Assembly (NCBI GenBank): GCA_038886995.1
Contig: JAWALG010000001.1
Location: forward strand, 14,635-46,634
Direction: 5' to 3'
Length of the DNA stretch: 32,000 nt
Source of the DNA: Candidatus Iainarchaeum sp.
GTDB taxonomy: Archaea > Iainarchaeota > Iainarchaeia > Iainarchaeales > DTGL01
A program made the translations under genes and the position numbers. Positions within the stretch are counted from its first letter, which is position 1. The number at the start of each line of letters is the position of its first letter. The notes under the pieces are model-generated. The model saw only the letters and a list, made by a program, of their open reading frames with translations, did no database searches and was not told the DNA's origin. Positions 1-32,000 of this stretch are shown here, piece by piece.

Positions 1-289
1 AGTTAATATCGGCTCTCGGTGGGCTAACAACAAGTATTGGCTCTATAAAACCGAACCTTCCTTTGTAAAGCTCTTGCCCATCTCCGGCAAGAAGAAACAA
101 GGTGGCATTGCCTGGAAACTCTTCAACACTAACATAACCATAAATTGCCTTTATTTCCACCAATTCAACATTCAAAAAATTTATGTCATAGTAAATCGAG
201 GCACTTATTACTTTTGTTTCATCTGAATACGCCCCAGCAAGAAAAAAAGCGAGTAAGATAAAAATAAGCAAGGTTGTTTTCGTTACCAT
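1..289 (-). CDS. secreted hypothetical protein, N-terminal part only (gene runs off the window start)
   Basis: Minus-strand ATG at 289..287. My hand translation is MVTKTTLLIFILLAFFLAGAYSDETKV..., i.e. a basic n-region, a hydrophobic core and an AGA|Y Sec-type signal. The frame stays open for 96 codons to position 1. It is absent from the ORF track because it has no stop in the window. Confidence 0.45.
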   Translation of the reverse strand, partial: MVTKTTLLIFILLAFFLAGAYSDETKVISASIYYDINFLNVELVEIKAIYGYVSVEEFPGNATLFLLAGDGQELYKGRFGFIEPILVVSPPRADIN

Positions 290-361
290 GCGCTCACATC
301 CATAAGTTCTTAATTTATAATGAATTATTAAAATTTAATACTTTGCTTCGGCATTCATTCT

Positions 362-784
362 TCAGTTTGAGATTATTATGCTGTTTAGGTCATCTGAACA
401 CGAAAGTTCAACTATTGCCGGAAAAACCAATGGCTCATTCTTTATAATTATGTTGCAGTCCTCGCATACTTTGTTCTTTTTAAAGTATGCTTTTAGCGCA
501 TTTAGGTCAAATGTTTCGCCAGTAATCTTTTCGGTTTTTACATTATACACACCGCAATTTGCATCTCTGGCGCCAAAAGCACACGATTTCCAGCATTTTG
601 ACATTTCAATGAAAAACTGCTGGTATTGAATGTCATTCATAGGTCCTTTGCAACTATCAGGTATGAAAAGGCATGTAATTGATTTTTGAAGCCCGCTGAA
701 GTCAATGCCCACTATAAAAGCTAACACCACCATGCCAACCGCAAACGCAAAAATAAAGAATATCACCACTTCTATTGCCTGCAT
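362..784 (-). CDS. cysteine-rich pilin-like protein (140 aa), last gene of the locus A operon
   Basis: Internal ATG at 784 is preceded by AGGTG 6 nt upstream. The longer track ORF would overlap the upstream micro-ORF. N-terminus MQAIEVVIFFIFAFAVGMVVLAF is a short leader plus hydrophobic helix. There are 8 Cys, including a C-x3-C (KCWKSC) about 64 residues in. Confidence 0.55.
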   Translation of the reverse strand: MQAIEVVIFFIFAFAVGMVVLAFIVGIDFSGLQKSITCLFIPDSCKGPMNDIQYQQFFIEMSKCWKSCAFGARDANCGVYNVKTEKITGETFDLNALKAYFKKNKVCEDCNIIIKNEPLVFPAIVELSCSDDLNSIIISN

Positions 785-792
785 ACAAACAC

Positions 793-885
793 CTACTTCA
801 ATGCTGAGTAAACATACATTAAGATAAGGCCGACTACGGCAAGGCCAACTATAACTTCTATGATCTGCCAAGTTGTTTTGCTCAT
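793..885 (-). CDS. 30-aa single-helix membrane micro-protein (MSKTTWQIIEVIVGLAVVGLILMYVYSALK)
   Basis: Not in the ORF track because it is under 60 aa. Its ATG overlaps the TGA of the platform gene as ATGA (882-885). GAGGGGGTG lies about 8 nt upstream. The QIIEV motif matches the QAIEV N-terminus of the next gene. Confidence 0.4.
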   Translation of the reverse strand: MSKTTWQIIEVIVGLAVVGLILMYVYSALK

Positions 886-2774
886 CTTGTCAACACCCCC
901 TCAAATATGAATGTTGTAAACATCATAACTCCGATGAAGAAAAGCGCGCTGAATATTAAGAAGCCAGCAAGAAGGTTGCTGAAAATGGTTTTACCTATCT
1001 TGTAACGGTCAGTCCCATATTTAACATTCGCTAGGAATAAACTCAGGACTACTATTGTTAGTATAAGATATATGCCAACGATAACCAAAACTACAGTTGG
1101 CGGTATTATCTGGGAAATTTCTACAAGCTGCAAAGAAAGTTGTATCCCGAAAGCTTTACCAACCCCCTCAATAAGACCAATTATATACTCTAAAGACATC
1201 ACTATTGCCACAGCCATTATTATGGCTGTTGCTGCAAGTATTGGTGCTAATATTTTGCCTGAAAGTTCAATGGTTGCACTTGTATCACTTAAAAGCGTCT
1301 GCATGTAATTGTCAAGCCTAAAGACGGAAAGCGTGTGACTCCTTATCATCTTTGCCGCTTTTGCAGCATTCCTTATATCTGTTTCCGAAAAGTGTATCAA
1401 GCGCCTAAATATCTGTATAAGGCGCTTTGAGGCAACTATTTCGGGTAGCTTAGTATCAACAAAGTCCGCAAGTGTCTTTTTTGTGTTATAAAGAGCATCA
1501 GTTATTTCGCCAAATATCTTAACTACAGCATGTCTCTTAAAGCCATGTCTAATGTAATCTTCCTTAACATCTTCGATTATACTTTCCATTGGCCTGTTAA
1601 GCACAAGGTAACTGCTTACAACCTGAAGAAGATGTGGTATATCATCTTCAACCTCGCGCATCTCAAGCCATATTTTTTCATTAAGTTTAACATAGAATAA
1701 CAAGTAAACTTCTATTGCTAAGAACATGCCAAAAGGCACGCACCACGCTGCAATTAAGCTACCAAGTGAGTATTGCTTTACAATATCCTCTCTTGAACTC
1801 ATGTTTAGGCCTAAAAATTGAATAAGACCAAACCCACAAATGAGTACCGCAATACTTGCACATATTACATATACTGCTGGCGGCATCTTCTTGAATTTTG
1901 GTGAAAGAGATAAGTCGATTGTGTTAACCTGCACCCTATTTAGCGCAAAGTTCATGGCAAAAAGCAAGAGCAATGCTGGACAAAGAATATCGTAAATAAA
2001 TATCAGCATTGGCACATTAACCATGTTTGGGAGAAATATTGAAATCATTGGCAAAAGTATGAGTGACATCATTGGCAACATAACTCCAACAGAAACTAAA
2101 TTTTTTGCCTGGTTTGAAAGAGTTTCAGTTGTTCTTTTTCCCATTGTATAGTAGCCCTGCATTATTGTCTTTATGCCCTCTTTTAGCATATTGTCCCTTT
2201 CGCTGAGAGGCGCCAAGCTTGCTGTTTGCAGGATAGTAAGACCTTTTACGAAATCAGGATTTATTTCCATCCATATTGGGATATAATCCTCAAAGGCATC
2301 GCCGAGAGTGGCATATTGCTGGAGCTCCATTTTGGCAACAATATCCCTAAACTGTTTACCTAAAACACCCGTAAGGCCTTTTGAAGTTTCTGTAAAAGCA
2401 AATTCTATGCTTGTGTTCAAGCTTATGTAATTAGCCATTTCAAGCAAGGCTTGAAGCATCTCTTCTTTTTGCTGCATTATACCTTGGGTATAGTAGATGC
2501 TTGCACCGTAGAGATAAGAGGATATTGCTAGAAGGGCTGATGTAAAAATAAAGATATAGCCAAAAAGCTCAAATAGCCAAAGCTTTGCGGCAGCACCAAC
2601 AATAAAAAAGAATATCCCTGCAAAAGCAGGCAATATAAACCATATGAATATCCCTGAGAGGAACTCCGCTGAACTATATGGAAACTCAACCTGTTTGAAT
2701 TTTTTTTCGAGGGAAGGCGATTTTGGAAAAATTTTTATTGTCTTGCCAGTATTGTAAACAAAATCAAAATACAT
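882..2774 (-). CDS. type IV filament platform protein, fused FlaJ/ArlJ/TadBC-like polytopic membrane protein (630 aa)
   Basis: Two soluble helical-bundle segments are each followed by clusters of TM helices, the T2SS-F-like architecture. It lies immediately downstream of the secretion ATPase in the same operon. Confidence 0.65.
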   Translation of the reverse strand: MYFDFVYNTGKTIKIFPKSPSLEKKFKQVEFPYSSAEFLSGIFIWFILPAFAGIFFFIVGAAAKLWLFELFGYIFIFTSALLAISSYLYGASIYYTQGIMQQKEEMLQALLEMANYISLNTSIEFAFTETSKGLTGVLGKQFRDIVAKMELQQYATLGDAFEDYIPIWMEINPDFVKGLTILQTASLAPLSERDNMLKEGIKTIMQGYYTMGKRTTETLSNQAKNLVSVGVMLPMMSLILLPMISIFLPNMVNVPMLIFIYDILCPALLLLFAMNFALNRVQVNTIDLSLSPKFKKMPPAVYVICASIAVLICGFGLIQFLGLNMSSREDIVKQYSLGSLIAAWCVPFGMFLAIEVYLLFYVKLNEKIWLEMREVEDDIPHLLQVVSSYLVLNRPMESIIEDVKEDYIRHGFKRHAVVKIFGEITDALYNTKKTLADFVDTKLPEIVASKRLIQIFRRLIHFSETDIRNAAKAAKMIRSHTLSVFRLDNYMQTLLSDTSATIELSGKILAPILAATAIIMAVAIVMSLEYIIGLIEGVGKAFGIQLSLQLVEISQIIPPTVVLVIVGIYLILTIVVLSLFLANVKYGTDRYKIGKTIFSNLLAGFLIFSALFFIGVMMFTTFIFEGVLTR

Positions 2775-2797
2775 TTCAAATCATCCTAAAACATAAC

Positions 2798-4462
2798 CTA
2801 TTTCCAAAGCAATTGCAAGCGTTTTTCATACTCTTCCTTGAACTTATTCTCTGCCTCTTCGCTTTGAAGCGGCTTTATTTTTTCAAAGGCCTCGGCAAAC
2901 CACTTGTTTGCTTTTAGCACGTAAGGCCCTTCAAGCTTCTCCTTGAAAACTGACATTGTCTCCACAAACCTTTGTTTAGCCCATGCTCTCAAACTGATAT
3001 CACGCCAAACCTTCTCGTAAGAGTCATATTCCATGCTAGTTTCCATTATGTTTTGAATGGTAACAGAGTTGCCTTTTAGCAATGCTTGCGTAGGAACCAA
3101 AGAGTCCTCTTTTTTATCATAAGTCATGAGTGTTCTGAAAACAGGTTCATCCTGCCAGTCCTTAAGGACTTCAACAACTTGGGTAACACGCCTCACATGG
3201 TAAAGGCCTGTTGGCGATTTAATCTGCTTTATTATTATAATAAGGTCTGTTACCTTGAATGACCCTTTTGGAACACCTAAGTCATTTACAACACGGTCAA
3301 AAACACCGTATGGGTTGTCAGCATGTATAGTGCCAGCAACAGTATTTGCCATTGCGCCTACGCGCATTGCTTCATAAAGGACTTTTGCTTCCTGAGAACG
3401 TACTTCACCCAGTATGAGGCATGAGTTGCCCAACCTTAAGCAGGTCCTAAGGCCTTTTTCGAAAGGTATTTCTAGGCCCTCTGGTGAAAGCGCTGAACGA
3501 ACTTTAAAGGAAAGTATATCGTAGCCATACTCTTTGTAGAAGTTTATTGGAAGCTCTTGGGTGTCTTCAATTGTTATAATCCTATATTTTGGAAGTATTT
3601 CGAGCATGCATGCACTGAGCAGAGATGTCTTTCCTGAGCCACGAGGCCCAGCCGTTAGGAAAGTCCTGCCGTGTGTGATCATGAATGACATGAAACCTGC
3701 GAAAAGAGGGCTTATGGTCCTATTAGCTATAAAAAGAGGCAAAGTCCATGGTTTTTCCCTGTGGCGCCTTATTGAATAACCAATGCCGTGTATTGAAAAT
3801 GGCTGCACAACAGCAGCAACCCTTGCCCTTTGATTTTCTACAACTAGTTCAGCGTCAAGCTGCGGCTGTGCCTTGTTAAGAGGCCTTCCAGAATTTATTT
3901 TAAGGTAAGTTGCTAAATAGTTTAAGAAGTCGATTGAAGGGTATAGGTTTGTTCTGCATTCATCAAAATCATCATGTACAACCCTAAAAGGGCTTTGGAA
4001 TTCGGGAGGATTTATATTTATCTCCTGAACTTTTGGATCACACATTAAGTAGTCGAGAATTCCGTGTTGCTTTATCCAACGCACAAGTACAGGATCCTTA
4101 AGCTCTCTGCTTTCATATTCTTTGTACAGGTAGAGCAATTGCTCCATGTTTGGCTCCAGATGTGGTATCGTTATCGTGTAAGTTGGCTCAAGGTTCTCTT
4201 CTTCCTGCACAATCTTTACATTTGCATCTTTTATCTTGTATGACTTGAGTACTTTGCCGCGAACTGGCTTTATAAGGCAATCAACAAAGAATGGGTAAAT
4301 TACATAAGAGTTATCCTTAAGGTATTGCTGCTTTGTAAAAATCTTATTTTTATAAACAATAAGGTCAAGGTCCTTTTGTGGCTTAATGCATTGCTCACAC
4401 ATTGGAAAGCTCTTATCGCCGAGACCTACGCAATTGCTGCAATCCCTAATTACATACTTCAT
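2798..4462 (-). CDS. type II/IV secretion-family ATPase (FlaI/ArlI/PilB/VirB11-like) with an N-terminal 4-Cys zinc ribbon
   Basis: Walker A is TAGPRGSGKTSLLSA, followed by IITIEDTQEL. The Walker B region is CLILGEVRSQEA and the His-box-like region is AGTIHAD. The N-terminus carries CSNC-x10-CEQC. Its start shares an ATGA overlap with the upstream gene. Confidence 0.85.
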   Translation of the reverse strand: MKYVIRDCSNCVGLGDKSFPMCEQCIKPQKDLDLIVYKNKIFTKQQYLKDNSYVIYPFFVDCLIKPVRGKVLKSYKIKDANVKIVQEEENLEPTYTITIPHLEPNMEQLLYLYKEYESRELKDPVLVRWIKQHGILDYLMCDPKVQEININPPEFQSPFRVVHDDFDECRTNLYPSIDFLNYLATYLKINSGRPLNKAQPQLDAELVVENQRARVAAVVQPFSIHGIGYSIRRHREKPWTLPLFIANRTISPLFAGFMSFMITHGRTFLTAGPRGSGKTSLLSACMLEILPKYRIITIEDTQELPINFYKEYGYDILSFKVRSALSPEGLEIPFEKGLRTCLRLGNSCLILGEVRSQEAKVLYEAMRVGAMANTVAGTIHADNPYGVFDRVVNDLGVPKGSFKVTDLIIIIKQIKSPTGLYHVRRVTQVVEVLKDWQDEPVFRTLMTYDKKEDSLVPTQALLKGNSVTIQNIMETSMEYDSYEKVWRDISLRAWAKQRFVETMSVFKEKLEGPYVLKANKWFAEAFEKIKPLQSEEAENKFKEEYEKRLQLLWK

Positions 4463-5040
4463 TGTGAAGCACCTTTTTCAGATACCTCTTTGCCATAATA
4501 ATCAATATATCTTTTTGCACGCTCCAATCGATCTTTAAGTGCGATATCGACTGTTGCGCCAACAACATCCTCAATCTTCTTTACCCTTGAGTTCATGTTT
4601 TCAAGGTCGCGCATCATTGATTCGAAAAGGTCTGGGGCGCGTATGGATGCAAGCCCACCAAATGTCTTTTCAACCTGGAGTATTTGTTCCCTTACTGCCG
4701 TATACCTTTGCAAAAGTTCTCCTGATAGGGCACGCTTTTTTAGTTCGCTTTCAGCGGCTTCTAGTTCCTCTATCGATGTAGATATTAGATTGGACTTTGA
4801 TGCAAGTATTTCTGTTCTTTTGCTAAGTTCATTTATCTTAGATTCAATCTCAAATGCAGAATACGATGTTCCTGCAATTATTGCATTTCTTAACTTTTCA
4901 AGCCTTGCTTTCTGCATCATTACTTGCGCACTTATATACCTGCATTTCTCTAGAATCATTGGGTCGCCATCAAATCTTACTTGCTCAAAGTCCGCTATGT
5001 TTGGATTGTAAAATTTTACCTTTGGTTTCTCGTCTGACAT
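4459..5040 (-). CDS. soluble coiled-coil protein (193 aa), function unknown
   Basis: No hydrophobic segment. Long charged heptad-like stretches (RLEKLRNAI..., SIEELEAAESELKKRA...). Translationally coupled to the ATPase start through an ATGA overlap. Confidence 0.6.
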   Translation of the reverse strand: MSDEKPKVKFYNPNIADFEQVRFDGDPMILEKCRYISAQVMMQKARLEKLRNAIIAGTSYSAFEIESKINELSKRTEILASKSNLISTSIEELEAAESELKKRALSGELLQRYTAVREQILQVEKTFGGLASIRAPDLFESMMRDLENMNSRVKKIEDVVGATVDIALKDRLERAKRYIDYYGKEVSEKGASQ

Positions 5041-5051
5041 CTTAACACACT

Positions 5052-5681
5052 TTAACGCTTAAAAAGCCCTTTAAGGCCTCCTGAAGGCTTTGGTTGCTGT
5101 GGTTGAGAAAATGGCTGCTGGGGGTATTGTGGCATATACTGCGGCGGATATTGTGCTATTTGTGCCTCAGAAATCTTGCTTATCTTGAAAAGCTCTTCTA
5201 TCCTTTTTAACCTGTGGTTGAGTTCGTCAATTATTTCTACAAGCTCAACAAGTATTTTTGTTGATTTAGATCCCATAAGCTTCTCCTGAAGCTCTTCAAT
5301 ATTTTTTATCCTCGACTCTAAGAGCTGAACCTGCTTCTCAGAAATGCCCTCTTGCAGAAGATTTTTCAAAACCTCTTGATCCTTCCTAATTTCAGCAATT
5401 TTCTCAACCGCTAACTCAAGCTTTGATTCAACGCTATCAATGGTTTCCTCAATGGAAGTTAGCTTCTCAACATTCTCGCTATATTCGGTTAGCGGCGATC
5501 CTAAAACAATTGTCTTGTCGAGGTTGTCAAGCTCTACGCGCAAATTTTCAAGCTGGCCGACAAGAAAGTTCAGGTTTGCGTTTACCTCTGAAAGATTTTT
5601 CTGCTTTGACTGCGATATAATGGCAAGAGAACTTTCAACGCCGCCAATCTTATTCTTCACGGATTCAATCTTTGGGTCCAT
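5052..5681 (-). CDS. soluble coiled-coil protein with a Q/P-rich C-terminal tail (209 aa), first gene of the locus A operon
   Basis: I chose the start at the internal MDPKIESVKNK because the TATA box TTTATATATA (5715-5724, minus strand) lies inside the longer track ORF. The body is E/K/L-rich coiled coil. The tail is QYPPQYMPQYPQQPFSQPQQPKPSGG. Confidence 0.6.
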   Translation of the reverse strand: MDPKIESVKNKIGGVESSLAIISQSKQKNLSEVNANLNFLVGQLENLRVELDNLDKTIVLGSPLTEYSENVEKLTSIEETIDSVESKLELAVEKIAEIRKDQEVLKNLLQEGISEKQVQLLESRIKNIEELQEKLMGSKSTKILVELVEIIDELNHRLKRIEELFKISKISEAQIAQYPPQYMPQYPQQPFSQPQQPKPSGGLKGLFKR

Positions 5682-5816
5682 AAAAATCCCTATTCTTATT
5701 CTTAGTGTTTGCCTATATATAAATGTTTTCATAGCGGCTAAAGGCCAAATACCTGGTTCAGTAAAAGATAAATTTAAATATAAAAATGGTAATATGTATA
5801 AGCAAGAGGCGAAAAA
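5682..5816. promoter_or_regulatory. divergent promoter region of locus A
   Basis: TTTATATATA (5715-5724, minus strand) lies about 35-40 nt upstream of the ATG at 5681. TTTAAATATAAAAA (5773-5786, plus strand) lies about 35 nt upstream of the ATG at 5817, with GAGG 7 nt before that ATG. Confidence 0.4.
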
Positions 5817-6215
5817 ATGGAGCTTCCCATCTCTGTAATGATAACAATTTTTGTAGCCCTTGCCGTAGGTGCTATGCTCTTAACATTAAGCCAAGGTTGG
5901 CTCTCAGGCCTAGAGCTTCCTTGGGTGCCCCAAAATAAAGGTGAAACTAAAATTATCCAGCAGATAAGCATAACAAACTCACAAATAGGCAAGCTTCTAA
6001 GGTCATGTTATGAAGAAATGAATCAAAAGCCAAAAATGGAATATTATACTTGTTATGCGATAACTGTTGAAAACCCAGTAACTGTGGATCCTGCTGAAGT
6101 TGCAAAGGAATTGCCTGGAATTGACACTAATAGCTACCACATAGACAGCGGCACTACAAGAAGCATAACAATATTTTGGAACTACCCAAGCAGTAAGGTG
6201 GAGGTGAGGGTATGA
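5817..6215 (+). CDS. pilin-like / N-terminally anchored small secreted protein (132 aa, 2 Cys)
   Basis: N-terminus MELPISVMITIFVALAVGAMLL is a hydrophobic helix with no canonical KG/A cleavage motif. It is the first gene of the plus-strand operon and overlaps the next gene as ATGA. Confidence 0.5.
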   Translation: MELPISVMITIFVALAVGAMLLTLSQGWLSGLELPWVPQNKGETKIIQQISITNSQIGKLLRSCYEEMNQKPKMEYYTCYAITVENPVTVDPAEVAKELPGIDTNSYHIDSGTTRSITIFWNYPSSKVEVRV

Positions 6216-6772
6216 ATCAGAAAGGAATGGAAATGGCAATACAGGTCTTCATAATTCTTTTTGTGCTATTAGCTGTAGCGTTGCTTGTTTTGCAGATGGT
6301 TTCACAGCAAGTGATAAAAGTTGGCGGTGAACTCGAAAAGAAGACAATTGATGAGTGGAAACAAGAATGCCAAAACCTATGCATAAAGGCAAAAGATATG
6401 GCAGGAAAGGTCAATTTCTGCAAACATGTTTTTACCCAAGGTGTGGATCTGACAAAAAATCAGCTCAAAAACGATTATGATGAGGAGCTACTTGCAGGTA
6501 TTGGTATCTGCGAAAACCGCATACCATGCCCTATTTTGGTTGATTGTGATGCTGACGGCGCATTGCTGAAAATGGAGAGTTGTAAAAGCATAATGTGCAG
6601 TTACTGGAAGACACAGGGCTTTTCTACTGAAGAGGCAAGTGCAAACCTGAAAAAATTTATACAGCCGGGAGACTGCTATTCTGATCCAATGAACCAGCCA
6701 AACCATTGGTTCACGAGGTTATTTGACAAAAACAAAGATGGCAAAGCAAGCGATGATGAAGTGGTCTGCTAA
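6212..6772 (+). CDS. cysteine-rich pilin-like protein with two EF-hand-type loops (186 aa, 10 Cys)
   Basis: MNQKG|MEMAIQVFIILFVLLAVALLVL is a class III-like leader. It has the C-x3-C ECQNLC. The loops DCDADGALLKME (aa 111-122) and DKNKDGKASDDE (aa 172-183) fit D-x-[DN]-x-D-G-x-x-x-x-x-E. The protein ends in ...EVVC. Confidence 0.6.
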   Translation: MNQKGMEMAIQVFIILFVLLAVALLVLQMVSQQVIKVGGELEKKTIDEWKQECQNLCIKAKDMAGKVNFCKHVFTQGVDLTKNQLKNDYDEELLAGIGICENRIPCPILVDCDADGALLKMESCKSIMCSYWKTQGFSTEEASANLKKFIQPGDCYSDPMNQPNHWFTRLFDKNKDGKASDDEVVC

Positions 6773-6792
6773 AAAATCAGCGGTAGGGAAAA

Positions 6793-7203
6793 ATGGAGAA
6801 TGCTGTTTGGGTAGTTTTTGGAATAATAACGGTTTTCTTAGCCATGGGGATATTGCTTACGATGGTTGAAAACAATAGGGAACAAACCAAGATAAAGACC
6901 AACGAAAATGCAGTAAAGGCCTTTGCGCAATGGTGCAATTTTGTATGTGACTCAGAGGTTGAAACGCGCCTAGGCAAAGAAATTGAAATTTCATCAGGCG
7001 CAGTCATGAGTGGCCATGGCAAAGGGGTTTGCATTGACTACAAAAACAATAAAAATTGTGAATACTGCAAATGCGATGTGAACGCTATAGAACTAAACCT
7101 AAATGAACCAGATATAATAAAAGCATACGATACCCACGCTTTCAGGTGCATATTTGAAAAAACAGACATAGAGGTTGTGGCAATTGAATGCAGAGGTACC
7201 TAA
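6793..7203 (+). CDS. cysteine-rich pilin-like protein (136 aa, 8 Cys)
   Basis: N-terminus MENAVWVVFGIITVFLAMGILL is a hydrophobic helix. It has C-x3-C (WCNFVC) at aa 48-52 and a CEYCKC cluster. Confidence 0.55.
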   Translation: MENAVWVVFGIITVFLAMGILLTMVENNREQTKIKTNENAVKAFAQWCNFVCDSEVETRLGKEIEISSGAVMSGHGKGVCIDYKNNKNCEYCKCDVNAIELNLNEPDIIKAYDTHAFRCIFEKTDIEVVAIECRGT

Positions 7204-7207
7204 GCAA

Positions 7208-7588
7208 ATGCTTCAGAAAGGCAGCATTTCAATAAATGTAATGATTTACATAGGCGTTGCCCTTGCTTGTGGCATTGCTTTGTTTTGGTTTTTGCAGAAT
7301 TTCTTCAGCGCACAGATGCTTTTTGAGAAGATGGACAATGACTTAATGCATATGGCCTCAAGGATCAATGAAAACTGCGATTCTAACTATTTTTTATTTT
7401 ACCACAACCCAGTAATAGAAGAAGGTAAAATTGACTTCAACAAGGACTCTGCATGCATGGAAAATAGAAATGTAAGGCGATGTGTAAAGCTTCTCTGCGG
7501 CCCAGAGTTTTTGGTAAGCTTCAAGCTTGAGGACTTAAACATAATAATTTTTGAGAAAGCTCAGACCTTAACAATCTGGACGCAATAG
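7208..7588 (+). CDS. pilin-like protein (126 aa)
   Basis: ATG at 7208 sits just after the TAA of the previous gene at 7201-7203. MLQKG|SISINVMIYIGVALACGIALFWF is a class III-like leader. There are 4 extracytoplasmic Cys. Confidence 0.55.
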   Translation: MLQKGSISINVMIYIGVALACGIALFWFLQNFFSAQMLFEKMDNDLMHMASRINENCDSNYFLFYHNPVIEEGKIDFNKDSACMENRNVRRCVKLLCGPEFLVSFKLEDLNIIIFEKAQTLTIWTQ

Positions 7589-7630
7589 TTTGCAGAACCT
7601 ATTTTATGCGTTTTGCCATACTCATCTTTT

Positions 7631-8812
7631 ATGGAGATTGGCATTGTTGGAGCACCAAACTCTGGAAAAAGCACCTTCTTTAATGCTTTAACATTGTGCA
7701 ACGCTGAAACCGGTAACAGGCCTTTTGTCACCATAAAGCCAAATCAAGGAATTGCATATGTTAAGATCAAATGTCCTCACACTGAAATAGGACAAAATTG
7801 CAAACCCGTGCATGGCTACTGCAAAAATGGCTGGCGATTCGTGCCAATAAAAGTTTGGGATGTCGCTGGCTTAGTGCCTGATGCGTGGCAAGGAAAAGGC
7901 CTGGGCAATCAATTTCTAAATGATATAATGGTTGCGGATGGCCTAATACATGTTTTAGATGCAAGTGGATCAACAGATACCCATGGGAATGTTGTTGGCC
8001 CGGGCAGATTTGATCCTGAGGAAACAGTAGTTTTTCTAAAAAAAGAGATGCAGTATTGGATAAAAGGAATAATAGACAGGGCTTGGCCTAACCTTAGGCA
8101 TGTCAAAAATGAAATGGCTGCAAGCGTACTTGCAAAGCAGATAAGCGGCCTTGGCATAGGCGAGGACTACATAAAGAAATGCCTTGCAGAGATAAACTCT
8201 GGCGAAAGGATATGTGATTGGAATGATGAAAGTAAGCTTGAATTTGCTGAGCTTTTGAGGCAGGAAAGCAAGCCCATGGTCATAGCGGCAAACAAAGCAG
8301 ACCTCAAGGAATCTGAAGAAAACATAAAAAACCTTAGGGAAAAATTCCCTGATGAAACAATAATTCCTGTTTCTGCTGAGGCAGAGCTTGCTTTGAGAAA
8401 GGCCTCAGAGCACGGACTAATAGAATATGTTCCTGGTGAAAACGATTTTAAAATTCTAAAAGATATTCCTGGAAAGCAGAAAGATGCGCTTGAGTTTATA
8501 AGGGAAAATGTTCTAAAAAAGTTTGGTAGCACTGGTGTGCAGCAGGTTCTGAACAAGGTTGCTTTTGATATTCTGGGAATGATTGTAGTTTTTCCGGTAG
8601 AAGACCAAGCAAAGCTTTCTGACTCTAAAGGCAATGTGCTGCCAGACGCTATGCTGCTAAAAAAAGGTTCTACTGCAATTGAACTTGCTTACAAAGTACA
8701 CACAAGCATAGGTGAATCTTTTGTTGCAGCAATAAACTGCAAAACAGGGCAGAAAATAGGGAAAGACACTGAACTCAAAAATGGTGATATTGTGAAAATA
8801 ATTGCGAGGTAG
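7631..8812 (+). CDS. ychF: Obg-like GTPase/ATPase, archaeal YchF type with a C-terminal TGS domain
   Basis: G1 is GIVGAPNSGKSTFFNALT, G3 is WDVAGLV and G4 is ANKADL. A Cys-containing insertion (KCPHTEIGQNCKPVHGYCKNGWRFVP) is typical of archaeal members as I recall them. The C-terminus is TGS-like (NGDIVKIIAR). I preferred the ATG at 7631 (MEIGIVG) over the TTG at 7613 because ATTTTAT lies about 25 nt upstream. Confidence 0.75.
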   Translation: MEIGIVGAPNSGKSTFFNALTLCNAETGNRPFVTIKPNQGIAYVKIKCPHTEIGQNCKPVHGYCKNGWRFVPIKVWDVAGLVPDAWQGKGLGNQFLNDIMVADGLIHVLDASGSTDTHGNVVGPGRFDPEETVVFLKKEMQYWIKGIIDRAWPNLRHVKNEMAASVLAKQISGLGIGEDYIKKCLAEINSGERICDWNDESKLEFAELLRQESKPMVIAANKADLKESEENIKNLREKFPDETIIPVSAEAELALRKASEHGLIEYVPGENDFKILKDIPGKQKDALEFIRENVLKKFGSTGVQQVLNKVAFDILGMIVVFPVEDQAKLSDSKGNVLPDAMLLKKGSTAIELAYKVHTSIGESFVAAINCKTGQKIGKDTELKNGDIVKIIAR

Positions 8813-8816
8813 AAAA

Positions 8817-9053
8817 TCAGGGATTTTGATCTTTTGCTGGTTCTTCTGTTATGCTTTCCTTAACCATTTTGCAGACCCTCGCAATCTCGCTTTTCTTGTT
8901 TTTTAGTTTATGCAGAGTGTAAAAGTACGCGTTAAGTATTGAGTCCAGTGTAAGGTTCCTCTTTATCCCAATCCTTGCAATCTCCTCAAAATAAAGCTTA
9001 ACTATGCGCAATGCTATCTCTTCATCGCTAAGCTCTGATTTCTTGCTTTGCAT
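8817..9053 (-). CDS. small helical protein (78 aa), translationally coupled to orc1/cdc6
   Basis: Its ATG overlaps the orc1 stop (TAATG at 9053). It is charged and helical with no TM segment. I recognised no family. Confidence 0.5.
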   Translation of the reverse strand: MQSKKSELSDEEIALRIVKLYFEEIARIGIKRNLTLDSILNAYFYTLHKLKNKKSEIARVCKMVKESITEEPAKDQNP

Positions 9054-10186
9054 TATAAAACCTCCTTTTTGGTTATCTGCTTGATTATTAACTCTTTTGG
9101 CTGTGCAAGGTCTATTTGCCTTGTCCTTCCACGAATGCCTTCCTTAATATCTTTTAATTTTATTAGCTTGAGATCTGCTAACCTGTTGAGCTTTTCCCTA
9201 AAGCTTCTTTCGGTTAATGGGCTCTGTGATTTTTCAGAGTAAAGCTTATAGAGTTCCCCTGAAAAAAGAGTGCCTTTATCGCACAAAATCCTTAGGAGTT
9301 CTTTTTCGTGTTCATCAAGAAATGGCGCGGCCTTTTGCAGTGCCCTCGGCTCTATTGTTTGAAATGCACTTTTGAGGTGTTCAACCTTTATTGCCTTAGA
9401 ACCCTTATTTTCTGCAATCCTTGCAGCAGAGAGAAGGACTTCTATTGCAATCCTAGCATCGCCATTGCATTTTGCACCATATGCTGCTGCGAGGTTTATT
9501 GTGTCTTGGTCAAAAGCGTTCTCAAAGAAAGCGAGCTTTGCCCTTTCAGCAAGTATCTGCTTAAGCTGCTCCGGGGTATAGCTTGCAAATTCAATTGATT
9601 TTGCTGCCAATGAGCTTTTGACTCTTGCATCGAGAAAAGAGAGTATCTCAGTAATGTTTGAAATCAAAATCATCCCAATTTGAATACCATGCTGTTCGTT
9701 TGCCCTAAGCAAATCGTAAAGAAGCAACGAAGATGTCCTATCTTTAATAAGTTGGTCTGCCTCATCAAATACAATAACTGGACTTACCTTCTTGGCTTTG
9801 AGTGTCTGCAAAAGTTCATTGTACAATTCATCTGCTGCAAGGCCACGCCTCGGCACAGCATTGCCTAGAGATATGCAAAGCTTGTTCAATATGGCATTTC
9901 TTGTGTGATCCTCAAAGCAATTTATGTAAAGGCCTTTTGCTTTGCAAGAATGTGCTTCGAGCTCCTTTATGACATACTTTGCAGTAACTGTTTTGCCTGT
10001 GCCTGGTTGCCCAAAAATAAAAAGGTTCTGGGGTTTGCCATTTCTTAGCAAAGGCCTTAACGAACTTACAATTTCTTCTATCTGTGCATCCCTAAAAGGC
10101 AGCCGCTCAGGAACATAATCAGGGTAGAGAAATTTTTCATCTTTTATTATGCAAGCATCCTCAAATCGGAACATATTTTTGCGCAT
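9053..10186 (-). CDS. orc1: Orc1/Cdc6 replication initiator (AAA+ plus C-terminal winged helix)
   Basis: Walker A is GQPGTGKTVTAKYV and Walker B is VIVFDEADQL. The N-terminus shows the typical LxPDYVPERLPFRDAQIEE. A C-terminal WH region follows. The 377-aa length is typical. Confidence 0.9.
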   Translation of the reverse strand: MRKNMFRFEDACIIKDEKFLYPDYVPERLPFRDAQIEEIVSSLRPLLRNGKPQNLFIFGQPGTGKTVTAKYVIKELEAHSCKAKGLYINCFEDHTRNAILNKLCISLGNAVPRRGLAADELYNELLQTLKAKKVSPVIVFDEADQLIKDRTSSLLLYDLLRANEQHGIQIGMILISNITEILSFLDARVKSSLAAKSIEFASYTPEQLKQILAERAKLAFFENAFDQDTINLAAAYGAKCNGDARIAIEVLLSAARIAENKGSKAIKVEHLKSAFQTIEPRALQKAAPFLDEHEKELLRILCDKGTLFSGELYKLYSEKSQSPLTERSFREKLNRLADLKLIKLKDIKEGIRGRTRQIDLAQPKELIIKQITKKEVL

Positions 10187-10228
10187 AAAAAATACCTGAT
10201 GCGATTTATTTTAATTTATTAACTTTGT

Positions 10229-10250
10229 CCTTCAGCGGAAATTGGGTGTC
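10229..10250. promoter_or_regulatory. single ORB-like element next to the orc1 promoter
   Basis: CCTTCAGCGGAAATTGGGTGTC resembles my recollection of archaeal origin-recognition-box consensus (TCCAnnGGAAA...GGGGTC), matching about 14 of 21 positions by eye. It abuts the AT-rich TATA region of orc1. I found only one copy. Confidence 0.25.
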
Positions 10251-10297
10251 ATAAGGCAGTTAAGCTTGGTAAGCAGTAAAAGTATTGAGGTGATGTA

Positions 10298-10477
10298 ATG
10301 AAGGTTCCAAGGAAAGTTGATTTTGAGGAGCTTACCATTGAAACCCTTGAGTTGGAAAAAGAAAAGCTTTTTGAAAAGCTTTTCAGAAGCAAGGAACCAA
10401 AAAAGCACAGGAACATGCTCTATGAACTGCTCGGCGTGATCGACTTCAAAAAGAGGTTTGAGATAAACGGAAGCTGA
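10298..10477 (+). CDS. small charged protein (59 aa), not in the ORF track
   Basis: ATG at 10298 is preceded by GAGGTGAT, which ends 3 nt upstream. Translation is MKVPRKVDFEELTIETLELEKEKLFEKLFRSKEPKKHRNMLYELLGVIDFKKRFEINGS. The opposite-strand 105-aa track ORF looks like an antisense shadow. Confidence 0.5.
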   Translation: MKVPRKVDFEELTIETLELEKEKLFEKLFRSKEPKKHRNMLYELLGVIDFKKRFEINGS

Positions 10478-10490
10478 CTTTACAAAGGAA

Positions 10491-10512
10491 GGCAGCAGCT
10501 TTGGCTGCTGCC
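10491..10512. other. perfect 9-bp stem hairpin GGCAGCAGC-TTTG-GCTGCTGCC
   Basis: Read directly from the sequence, 13 nt after the stop of the 59-aa ORF. It is followed by CCACCTCACCCC rather than a T-run. Confidence 0.5.
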
Positions 10513-10596
10513 ACCTCACCCCAACAAAGCGCCTAATGAATTCAGGCAAGAAAAGTATACGAAAGGTATTAAAATGTAAAGAACAAAGAATATCTT

Positions 10597-10887
10597 ATGG
10601 GGGAAGAGAAAAAAGAGGAAAAAAAGTCAGCACCTGCTCTAAGCACAGATGAATTTTTTAAGAAGATTTCTGCGAGTGCAAACAAAAGTGTAGGAAATTT
10701 TGCTGCTTTTATTTTTATAGTGCTTTTTATTGGAGTGGCAATAGGCACGTACGTTGCTAGCCGACATTCAAGGTACATAGAGCTTTCGCTTATTGCTCCA
10801 TTGCTTATTGGAATAATAGCATACTACAATAGGGATTTTGCTATTTTGCTCTCGGCTATCCTAATAGGAGCGCTAATTTTCCTCTGA
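10597..10887 (+). CDS. small membrane protein (96 aa)
   Basis: A K/E-rich N-terminus is followed by hydrophobic segments (FAAFIFIVLFIGVAIGTYV, LSLIAPLLIGIIAYY, AILLSAILIGALIFL). No family recognised. Confidence 0.5.
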   Translation: MGEEKKEEKKSAPALSTDEFFKKISASANKSVGNFAAFIFIVLFIGVAIGTYVASRHSRYIELSLIAPLLIGIIAYYNRDFAILLSAILIGALIFL

Positions 10888-10921
10888 GCTTTTACGCAGA
10901 AAAAAATAAAATAATTCCCTT

Positions 10922-10955
10922 GCAGCAATATATTTGCTGCTAAGGGGTTGGTATA
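10922..10955 (+). promoter_or_regulatory. leader hairpin plus SD (GCAGCAA-TATAT-TTGCTGC, then TAAGGGGTTGGTATA) upstream of the locus B plus-strand operon
   Basis: A 7-bp inverted repeat sits immediately 5' of the SD. A near-identical arrangement occurs upstream of the 61-aa pilin (13263-13296, minus strand). Confidence 0.4.
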
Positions 10956-11492
10956 GTGGTGCCTAAATTTAAGCCAACTGGCTTCTTTTCATCAGCTTTG
11001 GTTGTTATTTTTACTGCTGCATTAATTTCTATAATCGCATCTTATGTTAGGGAGCTTGCATTATTGAGAGAAGCCCACATAACAGCCATTGAAATGGAAC
11101 AAGCCAGCTTTGCAAGGTTTCAGGTGGAGGAGAATATTTCAAAAGTAATAAAGGAAACATTAGAATCAGAGTTATCAAAAAACAACACTGACTCGGTTAT
11201 TCTTAACAGCATTGTTAGCAAAAAGGTTTCAGATGTCTATGAGAGATTCAAAAAGCATTTTGGATGCGAGTTATACATAACTGATGGCACTAGCAGATAC
11301 CCTTTCACAGGCCTCAACGAACTATCCAGAACCATTGTATTTGATTCAGATGGCCTTACCATAGCAGAATATACTTACACTGGCGGCGCCATGAAAAACA
11401 AAAGCGTTGTTTGCAAAATACAGAAAGGCAGTGCATATGCTTTTGCATCACTAGTTCCAGGGTACACTGTGAGGGCAACAAAAGTTGGTTAA
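10956..11492 (+). CDS. pilin-like protein B1 (178 aa)
   Basis: GTG start with GGGG about 8 nt upstream. The leader is MVPKFKPTG|FFSSALVVIFTAALISIIASYV, a G|F cleavage-type motif followed by a hydrophobic helix. Confidence 0.6.
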   Translation: MVPKFKPTGFFSSALVVIFTAALISIIASYVRELALLREAHITAIEMEQASFARFQVEENISKVIKETLESELSKNNTDSVILNSIVSKKVSDVYERFKKHFGCELYITDGTSRYPFTGLNELSRTIVFDSDGLTIAEYTYTGGAMKNKSVVCKIQKGSAYAFASLVPGYTVRATKVG

Positions 11493-11493
11493 G

Positions 11494-11865
11494 ATGCATA
11501 AGAACATAGCACTAAAAAATCAAAAGGGTGTCGCAGCACTTGAAATGTTGCTATGCATAATGCTGGTAATAGTACTGCTCTCAATTGCATTGGAAAGCAT
11601 TCAGAGTACTGGAAAAACTTCTTATGAAAAGCACAAAAGATTAGAGGCATATGCTAAAGCAAAAAGTTGCAGCACACTAGTGGATTCGCACTACACAAAC
11701 CCACAGGTAAGTGCTTCCTTGGGGATTGATTGTGCAATTTTTGAAGGGGCAGTTGGAAGCGATTACAATGGAAGCTTTGTGTATTCAGAGATATTCTCTG
11801 GTGCAACAATAGTCACGAAGAAGCAAGGTACCGAGGTAAAGGTTCATGGTACGCACTACAAGTAA
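11494..11865 (+). CDS. class III signal peptide pilin B2 (123 aa)
   Basis: ATG at 11494 sits right after the previous TAA. The leader is MHKNIALKNQKG|VAALEMLLCIMLVIVLL, with KG at -2/-1 and E at +5. Confidence 0.65.
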   Translation: MHKNIALKNQKGVAALEMLLCIMLVIVLLSIALESIQSTGKTSYEKHKRLEAYAKAKSCSTLVDSHYTNPQVSASLGIDCAIFEGAVGSDYNGSFVYSEIFSGATIVTKKQGTEVKVHGTHYK

Positions 11866-12307
11866 AAAAGGCATGTTCTTTGCCTTAGACCTCTGTACAG
11901 CGTTCATAATAATACTCCTTGTTTGTTTTCTATCATTTTTCGTTTTTGTAAGAGTATCACAGTTCAGGTTAATACGCAGCAACTTTTTCGAAAATGAGCA
12001 TAACGCACTTTTTGTGGATTCGCTTCTCAAAAGAAGCGTCGATGAGAATGGCTTTGCAGATGTAAGCTTTGATGAGCGGCGCGTTCTTGAGAATCGTGTA
12101 GCTGACTTTGAAGTGGCATTTGAGAAAAACAGGGAAAACCTCCTCAGGAACAAGGTTATTGCATTAAAGCTAAGCAGCAATGAGATTGTTTTGGATAAGG
12201 AAAAAATTTCTGAATGCAGAGACATGGCTATATTCAGGCGAGCATTTTTGCTCAAAGGAAAATTTAGCATTTTGGAGGTGGCCTTTTGCAATGACACAAA
12301 GCATTAA
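11846..12307 (+). CDS. pilin-like protein B3 (153 aa)
   Basis: The leader is MVRTTSKKG|MFFALDLCTAFIIILLVCFL, with GAGGT upstream. It overlaps the previous gene by 20 nt. Confidence 0.55.
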   Translation: MVRTTSKKGMFFALDLCTAFIIILLVCFLSFFVFVRVSQFRLIRSNFFENEHNALFVDSLLKRSVDENGFADVSFDERRVLENRVADFEVAFEKNRENLLRNKVIALKLSSNEIVLDKEKISECRDMAIFRRAFLLKGKFSILEVAFCNDTKH

Positions 12308-12659
12308 CGGCTTTGTATTCACAATGGAATCTTCTATTTCAGCAATGCTTTTCGCAGTAGTTGCGTTTTCTGCATTGAGCATATTTTATTTTAGCGAAGG
12401 TCCTAGAACAGAGGAGCTAATAATATTGCAAAAAGAGCACGACCTGTTGAAGATATGGCTTTTGCAAAGGCCTACTAAGGAAGAAATGGTAAATGATGCG
12501 AAACAGATATTCGGAGAAAGATTTTCACTAATCACAGATGGGATAAAAGTTTTTGATGGAAACAAAAGCAGAGGAAATTCAAATGCGATATCAAGCAAGC
12601 TTTTGGTTATAGACAAAAACCTAAAAGAAACGGAAATAATTCTTATAGCATATGATTGA
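12291..12659 (+). CDS. pilin-like protein B4 (122 aa)
   Basis: Internal ATG at 12291 with GGAGGTGG upstream. The leader is MTQSING|FVFTMESSISAMLFAVVAFSAL. It overlaps the previous gene by 17 nt. Confidence 0.6.
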   Translation: MTQSINGFVFTMESSISAMLFAVVAFSALSIFYFSEGPRTEELIILQKEHDLLKIWLLQRPTKEEMVNDAKQIFGERFSLITDGIKVFDGNKSRGNSNAISSKLLVIDKNLKETEIILIAYD

Positions 12660-12661
12660 GT

Positions 12662-13069
12662 TTAGCAGTTTTGCACCTTTAAAAAAATAGCATCTTTTTG
12701 GCGCTTAAGCAAAAAGCAAGAGGTTTTATTCAAAGAGAGGGTGCTATTTGAAGAGATTACTTTAAATGCAGTATCAACATTAATGTCAGAACCATTGACT
12801 GAAAGTGTTATAAGCCCAGGCCTTATTGAAAAGTTCCAATCTTGCAAGGGATTGCATCTAAGTTCAAGTTCAGAGCCCTCGGAAAGTTGTTCCATTAGCT
12901 TTATTGAGCTTTTAAGCTCTGAGGCAAAAAGCTTTGCATTTGCCAAATCAATTGCTTTAATGGATTTGCTATAGGCCCTACTGGCTGAAGGTAGAATAAG
13001 GCACATGGCAGCAATTGCCACGGCAAGCACTATCAAAAACTCCAAGGAAATTTGCGCTTTTTGGTTCAT
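12662..13069 (-). CDS. class III signal peptide pilin B5 (135 aa)
   Basis: The leader MNQKA|QISLEFLIVLAVAIAAM is the canonical archaeal Q-x-S-x-E-[FY]-L-I pattern. The protein ends in ...KVQNC. Confidence 0.75.
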   Translation of the reverse strand: MNQKAQISLEFLIVLAVAIAAMCLILPSASRAYSKSIKAIDLANAKLFASELKSSIKLMEQLSEGSELELRCNPLQDWNFSIRPGLITLSVNGSDINVDTAFKVISSNSTLSLNKTSCFLLKRQKDAIFLKVQNC

Positions 13070-13076
13070 TAGACCA

Positions 13077-13262
13077 CTAGCTTAAGTTGCCTATATCATC
13101 TACCTTCTTGAAAAGCTCTTGCGAGCGCTTGTCTATGGACTTGCTTGCTTGAGTTGCTGATGCTTGAAGCTTTGATACAACAAGCAATGCAACCACTATA
13201 AGCGCTGCTAGCACAAGAATCATTTCAAGGGAAATCTGTGCTTTATTGCCTATGCCTCTCAT
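13077..13262 (-). CDS. ultrashort class III signal peptide pilin B6 (61 aa; predicted mature about 52 aa)
   Basis: The leader is MRGIGNKA|QISLEMILVLAALIVVALLVV, with a GGGGG SD 5 nt upstream. The rest is a short polar helix-like tail with no room for a globular domain. Confidence 0.7.
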   Translation of the reverse strand: MRGIGNKAQISLEMILVLAALIVVALLVVSKLQASATQASKSIDKRSQELFKKVDDIGNLS

Positions 13263-13296
13263 ACCAACCCCCTTGCAGCATAAAGGAATTGCTGAG
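13263..13296 (-). promoter_or_regulatory. leader hairpin plus SD upstream of the 61-aa pilin (minus strand: CAGCAATTCCTTTATGCTGCAAGGGGGTTGGT-ATG)
   Basis: It shares CAGCAAT...TGCTGC...AAGGGG(G)TTGGT with the 10922-10955 element by hand alignment. Confidence 0.4.
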
Positions 13297-13332
13297 CAAA
13301 ATGTTTAAAAAATATGTTTGTAAAAGCTTGAT

Positions 13333-13914
13333 ATGAAGAGAAGAGAGTTACAGGATCTCATAATAAGCTGGCTTACAATAAGCATTGCTTTCACAAGGAT
13401 AGGCCGTCTTCTTGACTTAGGGCATTTTTTCTACCTTTTCCCAATTAGCTTGATCGCGGTGGGTACTGGTTTTGTAGCACATGAACTAGCGCACAGAGCA
13501 GTAGCAAGAAAATATGGCTGCCACGCAGAGTTTGTGATGTGGCCTGAAGGCCTGATTATCGCGCTTATATCTTCTCTCATTGGCTTTATCTTTGCTGCAC
13601 CTGGCGCAGTATATGTATATGGCCCTCACTTAACAAGGAGGCAAAACGCAAAGATCTCGCTTGCTGGACCTGTGATGAATACTGCAATTGGTATTTTTTT
13701 CCTTTTTATATCTTTCTTCTTTATTGGAAACAGGGGCACATACATTGGTGAACTTTTTTTCGGAGTTGCAACTTTAAACCTTTGGTTTGCAACTTTCAAT
13801 CTTATTCCGTTTCCACCATTAGATGGGAGTAAGATATTGACATACTTCCCGGGCATTTGGCTGATGCTTTTATTGGGAAATATTTCAATGCTTGCATTTG
13901 TTGGCTTCTTTTAA
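13333..13914 (+). CDS. M50 family site-2 protease-like intramembrane metalloprotease (193 aa, no PDZ)
   Basis: HELAH (HExxH) lies in a TM segment. NLIPFPPLDGSKI matches the NxxPxxxLDG motif. The protein is polytopic. Confidence 0.8.
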   Translation: MKRRELQDLIISWLTISIAFTRIGRLLDLGHFFYLFPISLIAVGTGFVAHELAHRAVARKYGCHAEFVMWPEGLIIALISSLIGFIFAAPGAVYVYGPHLTRRQNAKISLAGPVMNTAIGIFFLFISFFFIGNRGTYIGELFFGVATLNLWFATFNLIPFPPLDGSKILTYFPGIWLMLLLGNISMLAFVGFF

Positions 13915-13919
13915 TTAGT

Positions 13920-16094
13920 TTAGCGCACATAGCTTGGCGAAAACTCTGATGCCTTTACCTTGAAATCCTCGTATGCCTTTTTTGTGTTTTCAGTTATTGA
14001 TGGCTTTACTTTTGCTAAGGCCTTTTCAAAGTGCTTCATTGATACAAGGCACTTTTTCATCTTGTTTTCCTTTATCGCTATTAGCGTTGCTTCTCTTACA
14101 AGGTTTTCAAGGTCTGCGCCACTAAAATTTTCAGTTACCTCTGCAAGTTCCTTTATTGAAACATCTTGGGCAAGAGGCACCGCTTTTGTGTGTATCTCGA
14201 GTATCTTATTTCTTGCTTTGATGTCTGGCACAGGCACCTCGATTAGCCGATCTATGCGCCCTGGTCTTAGCAAAGCTTTGTCAACTAGGTCAGGCCTATT
14301 TGTTGCGCAGATGAAAACAACATTTTGCAGTATTTCAGTGCCATCAAGTTCCGTGAGCAGTTGATTCAAAACCCTGTTGCTAACGCCTGAGTCAAGATGT
14401 TCGCCACGCTCAGAGGCAATTGCATCTATCTCATCAAAGAATACTATTGCAGGAGCAACCTGCCTTGCTTTCCTGAATATCTTCCTTATGCCTCTTTCGC
14501 TTTCGCCAACATACATTGAAAGAAGCTCAGGGCCTTTTACTGCAATGAAGTTGGCTTCGCTTTCACTTGCAACTGCCTTAGCTAACAATGTTTTTCCCGT
14601 GCCTGGTGGCCCATAAAGCATTATGCCTTTTGCTGGCTTTATGCCCATTTCCTTGAATAGGTCAGGATACTTAAGAGGCCACTCAACTGCCTGCCTGAGT
14701 TCTTCCTTTACGCTTTCAAGGCCGCCAATATCACTCCACTTTACTTTGGGTATTTGCACAGCAATTTCCCTTAGAGCGCTTGGCTGTACATCTTTGAGTG
14801 CTTCCATGAAGTCCTCAGCCCTTACCTCTAAGCTCTCAAGGATTTCCGCAGGAATCTCATCTTCATCAAGGTTTATTTTTGGCAAGTACCTGCGCAACGC
14901 TTTCATTGCTGCCTCTTTCGAAAGCGCTTCAAGGTCTGCGCCAACAAAGCCGTGAGTGATTGAAGCAAGATAGTCCAAATCAACATCTTTTGCTAAGGGC
15001 ATGCCTCTTGTGTGTATCTGCAATATTTCCTTGCGCTCCATCCTGTCCGGAATGCCGAATTCTATTTCTCTATCGAATCTTCCAGGCCTTCGCAATGCTT
15101 CGTCAAGAGAATTAACTCGGTTAGTAGCAGCCATTACAATTACATTGCCTCTTGCCTCTAAGCCATCCATCATTGCAAGAAGCTGTGCAACAACACGCCT
15201 TTCAACCTCGCCTATCACTTCATCTCTCTTAGGTGCAATAGCATCAATTTCATCTATGAAGATTATACTTGGTGCATTTTCCTCTGCTTCTTTGAAGATG
15301 CGCCTTATGCGCTCTTCTGCCTCGCCAACATATTTGCTCATTATGCTCGGTGCATTAACGCTTATGAAGTTCGCATTTGTTTCATTTGCAACTGCTTTCG
15401 CAAGCAATGTTTTTCCTGTGCCTGGGGGGCCATAAAGGAGCACTCCTTTCGGTGGTATTATACCTAAGCGTCTGAAAAGCTCCGGGTGTCTCATTGGCAA
15501 CTCAACCATTTCCCTTATTTTCATTACTTGCTCTTTTAGCCCGCCTATGTCTTCATAAGCAACAGTCGGTATGCCTTCTGGAACTTCTTTTGCTGGTTTT
15601 TCCTTAAGAATAAATTCAGTAAGCTCAGTAACCTTTACAATGCCCCTTGGCTTTGTGCCAGTAACCTTATAGACAAAGCCAGAGCCAAATACACTTATCC
15701 AGACACTGTCGCCTTGGCATAGAGGCCTTCCGAGGAAAGTCCTCTTAAGAATCTTGTTGTAGCTTGATGCAATGATTCTTATGCGCTGCGTTGGTGCCAG
15801 CACAACCTCTTGTGCTTCTTTGTAATCTGCAGCCCTTACTATAACTGTGTCGTTGAGGCCTATGCCTGCGTTGTGCCTTATGAAGTGATCCATCCTTATT
15901 ATTTCCTTACCTTCATCTTCTGCCCTAGCAGGCCAGACAATTGCTGCTGTTGTCCTTGCGCCTTTTATTTCAACAATGTCACCGCTGCTTATGCCAAGGG
16001 CTTCCCTAAGTTTTGAGTCCAAAGTAACTATGTTCCTGCCAACATGCGCAGGGTCTGCATCTTGAACTCTTAACTTGAGCTCCTTTTTTTGCAT
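13920..16094 (-). CDS. cdc48: CDC48/VCP/p97-type AAA+ ATPase (N domain plus D1 plus D2)
   Basis: Two [15 protein letters not shown] Walker A motifs. Walker B motifs are [11 protein letters not shown] and [11 protein letters not shown]. The N-terminus begins LRVQDA...GRNIV. The 724-aa length fits. Confidence 0.92.
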
Positions 16095-16095
16095 C

Positions 16096-16117
16096 TTTAC
16101 ACCTTTTTTACACCTTT
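16096..16117 (-). repeat. perfect tandem 11-bp duplication (plus strand TTTACACCTTT x2; minus strand AAAGGTGTAAA x2) carrying the cdc48 SD
   Basis: Read directly from the sequence. The proximal copy places GGTG about 6 nt before the cdc48 ATG (16094). Confidence 0.6.
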
Positions 16118-16126
16118 ACAAGGTCT

Positions 16127-16167
16127 TCACTAATGTTCCATTATATTCCACTAATATCCACTAATAT
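16127..16167 (-). repeat. four tandem 10-bp units (TCACTAATGT / TCCATTATAT / TCCACTAATA / TCCACTAATA) in the cdc48 promoter region
   Basis: Read directly from the sequence. The two distal units are identical. The 10-bp period equals one helical turn. The array lies 33-73 nt upstream of the cdc48 ATG. Confidence 0.5.
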
Positions 16168-16236
16168 AATTGATTTAATCCTTATAAATGTTGCCTTAAA
16201 GTTCGGGAAAAAACAGCAAAAGCATCTTGACGATTT

Positions 16237-16292
16237 TAAAAACAAAAATAAGAAAAATAAAAATAAGATAAGGAGAGGTGCAAAAAGCACCT
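16237..16292 (-). terminator. putative terminator of the stand-alone pilin gene
   Basis: On the minus strand a hairpin (AGGTGC-TTTTT-GCACCT, 16276-16292) lies 55 nt after the stop. It is followed by repeated oligo-T tracts (TTATTTTTATTTTTCTTATTTTTGTTTTT). Confidence 0.45.
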
Positions 16293-16346
16293 TCCAATTC
16301 ACAACAGACCAATTTATCTTGCCATTAGTTGCCCGTTAGCCAGATG

Positions 16347-16802
16347 TTAGCCGCATGTTCCGACTATTGGCTTTGCACCGACTAGCTTCTTATCATAGGT
16401 ACTGCCTTCAATTCTATACGTTATTATAAGAGGGTACTGATAGCCTGATCCTGCATTACACCCTAAACCTGAAAAAGTCAGTGATGAAAGAGTTTTTGAT
16501 TCACCTGCATTTAAAACCAGATCATTCGCTGATGCTACCTTGCCATTTAGGTTGATATCTATAACAGTTATTTTTTCAGTACCTACATTCTTAAGTGTAA
16601 AGTTGCCCGTATTACCACCGATCTGCCAGTCCGTTACTGCTATTGGTGAAGTTCCTTGCCAATAGGCCTTGCTCTGTTGTTCTGTTATGGCTCCGCCAAG
16701 GCCTGGGAACCAGCCCATCACTCCTGCAACAACAAGTGCAATTATTATTATTACAGCCAAAATAATCAAATACTCGGTTGTTCCTTGTCCTCTATTTTTC
16801 AT
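16347..16802 (-). CDS. class III signal peptide pilin, stand-alone candidate major pilin (151 aa)
   Basis: The leader MKNRGQG|TTEYLIILAVIIIIALVVAGV is the canonical archaeal prepilin N-terminus. A GGAGGT SD lies 7 nt upstream of the ATG at 16802. A beta-rich globular part carries a Cys pair (GLGCNAGS ... VGTCG at the C-terminus). Confidence 0.8.
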   Translation of the reverse strand: MKNRGQGTTEYLIILAVIIIIALVVAGVMGWFPGLGGAITEQQSKAYWQGTSPIAVTDWQIGGNTGNFTLKNVGTEKITVIDINLNGKVASANDLVLNAGESKTLSSLTFSGLGCNAGSGYQYPLIITYRIEGSTYDKKLVGAKPIVGTCG

Positions 16803-16955
16803 CACATTACCTCCTTACAGTATTGTTTAAGTAATATTTATTGATACACCGGAGTTTAAAATACTTACTTTTTGCCAAATTGGTTTAAATCAGGCCTTTA
16901 AACGCTTTGTTTTTATTGATAATCAGCAAAAATATAGGTAGCAACCGGTGTCCTT

Positions 16956-17762
16956 ATGGAGATTGAACTTAACCTTGATGAAAGCATTCACAAGAACATT
17001 GGCAACTATTTTGAGAAGGCAAAAAAGGCAGAAGCGAAGGCAAAAAAAATCAGGGACGCAATGAAAGTCGTTGAGCAAAAGATTAAAGAGCTTGAAAGCA
17101 AAAAGCAATCTGAAGAGAAAAAGCTTCCTGTTGTGAAAAGACCTCGTGCATGGTACGAAAAATTCCGTTGGTTTTTCTCAAGTGAGGGCTTCTTGGTATT
17201 AGCAGGCAGGGATGCCGCCACAAATGAGATCTTGGTCAGCAAGCACATGAATCCAGAAGATTTGTATTTCCATGCAGATATTTATGGCGCAGCACATTGT
17301 GTTCTTAAAACTGAAGGTAAAAAACCTGGAGAAAATACTATGCAAGAGGCAGCAGTTTTTGCAGCAGTTTGTAGCAAGGCCTGGCCTCAAGGATTGGCAG
17401 CAGTAGATGTATACTCTGTGAAACCAGAACAGGTTTCAAAAAAAGCACCTAGTGGCGAGGCACTTGGTTTCGGCGCATACATGATTTACGGAAAAAGGAA
17501 CTGGTTCAAGAACACGCCTTTAAAATTTTCAATAGGAATAGAAAAGGCGGGTGATTATTACAGGGTAATTTCAGGGCCACCTGAAGCTATAGAAAAAAAA
17601 GCAATAGTTTTTTTCAGTGTTTTTCAAGGCAAAAAGAAAAAAAGCGAAGTAGCAAAGCAGCTCAAGGCTGCCTTTGAAAAACACGCAGAGTGCCAGATAA
17701 GCATTGATGAGATAATGCAAATGCTGCCAGCAGACAATGTTGAAATCCAAAAAAGCGAATGA
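16956..17762 (+). CDS. NFACT-R (DUF814) domain protein; short Rqc2/NEMF/FbpA-family fragment lacking NFACT-N
   Basis: WYEKFRWFFSSEGFLVLAGRDAATNEILVSKHMNPEDLYFHADIYGAAHCVLK matches the NFACT-R signature as I recall it. A K/E coiled-coil segment precedes it. It is only 268 aa. AAAAATATAGG lies about 24 nt upstream of the ATG, suggesting a leaderless-type transcript. Confidence 0.7.
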   Translation: MEIELNLDESIHKNIGNYFEKAKKAEAKAKKIRDAMKVVEQKIKELESKKQSEEKKLPVVKRPRAWYEKFRWFFSSEGFLVLAGRDAATNEILVSKHMNPEDLYFHADIYGAAHCVLKTEGKKPGENTMQEAAVFAAVCSKAWPQGLAAVDVYSVKPEQVSKKAPSGEALGFGAYMIYGKRNWFKNTPLKFSIGIEKAGDYYRVISGPPEAIEKKAIVFFSVFQGKKKKSEVAKQLKAAFEKHAECQISIDEIMQMLPADNVEIQKSE

Positions 17763-17813
17763 AAAGCTTAGATAAGATTATAAAGCAGTTTAAATAATAT
17801 ATTCTTGGTGAAT

Positions 17814-18134
17814 ATGATACTGCTGTATGCATTTGTGGTTCTTCTTTATATCTTGGCATTTGCCATAACACTTGCAATATGCAAAAAGCTATATGGCGGT
17901 GGCTTTTCAATGGCCTTGCCATACCTTATATCTGCAGTAGGCCTGTTCGCGGTTGTAAACATAATAAAGCTATTTGCAAGCGTCAATGGAGTTCCTTACA
18001 ACATAACTGATGCACCTGACCTTTGGGTCAGCATAGAGATAGTTTATATTCTTGCAGGCGTAATGTTTGTCTCAATGCTCTACCAGTTTTATCACACCAG
18101 CTATGTAACACGCGGCTGGGAGGAATGTAAATGA
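17814..18134 (+). CDS. small 3-TM membrane protein (106 aa)
   Basis: Three hydrophobic helices. I preferred the ATG at 17814 over the TTG at 17805, with TTTAAATAATATA upstream. It overlaps the next gene as ATGA. Confidence 0.5.
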   Translation: MILLYAFVVLLYILAFAITLAICKKLYGGGFSMALPYLISAVGLFAVVNIIKLFASVNGVPYNITDAPDLWVSIEIVYILAGVMFVSMLYQFYHTSYVTRGWEECK

Positions 18135-18445
18135 TTGAGCCAATGTTCTTTTCTCTAATAGCTGGCATAAAACTTGGAATTTTCCTAATAGCTTTTTTCC
18201 ACTCAATAATAGTTGCTAGGTTTGCGAAGCTAAAGGAGTTGGAACTTTTCATATCAGTGAGCTTAATCTATGTCTCAATTGCAGCAATAGAAGTTGTATA
18301 CATTTACCAGCATTTTGGAAAAATACCCAATGCAATTCCTGAGCAGTTTGTAATTTACAGCGGCCTTTTTCTTGACGCTATAGCAGCCATAGGCATAATA
18401 TGGACTCTCCTGTGGATAAACAGGGATATAAAGAAGTGGAAGTAA
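18131..18445 (+). CDS. small 3-TM membrane protein (104 aa), apparent paralog of the preceding gene
   Basis: It has the same TM1-basic loop-TM2-(G-x-P-x-N)-TM3 layout: VNGVPYNIT in the first protein versus FGKIPNAIP here. Confidence 0.5.
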   Translation: MIEPMFFSLIAGIKLGIFLIAFFHSIIVARFAKLKELELFISVSLIYVSIAAIEVVYIYQHFGKIPNAIPEQFVIYSGLFLDAIAAIGIIWTLLWINRDIKKWK

Positions 18446-18448
18446 GTC

Positions 18449-19003
18449 GTGGTTTTGGTGGCAAAAAAGATCGACTTTGCTTCAATAGCCGAGGACCAAA
18501 TAACCCTTTTCATAGTGCCAGCCAAGGACTATGTTGAGGTTGACAATGAGCTTCTTCATTATTTCATAAATGTTAAGAAGATGGGCTGCATATATGTTGC
18601 TGCAAACAAACCGGCACAGCTTGTAAATAAAATACTAGAGAATGCAAAGGTAAACACTGAAAAGATATGGTACATTGATTGTGTCTCAGGAAGGGTTTCT
18701 TCGCCACACAGGATTGAAAAAGTTATTTTTCTTGAAACACCGAGGGACCTAACAAACATGAGCATTGCAATAACAAATTTTGTAAAGAACATGCCTGAAA
18801 AAAGCAAGATGCTTTTCATAGACAGCTTGACAACGCTAACAATCCATAACGACATAAACACTATTGCTAAGTTTACCCATTTCATAATAAACCAAGCAAG
18901 GAACTGGGGCGTATCAATGGCCCTGATATCAATTGAAGAAGAGGCAGAAGCAGAGCTTATAAACAAGATATCCATAATTGTGGATAAAGTTGTAAAGCTT
19001 TAA
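18449..19003 (+). CDS. RecA/KaiC-fold domain protein lacking a P-loop (DUF835-like, predicted inactive)
   Basis: MLFIDSLTTL resembles the KaiC-family Walker B strand (hhhhDS). The expected Walker A position reads LFIVPAKDYVEV, with no GxxGxGK[ST]. GTG start. It is the third gene of the membrane-protein operon. Confidence 0.5.
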   Translation: MVLVAKKIDFASIAEDQITLFIVPAKDYVEVDNELLHYFINVKKMGCIYVAANKPAQLVNKILENAKVNTEKIWYIDCVSGRVSSPHRIEKVIFLETPRDLTNMSIAITNFVKNMPEKSKMLFIDSLTTLTIHNDINTIAKFTHFIINQARNWGVSMALISIEEEAEAELINKISIIVDKVVKL

Positions 19004-20052
19004 TAAGATGCTAAAAGAATTCCTCTAAGGAAAATCCTCGCGAAGAAGAAAATCACTGCAGAAACGAGGAATATTGCTGGAAAATATTTAAGGCCGAATT
19101 TTGCTTTGCCTCTGGAGATTACTCCCATAAACGCGCTCGCAAATAGAGAATTTCCAAAAAGGAGCAAATATGCTGCAATGCTCATGAAAGCCGGGTCTAT
19201 GCTTATGCCCGAAGACAAGAAACCGAGGTTGAACGATCCGCTTGTGTCCCTTGCAATATCTGCTTGCATATTCGAAAGAAGCTCTAGGAAAATAACTGAA
19301 ACAGAAAGAAGCACCGGTGTCATTATTACAACAATGAAAAGAAGAAACATCTCATACATCTTGGTGCCTGATATTAGCGCTTTTTTAAGTTCTTGTGTTT
19401 GCCTCATGTCTTCTGCTGATGTCTCAAGAAGCTCAGCAATTTTGCCTCCAGCACGCATTGACTGTATCATGAAAGGCACCATTTGCTTAAGGTTTTCTGA
19501 GTCAATACTTTCAGAAAGGGCTTTAAGCGACTCTGTAAATGATTCTGTGCCAAGGGATTTTGATGTAGCAATCTTAATCTCCTCAGCCAAAGGACCAAAT
19601 TCTTCCCTTGCAGCGCTCCTGAAAGCAAAGAAAGGAACCATGCCTGCTCTTATGTTGTTTGAAACTAAAAGCATGAAATCGGGCAAAATCTTGTCAACGA
19701 GGTTTGCCCTTGAGTCAATCTTATAATAGAGCATAAGCTGGTATATAACTGCTATGACACAAAATGAAATTATGCCAACGAGGAGAGCAGTTAGGTAAAT
19801 AAGCCCGGTTGGAAACAATGATGAAAAAAGACCACTAAAAACAGTTAGGGGCAAAAGGAAAAACAAAATTGATAAAAGTATTGCAAGGAGAAGCTTTCGC
19901 CCAATATATAGATCAAAATCGCCTTTTATTCCGGCATAAGTTAGCATCTGGTACAAAACCCTTTGCCTTATTTTTGTGGGAACTGCTCTGCTTAGCCCTA
20001 AGCAAACCCTTCTATAGAAGCGTTCAATTGACTTGGAAAGACTCCCGTTCAA
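19000..20052 (-). CDS. T4F platform protein, TadC/FlaJ C-half-like (350 aa)
   Basis: A cytoplasmic helical T2SS-F-like segment (LPDFMLLVSNNIRAGMVPFFAFRSAA...SLKALSESIDSENLKQM...MRAGGKIAELLE) is flanked by TM helices. It overlaps the upstream gene by 4 nt. Confidence 0.75.
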   Translation of the reverse strand: MNGSLSKSIERFYRRVCLGLSRAVPTKIRQRVLYQMLTYAGIKGDFDLYIGRKLLLAILLSILFFLLPLTVFSGLFSSLFPTGLIYLTALLVGIISFCVIAVIYQLMLYYKIDSRANLVDKILPDFMLLVSNNIRAGMVPFFAFRSAAREEFGPLAEEIKIATSKSLGTESFTESLKALSESIDSENLKQMVPFMIQSMRAGGKIAELLETSAEDMRQTQELKKALISGTKMYEMFLLFIVVIMTPVLLSVSVIFLELLSNMQADIARDTSGSFNLGFLSSGISIDPAFMSIAAYLLLFGNSLFASAFMGVISRGKAKFGLKYFPAIFLVSAVIFFFARIFLRGILLASY

Positions 20053-20939
20053 GTCAAAAACACCTTCGGAACTCGGCTTTTAACAAAGCCGATTATTGAT
20101 AGCTGTATTGCAAATGAAAGCACTACTATAAATAAAATTGTTGCAGGACCTATTGATGCACCTGCAAGTGAAGAAAGTATGACGATAAATGTAATGCCTA
20201 AGCTTGGTATGGCTGCTGCAAAAAGCATATACATCAAAACCCACACATTGAGTTCTGCGGAATAATCCCTTATAGCCCTTTCTTGCTCTTTCACAAGCAT
20301 TGCTACAATTGACTGCAAAGCACCTTTAACAGAGGCACCGCTTCTTATGGCGCTCAGCAACTGCCAGCAGGTCTTTTTTAGATGCTCAGAGCTTGTCTTT
20401 ATTGCCATCTTTTCAAGGGCTTTTGCTTCTGATTCGCCAGCATTTATCTCCTTTACAACATACTCAAATTCTTCCGAAACACCAGCATAGCCTGACTTAG
20501 CAACATAAACTAAGGTATTGTAGAGGCTTATGCCAGAGCAAACCTGGACATACATTGATTTTACCGCAAAGAGGAGGTTATTATCTATGGTCCTTGCTCG
20601 GTTATTCGCTATTATGCGCGGATAAAAAACATGCAACAGAAAGAACACAACGCCAAATATTAGACCAAAGAAAAGTGCACTAACAAGTACTGAAGCATCA
20701 AATTGCAGGGATCTTAAAAATAAAAGCGTAGCAAACAAGGCAAAAAAAAGCGCAAAGTATGCAAGCGCTGAAAAAAAAGCAGCAGTAAGGTATTTTTCTG
20801 GGTCAATTTTTATGCCAGCTAGGTGCAAATCATATTTAAGCGGATAGAATAAGTCACTCAGCTTTTCACCAATCCAAAGAAAACGCCTATTGATCCTGTT
20901 TGCGCGTTCAATTGAGAAAAGCATGAACTTTACGCGCAT
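20049..20939 (-). CDS. T4F platform protein, TadB/FlaJ N-half-like (296 aa)
   Basis: The T2SS-F-like segment is IDNNLLFAVKSMYVQVCSGISLYNTLVYVAKSGYAGVSEEFEYVVKEINAGESEAKALEKMA...LLSAIRSGASVKGAL, flanked by TM helices. Confidence 0.75.
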   Translation of the reverse strand: MRVKFMLFSIERANRINRRFLWIGEKLSDLFYPLKYDLHLAGIKIDPEKYLTAAFFSALAYFALFFALFATLLFLRSLQFDASVLVSALFFGLIFGVVFFLLHVFYPRIIANNRARTIDNNLLFAVKSMYVQVCSGISLYNTLVYVAKSGYAGVSEEFEYVVKEINAGESEAKALEKMAIKTSSEHLKKTCWQLLSAIRSGASVKGALQSIVAMLVKEQERAIRDYSAELNVWVLMYMLFAAAIPSLGITFIVILSSLAGASIGPATILFIVVLSFAIQLSIIGFVKSRVPKVFLT

Positions 20940-20940
20940 C

Positions 20941-22848
20941 TTATGCCTCCAAAAACATTGCTGGCTTTTTATTCTGCTTTGCTGCCTCTAAAACCTCATC
21001 TGGATTGGCGTAAAATGCCTTCATTATGCTGCCAACCTGGTTTATATCGCTTACGTTGTTGTTAAGCATCCACTCTATGATGTGGGCCCTACCATCAAGG
21101 TCTTCGGCAATTTCCTGTTCAGTGAGGCCTGTGTGCAGATTAATGTTCCCAACAAGCTTAGTTGGCTTGTTGAGCATATCCCACTTATCAGTCCTTGGAG
21201 ACCATTTGAATACAGTGTTTATTCGCAACTGTGCTCCTGTTGTTCCTGTCTCAATCTCGCAGATTTCATAGCTACGCCTTCTGTTCGTTTTCCTATCCCT
21301 GTACTGCACTAGTATGAGATCAAGACCTTCAACCTCTAGCGGAGGCAATGATATTGGTGGCTCCAGCAGGCGTCTTAAAACCTGTTGGCCTGAGTTTGCG
21401 TGCAGCGTACTGTATACGCTGTGGCCTGTGTGCAACGCTTCAAACAATACCTCTGCTTCTTTCTTCTTTCTTATCTCACCAAGGATTATTCTGTCAGGCC
21501 TCATCCTAAGTGAAGCATGCATAAGGTCAAGCATTTTAACCTCGCCAAGGCCTTCAGGGTTTGGGTTCCTTGTTGTCATTGGCACCCAGTTCCACTGAAG
21601 GTGGCTTGGAAGCATTATTTCGCGCACATCTTCTATTGAAATGATTCTGTGGTAGGGTGGCATGAAAACGCACAAGGCATTTAGCATTGCGGTTTTTCCT
21701 GAAGCCGTGCCGCCTGCAACAAGCATGCTCATTTCGTATTGCATTGCAAGCCAGAGCAAAGAGGCCATCTCTATGCTAAGCGTATGCCTTACGCCAATTA
21801 AATCAACAATTGTCCAAGGCCTTCTTGCAAAGCGCCTTATTGTTAAGGTGTTTCCAAAGGAAGATATTGGGAATAGAGAGGCATGGACCCTGTCGCCAGT
21901 AATTATGTGGGCATCGAGCAGCGGATTGAGCGTTGTTATCTCTCTGCCAACTTTCCTTGCAATTTGTGAAGCATAGTTTGCTATTGCATCCTCAGAAAGA
22001 GGCATTATATTTGTTCTCATCCAGCCGTATTCCTTGTGGTAAACAGTAATGTGCGTTTTAGAGGAATTTATTGCTACTTCTTCAAGGTCATTATCACCCA
22101 TTATTAGTTCAATTATGCCAAGGCCATACATTTCATGTAGAAGCAGCCCTGCAAGGATATCCTGAAGTTTAGGGTCTGAGCCGAAATACTCCTGAAGGAC
22201 CTTTTTGGCCTCATCAAAGTATCTTCTCTTGAGCTCTTGGCTTTTCTTAGTATCGGTTATTTCTGAAACCTCAACAGGCACGTGCTCAACAATTTTGTTC
22301 TTTATTTCATCAAGGAATATTTTAGTATAAGGCCTAAAGGTTGGCGGAATCAGGTTGTAGTAAAGCATTCGGTCCTCTGTGGAGCGAACAATTTCAACAC
22401 GCACTGGCACATTATCAACTGAATGTTTTTTTTGCTCAACTTTCTTGCCATCAAAAACAAAGAGTTTTGGTTCTGTAATAAGGGTAAGAAGCACGACCCT
22501 CGGGCGCTTGATGACTGTTGTGGGGTAAACAAGCTTTACAACGCTTGACATCTCAAGGATCCTGCCTATGTTTTCTACGGCATCTATGCTGAGACCAAGC
22601 TTGCTAGCGAGCTCATTCAAGGACGCGCTTTTCTTCACCTTGAGTATATCTACTAGAGAGTCAACTGGCGTAGTTATTGGGTCTCTTAAGTCGTCATAGT
22701 CATTTTGCTTTTTCTCTTTTTCTTCAGTTTGGTGCTTTGGGCTATAATAATGCTCTTCTTCCGCATTTGGTTCTTCCTTAGGCCTAAGTGGAAGAACAAT
22801 ACTTTGGCCTTCTTCTGAAGCTTTTACTATTTTGCTCTTTTTCTTCAC
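20941..22848 (-). CDS. type IV filament assembly ATPase (FlaI/ArlI/TadA-like) with an N-terminal charged region plus a wHTH-like domain
   Basis: Walker A is VAGGTASGKTAMLNAL, followed by IISIEDVREI. Walker B is RPDRIILGEIRKKKEAE and the His box is GHSVYSTLHAN. GTG start with AAGGTG 7 nt upstream. The N-terminal 120 aa are extra. Confidence 0.9.
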   Translation of the reverse strand: MKKKSKIVKASEEGQSIVLPLRPKEEPNAEEEHYYSPKHQTEEKEKKQNDYDDLRDPITTPVDSLVDILKVKKSASLNELASKLGLSIDAVENIGRILEMSSVVKLVYPTTVIKRPRVVLLTLITEPKLFVFDGKKVEQKKHSVDNVPVRVEIVRSTEDRMLYYNLIPPTFRPYTKIFLDEIKNKIVEHVPVEVSEITDTKKSQELKRRYFDEAKKVLQEYFGSDPKLQDILAGLLLHEMYGLGIIELIMGDNDLEEVAINSSKTHITVYHKEYGWMRTNIMPLSEDAIANYASQIARKVGREITTLNPLLDAHIITGDRVHASLFPISSFGNTLTIRRFARRPWTIVDLIGVRHTLSIEMASLLWLAMQYEMSMLVAGGTASGKTAMLNALCVFMPPYHRIISIEDVREIMLPSHLQWNWVPMTTRNPNPEGLGEVKMLDLMHASLRMRPDRIILGEIRKKKEAEVLFEALHTGHSVYSTLHANSGQQVLRRLLEPPISLPPLEVEGLDLILVQYRDRKTNRRRSYEICEIETGTTGAQLRINTVFKWSPRTDKWDMLNKPTKLVGNINLHTGLTEQEIAEDLDGRAHIIEWMLNNNVSDINQVGSIMKAFYANPDEVLEAAKQNKKPAMFLEA

Positions 22849-22892
22849 TTAAAACACCTTTAGTCAATATATCTCATACCATATTAATAAAC

Positions 22893-23738
22893 TTATCCGC
22901 TGAAAAGCGTAACTTCAGAAGACCATTTCGAGTTGCCCATAGCAATGTTGAGATCGCAAGGCCAATATATTCTGACTGGGTTTGTGGCTTTTATAGAAGC
23001 ACTAAGGTTTAAGTCCAAATTCCTTTCAGATAAGTTGTTTTGGACTCTTATTGCACCAGTCCCCCCAGCAATGCTTCCGAAAGAAACATTAATGTCTCCG
23101 CTTAAATCCTTGAATTTTATAATGTATTCTTTGTCATCAGAATTTGATGCATTGCAAACAGTTTCAAGAGGAAGTCCGCTGGCATCTCTCAACCTCAAAA
23201 TAATCTTTGTAGTGCCCAGGTCACAGCTCCACTCAATCGAATTTTCATCATCATAATAACCACCAGAGAAATAAAGATTTATGTCATAAGAGTAAGCTTC
23301 AGTATCAGATGATGGGGCATAAAATAGAACATAGTTTTCATCAATGCTGCGCACGTATCTGATTCCATTTGAAAATTGTAGCTCAGTGGAAGGAGTTAAG
23401 TTGCACATGGAAATTTTAACATTTCTCTTTTCGGAGTATGGCCCTTCAATGAATCCCTTCCAGGAGCTTATATTGCTGTGTGAGGTCTTTATTGGAATTG
23501 AATCTTGTATTTTTATCTCATAAGAGTTTGCAGAGCTTTCAGCAGATATTCTAAAGCCAAAGACGCTTTTTGTGTCTTCAGCAATATCTGAAGCAATGTC
23601 AGAAACCTTTAATGCAGATGTGCTCTCTAAAATAAGCTTTTGTTCTGCCTGGTTTGACCTTAAATAATATACTGATGCGATTAGAAGCACTGAAAGCAGT
23701 ATTGCAACTGAAATCGTAACAACAAAGCCCTTTTTCAA
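22893..23738 (-). CDS. pilin-like protein C1 (281 aa)
   Basis: The leader is MKKG|FVVTISVAILLSVLLIASVYY. A large beta-rich body follows, with 4 Cys. Confidence 0.6.
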   Translation of the reverse strand: MKKGFVVTISVAILLSVLLIASVYYLRSNQAEQKLILESTSALKVSDIASDIAEDTKSVFGFRISAESSANSYEIKIQDSIPIKTSHSNISSWKGFIEGPYSEKRNVKISMCNLTPSTELQFSNGIRYVRSIDENYVLFYAPSSDTEAYSYDINLYFSGGYYDDENSIEWSCDLGTTKIILRLRDASGLPLETVCNASNSDDKEYIIKFKDLSGDINVSFGSIAGGTGAIRVQNNLSERNLDLNLSASIKATNPVRIYWPCDLNIAMGNSKWSSEVTLFSG

Positions 23739-23744
23739 AAAAAA

Positions 23745-24158
23745 TCACCTGTACCAGGCAAGTACCTCTGCAAGGTATGCCTTTCCTGTTTTATTGGAGA
23801 AGAAGCTCCTCTTGTATGAGGCCCTCTCAGTATACTTTGAAATGCAGCCAACCTTGTATGTGCTAAAAAGCACACCGTTGATGTCTTCAGAGCTATAAAT
23901 CCTGATTTCAAGGCAAAGCCTCCGCGGAGAAACATTAATTATTGTACTAAGCTCAGTCATTTCATTTTCATCAATTGCTCTTTCGAAATAGCCGCCTTTT
24001 TCAAGAGCTGCCCCTATGTCGGAAGCGAAGTCGTAAAGTGCAGCGCTTTGGAAAGCGCTGAAGCTTATGCCTGAGAAATAAAATGTAACTATGCCGAGAA
24101 GAATCATTAGGACAGTAAGAGAGAACAATGCGTCCATTGAAAGTACAAAGCCCTTCAC
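23745..24158 (-). CDS. pilin-like protein C2 (137 aa)
   Basis: The leader is MKG|FVLSMDALFSLTVLMILLGIV. It shares an ATGA overlap with the upstream gene. Confidence 0.6.
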   Translation of the reverse strand: MKGFVLSMDALFSLTVLMILLGIVTFYFSGISFSAFQSAALYDFASDIGAALEKGGYFERAIDENEMTELSTIINVSPRRLCLEIRIYSSEDINGVLFSTYKVGCISKYTERASYKRSFFSNKTGKAYLAEVLAWYR

Positions 24159-24676
24159 TCAAAAACCCCCACATCCACAAAGACAACAGCATTGTTCAAA
24201 AGGCCTGCCCTACTGACCTTTGCAATCGCGGATTCCTGCGTTTCTGAAGCACCAATAGAATAAAGAGTGCTGCCTGAAGTATCAGTAACCTTAAGCACAA
24301 TATCGTATTTTTGCAATCCGAGAATTTCTTTTAGAAAAGCATAATTCTCATCAGCAAGCTTTTCAAAGCGTTTTATTTTTTCTTCTGATAGGACGTTCGG
24401 TTCTAAAGCTAGGCCTATTGCCTTGATGTTTTCATCTGGTAGTGTGTGCCAATTACTTGGAATTCCTTCGGAGACAACAAGCATTTGCGCTGTTCGCCTT
24501 GCAGCATATTCTCTGTCTTGAATTAGTTGGGCTTCATTGATGCGCATAGAAGCCAAGTTTGAATAACCGTAAACAATTACAAGCGCTGCCACAAACATTG
24601 CGGAAGCGAAGATAAAGTCGCTAGTGAAAAGCTGGCCTTTTTCACTGTGCGGCGGCAATTGAAATTCCTCCGCCAC
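24155..24676 (-). CDS. pilin-like protein C3 (173 aa)
   Basis: The leader is MAEEFQLPPHSEKG|QLFTSDFIFASAMFVAALVIV. Its start lies 35 nt inside the upstream gene. Confidence 0.6.
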   Translation of the reverse strand: MAEEFQLPPHSEKGQLFTSDFIFASAMFVAALVIVYGYSNLASMRINEAQLIQDREYAARRTAQMLVVSEGIPSNWHTLPDENIKAIGLALEPNVLSEEKIKRFEKLADENYAFLKEILGLQKYDIVLKVTDTSGSTLYSIGASETQESAIAKVSRAGLLNNAVVFVDVGVFE

Positions 24677-25034
24677 TGTTTTTTATGAGTAGCTCTTTGC
24701 CCTGTACTGCTTGCGGTGCGTTAACATCCGGCGCAATTATAAATTCACTTACATACTGGCCTTGCCATTCAACGAAAACCCTGTTCTTAGCAAAAGATAT
24801 GTTGTAGTCGCCAAAACTCCTGAGAAAAAGTGATTTTTCCGTGCCATTGCCGCCAAGATAAACTGCATTTATTTCAGATGCAAGTGTCCTTGCAAGAAGC
24901 TTTGCTTCCTGGGTCTTTTTAGATTGCATAAAAACATCGTGCTGGCCTGATGCAACCGAAAGCGAAAAAACAAAAATCAATAAAAAAAAGGAAAGAAGAA
25001 CCATAAATTCAACAGACGCCTGAGCTTTTTGCAA
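24642..25034 (-). CDS. class III signal peptide pilin C4 (130 aa)
   Basis: TTG start with AAGGTGA 4-5 nt upstream. The leader is (M)QKA|QASVEFMVLLSFFLLIF. Confidence 0.7.
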   Translation of the reverse strand: MQKAQASVEFMVLLSFFLLIFVFSLSVASGQHDVFMQSKKTQEAKLLARTLASEINAVYLGGNGTEKSLFLRSFGDYNISFAKNRVFVEWQGQYVSEFIIAPDVNAPQAVQGKELLIKNSGGGISIAAAQ

Positions 25035-25055
25035 AAGGTCACCTTAAATATTTTA

Positions 25056-27233
25056 TCAGCCACATTTGTAGTCGATAGGCCATGGTGGCGTTGTCAATAT
25101 GCTCCCATCCGAAAACATAAAGTGAATTGTAAACACGTCGTTTGAATTTATAGTGCCATCAAAAGTGATTTTTGATGTTTGAGACCTTATGACTTCTCCA
25201 GACTCTATTACAAATCCACCCCCATCTTTTATTGGGAACCACGCTCCAGGTGGTGCTTTGCCATTTTTCAAAACACCATTCTCATCAAAGTACTTTTTAC
25301 CGTCATATATCGTTACTTGGTTTTTTATAAAAAAACTCACAGATGCTACTTTAGCATTACTGTTAAAATCTACTTTCATTCTTATTAGATTTAGATCTAC
25401 TGGATAACTGTTCCAAAAAGTCCACCATTCGAGACCGCCACTGCTGCTTATACAAGCTGGCGACCATGAGAAGTTTAACATGTCAGCGTATGTTGCAATC
25501 TTTATGCTCAAATTAGAGTCATCAATGTTTGCATTGCTCTGGCCTGTGATATTAGCATTAAATTGGCCCGTTGCATTTTTGTTTGCGTCAACCCTGACTG
25601 TTATAAGATTGCAGTCGCCACCTTGCAAAACACCTAAGCTTGAAGGTTCTAATGAAATGGAGATCAAATTGTTTGGATCATTAAATACTTGGTAGGAAAA
25701 GTTTGCATACTGAAGCGGACTGAAGCCGGTGTTGCAAGCAAAAATCTCAAGCTCTTGCGCGGAATCTGGAAGCATAGTGAATATTGTAACCTGCTGCCTT
25801 TCTGGGAAAAGCGATAGGAAGCCGTTTTTGTCTGGCAGTGACAGAGTCCTTATTGAAATCCTTGATGTGTCAGAGTTTATGCTGCTTAGGCCTTCGATAA
25901 GGCCATTGTAGTCGCCATTTGCATCTTGTGGTACGCTTATTGTTATTTTTACAGGTTCACAGGCTCCTCTCTGAAGAGGCGCAATGTTTGTTGGGCTTAT
26001 TGAAACCCAGTCATTTGCGTCGCGCTCCATTGAGCGCAAAAGGTTAACATCATCAAGGTCTTTAAGCCCTAAGTTGCAAGCATAGATATTGACATCCTCA
26101 GTAGAGCCCTTAAATATTGAAAGTGGATAATAGTCCGGGAAAAGGTACAGTTCGCCATCTTCTTCTGGTAAGGTAAGAACCTTTATAATAAGCACAGATG
26201 AGTCACTGTTAACACTGCTATTGCCATAAACTGTGCCAGTATAAATGCCATTTGCATCATTTGGAACAGCCATGGTTACTTTAACAGGCATACAACTTTC
26301 TCTCACCAGGGGGGTAATATTTGAGGGGCTAAGTGATATCCAACTGTTTGCGTTGCGGTCCATTGAAATGGAAAGGGTCACACTATTTAGGTCTTCCATG
26401 CCAACATTACATGCGTAAAAATTGATGTCTTGCGTAGAGCCAGCCAATATTGATATAGGGTATTGTTCAGGGTAAAGTTCAAGCCAAGCTTTCTTTATTA
26501 TTGTAGCGGAAACTTCTATTGTTACAGGCACAAATATCTCGTGTGTTTGGTTTGGGGTTATTGCAGTAAAAACTAATGATCCGGGATAAGCGCCTGCTGC
26601 AAACGCATCCGAATAGAAGTTTATGTCAAGTGTCTTTGAGCTACCTGGCTCAAGTTCAAAAGATGAGGTGTTTATATCAAAGTTTGCGTGCGTATGGCTC
26701 CAATTCTTAACTAAAGAAACCTGCGCTTTGCCATCGCCATCATTGTATATTGTGATTGTTTCCTGCTTGTCGCCACCTCTGGAAATATGCACAAAAAGTG
26801 ATGTCTTGTCAAGGTAGATTTCCTCAAGGCCGAAAACAACATAGCCCTCCTTTGCCTCAACCCATACGCGGTGCTCTCCTGGCTTCAGAGGTATTGTGCC
26901 TACTAAGTTAGCATCTCCTTTGGCATAGATATCACTGCCGGCAACATTGAACACTATGCTTGTACCTTCAATGCCGCTTTTGCTTGGGTCAATTGCGCTT
27001 GGCACTGAAAAGAAAACCCTTTTTCGTGCACCTTCGCCTTGCCTATAAACATCATTTGCCGCGTTTATAAGGTCATTGACACTTGTAAGCGCAATCTGCT
27101 GTTGTCTCTCGAGCTGAATCTCGGATAATGAAGTGTTAGAGTATGCAATTATGGCTATAAGAATAACAAGGCCAACTGCAAGGATAACCATAACCTCAAC
27201 TGAGCTTTGGCCTTTTGAACTTTTTGAAAACAT
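25056..27233 (-). CDS. giant class III signal peptide pilin-adhesin (725 aa) with tandem beta-sandwich repeats
   Basis: I preferred the ATG at 27233 over the GTG at 27242. The leader is MFSKSSKG|QSSVEVMVILAVGLVILIAIIAY. After it come one related domain, three about 111-aa repeats and a distinct 143-aa C-terminal domain ending ...IDYKCG. Confidence 0.8.
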   Translation of the reverse strand: MFSKSSKGQSSVEVMVILAVGLVILIAIIAYSNTSLSEIQLERQQQIALTSVNDLINAANDVYRQGEGARKRVFFSVPSAIDPSKSGIEGTSIVFNVAGSDIYAKGDANLVGTIPLKPGEHRVWVEAKEGYVVFGLEEIYLDKTSLFVHISRGGDKQETITIYNDGDGKAQVSLVKNWSHTHANFDINTSSFELEPGSSKTLDINFYSDAFAAGAYPGSLVFTAITPNQTHEIFVPVTIEVSATIIKKAWLELYPEQYPISILAGSTQDINFYACNVGMEDLNSVTLSISMDRNANSWISLSPSNITPLVRESCMPVKVTMAVPNDANGIYTGTVYGNSSVNSDSSVLIIKVLTLPEEDGELYLFPDYYPLSIFKGSTEDVNIYACNLGLKDLDDVNLLRSMERDANDWVSISPTNIAPLQRGACEPVKITISVPQDANGDYNGLIEGLSSINSDTSRISIRTLSLPDKNGFLSLFPERQQVTIFTMLPDSAQELEIFACNTGFSPLQYANFSYQVFNDPNNLISISLEPSSLGVLQGGDCNLITVRVDANKNATGQFNANITGQSNANIDDSNLSIKIATYADMLNFSWSPACISSSGGLEWWTFWNSYPVDLNLIRMKVDFNSNAKVASVSFFIKNQVTIYDGKKYFDENGVLKNGKAPPGAWFPIKDGGGFVIESGEVIRSQTSKITFDGTINSNDVFTIHFMFSDGSILTTPPWPIDYKCG
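25488..26483 (-). repeat. three intragenic tandem repeats of about 333 nt (111 aa each) within the giant pilin
   Basis: Positions use track-ORF numbering. They are aa 254-364 (LELYPEQYPISILAGSTQDINFYACNVG...), 365-475 (LYLFPDYYPLSIFKGSTEDVNIYACNLG...) and 476-585 (LSLFPERQQVTIF...EIFACNTG...). Repeats 1 and 2 share 60 of 111 identical positions in my hand alignment. Confidence 0.85.
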
Positions 27234-27297
27234 ACTTAACACTATTATTATAACAATAGGAAGTTATTAATAATAACGATTATTGCAAATAGCCAAC

Positions 27298-28248
27298 TTA
27301 GAAAATCTCAACATCTGGGTAGACCTTTATTCCGTTTGCTTCAAAGTCCAATGCAAGAACCTTATTTGTGTGCCTTGTGCCGCGCATCTTCAATATTTCG
27401 CAACAATGAACTCTAGGCCCTTTTTCGCCTTCTTTTCTGTAATACAAAGCAATAATTGCATCTGAAAGGAAGCCAAGCGAATCTGCCTTTGTCAGATGCG
27501 TGTCAGCAGGTGTTTCAGAAATTACAATGGTTGTGGTCCCCCATTTATGCAACAGATCAAAAAATTCAAGTATGCTTTGCCTTTTCACATATTCATCATG
27601 GAACAAAAGCGCATATGAAGTTATTGAATCAACAACAAGGCGTTTGGCACCAATTTCATTTATTGCATCCTTTATTGGGCCACCACCCTCCTTCATCAGT
27701 TTTTCAACCTGGTGCGGCCTATACTCCAAAACTCTCAAAAGATTCTTCTGCTCCAAAGCCCTAAAATCCCAACCAAAAACAAGCGCATGCCTATAAAGTG
27801 ACTCCTTGTCTTCTTCAAAGGTTATGTAAATGCCTGGCTCTTTGCTTACAGTAATGCCATAGTACAAAAACTGAAGTGCAAATATTGTCTTGCCTGTGCC
27901 TGGCGCACCAACAAAAAGCACTACTGAACCTTTTTCAAAGCCACCCTCAATTAGCTCATCAAATGACTCAACACCCGTGGAAACCCTTTCTATAACTTTT
28001 TGCGCTGGCTTATTCTCTGGAATTTTTATTTCACCTAACTGCTGTGCGCTCTTGCCTAATATAACATTATCAAACTTTCGTGCTTGCTGAACCTGCTGTG
28101 CTGCTTCCTGCTTGGCCTCTTTTTTTGCAAGGTCTTCTGGCTTTATCTCTTGAAGCATCTCTTCCTTTTTTGAGCCCTCTTGCTTGTGTTCAGCACCAAA
28201 GGATTGAAATATTTTGCCAATGCCTTCTTTCTCTTGTTTTTCTGGCAT
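27298..28248 (-). CDS. single-domain KaiC/RadA-like (COG0467-type, ArlH/FlaH-like) ATPase with a disordered K/E/Q-rich N-terminal extension
   Basis: RVSTGVESFDELIEGGFEKGSVVLFVGAPGTGKTIFALQFLYYG contains the Walker A. Walker B is RLVVDSITS, followed by TTIVISE. A GGTG SD lies 6 nt upstream. It is the first gene of the locus C operon. Confidence 0.8.
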   Translation of the reverse strand: MPEKQEKEGIGKIFQSFGAEHKQEGSKKEEMLQEIKPEDLAKKEAKQEAAQQVQQARKFDNVILGKSAQQLGEIKIPENKPAQKVIERVSTGVESFDELIEGGFEKGSVVLFVGAPGTGKTIFALQFLYYGITVSKEPGIYITFEEDKESLYRHALVFGWDFRALEQKNLLRVLEYRPHQVEKLMKEGGGPIKDAINEIGAKRLVVDSITSYALLFHDEYVKRQSILEFFDLLHKWGTTTIVISETPADTHLTKADSLGFLSDAIIALYYRKEGEKGPRVHCCEILKMRGTRHTNKVLALDFEANGIKVYPDVEIF

Positions 28249-28325
28249 AAAAGCACCAATAACGCTGAGAAATATTAAAGGAATAATTAAAGAAATATAT
28301 TGAAATTAAATGCAAAATAATTAAA

Positions 28326-28343
28326 ATACCAAAACTTTGGTAT
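28326..28343. promoter_or_regulatory. 18-bp perfect palindrome ATACCAAA-AC-TTTGGTAT between the Lrp-like gene and the KaiC-like gene
   Basis: Read directly from the sequence. On the minus strand it sits 14 nt after the regulator stop and is followed by TTTTAATTATTTT. It lies about 80 nt upstream of the KaiC-like ATG. Confidence 0.4.
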
Positions 28344-28356
28344 TTCTCTGTAAATC

Positions 28357-28893
28357 TTATTTCTCTTCTACACGCTTTATAAGCTCTATTATTGACTTTG
28401 TTCTGGAAGCGCTTTTATAAACTGGCTCGGTTGTGAAAAACATGTTTCGGTCCCTTATGAAGTTATATATCCCTGGAATGCTCTCGTAGTAGTAGCTTTC
28501 AATGTGCTTCCTGTAGGACTCAACATCTTTGTAGACATGCCTTGTAAGTAGATTCCAATTGCCAGAACCAAGCATTCCAGAAAACCAGTAAAGGTGATGG
28601 TCCTGCATTGCCTTATCAATGAATGCATTAAATGCTTCTTTTTGCGATAGGTCTGCTTGAAGAAGCATCGTTACCTCAAGGTTATAGCCAAGTGACCTGA
28701 AATTTATTTTTGGACCATAACCCTGTATGATGCCTGCTTTATTGAGGAAGTCCAAGGAACTGATTATTGTTGCCTTGTGGAAGCCAGTATGCTTCTTTAT
28801 TCGCTCTATGCTTGGTCTTACAGACCCCTCTTTGAGAAGAGCTTCAAGAATCTTAACACGCACAGGGTCAACAACAGATTTTTTTAATACCAT
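28357..28893 (-). CDS. Lrp/AsnC-like transcription regulator (wHTH plus ligand-binding-like domain, 178 aa)
   Basis: The start is at the internal MVLKKSVVDP, because the TATA-like TTTATAA lies inside the longer track ORF. VRVKILEALLKEGSVRPSIERIKKHTGFHKATIISSLDFLNKAGIIQGYGPKINFRSLGYNLEVTMLLQ fits the Lrp/AsnC HTH-to-RAM transition. Confidence 0.6.
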   Translation of the reverse strand: MVLKKSVVDPVRVKILEALLKEGSVRPSIERIKKHTGFHKATIISSLDFLNKAGIIQGYGPKINFRSLGYNLEVTMLLQADLSQKEAFNAFIDKAMQDHHLYWFSGMLGSGNWNLLTRHVYKDVESYRKHIESYYYESIPGIYNFIRDRNMFFTTEPVYKSASRTKSIIELIKRVEEK

Positions 28894-29129
28894 AACATCA
28901 CCAATATGATATAATAGTACATTAATAACAGTTATAAATGTTATTTTTTTACATATCAATTCGATGAATTGCTTTATATGGGTTAGTTAATAATATATAC
29001 GCAAAACCAAAAGGAGGGTTGTTGCAAGAACCAAAGTCGGTTAGAGGGATGGGGCAGCTCACCAGGCTAAAATGGTTTCTGAAGAGGCCCCTTCTTCCTC
29101 TAATACTTTTTCTAATATAAGTGGCCAGT

Positions 29130-29969
29130 TTAGCAGTTATTCAAGTCGCTATATAGTTGTTTTATCTCATTGAGCAGAGAAACCACGCTTGAATGTAAAT
29201 CGTAAAGACCCCCAGTGTCTGTGCCAAGGGATTCTAGTTCATCTATTAGCTTTTCAGATTCTGAAACAAGTGATTCCGCACCTTTTATTTTATCATAAAG
29301 GTCAGCCATGTTATTGCAATCTATTCTTTCAAAATCAATACCCTGAAAAAAGGCCTTTGATTTTTGGTAAAGAAGGCATGCTTCACCAATTACTGCCCTG
29401 GCCTTTGCTTTATTTGCCAATATACTAAAGCCGGTTTCATCCAAAAGCAATGAGTTGACATTGAACTCTTTTGCTTTTTCAGGATACTTCAAAGAAAAAG
29501 ATTTGATGCTGCTGTTGTTCTTCGCAGCTTCTTCCTTGAGAATTTTGAGTTTATCCGCAAGACCTGAAAATGATTTAAAGTAAGTGCATTCTGTAGGAGA
29601 TGCTTTACTTATCTCGATAGAAACACTCTGTTTGAGCATCACAGAGTTGTTTGAGCTAAAGATATCTATCTTTTTAATCAAAAATTCTGCAAAGTTGAAA
29701 TGCAGTGACCAATATTCTTTCATCATGCCAGAGCTTTTATCACGTAAGGATTCGGCCTTTTTCAAAACAGATTTAACCTCTAAGAGAATTTTTTCTTTTG
29801 CCATGTTATTAATGTCAATTTCATGTGGACTCTTGAGTTTTTCCAAATCAACGCCTTGCCAAATGTCTGCTGGCTTGTCTTCAGTTTGGACACAGCCAGC
29901 GATAAAAAAAGAAAACAACAAAAGCATTAGGAGTATAAAAGTGGATTTATGCCTAAAGCGAAAGCTCAT
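29130..29969 (-). CDS. putative lipoprotein, all-helical (279 aa)
   Basis: The signal peptide carries a lipobox: MSFRFRHKSTFILLMLLLFSFFIAG|C. Its ATG overlaps the topA stop as ATGA (29966-29969). The protein ends in ...DLNNC. Confidence 0.55.
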   Translation of the reverse strand: MSFRFRHKSTFILLMLLLFSFFIAGCVQTEDKPADIWQGVDLEKLKSPHEIDINNMAKEKILLEVKSVLKKAESLRDKSSGMMKEYWSLHFNFAEFLIKKIDIFSSNNSVMLKQSVSIEISKASPTECTYFKSFSGLADKLKILKEEAAKNNSSIKSFSLKYPEKAKEFNVNSLLLDETGFSILANKAKARAVIGEACLLYQKSKAFFQGIDFERIDCNNMADLYDKIKGAESLVSESEKLIDELESLGTDTGGLYDLHSSVVSLLNEIKQLYSDLNNC

Positions 29970-32000
29970 TTCAGCCCACCAGTGCTCTTTGCTGTTTCTA
30001 CTTTATTCTTCCAAGAATCCTTGCTTGGGCATGCTGGATCAATGCACATCTCATAGCGGAAGTTTTTTGAGTTTACTCTTATCATTGGCTTTTGGCATGT
30101 TGGGCATTTCTTTTCTAAGGGCTCGATTTTCCCTTTTTGTGGCAGAGGATATGTTACGCGACATTCTGGGTACTTTGTACAACCGAGAAAGCGTTTTCCG
30201 CTCTTACTATTTCTAACTAGAAGCATTCCCTCACAACCAGATCTTGTACACTGGAATTGCTTGCGGTCAGCCATCAGTGCTTCTCTCAACGCTTTTCCTA
30301 TTTCATTTTTTTTCTCAAGGAGATCTTCTAACGCTCTCTGCAACATCTTCCTTGAATCTTCAACAACCTCATCCTTTTCCTTTTTTGCAATTGCAATTTC
30401 ATCCATTTCTTTCTCAATCTGTGCTGTCATGTCTGGCTTGATTATTGCGCTATTCTGCTTTTCAAGAGCATCCACTGTTGCAAAGGCAATCTTGTTTGGG
30501 ATTATTGCCTTATTGCCCTTTATGTAGCCCCTTGCATATAACTTCTGTATTATTTCGTGCCTTGTTGACTTTGTGCCAAGGCCTAGGTCTGCCATCAATT
30601 TTATGAGAGCACCCTGGGAATACCTTGGCTTTGGTTTGGTCTCTTTTTCATGAACCCTCATTTCAATTAGCTTTATAATGTCACCTTCTTTAAGGGCTGG
30701 CAAGATAACCTCTTCGGTGCTGCTGTAAGGGTAAATCTTCTTCCAGCCAAGCTTAAGATAGCGCTTGCCTGTTGCCACAAAGGGCTCTTTTCCAACAAGA
30801 ATTTCTGTGTTTATAAATTCAGCAAGTGCATCATCGCCAAGCGTTGCTAAGAAGTGTCTGCTTATGAGCTCATATATCTTTGCATGGTTGCCGCTAAGTG
30901 GGCTTCTCGGCAGATCAACAGGATGTATCGGTGGATGATCCTTTGTTGCCTTTCCAGCTGAAGGCATAATCTTCTTGTTCAGTATTTCACGACAATATTC
31001 TGAAAATTCTTTTTTTGAAGAAAGCTTTTCAACGATTTTTCTCAGGCCTATTGTTGCAGGATACGCCTCATTGTCGGTTCTTGGATAGCTTATGTAACCT
31101 AACTGATAAAGCTCTTCAGCAATGTTCATTGCTTGTGGTGCTGAAATGCCTATTGAGCTTGCCGCTTTCAAAAAAGCAGTTGTGTTAAAAGGCACTGGGC
31201 GCTTTATAGTTTTTTCAGAAATAATTACTTTTGCAACACGGCCATGGGGCTCTTTGCTTTTAAGAACTTCGAGTGCCTTTTCTTTTTCCCAGAAACGCCC
31301 TTCCTTGTGCATTGCACTGAAACGCTTTCCATCCTTTTCAAACAATGCCTCAACTTCCCAGTATGGCTTTGGCTTGAACGCAAGTATCTCCTTTTCTCTG
31401 TCAACTATTAGCGCTAAGACAGGGCTTTGTACACGGCCTGCGGAAAGAAATTCCTTGCCTAGTTGCCCTGAAACTATGGAAAGAAAACGTGTTAGTACAG
31501 CGCCCCAGATAAGGTCTGTCTCACGCCTTGCGTTTGCAGAATTTGCAAGATTGAAATCTAGCTTTGTTGGATTTCTAAATGCCTCTTCAATATCCTCCTT
31601 GGTTATAGCAGAGAAAACAACCCTCTTTGTTTTTATAGCTGGATTTGCTTCATGTGCACATTGCAGTGCCTCAAGGGCAATGCTTTCTCCCTCCCTGTCA
31701 TAGTCAGTTGCAAATATTATTTCGTCTGCTTCTTTTGCATACTTTATAAGTGCAGATATTATGCTTTTTTCCTTCTTAACATATTCAATCTCGCTGAAAA
31801 CTAGTTTGCGCAGATCCGTGCCAACCCAAGGAGAATATTGCTTTGGAAAATCAACGTCAAGAATATGGCCGCGCAGTGGCACTACCACATACTCTTCGCC
31901 AGCTCTGCGGAATCTGTATGCTGGTGCACTACCAACCCGCTCTTCACGAACATTGCCCTCTGCTAGAAGCTCGGCAATCCTTCTTCCAGCAATGTTTTTC
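29966..32000 (-). CDS. topA: type IA DNA topoisomerase with two C-terminal C4 zinc ribbons; N-terminus beyond the window end
   Basis: The Toprim motif is FATDYDREGE. The active-site region is GYISYPRTDN. The zinc ribbons are CTRSGCEG...CTKYPEC and CPTCQKP...CIDPACP. The frame stays open upstream of the track start to position 32000 (...KNIAGRRIAELLAEGNVREERVGSAPAYRFRRAGEEYVVVPLRGH). Confidence 0.88.
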   Translation of the reverse strand, partial: KNIAGRRIAELLAEGNVREERVGSAPAYRFRRAGEEYVVVPLRGHILDVDFPKQYSPWVGTDLRKLVFSEIEYVKKEKSIISALIKYAKEADEIIFATDYDREGESIALEALQCAHEANPAIKTKRVVFSAITKEDIEEAFRNPTKLDFNLANSANARRETDLIWGAVLTRFLSIVSGQLGKEFLSAGRVQSPVLALIVDREKEILAFKPKPYWEVEALFEKDGKRFSAMHKEGRFWEKEKALEVLKSKEPHGRVAKVIISEKTIKRPVPFNTTAFLKAASSIGISAPQAMNIAEELYQLGYISYPRTDNEAYPATIGLRKIVEKLSSKKEFSEYCREILNKKIMPSAGKATKDHPPIHPVDLPRSPLSGNHAKIYELISRHFLATLGDDALAEFINTEILVGKEPFVATGKRYLKLGWKKIYPYSSTEEVILPALKEGDIIKLIEMRVHEKETKPKPRYSQGALIKLMADLGLGTKSTRHEIIQKLYARGYIKGNKAIIPNKIAFATVDALEKQNSAIIKPDMTAQIEKEMDEIAIAKKEKDEVVEDSRKMLQRALEDLLEKKNEIGKALREALMADRKQFQCTRSGCEGMLLVRNSKSGKRFLGCTKYPECRVTYPLPQKGKIEPLEKKCPTCQKPMIRVNSKNFRYEMCIDPACPSKDSWKNKVETAKSTGGLK

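Follow-up and report, generated by a model that had tools for sequence, protein, structure and literature searches.

Two published studies come close to the locus described here. In the tree of Makarova et al. (2016), the ATPases of N. equitans and Nst1 fall, along with H. turkmenica gi 284176147, in subclade 4F of the archaeal type IV filament (T4F) systems; for the nanoarchaeal members "cognate pilins not identified" was noted, and it was suggested that they may use pilins of other loci. Hamm et al. (2024) reported two T4P-like loci with CpaF, TadC and coiled-coil proteins that are conserved across cluster-2 DPANN. In the literature we found no experiment tying any 4F-type system to a visible filament. 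Here we analyze Locus A, found within 32,000 nt of Candidatus Iainarchaeum sp. (contig JAWALG010000001.1, positions 14,635 to 46,634; hereafter, the window), which also harbors a canonical pilus locus.

Gene layout

All ten ORFs of Locus A (p1-p10) were found by reading the window sequence, in the order and at the coordinates given by a first-pass annotation (Table 1), and direct reading likewise confirmed its ATGA overlaps between p2 and the ATPase gene (4459-4462) and between the platform gene and p5 (882-885). The minus-strand operon, said there to end at 362, in fact continues: a further gene, FamD, starts at 289 and leaves the window at its left edge. An alternative p1 start at 5732, upstream of a TATA-like box (5714-5723), would give a possible 226-aa form, and the 169-aa TTG form listed for p6 implies a 78-nt overlap with p5. 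The intergenic region, previously put forward as a divergent promoter, does contain two TATA-like boxes, the one just mentioned for the minus-strand operon and another (5773-5786) for the plus-strand operon; the boxes are seen directly, and the putative promoter function is read from them. The same split divergent arrangement occurs in the closest relative, L037.

Table 1. Coordinates of Locus A features in the window.
Feature	Position	Strand	Description
FamD, 5′ part (first 96 codons)	2..289	-	runs past the left edge of the window
p6, 140 aa	362..784	-	leaderless pilin-like protein; start is the ATG 8 nt beyond the p5 stop
p5, 30 aa	793..885	-	single hydrophobic helix peptide
p4, 630 aa	882..2774	-	divergent T2SSF/TadC platform
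p3, 554 aa	2798..4462	-	secretion ATPase, T2SSE / FlaI-GspE2 class
p2, 193 aa	4459..5040	-	soluble coiled-coil protein
p1, 209 aa	5052..5681	-	coiled-coil protein; ATG at 5681
Divergent intergenic region	5682..5816	.	two TATA-like boxes; GAGG at 5806-5809
p7, 132 aa	5817..6215	+	leaderless pilin-like protein
p8, 186 aa	6212..6772	+	pilin-like, class III-type leader, 10 Cys
p9, 136 aa	6793..7203	+	leaderless pilin-like protein
p10, 137 aa (TTG 7175) or 126 aa (ATG 7208)	7175..7588	+	pilin-like, class III-type leader

Conservation across DPANN

A search of related genomes for the same synteny returned same-order orthologues of all ten products in dozens of independent contigs, which places this gene set far beyond chance. 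The ten-gene order is kept in Iainarchaeota, Micrarchaeota, Woesearchaeota/Nanoarchaeota and one Altiarchaeota-labelled MAG; a reduced set is found in Nanohaloarchaeota, and the p4 platform is also present in Aenigmatarchaeota. Locus A had been considered plausible for a host-dependent archaeon with a small genome, and its distribution agrees, being specific to host-dependent DPANN archaea.

Conserved families extend downstream of Locus A-type genes (families A-D), large secreted proteins among them. FamD, in which a secreted domain follows a Sec-type signal peptide, has no Pfam match and is present in eight related loci; by tblastn the window copy matches the gene following p6 in a close relative (L007:5185-5949, 47% identity, E 1e-22) as well as L010. 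In other DPANN, genes for one more small protein and for two large secreted ones, potentially adhesins, come after the p7-p10 set.

Secretion ATPase and platform

The product of p3 matches Pfam T2SSE (E 4e-16) and, in PDB, AfGspE2 (83 bits) and FlaI (82 bits), compared with 241 and 183 bits, respectively, for the canonical pilus ATPase of the same window (Locus B, 20941-22848), with which it shares about 22-30% identity. With orthologues from other DPANN phyla the identity rises to 50-66%. Behind an N-terminal four-Cys cluster (C8, C11, C22, C25) the Walker A (AGPRGSGKT), Asp box (TIEDTQEL), Walker B (LILGEVR) and His box (GTIHAD) motifs are intact, and conservation of the catalytic motifs reaches at least 90% among 114 family members. 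The strings quoted earlier for p3 and the canonical ATPase are correct and do differ, but a departure at every signature was an overstatement given these four intact and conserved motifs. Judged from its sequence, p3 is shown to be a hexameric-type secretion ATPase of the T2SSE class, predicted to be catalytically intact.

The p4 protein is a single polytopic chain with two repeats. The window copy has no Pfam T2SSF match; within its close family, Spore_III_AB is matched by 15 and T2SSF by 3 of 22 members. The family profile reaches 606 cluster representatives, and 26 of 63 sampled ones pass Pfam T2SSF (best E 1e-10). In hhalign, p4 aligned with the Haloterrigena 4F platform over 521 columns at 94.6% probability. 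An AF2 model (pLDDT 80.5) is all-helical with two repeats, and had no significant Foldseek match among solved structures, PilC ranking fifth (E 1.1). Since transitive T2SSF homology, the full-length Haloterrigena 4F profile match and the two-repeat helical model converge, p4 is a remote but genuine T2SSF platform, a single-chain double T2SSF.

Pilin-like proteins

Each of p5-p10 starts with a strongly hydrophobic helix (mean N-terminal Kyte-Doolittle 2.3-2.9). None matches a known pilin family or solved pilin structure; specifically, p6 has no Pfam or NCBIfam match and p7 none to Pfam or PDB pilins. By their N-terminal sequences they are nonetheless classed as pilin-like families, and the first-pass annotation was right on this point, considering the hydrophobic N-termini, the [KR][GA] leaders and a confident p6 helix. 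The Q-x-I-E-V start that it assigned to them applies to p5 and p6, the other four having different conserved N-termini.

The p5 peptide, with the consensus M-[NS]-[KR]-T-x4-[IV]-[EG], immediately follows the platform in about 30 loci and gives weak, below-threshold matches to N_methyl and TIGR02532; it is a helix-only pilin-like or assembly peptide. Orthologues of p6 are found in 27 loci, in one to three tandem copies in Woesearchaeota. The window p6 begins M-Q-A-I-E5, followed by the hydrophobic helix and a Cys-containing domain; the motif M-[EQ]-x-[IV]-E coincides with residue 1 of the maximal ORF in 29/37 members, and conservation is 92% or higher at C68, C107 and C129. The AF2 model of p6, the sole p5-p10 subunit modeled, is confident only for helix 2-24 and unreliable beyond residue 24 (pLDDT 43). 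We regard p6 as a candidate repeating subunit.

The remaining four form two paralogous pairs, p7/p8 and p9/p10, each with an even number of invariant, widely spaced Cys common to both partners (two and four, respectively). The leadered partners are p8 (MNQKG/MEMAIQVF, the slash marking the leader boundary) and p10 (LQKG/SISINVMIYIG). In the p8 family, 22/23 members have [KR][GAS] ahead of the hydrophobic core, nanohaloarchaeal orthologues carry a canonical KRKG/QMSLEMIIGL signal, and the profile and the N-terminal part of a canonical short pilin (13077-13262) align in register. At least 15/20 p10 members carry a [NS]-x-[KR]-[GA] leader, and the family profile places its K-G site in register with SKG/QSSVEVMVIL of the canonical pilin-like protein at 25056-27242. 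Half of the six, p6, p7 and p9, are leaderless and start exactly at a mature-type N-terminus, and p7 and p9 are in register with the mature part of p8 and p10. The window p7 starts M-E-L-P-I (family consensus M-E-[ML]-P-I-x-[IV]-x-I-x-L-F-V, which opens the maximal ORF in 15/24 members, a K-G leader being retained in a few such as L018 and L019) and p9 starts M-E-N-A-V-W (consensus M-E-Q-A-V-W, 14/19). Leaderless members have 0.1-0.2 K/R at the N-terminus versus 1.6-1.9 after the helix, for which the positive-inside rule, taken alone, predicts the opposite topology.

Coiled-coil proteins

Paralogy between p1 and p2, both cytoplasmic, is indicated by each family profile detecting both proteins. 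In p1, a Q/P-rich linker leads to a C-terminal amphipathic basic helix (GGLKGLFKR), which is conserved among the orthologues of Iainarchaeota and Micrarchaeota (GFFSKLAGFFKRS, IRGFFSRLFRKKS and others) and read as a putative membrane-targeting sequence. A TM tail anchor instead forms the C-terminus of the coiled-coil protein encoded ahead of the ATPase in Woesearchaeota, Nanoarchaeota and the Altiarchaeota-labelled locus. No TM segment was found in p2, whose Pfam matches are sub-threshold and of coiled-coil type only.

Proposed machine and alternative readings

We consider it reasonably probable that Locus A represents, in Iainarchaeota, a DPANN-wide T4F machine working as follows. ATP hydrolysis by p3 would drive the p4 platform to extract pilin-like subunits from the membrane and assemble them into a pseudopilus or short filament, with p1 and p2 as a membrane-tethered scaffold positioning or regulating p3 on p4. 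The invariant Glu5 and the tandem duplication in Woesearchaeota would suit p6 as the repeating subunit, and p7-p10, single-copy, in fixed order and with conserved Cys pairs, could make up a complex for priming or for the tip, in the manner of minor pilins. For p8 and p10, cleavage would depend on a class III signal peptidase from another part of the genome; p6, p7 and p9 would need no cleavage, their start being the equivalent of the mature N-terminus. The device might be a surface filament or serve secretion or attachment; filament formation is what we infer, and the phyletic distribution suggests contact or exchange with a host cell as the most likely role.

The small proteins might instead be inserted and organized by p3/p4 as disulfide-bonded surface proteins of an anchoring device that builds no filament, their pilin-like helices keeping them in the membrane or the pseudo-periplasm, much as the Sulfolobus bindosome has been proposed to work, so that compounds from the host can be bound or taken up. 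The variety of single-copy subunits in place of a single abundant pilin, the missing pilin family matches, the DPANN reliance on scavenging and a 2026 TFF preprint arguing that such machines widely display binding proteins would all suit this. We still find it unlikely, as the small proteins have no substrate-binding-protein domain, NCBIfam BasE scores 80.7 against a cut-off of 1000, no ABC transporter adjoins the locus and the invariant Glu5 of p6 is a hallmark of filament assembly. That same Glu5, in a protein tandemly duplicated like a major pilin, also speaks against taking the small proteins for bitopic assembly, stator or alignment factors (analogues of ArlF/ArlG or PilN/PilO) with pilins encoded elsewhere, such as in the canonical loci of the window. 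Leaderless members do resemble uncleaved signal-anchor proteins with a charge distribution atypical for prepilins, pilins with KAQ/ISLE-type signals abound in the window, and the suggestion by Makarova et al. of borrowed pilins points the same way. However, bona fide class III-type leaders on p8 and p10 with leaderless paralogues in register, the canonical signal on nanohaloarchaeal p8, and six co-conserved helix-first proteins, more than in any known stator set, make this quite improbable.

It is far less credible that a T4F core was repurposed for membrane remodelling, division or DNA transfer, with coiled-coil effectors and small membrane adaptors. The Snf7 and EzrA matches in p1 and p2 that would hint at it are far below threshold and usual for any coiled coil; the loss of pilins from archaeal T4P cores has a precedent in subclade 4D and the very high p3 conservation would suit a housekeeping role, but many proteins of the locus have conserved Cys pairs of extracellular type, large secreted proteins follow it, and no DNA-handling or division genes are conserved nearby.

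Comparison with known systems

As the first-pass annotation held, Locus A is a T4F-type gene set, a very divergent one, that is neither an archaellum nor the canonical pilus locus of the window: HMM scans for archaellin, ArlF/G, KaiC/ArlH and Peptidase_A24 were empty in Locus A and in the other scanned window ORFs, and no prepilin peptidase is encoded in the window. In an NJ tree, the p3 family and the Haloterrigena 4F ATPase came out as sisters in every one of 200 bootstraps (100%), and the best non-DPANN match of p3 is the pHTUR04 ATPase (35% identity, 218 bits), other haloarchaeal ATPases reaching at most 110 bits.

The suggestion of a possibly undescribed subtype therefore has to be narrowed, since p3 and p4 belong to the lineage called subclade 4F and T4P-like loci were reported in 2024. 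In the literature we did not find a description of the accessory genes (p5-p10 and families A-D), the pairing of leaderless with leadered paralogues, the tethering of the coiled-coil pair to the membrane, or the occurrence of the locus in cluster-1 DPANN. An N-terminal Cys-rich domain is common to the 4F ATPase and p3. The accessory genes of the one 4F locus tested differ from those of Locus A. We place Locus A in 4F as a DPANN branch that has subunits of its own and that the literature has so far noticed only in part.

Locus A is a variant of a known filament superfamily

The Locus A finding is real and non-trivial: it is a variant inside a known superfamily, the type IV filaments (T4F), and inside a known ATPase lineage. 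As read from its sequence, the locus has its T4F core intact, together with a pair of membrane-tethered coiled-coil proteins and six conserved proteins that open with a helix, two of whose families bear class III-type leaders. The first-pass annotation had regarded it as a possibly undescribed subtype. This holds for the subunit set, which we did not find described, and gives way for the ATPase, whose lineage is the known subclade 4F of archaeal type IV pili (T4P), and for the locus as such, given that T4P-like DPANN loci had been noted before. What appears to be new, as far as we have found, is the DPANN-wide subunit set, the pairing of leaderless with leadered paralogues, the coiled-coil partner tethered to the membrane, and the occurrence in cluster-1 lineages.

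Every ORF claimed for Locus A was found in the sequence (see the table), and the two ATGA overlaps of the minus-strand operon were seen by direct reading. The operon does not end at 362, as had been proposed, since a further gene starts at 289 and leaves the window on the left. Its visible part encodes a secreted domain behind a Sec-type signal peptide (MVTKTTLLIFILLAFFLAGAYS), and has 47% identity to the gene after p6 in a close relative; in relatives this protein has 254 aa, is Cys-rich and ends in a TM anchor. The putative divergent promoter placed between the two operons rests on two TATA-like boxes in the 135-nt spacer, at suitable distances to the first start codons. Because the TATA-like box of the minus operon sits between p1 start candidates 5732 and 5681, the 209-aa form of p1 is favoured. 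No tRNA or Rfam family was found in the window.

Coordinates of the Locus A genes and of other window features discussed in the text
Feature	Position in the window	Strand	Description
p1	5052-5681	-	209 aa, coiled coil
p2	4459-5040	-	coiled coil
p3	2798-4462	-	ATPase
p4	882-2774	-	630-aa membrane protein, platform
p5	793-885	-	30 aa
p6	362-784	-	140 aa, counted from ATG 8 nt past p5 stop
p7	5817-6215	+	pilin-like
p8	6212-6772	+	pilin-like
p9	6793-7203	+	pilin-like
p10	start 7175 or 7208, end 7588	+	pilin-like
Further operon gene, 5' part	2-289	-	cut by window edge
Pilin gene	12662-13069		
Short ORF	13077-13262	-	61 aa
Peptidase_M50 gene	13333-13914	+	193 aa
Locus B	18449-28248		looks like a canonical pilus locus
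KaiC/DUF7504-like protein, Locus B	18449-19003		
KaiC-family ATPase, Locus B	27298-28248		

The ATPase and the platform protein

The secretion ATPase p3 passes the Pfam T2SSE model, as anticipated (59 bits against a cut-off of 24.9). It is likest archaeal FlaI and GspE2 and bacterial TadA/CpaF while staying well under every equivalog cut-off, and its PDB matches are AfGspE2 and FlaI (E 1e-22). The A. fulgidus GspE2 score is 83 bits for p3 versus 241 bits for the ATPase of Locus B, the canonical pilus locus of the same window. Walker A (AGPRGSGKT), the Asp box (TIEDTqEL), Walker B (ScLIxGEiR) and the His box (GTiHxD) reach at least 90% conservation across 114 p3 relatives, and the N-terminal four-Cys cluster (C8, C11, C22, C25) is kept in at least 60% of them. 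Given motifs so conserved, the divergence of p3 is not decay, and all four motifs place it among the T4F-superfamily ATPases of the GspE/PilB/FlaI (T2SSE) family.

The platform p4 is a more remote case. The T2SSF assignment fails for the window copy, which alone has no Pfam match to this model, and succeeds in the wider family, where 26 of 63 sampled members pass (best E 1e-10). This wider family was reached with a p4 family profile that retrieved 606 cluster representatives from 1.84 billion proteins searched; among close relatives, 15 of 22 match Spore_III_AB, a model related to T2SSF. The AlphaFold model of p4 is all-helical with two halves alike (pLDDT 80.5). Foldseek of this model against PDB returned no significant match, PilC ranking fifth at E 1.1, and hhalign of the p4 family against the two Locus B platform halves, a profile of 2 sequences only, gave 0.6% probability. 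We accept p4 as a remote, single-chain double-T2SSF platform protein, whose membership in the T2SSF/PilC/TadC/ArlJ family is remote and transitive.

A coiled-coil pair tethered to the membrane

The coiled-coil proteins p1 and p2, which are paralogues, have no TM segment, and their coiled-coil-type matches are all sub-threshold; those to Snf7 and EzrA were rejected as composition/coiled-coil artefacts. The p1 orthologues share a conserved C-terminal amphipathic basic helix (GGLKGLFKR, GFFSKLAGFFKRS, IRGFFSRLFRKKS and others), the pattern of MinD/FtsA-type membrane-targeting sequences. The protein at the same position in Woesearchaeota, Nanoarchaeota and an Altiarchaeota-labelled locus ends in a C-terminal TM tail anchor, so that a membrane-tethered cytoplasmic coiled coil beside the ATPase is a conserved feature of the system.

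Six helix-first proteins, half of them leaderless

A strongly hydrophobic 19-residue segment opens all six small pilin-like proteins, p5 to p10, among which p7/p8 and p9/p10 are paralogue pairs. Aligned N-termini show M-[NS]-[KR]-T-x4-[IV]-[EG] in p5, with little past the helix; M-[EQ]-x-[IV]-E in p6, where the Glu is position 5 from the initiator Met; M-E-[ML]-P-I in p7; the p7 core preceded by x-[KR]-G in p8; M-E-Q-A-V-W in p9; and a related core preceded by N-x-[KR]-[GA] in p10. This motif is residue 1 of the maximal ORF in 29 of 37 p6, 15 of 24 p7 and 14 of 19 p9 genes, which makes an upstream start codon impossible in those genes; on this reading of the ORFs, the leaderless state of p6, p7 and p9 is no annotation artefact. 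A basic leader is carried by 22 of 23 p8 and at least 15 of 20 p10 genes, and a class III-type signal is predicted in the same fractions of both families. The K-G leader is still found in a few p7 genes, and the nanohaloarchaeal p8 orthologues have a textbook archaeal pilin signal, KRKG|QMSLEMIIGL. Since the leaderless members have virtually no positive charge at the N-terminus, their topology rests on homology to the leadered paralogues.

Searches of p5 to p10 against pilin families in Pfam and solved pilins in PDB gave no match, and those with the p7/p8 superfamily profile only scattered sub-threshold ones. The p8 and p10 profiles align with the canonical pilins of the window with signal and helix in register, at a marginal E of about 1e-3. 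Conserved Cys residues are even in number (two in p7/p8, four in p9/p10) and far apart, which fits disulfides of a predicted extracellular domain better than zinc knuckles. The homologue search with p6 found a single relative, and its AF2 model, built on this 2-sequence alignment, has a pLDDT of 43 and is confident for helix 2-24 only. A sub-threshold match of p5 to a His1 capsid was rejected as a composition/coiled-coil artefact.

Enlarged versions of p5 and p6 occur at L001:7761-8534 and 13582-13860, L015:5191-6003 and L021:1888-4944: p5 reaches 92-270 aa in some lineages, and in others p6 continues into a far larger C-terminal part (257 aa in L001, 1018 aa in L021). Helix-first modules thus also anchor bigger domains N-terminally.

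The locus had been described as having no prepilin peptidase, and no A24 match was detected in Locus A or the other window ORFs scanned. Archaeal systems often encode this enzyme elsewhere in the genome. The only peptidase found in the window is the M50, which is not of the A24 family: it is site-2 protease-like, with HELAHR, and its gene lies between two canonical pilin clusters.

Gene order is kept across DPANN phyla

Homologues of p3 number in the thousands; the best 120 are all in DPANN-type MAGs, with identities of 64-99% in Diapherotrites/Iainarchaeota, 61% in Micrarchaeota and 50-56% in Woesearchaeota, Nanoarchaeota and Altiarchaeota-labelled MAGs. One platform cluster belongs to Aenigmatarchaeota. 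We compared the gene contexts of 8 ATPase neighbourhoods and 34 loci from the platform profile using iterated HMMs, and the synteny sought in related genomes was recovered almost throughout: coiled-coil gene(s), ATPase, platform, p5, p6 (1-3 copies), p7, p8, p9, p10. In Ca. Iainarchaeum SKW289, the closest relative, the operons are split alike and the platform is 88% identical. A mobile-element or viral origin of Locus A was considered and rejected, as identities track taxonomy and the flanks are housekeeping genes.

Nanohaloarchaeota have a reduced and rearranged form (L039-L043, e.g., L041:3157-11784), where a 761-aa ATPase with extra Cys clusters has a platform paralogue on either side (one of 739 aa, the other of 710 aa). 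Next come a p7-like gene, a Cys-rich protein of 197 aa with a KG leader, and a p8-like gene whose signal is the canonical KG|QMSLE; p5, p6 and p9 were not detected in these loci.

Clustering of neighbours returned further co-conserved families, none with Pfam domains: a seventh small protein (18 loci), a large protein of about 600 aa (23 loci), another of about 750 aa (20 loci) and the 254-aa secreted protein (8 loci). To these, Woesearchaeota-type loci add a coiled-coil protein with a tail anchor, likewise without a Pfam domain and encoded upstream of the ATPase. Of all these families the window contains the 254-aa one alone, as the gene cut at the edge. A 923-aa member of the large downstream family (L002:17977-20748) has weak Hint_2, PT-HINT and intein-splicing matches at about residues 439-587, which suggests a HINT-type insertion or autoprocessing domain.

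Some records carrying the DPANN-type module (L018, L023-L029, L042, P0075) are labelled 'Chloroflexi bacterium', 'uncultured Methanosarcinales archaeon' or 'Nitrosarchaeum sp.', which is probably mis-binning or mislabelling rather than true presence beyond DPANN. In the Ca. Iainarchaeum LacPavin MAG (L011:1649-3098) the ATPase occupies two ORFs that overlap (1649-2842 and 2541-3098), the result of either a misassembly or a frameshift that made it a pseudogene.

The ATPase groups with subclade 4F

Among the plasmid records searched, the best non-DPANN match of p3 is an ATPase of Haloterrigena turkmenica pHTUR04 (35% identity, 218 bits), other haloarchaeal ATPases reaching at most 110 bits. Its neighbour is a 604-aa 'secretion system protein', likewise without a Pfam match, to which hhalign relates the p4 family at 94.6% over 521 columns. 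In our NJ tree, where 4F is represented by a single reference sequence, the DPANN p3 family is sister to the pHTUR04 ATPase in 200 of 200 bootstraps, and this clade stands apart from three other haloarchaeal ATPases, the Locus B ATPase and a CpaF. The branching puts p3 with the 4F ATPases. We infer that the pHTUR04 ATPase is the 4F leaf gi 284176147, because it is the genome's only clade-4 ATPase and the gi falls outside those of the chromosome.

In the published archaeal ATPase tree, 4F holds H. turkmenica gi 284176147, Haloferax volcanii, Methanocella and Methanosarcinales, along with the N. equitans and Nst1 ATPases on a long branch; its ATPases often come with an N-terminal Cys-rich domain and a coiled-coil accessory protein, and the cognate pilins of the nanoarchaeal ones could not be identified (Makarova, Koonin and Albers 2016). 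This TFF subsystem includes the H. volcanii PilB2/PilC2 regulon beside cetZ2 as well as the pHTUR04 locus; its pilins are arCOG02981, arCOG10216 and arCOG03360, and its coiled-coil protein is arCOG07564.

Locus A shares with 4F the ATPase lineage and its N-terminal Cys-rich domain, a big one-gene platform that eludes Pfam T2SSF and is alignable over its full length, and the presence of cytoplasmic coiled-coil accessory proteins (here p1 and p2). It differs in a subunit set that is DPANN-specific and half leaderless, and in its neighbours: no S-layer-like protein, CetZ2 or CBS/SMC homologue was found in Locus A or the DPANN loci inspected. The accessory genes also differ from this described pilus type, as far as one 4F locus represents it, since HMM and hhalign comparisons found no homology between p1-p10 and DUF7311 or DUF7382 of pHTUR04. 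The only resemblance is the 'LPIRLVIAL' N-terminal stretch. The DUF7382 protein (L009:7113-7640) begins ...EG|LPIRLVIALVVGVAALAL, resembling the p7 start MELPIxhhITLFVAL. At only 8 bits with the p8 profile, this may reflect shared descent of the 4F pilin-like proteins and the p7/p8 family.

Proposed working and its alternatives

We propose that p3, acting on p4 with p1/p2 as a scaffold, would pull subunits out of the membrane. The p6 protein, with its Glu5 and tandem duplicates, may polymerise, while the minor-pilin-like p7-p10 would prime the structure or serve as its cap and may bear the large secreted proteins that other lineages encode further downstream; the product would be a short filament or pseudopilus for host contact. 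A bindosome-like display device is an alternative that fits fewer observations: the BasE model of the Sulfolobus bindosome (subsystem 4I) scores 80.7 against a cut-off of 1000, and no binding-protein domains or ABC transporter were found at Locus A. Fewer observations are likewise accommodated if the locus supplies assembly factors for pilins encoded elsewhere, or if a T4F core has been repurposed.

The filament or pseudopilus reading can be taken further, to an ancestral DPANN host-contact organelle. Here a T4F machine predating the cluster-1/cluster-2 split would use subunits largely 'pre-matured', i.e., translated from the mature N-terminus with no need of a prepilin peptidase, and a short filament or pseudopilus tipped by the large secreted proteins would form or prime a bridge to the host. 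We consider this extension rather unlikely. If true, these would be the first natural leaderless type IV pilins, and if the leaderless subunits truly assemble, the rule that type IV pilins mature through a dedicated peptidase would change.

To our knowledge, all cultivated DPANN archaea need direct contact with a host cell. The module is a good candidate for the machinery that makes and uses this contact, being among the few multi-gene systems whose order is kept across most DPANN phyla, with 50-66% ATPase identity between phyla, whereas most DPANN surface proteins evolve fast. Its small proteins may be the 'missing pilins' that the 2016 paper noted for the nanoarchaeal 4F ATPases, and its defined gene list can be looked for in proteomes and tomograms of systems in culture, such as Nanoarchaeum, Nanoclepta, Nanohaloarchaeum and Micrarchaeum.

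Comparison with known systems

The first-pass view that Locus A is no archaellum is borne out by searches of p1-p10 for archaellins, ArlF/ArlG, KaiC-like ArlH and ArlCDE/ArlX, all without a match, and by the FlaI equivalog model, which gives p3 113.6 against a cut-off of 550. A likeness in possible working only is that p1/p2, as the ArlX/ArlCDE scaffold, are membrane-associated coiled coils encoded just upstream of the ATPase. ArlX is anchored by an N-terminal TM helix; p1 instead relies on an amphipathic helix at its C-terminus, where other lineages have a tail anchor.

Nor is it of the canonical type of Locus B, which looks like a system-1/Epd-type pilus locus and has, besides its two KaiC-type genes, a run of pilin-like genes, one of 728 aa. 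Both share the T4F core. The system 1 platform, as in Locus B, is made by two genes whose halves both pass T2SSF, whereas that of Locus A is single and divergent; the ATPases are 30% identical and fall on separate branches, and p3 does not appear to be a clade 1 ATPase. Epd/system 1 also has helix-only short pilins, to which p5 and the 61-aa ORF are comparable. This ORF, below the size limit of most gene callers and directly upstream of a pilin gene, has a textbook class III signal (MRGIGNKAQ|ISLEMILVLAALIVVALLVV) and scarcely any globular part, and looks like a helix-only (Flp/Epd-type) short pilin.

In possible working rather than family, Locus A recalls the bacterial T2SS pseudopilus and the T4aP minor-pilin-PilY1 complex: one repeating subunit with Glu5 (putatively p6), four to five different pilin-like proteins, each in single copy and encoded in a constant order, and, as with PilY1, large secreted proteins that come after the pilin-like genes in other DPANN loci. 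It departs from them in its archaeal envelope and partly leaderless subunits, in the absence of secretin, GspL/M and PilMNOP, and in showing no sequence or fold match.

Pili and secretion are unmentioned among the DPANN protein families of Castelle et al. 2021, and the 2026 TFF census singles out no DPANN-specific system (Sivabalasarma and Albers 2026). Hamm et al. 2024 (Nat Commun 15:6449) described a pair of T4P-like loci that encode coiled-coil proteins and are conserved across cluster-2 DPANN, their expression confirmed by proteomics in Ca. Nanohaloarchaeum antarcticus, and proposed a role in host interaction; there the coiled-coil proteins are considered sigma-1-like attachment proteins, pilins are listed for locus 1 only and the loci are confined to cluster 2 and Undinarchaeota. 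Compared by description, these loci and Locus A have in common a conserved DPANN setting, a CpaF-like ATPase, a TadC-like platform and coiled-coil proteins, while the Locus A family also extends to the cluster-1 Iainarchaeota and Micrarchaeota.

Follow-up and report, generated by a model that had tools for sequence, protein, structure and literature searches.

A conserved, unannotated gene set that appears to encode cysteine-rich pilus-type subunits in DPANN archaea

Gene content and distribution of the module

The window, that is, the whole 32,000-nt stretch of DNA that was analysed, belongs to a DPANN archaeon of the Diapherotrites (Iainarchaeum-like). A preliminary description of this DNA had reported five open reading frames of 126–186 aa, all of them with a hydrophobic helix at the N-terminus and with 8, 2, 10, 8, and 4 cysteines. 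These genes, designated A to E here, were confirmed with the same counts, and E has one more Cys in its transmembrane (TM) helix. They are part of a collinear module of two coiled-coil proteins, an ATPase, a 630-aa platform protein, and a 30-aa TM peptide, followed by A-B-C-D-E; in the window, A is on the minus strand and B to E are on the plus strand (Table 1). The stop codon of B and the start codon of C overlap by 4 nt.

Table 1. Features of the module in the window
Feature	Position	Strand	Description
Sec-signal protein, N-terminal fragment	1-289	-	downstream of A; translation MVTKTTLLIFILLAFFLAGAYS...
A	362-784	-	140 aa, 8 Cys
Single-helix membrane micro-protein, 30 aa	793-885	-	MSKTTWQIIEVIVGLAVVGLILMYVYSALK; between platform gene and A
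Presumed platform, polytopic membrane protein, 630 aa	882-2774	-	diverged T2SSF/FlaJ-like
Secretion-superfamily ATPase (FlaI/GspE2/TadA-like)	2798-4462	-	Pfam T2SSE 4.3e-16
Coiled-coil protein (predicted), 193 aa	4459-5040	-	upstream of ATPase, conserved partner
Coiled-coil protein (predicted), 226 aa	5052-5732	-	Q/P-rich tail; first gene of minus-strand operon
B	5817-6215	+	132 aa, 2 Cys
C	6212-6772	+	186 aa, 10 Cys
D	6793-7203	+	136 aa, 8 Cys
E	7208-7588	+	126 aa, 5 Cys: C21 within hydrophobic helix, 4 outside

The ATPase also matched NCBIfam FlaI at 1e-32, under the cut-off of that model, and the FlaI structures 2oap and 4ii7, both at about 1e-22. Its N-terminal CxxC...CxxC motif was kept in the orthologs. 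In the loci compared, the platform gene always came after the ATPase gene. Four of five platform orthologs matched Pfam Spore_III_AB (best E 2.2e-5), two of five matched T2SSF weakly (E 0.03), and no match was found for the platform protein among PDB sequences. The genes A to E are thus co-located with a type IV filament (TFF) ATPase and a platform protein, the match of the latter being weak.

The smaller partners of the module were also conserved. The ATG of the 30-aa peptide gene overlaps the stop codon of the platform gene, and counterparts were called as genes in the related loci L005 and L006 and were also found in L003 and L023. A Glu lies within the hydrophobic stretch in the four Diapherotrites copies and is missing from the L023 copy. 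The 193-aa coiled-coil gene kept its position in L003, L005, L006, L009, and L023, and its product gave only weak coiled-coil-type matches in Pfam. The position of the 226-aa coiled-coil gene, which is divergent from B, was conserved, and its Pfam matches were weak only. The fragment at the start of the window is the counterpart of a 254-aa gene in L003, where a 713-aa PKD-domain protein comes next.

In relatives, the module extends to a further gene, F, and to genes for large proteins. The full collinear module (cc1-cc2-ATPase-platform-30aa-A-B-C-D-E-F-large protein) was present in L005 and L006 and also in the Woesearchaeota locus L023. In these three loci, A and B share a strand, with A immediately upstream. 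The large proteins that follow the module in relatives are Cys-rich, have pilin-like N-termini, and measure 595–863 aa; the one in L023 has 923 aa and 63 Cys. In L008, F is fused to such a protein.

The module was found in about 20 Diapherotrites loci and one Woesearchaeota MAG, and when DPANN sequences were clustered at 50% identity, the C family alone comprised 329 clusters. The earlier proposal that the set is specific to the present locus (termed locus A there) was therefore not borne out. Every named homolog of the module was called 'hypothetical'. The module appears to be conserved among DPANN archaea and to encode subunits of the pilus type, and it is so far unannotated.

An A24-type prepilin peptidase and a thiol-disulfide oxidoreductase, the partners named in the preliminary description, were not encoded within the window. 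In the related MAG of L005, a membrane-anchored DsbA/thioredoxin-like protein is encoded 8 kb from the module, and its linkage is not established.

N-termini and leaders of the subunits

A hydrophobic α1N of about 20 residues was present in all five window proteins and in all orthologs. No pilin family in Pfam or NCBIfam matched A to E at E ≤ 1; Pfam PF04021 (Class_IIIsignal) matched three other pilins in the window, under its gathering cut-off. The description of the proteins as pilin-like was supported by the N-terminal helix, by the operon shared with a diverged platform and an ATPase of the T2SSE family, and by the long α1 in the AlphaFold2 (AF2) models of C and D.

Leaders were present in C, E, and F. 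The N-terminus of C is MNQKG/MEMAIQ, with the slash at the predicted cleavage site. A [KR]-G leader was found in 19/19 C sequences, and distant members of the C family have textbook archaeal leaders, e.g., KKAQMSLEMIIGLLILLVV and KKG/TEKPIEIF. The leaders of E (MLQKG/SISINV in the window) are mostly [KR]-[GA], and its 15 orthologs have an MNA[RK][GA]-type leader with a few deviating. Most E orthologs have TTG starts overlapping D. Alternative TTG codons lie at 7175 and 7184 in the window, and E may start at one of these instead of 7208. The leader of F in relatives is [KRS]-G in all but one.

The KG motifs had been noted in C and E and found missing from A, B, and D. This distinction was confirmed and held in the orthologs, since a leader was absent from all A (0/10) and D (0/16) sequences and was possible in only two B sequences (2/16). 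A begins with MQAIEVV, with Glu at position 5; all ten A orthologs start at the same Met with M[QE]x[ILV]E, and no upstream peptide is conserved. D begins with MENAVW and its orthologs with ME[NQ]xVW (MDQ in one). The start codon position of D was the same in 16/16 orthologs (12 ATG, 3 GTG, and 1 TTG), and most of them have no possible start further upstream. B begins with MELPISV (orthologs MEMPI...), the 16 orthologs share ME[MLV][PA]I, and at least 14/16 start at the same Met; in the window, the frame of B has a stop 6 codons before its start. Two B lineages (L009 and L021) appear to have retained an MNQKG or MMNEKG leader. The leaderless N-termini MEVVE, MEMPI, and MEQPVW also occur in Woesearchaeota.

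Mis-called upstream starts were considered as the cause of the leaderless state and were rejected, because an in-frame stop often lies just upstream of the leaderless genes, without an alternative start, and because the upstream peptides are not conserved. No positive charge at the N-terminus sets an N-in topology in the leaderless proteins.

Across the orthologs compared, A, B, and D are consistently leaderless, rather than carriers of sloppy signal peptides. All three begin with Met-Glu/Gln, matching the processed N-terminus of C, and the N-terminal MEMPIQIFITLFV of B is nearly identical to the mature MEMAIQIFIVLFV of C. These N-termini bear on an alternative in which the pilins are C, E, and F alone, and A, B, and D stay at the base of the machine as monotopic accessory proteins anchored in the membrane, like the archaellum stator proteins FlaF/FlaG. 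Such anchors would fit the complete or nearly complete lack of [KR]-[GA] leaders among the orthologs, and the A gene comes next after those of the platform and the 30-aa TM peptide. FlaF is a precedent, being a monotopic protein outside the filament with an incomplete archaellin domain and no class III signal peptide (PMC4425475). However, the N-terminus of B copies that of processed C almost residue by residue and two B lineages appear to have a C-type leader, which points to the processed-like end as the functional form. The profile links between B and C (97%) and between C and D (88%) also speak against anchors of this kind, as do the lack of FlaF or FlaG among the PDB matches of the D model and the lack of archaellin and FlaH genes at the locus. 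We consider this alternative unlikely.

Cysteine patterns and predicted folds

Past residue 35, Cys density was 6.6–7.9% in A, C, and D, compared with 1.1% in eight cytoplasmic proteins of the window and 0–3% in its ten other pilin-like proteins. A C-x3-C had been described in three proteins near residues 48–68, and it was confirmed at residue 64 of A (CWKSC, 64–68), residue 53 of C (CQNLC, 53–57), and residue 48 of D (CNFVC, 48–52). In shuffles, a C-x3-C anywhere occurred by chance at such Cys density in 41–46% per protein and at 0.08 jointly. The joint probability that all three start at residues 45–68 was about 1e-3, for a residue window that was chosen post hoc. The motif is meaningful because it is conserved, not because it occurs in one genome: of the sequences sampled across DPANN, at least 90% had it. 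A chance origin of the C-x3-C was rejected on the conservation of the motif.

The Cys were conserved among orthologs, as the preliminary description had supposed. All 10 Cys of C were invariant in 22 homologs with 35–85% identity. In A, which also has a C-x2-C at 107–110, four Cys were invariant across 10 orthologs and two were present in 9/10, so that 6 of 8 are conserved. B has a single conserved pair (C64 and C79), which was invariant, and the four extracytoplasmic Cys of E were invariant in 15 orthologs. D has a C-x2-C-x-C at 89–94. Its C52, C80, C89, and C94 were invariant in both D alignments, and C119 and C133 were invariant in the 16 locus orthologs and absent from one truncated sequence only in the second alignment. 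C48 and C92 of D were present in 13/16 locus orthologs and were lost together in at least 6 sequences.

The number of Cys past the TM helix was even in 99/99 C-family representatives and in 82/85 locus orthologs of A to F, with three odd sequences, and it ranged from 2 to 14 across sequences. Losses occurred in pairs: C48 and C92 in D, C68 and C129 in A (jointly lost in L021), and C112 in C with one of C53 and C57, for which the alignments disagree on the partner. Gains were also paired, as in the 12-Cys clade of C and with C38 and C45 of A in the clade of the window. Each paired loss may be a single evolutionary event.

The preliminary description had proposed proteins stabilised by disulfides or metal. 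The parity and the paired losses and gains of Cys point to disulfides, which favours the first part of that proposal over the second. In the metal version, the conserved Cys, especially the C-x3-C with the C-x2-C, would bind Zn or Fe-S, in domains that could even be cytoplasmic. A and D each have both motifs, the ATPase of the locus has a conserved zinc-ribbon-like CxxC...CxxC N-terminus, and the topology of the leaderless proteins is not fixed by charge bias. However, the Cys counts are even and range from 2 to 14 instead of forming a fixed set of 3–4 Cys/His ligands kept as a unit, and the losses remove a helix Cys together with a distant Cys while others persist. Furthermore, B has two Cys only, the class III leaders of C and E dictate an outside location, and C80/C89 and C119/C133 of D, from the strand register of its model, face each other in β-hairpins. 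Metal binding is therefore very improbable.

The AF2 model of D (pLDDT 86.7) has a helix at 2–52 and a five-stranded sheet (59–67, 70–83, 86–102, 114–123, and 128–135), which gives a pilin-type lollipop. The input was an alignment of database proteins, smaller than the set of locus orthologs; a search with the single D sequence gave 3 proteins and a search with the profile gave 13. The model of C (pLDDT 82.6) has a 57-residue α1 at 3–59 and a mostly helical head. Of the expected long α1 with a β head, the α1 was thus found in both proteins and the β-sheet head in D, but not in C. Neither of the two outcomes that the preliminary description had named as grounds for rejecting its claim, models that lack a pilin-like α1 with a β-sheet head and Cys positions that vary among orthologs, was observed. 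In Foldseek searches of PDB, the models of C and D matched no pilin and gave no other significant match; the best match for D was the Ten1 OB-fold (E 0.09, TM 0.24). FlaF and FlaG were not among the matches of the D model, and with the C and D profiles nothing significant was found among PDB sequences.

C also contains an EF-hand-like loop at 172–183 (D172-K-N-K-D-G-K-A-S-D-D-E183), which matches the DxDxDG-type 12-residue pattern with Glu at position 12. It matched Pfam EF-hand_1 (PF00036) at E 0.11, under the cut-off, and the PDB profiles of GCAP3 and frequenin without significance. The loop is conserved in part of the Diapherotrites clade only.

The five proteins had been described as a paralogous family. 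Pairwise BLASTP among A to E and the ten other pilin-like proteins of the window gave nothing significant outside the TM helix. With hhalign, profile links were found for B-C (97%), C-D (88%), and D-E (86.5%), and all four E Cys aligned with C52, C80, C89, and C94 of D. This signal came mainly from the N-terminal helix and the Cys at its end, fell to at most 42% without the TM helix, and linked A only weakly. The claim of paralogy is therefore supported in part only.

The α1N of C was unusually conserved. Residues E7 to Q33 were invariant in 22 homologs, and the first 30 mature residues had a mean pairwise identity of 79%, compared with 34% for the rest of the protein; the other families showed 34–46%. 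Because of this conservation, C is probably a core or major subunit, and the earlier designation of the proteins as a minor-pilin set was not upheld. The same evidence bears on the alternative that the genes make a short T2SS-like pseudopilus or a bindosome-like assembly, not a long pilus, which exports or displays the large downstream Cys-rich proteins. The many different pilin-like genes of similar size, the lack of an obviously abundant simple pilin, the pilin-like N-termini of the large proteins in relatives, and the F fusion in L008 would fit such an assembly, and archaea are known to use TFF machinery in the manner of a bindosome (bioRxiv 10.64898/2026.04.22.720090). However, the extreme conservation of the C α1N is expected of a homopolymerising subunit, and no substrate-binding protein or ABC transporter was linked to the examined loci. 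A pseudopilus and the longer filament that we favour are inseparable by sequence alone; we hold the pseudopilus to be distinctly improbable.

Proposed filament system and its relation to known systems

We propose, with reasonable though limited confidence, that A to E together supply the subunits of a TFF system that is DPANN-wide and has so far gone unannotated. Each protein would be anchored in the membrane by its N-terminal hydrophobic α1 and would present a small extracytoplasmic head, with a fold locked by 1–5 disulfide bonds. The C-x3-C on the last turns of α1 would staple the helix to the head. In D, the most likely pairings would be C48-C92 and C52-C94 onto strand β3, with C80-C89 and C119-C133 as cross-strand staples, of which the latter two lie opposite each other in β-hairpins in the strand register of the AF2 model.

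In this system, C, with its canonical class III leader and near-invariant α1N, would probably be the repeating or core subunit, and E (and F in relatives) would be processed low-copy pilins. A, B, and D would be true members of the pilin-like set, from which the leader has been lost. The gene itself gives them the N-terminus (Met-Glu..., or Met-Gln-x-Ile-Glu in A) that C would gain by prepilin-peptidase cleavage, and they could thus enter without processing, e.g., as priming, tip, or base subunits. A wider version can be offered tentatively, as a possibility that we rate below an even chance. About half of the DPANN TFF pilin-like subunits (A, B, D, and the large MSxxxN-headed proteins) would be 'pre-processed', with the initiator Met at +1 and incorporation without prepilin peptidase, in at least two DPANN phyla, and with an all-disulfide, calcium-loop-bearing head of a fold absent from PDB.

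The cells of DPANN archaea are ultrasmall and most of them depend on a host, to which they would attach, in the first place, by appendages on their surface. The module is a concrete and widespread candidate for a host-attachment apparatus, from Diapherotrites to Woesearchaeota, and has no curated Pfam or NCBIfam model. If the leaderless subunits enter the fibre, a class III leader and its peptidase are not obligatory for every filament subunit, which bears on priming. Should A, B, and D instead act as anchors of the stator type, they would amount to an ordinary accessory set. Furthermore, an even Cys number kept this strictly implies that these reduced genomes encode an active system that forms disulfides outside the cytoplasm; to our knowledge, such systems are poorly characterised in archaea.

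Compared with known archaeal type IV pilins (Epd/Aap/Ups; PF04021), C and most E and F sequences share the short basic leader ending in [KR]-[GA]. The hydrophobic α1N of about 20 residues, the long α1 with a small head predicted for C and D, and the position of the genes beside a FlaI/TadA-like ATPase and a polytopic platform are also shared. Unlike these pilins, the DPANN heads are probably disulfide-rich (2–14 Cys) and match no Pfam or NCBIfam pilin model, the head of C is mostly helical without a PDB counterpart, and A, B, and D have no leader.

The high Cys density had been thought unusual for archaeal pilins, but Cys-rich archaeal pilin systems are already known and the module is not locus- or genome-specific. 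In Thermoproteales subclade 4E, almost all extracellular T4P components hold multiple conserved Cys, which are expected to form stabilising disulfides (Makarova, Koonin and Albers 2016, PMC4858521), and 'cysteines forming bonds' were reported for a Pyrobaculum pilin (bioRxiv 10.64898/2026.04.22.720090). Subclade 4E and the present module are alike in these multiple conserved Cys. The lineage here is DPANN, not Thermoproteota, and the locus architecture differs, with a single 630-aa platform, two coiled-coil proteins, and a 30-aa peptide. The archaeal TFF surveys of 2016 and 2026 do not describe the module (PMC4858521; bioRxiv 10.64898/2026.04.22.720090), and a literature search for the exact phrase 'leaderless pilin' found no paper.

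FlaF/FlaG (ArlF/ArlG) resemble A, B, and D in being monotopic, with an N-terminal helix, a pilin/archaellin-like extracellular domain, and no class III signal peptide, as described for FlaF (PMC4425475), and in being encoded beside FlaI/FlaJ-type genes. Unlike FlaF/FlaG, A, B, and D are Cys-rich and have exactly the processed-type N-terminus of the neighbouring C, at a locus without archaellin or FlaH. The Ig-like eight-stranded β-sandwich of FlaF/FlaG was not found in D, the model of which has five strands and no FlaF/FlaG match in PDB.

The bacterial priming sets (FimU-PilVWXE with PilY1; GspHIJK) differ in that all keep a cleavable leader, whereas the context here is a single-membrane archaeon, and no sequence or fold similarity was detected between A to E and bacterial minor-pilin or pseudopilin sets. 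They are alike in having an operon of 4–6 different low-copy pilin-like genes, together with a large protein that has a pilin-like N-terminus or associates with one. This combination of several pilin-like genes with a large pilin-headed protein suggests a priming or tip complex.

Gene order and distribution of the module

The five pilin-like ORFs, their Cys counts and the C-x3-C motif in three of the proteins were all found as the preliminary description had listed them. B-E are closely packed in one operon: the B stop and the C start overlap, and no other gap exceeds 20 nt. A minus-strand operon, whose last gene is A, runs divergently from it.

Genes of the pilin-like module in the window
Feature	Position	Strand	Remarks
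A	362-784	-	140 aa, 8 Cys, C-x3-C at 64-68
30-aa single-helix ORF (MSKTTWQIIEVIVGLAVVGLILMYVYSALK)	793-885	-	unannotated, conserved, between platform gene and A
630-aa polytopic membrane protein (presumed platform)	882-2774	-	ortholog matches to Spore_III_AB, T2SSF
Secretion-superfamily ATPase	2798-4462	-	Pfam T2SSE 4.3e-16
Predicted coiled-coil protein	4459-5040	-	minus-strand operon, 5' of ATPase
Predicted coiled-coil protein	5052-5732	-	minus-strand operon; Q/P-rich C-terminal tail (QYPPQYMPQYPQQPFSQPQQPKP)
B	5817-6215	+	132 aa, 2 Cys
C	6212-6772	+	186 aa, 10 Cys, C-x3-C at 53-57
D	6793-7203	+	136 aa, 8 Cys, C-x3-C at 48-52
E	7208-7588	+	126 aa, 4 Cys outside helix and 1 inside

The nearest genomes are Candidatus Iainarchaeum/Diapherotrites MAGs, and the ATPase is 97% identical to the copy on JAOAJX010000003.1. 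In two more distant Diapherotrites loci (L005 and L006), the genes are collinear on a single strand in the order of the two coiled-coil proteins, ATPase, platform, 30-aa ORF, A, B, C, D, E, F and a large protein. Therefore, the window arrangement, in which A is split from B-E, is read as a derived inversion. A Woesearchaeota MAG (locus L023) has the identical gene order with the same protein types.

The closest solved relatives of the ATPase are A. fulgidus GspE2 and FlaI (~1e-22). Its N-terminus (residues 8-25; 4388-4441, minus strand) carries DCSNC...FPMCEQC, a CxxC-x12-CxxC motif that is probably a zinc ribbon. The motif is kept in Diapherotrites orthologs, and the Woesearchaeota ortholog has a related Cys-rich N-terminus; such domains of archaeal TFF ATPases were already noted (PMC4858521). 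The 630-aa window protein itself has no T2SSF match, and its orthologs matched Spore_III_AB in 4/5 cases (best E 2.2e-5) and, weakly, T2SSF in 2/5. SpoIIIAB is GspF-like. The ATG of the 30-aa ORF overlaps the platform stop codon, and its single hydrophobic helix contains an internal Glu in the window, L003, L005 and L006 copies, which the similar L023 micro-ORF lacks. The ORF may act as a minimal Flp-like subunit or as a partner of the platform. The coiled-coil pair (4459-5732, minus strand) is conserved, with weak, sub-threshold matches to Snf7 (E 0.03-0.9) and EzrA.

F, absent from the window's clade, is a sixth class III pilin in relatives, and its L008 copy is part of a fusion with a 596-aa protein. 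The 3' extension of the module lies at L005:11777-16889, L006:11819-13606, L009:9379-14533 and L023:9784-13960. The large proteins after F have leaderless hydrophobic-helix N-termini (MSAVSN..., MSVSEN..., MSVTEN...), followed by extremely Cys-rich proteins (40 Cys/636 aa and 63 Cys/923 aa). A candidate extracytoplasmic disulfide oxidoreductase is encoded in L005 at a distance of 8 kb from the pilin module, namely a membrane-anchored protein of 419 aa with thioredoxin/DsbA-like domains (18642-19901, minus strand; Thioredoxin_4, 3e-10); the window holds no counterpart.

Further pilin-type genes, none of them Cys-rich, lie at window positions 19000-27242, 27298-28248 and 16347-16805 (all minus strand) and 10956-13069. 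They comprise a second, canonical TFF locus, a Class_IIIsignal pilin that stands alone and, as a third cluster, a group of small pilin-like genes. The canonical locus has a T2SSE ATPase, two platform genes of T2SSF type, a pilin-headed Ig-domain protein of 728 aa and several pilin-like genes, at least one with a weak Class_IIIsignal match; a KaiC-like ATPase adjoins it.

Probable cysteine pairing and common descent

Cys density past the helix was 6.6-7.9% in A, C and D versus 1.1% in eight cytoplasmic window proteins, and 0-3% in ten other pilin-like window proteins. Since 41-46% of shuffles at such density contain a C-x3-C somewhere (joint probability 0.08), the motif is only weakly surprising in a single genome. 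When it was constrained to start at residues 45-68, a range chosen post hoc, the value was ~1e-3.

Among orthologs (10-19 per family, from 20 loci), the Cys positions were conserved, as the preliminary description requires: 6 in A (4 invariant and 2 in 9/10 orthologs), 2 in B, 10 in C, 6 invariant ones in D plus 2 in 13/16 orthologs, 4 in E and 6 in F. The number past the hydrophobic helix was even in 82/85 ortholog sequences. The set had also been described as specific to its locus, which no longer stands: the module occurs in other Diapherotrites loci and a Woesearchaeota MAG, and a C profile search against 1.84 billion representatives returned 329 clusters at E <= 1e-3 (196 at E <= 1e-10). 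Members with a name belong to Woesearchaeota, Aenigmarchaeota and Diapherotrites; apart from a single dockerin type I repeat-containing protein, they are annotated as "hypothetical". The 99 single-domain representatives have 8, 10, 12 or 14 Cys past the helix, with odd numbers in 0/99, and at least 90% of the broad family sample retains C-x3-C.

Losses and gains were also paired. C48 and C92 of D are missing jointly in at least six sequences and singly in none. In L022, C lost one C-x3-C Cys together with C112, and one C clade carries two extra Cys beside these same positions. In A, C68 and C129 are both lost in L021, and C38 and C45 are both gained in the window clade. This behavior, although each event may be single in the phylogeny, is suggestive of disulfide partners and not of a metal site. 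Of the earlier proposal of disulfide or metal stabilisation, the disulfide half thus gains from the even counts and paired changes, which make metal binding unlikely. An IVYWREL estimate, crude and drawn from eight proteins, indicated a moderately thermophilic organism (~59 °C). Thermophily would be in line with disulfide stabilisation, though the estimate is a weak one.

Pairwise BLAST among A-E detected nothing. Using family alignments, hhalign linked B-C (97%), C-D (88%) and D-E (86.5%), and more weakly A-B (53%) and A-D (40%); F was unlinked. It places CQNLC of C on CNFVC of D, four E Cys on C52, C80, C89 and C94 of D, and the sole B pair on C64 and C77 of A. Without the TM helix, the probabilities dropped to 42% or less. 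Based on these values, common descent is likely for B, C, D and E and possible for A, and the heads appear to have diverged past secure detection. The proposed paralogous family is thereby partly supported, along the B-C-D-E chain and mostly through the N-terminal helix, and less so for A and for the heads.

N-termini and predicted structures

The AlphaFold2 model of D (13 sequences; pLDDT 86.7, pTM 0.73) has a helix at 2-52, one short helix and strands at 59-67, 70-83, 86-102, 114-123 and 128-135, a predicted pilin lollipop architecture. The model of C (22 sequences; pLDDT 82.6, pTM 0.70) has a helix at 3-59 and, beyond it, short helices plus a small hairpin. The expected alpha-1 helix plus beta-sheet head is therefore modelled in full for D and in its helix part for C. 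Neither model gave a significant Foldseek match in the PDB, and profile searches of PDB sequences with C and D found nothing. From strand register and co-variation, disulfides C48-C92 and C52-C94 of D would join the helix to beta-3, and C80-C89 and C119-C133 would bridge hairpins.

Just before its C-terminal Cys, C has an EF-hand-looking loop (residues 172-183; 6725-6760, plus strand), D-K-N-K-D-G-K-A-S-D-D-E, with Pfam EF-hand_1 at E 0.11 only. Part of the Diapherotrites clade keeps this loop; distant family members lack it, and many of them have a different D-x-N-x-D-G loop mid-protein.

All C orthologs begin with M-x-x-[KR]-G followed by M[ESD]MAI[QE], and distant C-family members have textbook archaeal class III leaders. 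All F sequences except one show a [KRS]-G pair, with [IV]-Y-S after it in most cases. E has mostly MNA[RK][GA] followed by S/D/N. Its start in the window (7175-7210, plus strand) is ambiguous between ATG 7208 (MLQKG) and TTG 7184 (MNAEVPKQMLQKG); since 14/15 E orthologs start at TTG, generally overlapping the D end, the leader in the window clade may be longer than previously assumed.

A, B and D start without a leader, as M[QE]x[ILV]E in all A orthologs, ME[MLV][PA]I in all B orthologs and ME[NQ]xVW in D (MDQ in one ortholog). Most of these orthologs have an in-frame stop only a few codons before the start and no alternative start, and the possible upstream peptides in the others are not conserved. 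The leaderless state is common to two DPANN phyla. The B N-terminus (e.g., MEMPIQIFITLFV in L014) is almost that of processed C (MEMAIQIFIVLFV), and in L009 and L021 B is immediately preceded, in frame, by MNQKG or MMNEKG, a C-type leader. Judged from these fixed starts, A, B and D would directly encode the end that C acquires by cleavage. The main rival is that they are anchored accessory proteins of FlaF/FlaG type, for which FlaF, a documented archaellin-like protein without class III signal, provides a model (PMC4425475). However, B imitates the processed C end and can still bear a leader, so we favour A, B and D as leaderless pilin-like filament subunits.

A proposed filament system and its known counterparts

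The most economical reading is that A-F would be the subunits, stapled by disulfides, of a type IV filament system spread across DPANN. Of these, C is the leading candidate for the repeating subunit because mean identity is 79% over its first 30 mature residues versus 34% in the rest of the protein (34-46% in the other families), and E and F would be processed low-copy pilins. By sequence alone, a pseudopilus or a display role instead of a long pilus is inseparable from this reading.

The accessible part of the 2026 archaeal TFF survey (bioRxiv 10.64898/2026.04.22.720090) holds no description of the module, and the exact phrase "leaderless pilin" was not found in a literature search. New here are a conserved DPANN module unrecognised by curated models, a pilin head family with strictly all-paired Cys and no solved structural relative, and a systematic leaderless state in half of the subunits. 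The high Cys content, previously called unusual for archaeal pilins, has a precedent, because Cys-rich T4P components were described earlier for Thermoproteales subclade 4E (PMC4858521). A, B and D in turn resemble FlaF of the archaellum, itself archaellin-like, in having no class III signal (PMC4425475).

Follow-up and report, generated by a model that had tools for sequence, protein, structure and literature searches.

What kind of surface filament is encoded by a run of minus-strand genes in a tiny archaeon, and what does a KaiC-family ATPase do beside it? The window analysed here, the whole stretch of 32,000 nt, comes from a Candidatus Diapherotrites/Iainarchaeota MAG (DPANN). We consider it likely that the locus is a non-archaellar type IV (TFF) pilus biogenesis cluster with a KaiC/DUF7504 accessory or regulatory module. 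Its features are as follows, with a slash in pilin motifs marking the putative processing site.

27298-28248, minus strand: single-domain KaiC-family ATPase, 316 aa (Pfam PF06745, 3.5e-56)
25056-27242, minus strand: giant pilin-like adhesin candidate, class III signal peptide KG/QSSVE
24642-25034, minus strand: minor pilin pil130, 130 aa (KA/QASVEF, Glu at +5)
24155-24676, minus strand: minor pilin pil173, 173 aa (EKG/QLFTSDF)
23745-24158, minus strand: minor pilin pil137, 137 aa (MKG/FVLSMDA)
22893-23738, minus strand: minor pilin pil281, 281 aa, the larger, beta-rich member (KKG/FVVTIS)
20941-22848, minus strand: pilus assembly ATPase, T2SSE/VirB11 superfamily, 635 aa (Pfam T2SSE, 3.9e-32)
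20049-20939, minus strand: first platform half, TadB-like, 296 aa (Pfam T2SSF, 9.1e-14)
19000-20052, minus strand: second platform half, TadC-like, 350 aa (Pfam T2SSF, 5.1e-13)
18449-19003, plus strand: degenerate KaiC/RecA-like protein, DUF7504, 184 aa (Pfam DUF7504, 30.2 bits; cut-off 27)
17805-18445, plus strand: two small membrane proteins, 109 and 104 aa, three predicted TM segments each, in a tight operon with DUF7504
16347-16805, minus strand: probable major (shaft) pilin, 151/152 aa (RG/QGTTEYLIILAVIIIIALVV)

Positions 19000-28248 (9,249 nt) hold an unbroken series of nine minus-strand ORFs. Their junctions (+55, +21, -35, -4, +6, +44, +1 and -4 nt) range from -35 to +55 nt, bearing out the original prediction of a one-strand run with overlaps or gaps of at most 55 nt. 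The predicted gene order also holds: KaiC-family ATPase, giant Ig-repeat pilin, four small pilins, T2SSE ATPase and two T2SSF platform genes, the KaiC, T2SSE and both T2SSF proteins being assigned above Pfam thresholds. Ten genes had been counted; nine ORFs fit, the list given at the time also has nine, and no tenth is hidden because the intergenic gaps are too short. The limits were drawn too narrowly, leaving out two conserved members, the DUF7504 gene at the edge and the 152-aa probable major pilin gene outside. No prepilin peptidase was found within the window.

The assembly ATPase has the Walker A sequence GGTASGKT, an Asp box and Walker B. Conservation is low over residues 1-60 and moderate over residues 61-120, possibly a winged-helix segment; weak HTH-type matches were obtained. 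Among PDB structures, the non-archaellar A. fulgidus GspE (2OAP, 241 bits) scored above S. acidocaldarius FlaI (183 bits) and CpaF (135 bits), and the NCBIfam FlaI model gave 267.8 bits against a cut-off of 550. The TadB-like protein, with five hydrophobic segments, matches the N-terminal halves of the NCBIfam UpsF and ArlJ models at ~47-49 bits, and the TadC-like protein, whose gene overlaps it by 4 nt, aligns with the C-terminal half of the ArlJ model. A fused platform had been proposed for locus A (882-2774, 630 aa, ~12 hydrophobic segments); topology and position make this plausible, but Pfam finds no T2SSF domain there and hhalign against TadB/TadC profiles gives only ~4% probability.

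All five pilin candidates in the run start with a class III signal-peptide-like N-terminus, [KR] and G or A before the slash and Q or F after it, followed by ~20 hydrophobic residues. This motif is kept in orthologues of all four small families. For pil130, which also has a weak Pfam Class_IIIsignal match, [KR]G/Q[IV][ST]xEF and the hydrophobic helix are conserved in a 24-sequence alignment (window plus 23 orthologues). The motif is KG/Q[IF]F[ST]xD in pil173 orthologues (32 loci, fixed position in the cluster) and KG/F[VI]ISxDA in those of pil137 (29 loci), and pil281, invariably the last pilin ahead of the ATPase gene, retains [KR]G/F and the hydrophobic segment in 27 loci. No pilin contains a substrate-binding-protein domain.

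The giant pilin is 728 aa long from GTG, or 725 aa from the ATG at 27233 (the NCBI call, P0121); its N-terminal helix is followed by four Ig-like domains, with a beta domain at the C terminus. Three of the four Ig-like domains are tandem ~111-aa repeats (254-365, 365-476 and 476-587; 54% and 30% identical), and Pfam detects HYDIN/VesB-like Ig (2.9e-9) and NEW3 (1.4e-5) domains. In the AF2 model (mean pLDDT 64; helix at 14-68) the Ig-like and C-terminal domains are of moderate quality, with pLDDT ~70-89 in the beta domains, and the pilin-like N-terminus is of low confidence; Foldseek matches are Ig-array proteins such as HYDIN-type proteins, cadherin, PrgB and SbsB. Homologues in relatives lie directly downstream of KaiC, are often duplicated and reach ~2,290 aa. 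The conserved block of one giant and four minor pilins is compatible with the tip or priming role predicted earlier, and the protein may be located at the tip and mediate adhesion.

The shaft subunit is probably encoded outside the run. The gene at 16347-16805 has its own upstream region with a consensus SD, AGGAGGT, and its homologue, often tandemly duplicated, comes right after the TadB/TadC genes in 13 of the 17 relatives where there is room for it. The family comprises 135 homologues with full-length identities of 40-79%. The AF2 model (pLDDT 89.9) shows an N-terminal helix and a beta sandwich, and the top PDB fold matches are subunits of archaeal type IV pilus filaments (8Q30, 8FK7, 6NAV, 8TIB and 6W8U); Pfam Class_IIIsignal is matched at 7.5e-5, with no archaellin match. 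Its place behind the platform genes in relatives, and a model that resembles archaeal filament subunits, make the 152-aa protein the likely shaft pilin.

In the KaiC-family ATPase, a variable K/E/Q-rich extension (residues 1-85) precedes the KaiC/RecA domain (86-316). Across 37 orthologues, Walker A (G114/G117/G119/K120/T121), Walker B D207, K-M-R-G-T-x-H and E146 of the FEE motif are invariant, and E145 is at least 90% conserved; from these residues the protein looks catalytically competent. Its best PDB matches are KaiC CI domains (~180-208 bits), followed by PH0186 (129 bits), and no ArlH structure was retrieved at E<1e-5. Of the earlier label "KaiC/ArlH-like", the KaiC part stands, as CI-domain-like, and the ArlH part falls, the ArlH model scoring 29.9 bits against a cut-off of 215. 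SSO2452-type single-domain KaiC/RadA paralogues are also among its structural relatives.

Converging on the TadC-like gene with a 4-nt overlap, the DUF7504 gene encodes a protein with further Pfam matches to KaiC (24.2 bits), DUF7090, DUF835 and Elongator Iki1. It lacks Walker A and the catalytic Glu and keeps an hhhhDS Walker-B-like strand. Aligned to KaiC by hhalign (E 1.6e-4, with a probability of only ~51%), its IYVAANKP and MLFIDSLT pair with KaiC IYITFEED and RLVVDSIT. Judged by these motifs and profiles, the protein is a KaiC homologue minus the P-loop. The two small membrane protein genes precede it with a 4-nt overlap and a 3-nt gap; only the closest full-length relative (L003/L005) shares them, and whether they belong to the pilus system is uncertain.

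We surveyed loci around KaiC orthologues (phmmer, at least 290 bits) in 80 genomes. Synteny with pilus genes in relatives had been set beforehand as a test of the link; 39 of 43 orthologous loci carry a giant-pilin homologue within 2.5 kb downstream of KaiC, and the linkage extends far beyond close relatives. The assembly ATPase is present in 17 of the 24 loci whose downstream flank is 9 kb or longer, and in six of the other seven it may lie past the flank, because very large pilin genes fill it. Iainarchaeota and Micrarchaeota both show the gene order in full, one of the Micrarchaeota being Ca. Fermentimicrarchaeum limneticum (L080), whose genome is complete, and a Nanoarchaeota contig (L079) shows part of it. 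Across these three phyla the upstream neighbours of linked loci change completely and the linkage remains. Conservation of the cluster architecture, with the KaiC-like gene beside the pilins, spans several DPANN phyla. Nineteen KaiC homologues that form a monophyletic clade (L054-L068, L070, L072) have neither pilus genes nor class III proteins within 10 kb and neighbour an XPD/Rad3-type helicase, tRNA-intron endonuclease and tRNA synthetase; the KaiC-like protein can therefore be retained where no pilus genes are close by. In an NJ tree, linked loci fall on both sides of this single unlinked clade.

DUF7504 is likewise a conserved cluster member. A homologue is present in 36 of the 49 loci that have a KaiC orthologue scoring at least 290, and the gene directly adjoins KaiC in 28 of the 49 pilus-linked loci, its position shifting between the KaiC and TadC ends but remaining inside the cluster; KaiC-paralogue/DUF7504 pairs are found again elsewhere in loci L006, L026, L041, L079 and L081. 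An opposite-strand DUF7504 gene lies between KaiC and the pilins in 23 of the 49 linked loci, making their co-transcription impossible in many relatives. The "operon headed by KaiC" proposed originally is thus not supported: the conserved feature is the neighbourhood and not co-transcription.

Gene content, domain families, conserved motifs, the conserved neighbourhood and the predicted 152-aa pilin fold were computed directly; from them, and from what is known of type IV filaments, we infer the roles in filament assembly, the tip position and adhesive function of the giant pilin and any contact between KaiC and the motor. A PibD-type prepilin peptidase, encoded elsewhere, would cleave the class III signal peptides. 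Seated on the two-subunit T2SSF platform, the T2SSE-family ATPase (20941-22848) would extract the pilins from the membrane and polymerise them. The four small pilins and the giant Ig-repeat pilin would form a priming or tip complex, with a variable adhesin at the far end of a shaft built of the 152-aa pilin. The KaiC-family ATPase and its degenerate partner DUF7504 would serve the pilus as an accessory or regulatory module that is cytoplasmic and depends on nucleotides. A regulatory role in the pilus is probable for the KaiC-like protein; by analogy with ArlH and ArlI, a KaiC ring most likely docks on or gates the assembly ATPase, with upstream signalling, as for CirA, the alternative mode.

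The best NCBIfam matches, FlaI for the ATPase and ArlJ/UpsF for the platform halves, and a KaiC-like/ATPase/platform triad similar to ArlH-I-J might suggest a divergent archaellum, with the KaiC-like protein as ArlH, the ATPase as ArlI, the split platform as ArlJ and the pilins as archaellins. We rejected this hardly credible reading: the model scores contradict it (FlaI 268 bits against 550, ArlH 30 against 215), GspE is closer than FlaI, the platform is split, the gene order is unlike that of arl operons (PMC4858521), and archaellin (PF01917), ArlF/G and ArlC/D/E/X are missing from the window and syntenic loci. The original prediction was to fall if the ATPase clustered with ArlI and archaellin genes lay nearby outside the window; as far as the model scores and the window reach, with the FlaI model below cut-off and no archaellin in the window, a non-archaellar type IV pilus cluster is supported. 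It is unlikely that the filament serves an end other than adhesion, as a short pseudopilus or "functionalised" TFF displaying or secreting the giant protein, or as a DNA-uptake or host-contact filament of the DPANN cell. A wide distribution has been suggested for functionalised archaeal TFF machineries and bindosome-like systems (bioRxiv 10.64898/2026.04.22.720090), host contact and DNA import are proposed functions of DPANN pili (PMC9563170), and the giant pilin family is hypervariable and grows to >2,000 aa, which suggests host or ligand specificity. The highly conserved 150-aa pilin, with its filament-forming archaeal pilin fold, argues for a true filament, and the pilins' lack of substrate-binding-protein domains also speaks against such a role.

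For the KaiC-like protein, a possible though doubtful reading is that neither it nor DUF7504 ever contacts the motor, and that it is a CirA-like hub whose ATPase or autophosphorylation state sets pilus-gene transcription or abundance, possibly with other processes. H. volcanii CirA, whose gene neighbours the arl genes on the other strand, lowers arl transcription and is pleiotropic (PMC10983859); our protein is far nearer KaiC proper than ArlH, five pilin genes, often with an opposite-strand gene too, separate it from the ATPase, and a pilus-unlinked clade exists. The closest relatives have a wHTH regulator gene directly upstream, but it is conserved among them only; moreover, neither the KaiC-like protein nor DUF7504 contains a DNA-binding domain, and genes linked so tightly to structural pilus genes across phyla more typically encode parts of the machine than global regulators. 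That the gene has no functional tie to the pilus and encodes, say, a RadA/KaiC-type ATPase of DNA repair or housekeeping at a conserved site beside a pilus island, we consider quite improbable. The 19 unlinked loci with their helicase and housekeeping neighbours, some of which (clusters c5 and c9) recur upstream of linked copies, and the SSO2452-like relatives favour it; against it, linkage outlasts the complete change of upstream neighbours across three phyla, DUF7504 relocates between the cluster ends yet stays inside, and a link between KaiC and T4P has been documented independently for other archaea (PMC4858521).

The pilus cluster with its KaiC/DUF7504 module can be set beside several known systems. 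Precedents for KaiC-like control of TFF systems are ArlH/ArlI and CirA (PMC4858521, PMC10983859). In ArlH-ArlI-ArlJ a RecA/KaiC-superfamily ATP-binding protein is likewise encoded with a T2SSE ATPase and T2SSF platform, which sets the precedent for modulation of a TFF ATPase by a KaiC-like ring. The proteins here are not orthologous, both model scores lying under cut-off; unlike the archaellum core, the locus keeps KaiC-type catalytic glutamates and a canonical Walker B, splits the platform, lacks archaellins, ArlF/G and ArlC/D/E/X, and has KaiC apart from the ATPase. Compared by description, H. volcanii CirA also belongs to the KaiC family and has its gene next to a TFF cluster; it requires its Walker A motif and influences surface-filament function, but acts on archaellum gene transcription and cell shape and is not known to be linked to pili itself (PMC10983859).

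System 1/Epd-type pili (Methanococcus, Thermococcales and some DPANN; Sivabalasarma & Albers 2026, 10.64898/2026.04.22.720090) share the two-gene platform, a multi-gene cluster with several minor pilins, an adhesin-like protein and DPANN carriers. The Epd major pilin, however, is ~70 aa without a globular domain, whereas the 152-aa pilin has a beta-sandwich head; a dedicated EppA-type peptidase is not seen in our cluster, the extended ATPase N-terminus and large adhesin-like pilin are System 2 features according to that preprint, and KaiC, present here, goes unmentioned there. Bacterial minor-pilin/PilY1 and T2SS GspH-I-J-K tip complexes similarly combine four low-abundance pilins with a large non-canonical adhesin, the major pilin being separate; the likeness is one of gene organisation alone, without sequence homology, and is the basis of the priming/tip proposal.

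Earlier papers have already linked KaiC to archaeal pilus loci (Makarova 2016; Xie 2022), KaiC-family ATPases being strongly associated with archaeal T4P loci as predicted regulators (PMC4858521). Clade 2 euryarchaeal T4P (H. volcanii PilB3/PilC3- and PilB4-type; Makarova, Koonin & Albers 2016, PMC4858521) resemble the locus, at the level of locus features, in a VirB11/T2SSE ATPase that has additional terminal regions, in many cases a pair of tadC-like genes, an Ig-like, all-beta minor pilin of variable length that is prone to duplication, a major pilin of PilA type whose gene may lie away from the machinery, and KaiC-family ATPases in or next to the loci. Here, by contrast, we find a DPANN lineage, a fixed four-small-pilin block, a giant pilin of 700 to >2,000 aa and the DUF7504 partner. 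Within DPANN, Nanohaloarchaeota clusters of TadA/TadB/TadC type (Xie et al. 2022, PMC9563170) were described at annotation level only, their pilins not identified; they too lack a prepilin peptidase and carry two kaiC-like genes, which, compared by description, are most likely the same KaiC plus second KaiC-like pair as here and in the nanoarchaeal contig L079.

Nine successive minus-strand ORFs fill positions 19000-28248, a span of 9,249 nt, in the ORF analysis of the window, with junctions of +55, +21, -35, -4, +6, +44, +1 and -4 nt. The original prediction described a ten-gene pilus operon here. The run is real and the reading placed on it is supported in part, but its own gene list comprised nine entries and the gaps admit no tenth; the system also reaches past the interval assigned to it, which omitted two conserved members, a degenerate KaiC-like gene (DUF7504) and a 152-aa pilin gene. 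The NCBI counterparts of the giant pilin (QW400_00240) and the 152-aa pilin (QW400_00180), on a 52-kb contig of a 'Candidatus Diapherotrites archaeon' MAG, are 100% identical. The lineage also occurs in run SRR27730019.

Genes of the cluster and the two members beyond it (window coordinates)
27298-28248, minus strand: KaiC family, 316 aa; PF06745, 3.5e-56
25056-27242, minus strand: giant pilin, 728 aa from GTG or 725 aa from ATG 27233 (NCBI's call); HYDIN/VesB-like Ig and NEW3 domains
24642-25034, minus strand: pil130, 130 aa; no significant Pfam family (weak Class_IIIsignal match)
24155-24676, minus strand: pil173, 173 aa; no Pfam family
23745-24158, minus strand: pil137, 137 aa; no Pfam family
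22893-23738, minus strand: pil281, 281 aa; no Pfam family
20941-22848, minus strand: T2SSE ATPase, 635 aa; Pfam 3.9e-32
20049-20939, minus strand: TadB-like, T2SSF, 296 aa; Pfam 9.1e-14
19000-20052, minus strand: TadC-like, T2SSF, 350 aa; Pfam 5.1e-13
18449-19003, plus strand: DUF7504 (PF24336), 30.2 bits against a cut-off of 27; convergent with TadC, 4-nt overlap
16347-16805, minus strand: 152-aa pilin, encoding RG|QGTTEYLIILAVIIIIALVV

Counts of sigma-70 promoters and intrinsic terminators equalled the shuffled expectation, these models not being applicable to archaea, and the window holds no tRNA genes. TATA-like AT-rich strings occur both upstream of the KaiC-like gene and in the 55-nt gap between it and the giant-pilin gene, so that on sequence alone the KaiC-like gene may or may not be co-transcribed. 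A T8 run at the pil137/pil281 junction was considered as an archaeal terminator and rejected, being unconserved in the relative with a 70%-identical KaiC and resembling T-runs inside coding regions. The giant-pilin gene has no Shine-Dalgarno sequence and may be leaderless or translationally coupled.

The KaiC-like protein aligns with 229 of the 231 positions of the PF06745 model and scores 190.6 bits. Its residues 86-316 form the whole KaiC/RecA domain, preceded by 85 residues rich in K, E and Q, and most homologues align over the KaiC domain only (72-79% of the query). Across 37 KaiC orthologues the Walker A motif GAPGTGKT, the second FEE glutamate, the Walker B motif LVVDS and the K-M-R-G-T-x-H motif are invariant; the first Glu of FEE (E145) is conserved in at least 90% of them, short of 100%. 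By sequence, the best PDB relatives are KaiC CI domains (about 180-208 bits), followed by the single-domain proteins PH0186, PH0284 and SSO2452, and no ArlH structure was found among the PDB matches at E<1e-5. The ArlH model NF052589 scored 29.9 bits (cut-off 215) and the FlaH model PRK06067 46 bits (cut-off 194). Five pilin genes separate the KaiC-like gene from the ATPase gene, an arrangement other than arlH beside arlI. The earlier label 'KaiC/ArlH-like' is therefore apt in its KaiC part, given PF06745 and the CI domains, whereas its ArlH part (29.9 against 215 bits) holds at superfamily level only. Taken together, the whole domain, the invariant motifs, the KaiC CI relatives and the weak ArlH score indicate that this is probably a catalytically active, single-domain KaiC homologue. 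At 316 aa with one domain, it differs from circadian KaiC (CI plus CII, about 500 aa), and the NCBIfam circadian KaiC models gave 113-154 bits against cut-offs of 408-546; no KaiB-like protein was found among the window proteins scanned. A winged-helix gene (ArsR/HTH_36-like; 28357-28959, minus strand) precedes the KaiC-like gene, in the same orientation, by 108 nt, a position kept only in the closest relatives (L001-L005; handles L001-L082 denote genomic loci fetched around KaiC homologues). Its product could be a local regulator.

The cluster's motor is a T2SSE/VirB11 ATPase (PF00437, 3.9e-32) with the motifs GGTASGKT, an Asp box and IILGE, and with afGspE, FlaI and CpaF as PDB homologues. 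An N-terminal extension of about 230 residues precedes the conserved core and includes a moderately conserved segment, residues 61-120, that from its sequence is possibly a winged helix. According to one proposal, accessory proteins may dock on extensions of this kind (10.64898/2026.04.22.720090). Two ATPase orthologues (L050 6444-9293 and L052 5416-8646) are about 950-1,080 aa long against the typical 570-640 aa, which implies large extra domains. The platform is an adjacent gene pair, TadB and TadC, each matching PF00482 above cut-off (9.1e-14 and 5.1e-13).

The FlaI equivalog model NF058587 gave 267.8 bits for the ATPase and 274-285 bits for its orthologues, below the cut-off of 550 that would mark an ArlI. 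Among solved structures, A. fulgidus GspE, which is non-archaellar, matches the ATPase better (241 bits) than S. acidocaldarius FlaI does (183 bits). No Pfam family for archaellin, ArlF/G, ArlC/D/E or ArlX was matched in the 30 window proteins scanned, and homology searches of the syntenic loci gave no archaellin, ArlF, ArlG, ArlCDE or ArlX. The non-archaellar reading thus stands on the ATPase score (267.8 against 550 bits) and on the lack of archaellin in the 32-kb window and the syntenic loci. No prepilin peptidase of the A24 family was found among the window proteins scanned; in the relative with an 84%-identical KaiC, an A24/Arc_PepC gene is found some 9 kb upstream of KaiC.

To follow the cluster through relatives, 80 genomic loci around KaiC homologues were collected, one genome per species, and their ORFs searched with the window proteins; KaiC homologues scoring at least 290 bits in phmmer were treated as orthologous. 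A giant-pilin homologue lies within 2.5 kb downstream of KaiC in 39 of the 43 orthologue loci with enough sequence. The original prediction depended on the KaiC-like gene being syntenic with pilus genes in relatives, and on this count it is. Of the 24 loci that extend 9 kb or more downstream, 17 contain the ATPase gene; six of the remaining seven have that flank taken up by pilin genes encoding 1,200-2,290 aa, so that their ATPase gene may be located past its end. The full order (KaiC, giant pilin or pilins, pil130, pil173, pil137, pil281, ATPase, TadB, TadC) is found again in Iainarchaeota, unclassified 'archaeon' MAGs and the Micrarchaeota loci L069, L074, L075 and L080, the last from the complete genome of Ca. 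Fermentimicrarchaeum limneticum. A rearranged version occurs in L082 and in the Nanoarchaeota contig L079. Among public genomes, the nearest are the Iainarchaeum MAGs GCA_026413945.1 (KaiC 84% identical) and GCA_038895395.1 (70%), and gene order in the latter is exactly that of the window.

In a neighbour-joining tree of KaiC domains, computed without support values, pilus-linked sequences flank a single monophyletic unlinked clade on both sides. The linkage between KaiC and pilus genes therefore looks ancestral on this tree, and lost once. The unlinked clade (L054-L068, L070 and L072, for example L054 7872-9842 and L055 9935-10732; homologues 49-53% identical) comprises 19 homologues that have neither a pilus gene nor a class III protein within 10 kb of them. 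At 16 of the unlinked loci the KaiC-like gene is divergent beside an XPD/Rad3-type helicase gene, with housekeeping genes nearby. Other gene families conserved upstream in relatives gave no reason to be counted as pilus components: the identifiable ones are a tRNA-intron endonuclease, an XPD-type helicase and a tRNA-synthetase-like protein, and the rest gave no Pfam match. DPANN-type KaiC contigs also turned up in MAGs labelled Chloroflexota bacterium (L012, DAOWAC010000089.1) and Thaumarchaeota (L009 and L065), L009 carrying pilus genes as well; these are probably mis-binned contigs and not transfers.

The DUF7504 protein shows sub-threshold matches to KaiC (24.2 bits), DUF7090, DUF835 and Elongator Iki1, and no P-loop (GxxxxGK[ST]) was found in it. 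Aligned by hhalign with the KaiC profile (E 1.6e-4, probability 51%), its IYVAANKP and MLFIDSLT pair with IYITFEED and RLVVDSIT of KaiC. Judged from sequence, it is a degenerate, P-loop-less KaiC/RecA-like protein. Of 49 loci with a KaiC orthologue (score of at least 290), 36 have a DUF7504 homologue. The gene directly adjoins KaiC in 28 of 49 pilus-linked loci, and in 23 of these 28 it separates KaiC from the pilins, lying downstream in the opposite orientation; co-transcription is consequently not a conserved feature. The gene lies beside TadC in the window, L005 and L080. More distant KaiC paralogues paired with DUF7504 occur near the main cluster in L006 (3626-5410), L026 (3436-4859), L041 (7447-9517), L079 (7407-8763) and L081 (1447-2854), the pair in the Nanoarchaeota contig L079 being placed between ATPase and TadB. 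Because DUF7504 recurs beside KaiC and extra paralogue pairs exist, the conserved unit is, as predicted here, an active KaiC-like ATPase with a degenerate KaiC-like partner, which suggests a reusable two-protein module. It is probably what was described as 'two copies of kaiC' in Nanohaloarchaeota pilus clusters (PMC9563170). In the window, DUF7504 ends a tight three-gene operon (17805-19003, plus strand) that begins with two small proteins (109 and 104 aa, three predicted TM segments each) and looks like a split membrane-anchored KaiC-like protein of the DUF835 type. The two small proteins were dismissed as conserved DUF7504 partners, since they are present only in the closest relative.

All five cluster pilins begin with a basic residue, G/A, Q/F and then about 20 hydrophobic residues, the pattern of archaeal class III signal peptides, with the cleavage motifs KG|QSSVE, KA|QASVE, KG|QLFTSD, KG|FVLSMD and KKG|FVVTIS. 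These motifs are the best-conserved part of the orthologue alignments of the four small families, and the 152-aa pilin likewise has a class III signal peptide and hydrophobic helix. In the giant pilin, an Ig-like domain (about 150-245) is followed by three tandem repeats of about 111 aa (254-365, 365-476 and 476-587; 54% and 30% identical) and a beta domain of about 130 aa. The homologue search gave at least six proteins, and a model built from a 5-sequence alignment has a long N-terminal helix followed by beta domains; its mean pLDDT is 64, with the Ig-like and C-terminal domains mostly at 60-89 and the N-terminal 150 residues unreliable. Foldseek returned generic Ig-array matches only and so points to no specific ligand. 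Relatives carry duplicated members of the family, with lengths between about 350 and about 2,290 aa. Homologues of some 1,760-2,290 aa, often duplicated, occur at L029 12596-19459, L037 12615-18896 and L035 9431-14710; the giant pilin is the most variable part of an otherwise fixed cluster.

The 152-aa pilin gene lies 2.2 kb beyond TadC, behind a plus-strand block consisting of an NFACT-like gene, two small membrane proteins and DUF7504. In 13 of the 17 relatives with room, its homologue is the next gene after TadB/TadC, often tandemly duplicated. The family gave 135 matches, and aligned homologues are 42-79% identical over the full length, a conservation that is unusual for a pilin. Upstream, the gene has an AT-rich region of its own and a perfect AGGAGGT ribosome-binding site a few bases before the start (16806-16850). 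The predicted structure (pLDDT 89.9) is an N-terminal helix with a beta sandwich, and its best PDB folds are subunits from solved archaeal type IV pili, namely Aap (8Q30), P. calidifontis (8FK7), S. islandicus (6NAV, 8TIB) and P. arsenaticum (6W8U). From its place after the Tad pair, its conservation and its pilus-subunit fold, we take it to be the shaft pilin of the system.

Two further pilus-like loci lie in the window. Locus A (362-7588), a second pilus locus, encodes a divergent T2SSE ATPase (2798-4462) that scores only 114 bits with the FlaI model, two coiled-coil proteins (4459-5732) and, on the plus strand, four small proteins with N-terminal hydrophobic segments (5817-7588). Its 630-aa polytopic protein (882-2774) is not recognised by Pfam as T2SSF; we do not retain it as a fused platform, T2SSF homology being unconfirmed by Pfam and hhalign. 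Locus B (10956-13069) is a third group, of small pilin-like genes with hydrophobic N-termini, one of which (12662-13069, minus strand) has a weak Class_IIIsignal match; no ATPase or platform gene adjoins it.

We propose that, as in established TFF biology, an A24 peptidase encoded elsewhere would process the pilins, and that the ATPase, acting on the TadB/TadC platform, would build a filament from the 152-aa pilin, with a complex of the minor pilins and the giant pilin priming and capping it. The KaiC-like/DUF7504 pair would then be a cytoplasmic accessory. A pilus-linked role for the pair seems reasonably likely, and could take either of two modes, which we do not rank: an ArlH-like ring may act on the ATPase, with the N-terminal extension as a possible docking site, or the pair may be a CirA-like regulator of expression (PMC10983859). 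A more specific version of the ring mode, which we consider improbable, is that the KaiC-like protein and P-loop-less DUF7504 form a (hetero)hexameric ring docked on the N-terminally extended ATPase of a pilus that adheres but does not rotate; this would be a motor accessory of ArlH type found outside the archaellum and ancestral to at least three DPANN phyla. Were such a docked ring to exist, the cluster would preserve a pre-archaellar state from which the ArlH-ArlI partnership evolved, and the ring could switch a single-ATPase archaeal pilus, say between assembling and arrested or retracting states, while the cell attaches to its host.

Most DPANN archaea live as obligate episymbionts and have tiny genomes. 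Preservation of one gene order across several phyla of such organisms therefore makes the pilus cluster a strong candidate for their host-attachment apparatus, with the hypervariable giant pilin as candidate specificity determinant. The cluster will not surprise a specialist, yet it is compact and conserved enough for biochemical study of the role of KaiC: one KaiC-like protein predicted to be active, one pseudo-KaiC, one ATPase and a platform in two parts. This set is suited to asking whether the action of ArlH on ArlI has a counterpart in KaiC-like proteins and non-archaellar TFF motors. A further result is a corrected annotation for some dozen genes listed as 'hypothetical protein' in these MAGs.

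Archaeal type IV pilus loci with a KaiC-family ATPase are known already. Such ATPases (arCOG01171, 01174 and 01175) are strongly tied to archaeal T4P loci belonging to the archaellum, to clade 2 and to subclade 4B, and a regulatory role was predicted for them (Makarova, Koonin & Albers 2016, PMC4858521). The association has thus been known since 2016 from comparative genomics, without a mechanism, and the original prediction was accurate in calling it noted but uncharacterised. Two tadC-like genes are found in clade 1 loci and many clade 2 loci, and the variable Ig-like minor pilin of euryarchaeal clade 2 systems is matched here by the giant pilin (PMC4858521). The four fixed small pilins and the hypervariable giant pilin, set apart from the major pilin, also resemble the minor-pilin/adhesin priming complexes of bacterial type IV pili, and by this analogy we infer that the giant pilin sits at the tip and is adhesive. 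A 2026 TFF census, which does not mention KaiC, distinguishes a System 1 with a split platform, in methanogens, Thermococcales and DPANN, from a System 2 with extended ATPase N-termini, large adhesin-like proteins and a single platform gene (10.64898/2026.04.22.720090). The two-gene platform of the cluster is that of Epd-type/System 1 loci. These loci have a short major pilin without a globular domain, which the 152-aa candidate with its beta-sandwich head does not fit, and they are also marked by a dedicated EppA-type peptidase and a clade 1 ATPase. Compared by gene content, the cluster combines features of System 1 and System 2 and adds a pseudo-KaiC partner; we assign it to neither. What distinguishes it is the paired KaiC/pseudo-KaiC module together with phylum-spanning conservation in DPANN.

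Follow-up and report, generated by a model that had tools for sequence, protein, structure and literature searches.

Among the modular pilins, PilB and CofB/TcpB (pilin, β-repeat and β-sandwich) are adhesins or adapters located at the tip (PMC8179133), and it is with these proteins that the 725-aa protein analyzed here is best compared. PilB and PilC of Streptococcus sanguinis present a vWA module and a lectin module, respectively, on a pilin carrier; they are minor subunits thought to reside at the tip, and the architectures of their relatives are highly varied (Raynaud et al. 2021, PMC8179133). Our protein likewise joins a pilin carrier to non-pilin effector modules, its relatives are similarly diverse, and one of them contains a vWA domain. 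It differs from PilB and PilC in its archaeal class III signal with a Gln at position +1 and without the N-methyl-Phe motif, as well as in the two core Ig domains that succeed the pilin module and in its up to five tandem β-modules; sequence homology of the protein to PilB or PilC was not detected. With CofB and TcpB, which belong to the type IVb pili of ETEC and Vibrio cholerae and are proposed tip-located adapters or adhesins, the protein has the domain order pilin, β-repeat, terminal β-sandwich in common (PMC8179133). In these bacterial proteins trimerization and initiation of assembly have been demonstrated experimentally, whereas our system is known from genes and models, and our fold searches returned no CofB or TcpB match in sequence or fold.

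Among the archaeal type IV filament (TFF) systems, System 1 (Epd-type, Methanococcus maripaludis) or subsystem 4A (Makarova 2016; Sivabalasarma & Albers 2026) resembles the locus in its FlaI-family ATPase and two-gene platform as well as in its many pilin-like genes, its adhesin-like component and a major pilin that is encoded on its own, apart from the operon. A system of this type has been reported in DPANN archaea, where subsystem 4A also has two platform genes (10.64898/2026.04.22.720090). Two features set our locus apart from System 1: a dedicated EpdA/EppA-type peptidase is missing from it and a KaiC-like gene is tightly linked. Adhesin-like Ig-rich proteins recur in archaeal TFF loci (PMC4858521; 10.64898/2026.04.22.720090). 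Together with the PilY1/PilC-type and DUF2341-type tip adhesins, these Ig-rich proteins (arCOG03508, arCOG05616, arCOG07037; PMC4858521) are large, multi-domain secreted proteins encoded with pilus genes, as is the case here; however, they are not pilins, or not described as such, whereas our protein carries its adhesin-like array in covalent fusion with a pilin module. Neither DUF2341 nor a PilY1 β-propeller was matched in Pfam or NCBIfam. To our knowledge, the way in which DPANN archaea recognize and attach to hosts or surfaces is largely obscure, and we know of no adhesin that has been identified. Ultrasmall cells are linked to their hosts by pili-like appendages at the contact sites (PMC7906910).

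The window, i.e. the whole stretch of 32,000 nucleotides that was analyzed, originates from a metagenome-assembled genome (MAG) of Candidatus Iainarchaeum (Diapherotrites, DPANN). In the list of open reading frames the modular pilin gene occupies positions 25056-27233 of the minus strand (stop codon 25056-25058), starts with ATG and encodes 725 aa. The protein would be longer by 3 aa if it began at a GTG located in frame at 27242; ATG is supported by the annotated homologues and by an identical NCBI protein, which stems from a Candidatus Diapherotrites MAG and is listed as "hypothetical". All sequence features that an earlier note had listed for this reading frame were reproduced; the note had left the strand unstated. 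The note had also raised the question of whether the internal repeats are an assembly artefact or a collapsed array, which is ruled out: The first two repeats share only 63% DNA identity, Tandem Repeats Finder reported no repeat array, an independent Logan assembly of SRR27730019 contains the gene with 100% DNA identity, and in three further samples homologues were found in which all three repeats are likewise present and free of gaps. The features of the gene and its surroundings are compiled in Table 1.

Table 1. Features of the modular pilin gene and of the associated filament locus; a slash in a motif marks the expected cleavage point.
Feature	Position (nt)	Strand	Basis
Predicted class III signal peptide, aa 1-8, MFSKSSKG	27210-27233	-	cleavage expected after Gly8; family motif
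Mature α1 helix, aa 9-65, first ~22 residues hydrophobic	27039-27209	-	Kyte-Doolittle 3.07; AF2 helix 11-65
Globular β part of pilin module, aa 66-142	26808-27038	-	invariant residues G66, G68, P78, G112, G119; AF2 strands
Ig-like module 0, ASH/HYDIN-type, aa 143-250	26484-26807	-	Pfam PF22544; AF2 β-sandwich
Repeat r1, aa 251-361, Cys275/Cys314	26151-26483	-	self-alignment; part of family-conserved core
Repeat r2, aa 362-472, Cys386/Cys425, NEW3-like	25818-26150	-	Pfam NPCBM_assoc; lineage-specific stalk extension
Repeat r3, aa 473-583, Cys500/Cys541	25485-25817	-	self-alignment, z = 21-27; lineage-specific stalk extension
Approximate recombination breakpoint, ~aa 568-570, last strand of r3	25527-25532	-	L002 DNA identity falls from 100% to 59%
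C-terminal β-sandwich, aa 584-725 (142 aa), Cys594/Cys724, ends KCG	25059-25484	-	AF2; recurrent, unclassified family module
KaiC-like ATPase directly upstream of the 725-aa gene	27298-28248	-	Pfam KaiC 3.5e-56
Four downstream pilin-like genes: 130 aa KA/QASVEF, 173 aa KG/QLFTSDF, 137 aa KG/FVLSMD, 281 aa KG/FVVTIS	22893-25034	-	translations
FlaI/PilB-type ATPase	20941-22848	-	Pfam T2SSE 3.9e-32; NCBIfam FlaI 1.9e-79
Split platform protein, two T2SSF genes	20049-20939 and 19000-20052	-	Pfam T2SSF 9e-14, 5e-13; UpsF, ArlJ matches
152-aa canonical small pilin, candidate major pilin, RG/QGTTEYLIILAV...	16347-16805	-	Pfam Class_IIIsignal E = 7.5e-5

The 725-aa gene is the first of a conserved TFF operon on the same strand, the assembly machinery of which spans positions 19000-22848 as a whole. 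Its linkage to the T2SSE gene and the two T2SSF genes is conserved in the related loci L001, L002, L003, L004 and L011, and the gene order is unchanged in relatives whose identity is 80%, 37% or far below that; the KaiC-like gene keeps its syntenic position in L001, L002, L003 and L011. The four small pilin-like genes recur with the same types of N-terminal motif in L001, L002 and L011 and constitute, as read from their translations, a candidate minor-pilin set. The 152-aa pilin, the Class_IIIsignal score of which (23.0 bits) lies just below the cutoff of 23.7 bits, adjoins L001, L002, L004 and L011, and its N-terminus is far more conserved than that of the 725-aa protein. We consider it likely, if by no means settled, that the product of the gene is a modular type IV pilin belonging to an archaeal TFF system, namely a putative minor or tip adhesin. 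The protein is probably an adhesin and conforms in its broad lines to a known type.

The class III signal and the TFF machinery might also serve for display only: The protein would then be surface-anchored on a short pseudopilus or in an assembly close to the membrane, for which the proposed Sulfolobus bindosome is the model, or would be an envelope or S-layer component that helps the filament through the cell wall, and it would not belong to a long pilus. According to a 2026 survey, many SPIII proteins functionalize TFF machineries and Ig-rich proteins may prime the cell wall (10.64898/2026.04.22.720090); moreover, the ATPase matches the bindosome protein BasE (7.7e-42), and a fold search with the full model returned the S-layer protein SbsB in addition to ASH/MG/Ig arrays. 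The match of the ATPase to FlaI is, however, far better (1.9e-79), the accompanying canonical small pilin and four minor-pilin-like genes fit a true filament, and a substrate-binding-protein domain was not found. We rate this display function as unlikely, though worth bearing in mind.

The assignment as a pilin depends on the N-terminus, which reads MFSKSSKG/QSSVEVMVILAVGLVILIAIIAY: The cleavage point is followed by QSSVE and about 20 hydrophobic residues, for which the Kyte-Doolittle 19-residue mean peaks at 3.07 at residue 12. The motif [KR][GA]/Q..xE is present in 103 of 158 family sequences, and among 44 relatives Gln+1 and Glu+5 (Q9 and E13) are invariant together with G66, P78, G112, G119 and G218; G68, in the globular region of this module, is listed as family-invariant as well. 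The Pfam model Class_IIIsignal (PF04021) aligns with residues 6-31 of the 725-aa protein below its gathering score (12 bits vs 23.7, E = 0.21) and is matched by six of the 44 relatives at E ≤ 1e-3 (best E = 2.6e-7). In the AF2 model, computed from an alignment of five sequences, helix 11-65 is followed by four to five strands (70-77, 109-112, 119-128 and 131-136 at low confidence; pLDDT below 50 at aa 80-119). The three top matches of a profile search against the PDB are type IV pilins aligned on the α1 helix, albeit at non-significant E-values of 0.4-0.9. Alignment of the N-terminal module with the small-pilin profile by hhalign yielded a probability of 83% (E = 8.5e-6) over 85 columns reaching residue 113; judged by this profile comparison, the module is homologous to the canonical 152-aa pilin of the locus. 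Motif, hydrophobic stretch, invariant Gln+1 and Glu+5 and small-pilin homology thus bear out the class-III-type N-terminus fused to an Ig-like stalk that had been proposed at the outset. The "linker domain" placed behind it has to be abandoned, as aa 66-142 belong to the pilin module itself, of which they form the conserved globular region.

The failure to reach the Pfam class III threshold would also be compatible with an uncleaved signal-anchor, i.e. with a conventional surface adhesin, anchored in the membrane in the type II manner, whose link to the pilus genes is only genomic, as would the lack of a nearby prepilin peptidase gene: No Peptidase_A24 was found among the scanned open reading frames of the window or in the related loci that were fetched. 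That some 100 relatives conserve Gln+1, Glu+5 and the [KR][GA] junction is, however, unexpected for a plain anchor, and both the homology to a genuine class III pilin in the profile comparison and the strictly conserved operon membership speak against it, which leaves this explanation with a very low probability.

The stalk, which comprises four Ig-like domains, begins with module 0, residues 149-211 of which match PF22544 (HYDIN/VesB/CFA65-like Ig; E = 2.8e-9, 37.5 bits, cutoff 25.5) and which AF2 models as a β-sandwich with pLDDT of about 70-80. It is succeeded by the three tandem repeats of 111 aa (aa 251-583, nt 25485-26483), which reproduce exactly what had been described, with Cys spacings of 39, 39 and 41 residues in r1, r2 and r3 and 60 of 111 identical residues between r1 and r2 (z = 58 against shuffled sequences); r3 shares 34 identities with r1 and 35 with r2 (z = 21-27). 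C275 of r1 is nearly invariant across the family, and r2 has no counterpart in relatives at 37-43% identity. The earlier note had likened the repeats to CARDB and NEW3 domains. Only the latter half of this comparison holds, and marginally so: NEW3/NPCBM_assoc (PF10633) matches residues 375-443 in r2 with 25.7 vs 24.4 bits in the whole protein and with 20.1 bits when r2 is searched alone, while r1 and r3 give no match to it, and CARDB (PF07705) is matched by no segment of the protein at E ≤ 1. One of the 44 relatives does match CARDB (6.3e-7). Taken singly, r1 and r3 have no significant Pfam match; that of r3 to PF22544 is weak (E = 6.5e-3). Compared with the NEW3, CARDB and ASH/HYDIN Ig-like domains, to which module 0 and, marginally, r2 can be assigned, the conserved Cys pair is specific to this family. 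The protein contains 11 N-x-S/T sequons, and this density of 1.5 per 100 aa, compared to 0-0.4 in its cytoplasmic neighbors, points to an extracellular character.

As in other modular pilins, domains foreign to pili, here PF22544 and PF10633, follow the pilin module. An exhaustive HMMER search delineated a family of 979 representative clusters (E ≤ 1e-3), which are unannotated and range from 88 to 1820 aa; word-indexed searches with C-terminal and N-terminal profiles gave almost nothing and were uninformative in this respect. Nearly all family matches cover only profile positions ~6-354, and in these alignments the family core is a pilin module plus two Ig domains, behind which the modules vary: The distal Pfam domains of relatives comprise MG2, vWA, RTX, CARDB, PKD, LamG and NEW3. 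A narrow-alignment scan of the genome collection found only close Iainarchaeum relatives.

This architecture bears on the position of the protein in the filament. We would expect a low-abundance subunit, most probably at the tip alongside the four small pilin-like proteins, because an appendage of 660 aa would be hard to accommodate on each subunit and because the separately encoded 152-aa pilin could serve as the major one. Were the 725-aa protein itself the major or a co-major subunit, every subunit would carry an Ig stalk and the filament would resemble a thick bottle brush. Its place as the first gene of the operon and its retention of Glu+5 and a full pilin module would suit such a role, and archaea have no outer-membrane secretin that would limit the bulk of subunits, an argument made for monoderms (PMC8179133). 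Against it stand the 152-aa pilin, which is linked to the loci and has the far more conserved N-terminus, the difficulty of fitting lengths of 88-1820 aa and unrelated distal domains into one helical packing, and the steric clashes seen when PilB is modeled within the filament body (PMC8179133); we deem this arrangement distinctly improbable.

For the putative minor or tip adhesin we propose the following course. The precursor would enter the membrane via its hydrophobic helix, and a prepilin peptidase encoded outside the window would trim MFSKSSKG. ATPase and platform would then draw the processed protein out of the membrane and incorporate it in the filament by way of its α1 helix. The Ig stalk, with a length of roughly 15-20 nm if extended, would keep the terminal module off the filament, where it could contact a surface or a host cell. 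Tip location and ligand binding are inferred. The tip-most minor pilins of bacteria, GspK and PilX, are not known to have Glu+5. The 725-aa protein retains this residue and three of its small pilin-like neighbors do not, an observation that we count against a tip position.

Strain-level variation had been expected of an adhesin, and it was seen in the form of recombinational allele swapping rather than as dN/dS above 1. In comparison with L002 the stalk has 94-100% DNA identity on a background of saturated synonymous sites (pS 0.11-0.22 vs ~0.75 in background genes), whereas the terminal module has a DNA identity of about 50% from nt ~25530 onward (pS 0.68, pN 0.34); in the nucleotide alignment the two sequences part at ...GCAAACAT/TGATGAC, where the slash marks the point of change. 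Conversely, L002 and L003 have a common C-terminal allele with pS 0.08, compared to pS 0.34-0.65 in the rest of the gene. These nucleotide comparisons show a recombination mosaic, in which stalk and terminal module of the gene are exchanged between lineages. They do not demonstrate positive selection, as pN/pS amounts to about 0.2-0.5 in the variable parts and the terminal module has reached saturation at its synonymous sites. In metagenomes, the DNA pattern just upstream of the breakpoint yielded no match to alternative terminal alleles, and a protein-pattern scan for such alleles found two distant relatives only.

In the proposed mechanism, stalk and terminal cassette would be swapped independently among co-occurring lineages, which is the pattern expected for a surface-recognition determinant under changing selection; the mosaic variation between strains is consistent with a recognition role. 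A far-reaching and rather doubtful extension, to which we grant a modest chance, is that DPANN archaea (Iainarchaeota, Micrarchaeota and others) have one conserved pilus operon whose first gene encodes a cassette-type tip pilin in which a fixed pilin-Ig-Ig carrier bears freely exchangeable distal modules; horizontal swapping of stalk and terminal cassettes between co-occurring lineages would set the hosts or surfaces to which a cell can attach. If this were true, the gene would be a host-range determinant of episymbionts, comparable to the receptor-binding proteins of phages. Together with its family, which numbers about 1000 clusters, the gene would in any case be a concrete candidate, in which carrier and assembly operon are conserved and the presented modules vary, and would extend to an archaeal family the modular-pilin principle that has so far been documented in bacteria. 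As the sharp mosaic shows, the distal parts evolve in the manner of cassettes that can be exchanged; it may thus mark residues relevant to binding specificity.

The C-terminal module had been regarded as a distinct domain presented for binding. It is indeed an all-β module with a KCG end, modeled by AF2 with 13 strands (pLDDT 89.4, pTM 0.85), but it recurs in 38 of 167 family proteins and is not a one-off binding head. In relatives it is mostly located directly behind the first repeat and is often duplicated or succeeded by further domains; it is terminal in the 725-aa protein only because r2 and r3 are inserted before it and nothing follows. Being internal in many relatives, the module may be structural rather than an effector. 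A Pfam search and a PDB sequence-profile search of the module found nothing, and Foldseek gave no match at E ≤ 1e-3 in the PDB or in BFVD, the latter ruling out viral receptor-binding relatives at this threshold. Its closest structural neighbors are generic Ig-like sandwiches with a TM of ~0.5; an archaeal pilus subunit and FlaF/FlaG reach a best TM of ~0.5, too, which is no better than the other Ig-like sandwiches. A recognizable binding fold or ligand site is absent from the module. Both it and the small pilin end in Cys-Gly, and BLASTP aligned VDFNSNAKVAS with IDINLNGKVAS (E = 0.009), from which the idea arose that the module is a second copy of the globular head of the small pilin; hhalign (probability ~1%, E = 0.056) and the unremarkable TM values led us to reject it as unsupported. 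Two unclassified domains can now be defined for domain databases, namely the pilin head and the β-sandwich module with the signature FSW...WTI.N...FSDGS.

For the open reading frame of the 725-aa protein, all close homologues and an identical NCBI protein back an ATG start; a GTG in frame, three codons further upstream, could serve as an alternative. All items listed for this protein in the earlier note were reproduced: It carries a class III-type N-terminus (MFSKSSKG/QSSVEVMVILAVGLVILIAIIAY; the slash marks the putative cleavage site), an Ig-like module 0 (residues 143-250) that matches the Pfam HYDIN/VesB/CFA65-like Ig family over cutoff (E = 2.8e-9), and three 111-aa repeats (r1, r2, and r3; residues 251-583), each with a Cys pair spaced by 39-41 residues (275/314, 386/425, and 500/541). 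The peak hydrophobicity (19-residue stretch, KD 3.07) falls in the N-terminus, and a fourth Cys pair (594/724) flanks the C-terminal module. While r1 and r2 share 60 of 111 identities (z = 58 against shuffles), r3 shares 34-35 with either of them (z = 21-27). An origin of the repeats as an assembly artefact was ruled out by the DNA divergence between r1 and r2 (only 63% identity), in which Tandem Repeats Finder detected no array, by a 100% identical gene in an independent Logan assembly, and by homologues from other samples that contain the same three repeats, ungapped.

An exhaustive HMMER search retrieved 979 representative clusters (E ≤ 1e-3), 127 of them at E ≤ 1e-30. The databases name Candidatus Diapherotrites or Iainarchaeum as source organisms, and remoter family members belong to Candidatus Micrarchaeota. 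The motif [KR][GAS]/Q[ASGTE][SAGT]xE and a hydrophobic stretch lie at the extreme N-terminus of 103 of the 158 retrieved sequences, and Gln+1, Glu+5, G66, P78, G112, G119, and G218 are invariant in a 44-sequence alignment. Pfam Class_IIIsignal is reached by six of 44 family members, and the 725-aa protein scores only 12 bits against it (E = 0.21). By hhalign, the profile of residues 1-145 aligns with that of the small 152-aa pilin (probability 83%, E = 8.5e-6, 85 columns) in an alignment that runs past the helix; the top PDB profile matches are type IV pilins (Thermus PilA5, PAK pilin), none of them significant. Residues 66-142, which had been taken for a linker domain, form the globular part of the pilin module and are conserved. 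We are highly confident that the 725-aa protein belongs to a type IV filament (TFF) system as a modular, pilin-like surface protein. The window contains no gene for an A24 prepilin peptidase, so its N-terminal processing is putative; an uncleaved, signal-anchored adhesin is highly improbable.

An AlphaFold2 model of the 725-aa protein built from five sequences predicts a long helix (residues 11-65) and then beta structure all the way, with pLDDT values of 80-86 in the repeats and below 50 at residues 80-119. Searched with Foldseek against the PDB, the complete model matched arrays of ASH, MG, and Ig domains (HYDIN and CFAP proteins, complement, alpha-2-macroglobulin, PrgB, cadherins, SbsB), which indicates that the modelled stalk is of a generic Ig type. 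Modelled alone with eight homologues, the C-terminal 141 residues yield a confident 13-strand all-beta domain (pLDDT 89.4, pTM 0.85). This module has no Pfam match in the 725-aa protein and in seven relatives, no relative in a PDB sequence search, and no Foldseek hit at E ≤ 1e-3 against the PDB and BFVD; its top TM-score is about 0.5, to generic Ig-like sandwiches.

Nearly all family matches, whose lengths span 88 to 1820 aa, cover only profile positions ~6-354 (pilin module, module 0, and r1), and the distal domains of the family comprise MG2, NEW3, vWA, RTX, CARDB, Big_7, PKD, DUF11, and LamG. The C-terminal domain, which the earlier note had called distinct, proved to be a recurrent family module: Its signature is F.FSW...W[TS]..N...I..M.V.W...FxFSDGS, and a profile search located it in 38 of 167 family proteins, usually at residues ~350-475, immediately after r1. 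It is terminal in members of 474-481 aa, internal in members of 600-1532 aa, and tandemly duplicated in four proteins. Judged from this recurrent placement, r2 and r3 lengthen the stalk in a lineage-specific manner, having been inserted between r1 and the C-terminal module, and the latter, here the outermost part of the protein, need not be the effector.

A per-domain comparison of the gene with three related loci shows module-level recombination. Relative to locus L002, whose background genes have ~80% protein identity to the window and saturated synonymous sites (synonymous divergence pS ~0.75), DNA identity is 69-80% for aa 1-117, 86-89% for aa 118-237, and 94-100% for aa 238-567 (pS 0.11-0.22), and then falls abruptly to 47-59% from ~aa 568 (nt ~25,530), in the last strand of r3. 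Because this stretch of the stalk is so similar despite the saturation of the housekeeping genes, the comparison indicates that ~1 kb inside the gene (25533-26520) was exchanged horizontally in recent times. L003 comes from the closest genome, with a background pS of 0.20-0.28. Compared with it, divergence in the pilin module is at background level (pS 0.23-0.25) and climbs along the stalk to pS 0.53 in r3, and synonymous sites are saturated in the terminal module (pS 0.71, nonsynonymous pN 0.34; ~41-48% amino acid identity, 18-residue indel). L002 and L003 carry near-identical terminal modules (pS 0.08, pN 0.01), and the other gene parts differ between them by pS 0.34-0.65. Consequently, stalk and terminal cassette have moved independently between lineages. 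Across the compared parts pN/pS is below 1, so the exchange is one of alleles among old, functional variants; these comparisons with related loci do not demonstrate positive selection. In a fourth MAG (GCA_026413945.1), a contig break interrupts the orthologous gene precisely where r3 meets the C-terminal module: Protein P0004 ends in ...IATYAD at a contig end (L006), and P0158 begins a contig (L004). This break is consistent with local strain heterogeneity and suggests co-existing alleles in the sample.

The gene is the first of a tightly packed same-strand operon, whose gene order and N-terminal motif types are conserved in the 80%-identity relatives L002, L003, and L004, in the 37%-identity relative L001, and in the remote L011 (985-kb contig), whose family protein contains LamG and measures 1446 aa. 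The operon's split platform protein fits the descriptions both of archaeal TFF System 1 (Epd-like; found in methanogens and DPANN) and of the DPANN versions of subsystem 4A (10.64898/2026.04.22.720090). The 725-aa protein is probably a modular type IV pilin that its N-terminal module brings into the filament alongside the four small pilin-like proteins. Most plausibly a tip subunit of low abundance, it would hold out a stalk of four Ig domains and the terminal beta-sandwich to attach to a surface or host. Sequon density (1.5 per 100 aa versus 0-0.4 in cytoplasmic neighbours) fits an extracellular glycoprotein. The closest functional analogues are the bacterial modular pilins PilB and PilC of S. 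sanguinis and especially CofB and TcpB, which have the order pilin, beta-repeat, beta-sandwich (PMC8179133), and archaeal TFF loci are recognised to include Ig-rich adhesin-like proteins as accessories (PMC4858521; 10.64898/2026.04.22.720090). As alternatives, a bindosome-like or envelope-associated protein displayed on the surface is unlikely, and a major, sheath-forming subunit is distinctly improbable. In kind, modular pilins and TFF-linked adhesins are already known; the large DPANN family with its fixed pilin-Ig-Ig carrier appears to be undescribed, all members seen being annotated as hypothetical or named for one incidental domain. Besides this carrier, the family has an unclassified beta-sandwich module, a conserved operon, and clear cassette exchange.

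Features of the filament-like loci and their neighbours in window coordinates (slash, putative cleavage site)
Feature	Coordinates	Strand	Details
725-aa protein ORF	25056-27233	minus	ATG start
KaiC-like ATPase			64 bp upstream of 725-aa gene
Small pilin-like protein, operon		minus	130 aa, KA/QASVEF
Small pilin-like protein, operon		minus	173 aa, KG/QLFTSDF
Small pilin-like protein, operon		minus	137 aa, KG/FVLSMD
Small pilin-like protein, operon		minus	281 aa, KG/FVVTIS
FlaI/PilB-type ATPase, operon		minus	Pfam T2SSE 3.9e-32; NCBIfam FlaI 1.9e-79
Platform protein, two genes, operon		minus	T2SSF
152-aa protein	16347-16805		~2 kb past platform genes; RG/QGTTEYLIILAV; near-threshold Pfam Class_IIIsignal E = 7.5e-5
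Two small multi-TM proteins	17805-18445	plus	
Short KaiC-related protein	18449-19003	plus	Pfam DUF7504 7.7e-7, KaiC 2.4e-5
279-aa protein	29130-29969	minus	Lipoprotein-like N-terminus (…LLLFSFFIAGC/VQ); no Pfam match
Second type IV filament locus	362-7588		
630-aa multi-TM protein	882-2774	minus	May be platform protein; no Pfam match
FlaI/TadA-like ATPase	2798-4462	minus	Pfam T2SSE 4.3e-16; NCBIfam FlaI 1e-32
Four small ORFs	5817-7588	plus	Hydrophobic N-terminal segments; cysteine-rich
Third cluster, small ORFs	10956-13069		Pilin-like N-termini; zero matches in Pfam search
ORF of third cluster	11485-11865	plus	NQKG/VAALEMLL
ORF of third cluster	11846-12307	plus	KKG/MFFALDL
ORF of third cluster	12662-13069	minus	MNQKA/QISLEFLIVLAV

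Glu+5 is kept in the 725-aa, 130-aa, and 152-aa proteins and absent from three of the four small pilin-like proteins (22893-24676, minus strand), which have Asp at +6/+7 or nothing acidic; this pattern is conserved in L001, L002, and L011. In bacteria, loss of Glu5 is the mark of the tip-most minor pilin. The C-terminal residues are ...GTCG in the 152-aa pilin and ...YKCG (25059-25064) in the 725-aa protein, and in both an upstream Cys could close a C-terminal disulfide loop, which recalls the D-region of bacterial pilins; L002, L003, and L004 retain this Cys-Gly ending, and remoter relatives do not.

Two related loci hold further variants: In L009, masked or unknown bases (X in translation) occur as a run in the orthologous gene (6004-8376), which encodes two tandem FSW/FSDGS modules, then a further ~200-aa domain common to L010. 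L011 has two tandem family paralogues, the LamG-containing one and one of 356 aa (14517-15587; RA/QSSLETLL) that consists of the pilin-Ig-Ig core only, lengths of 345-365 aa being common among family matches. The KaiC-related and multi-TM genes directly follow the platform genes on the opposite strand, an arrangement conserved in L002 and L004. The 279-aa lipoprotein-like protein shares 39% identity with its L002 counterpart, compared with ~80% for neighbouring housekeeping genes, and is therefore probably another fast-evolving surface protein.
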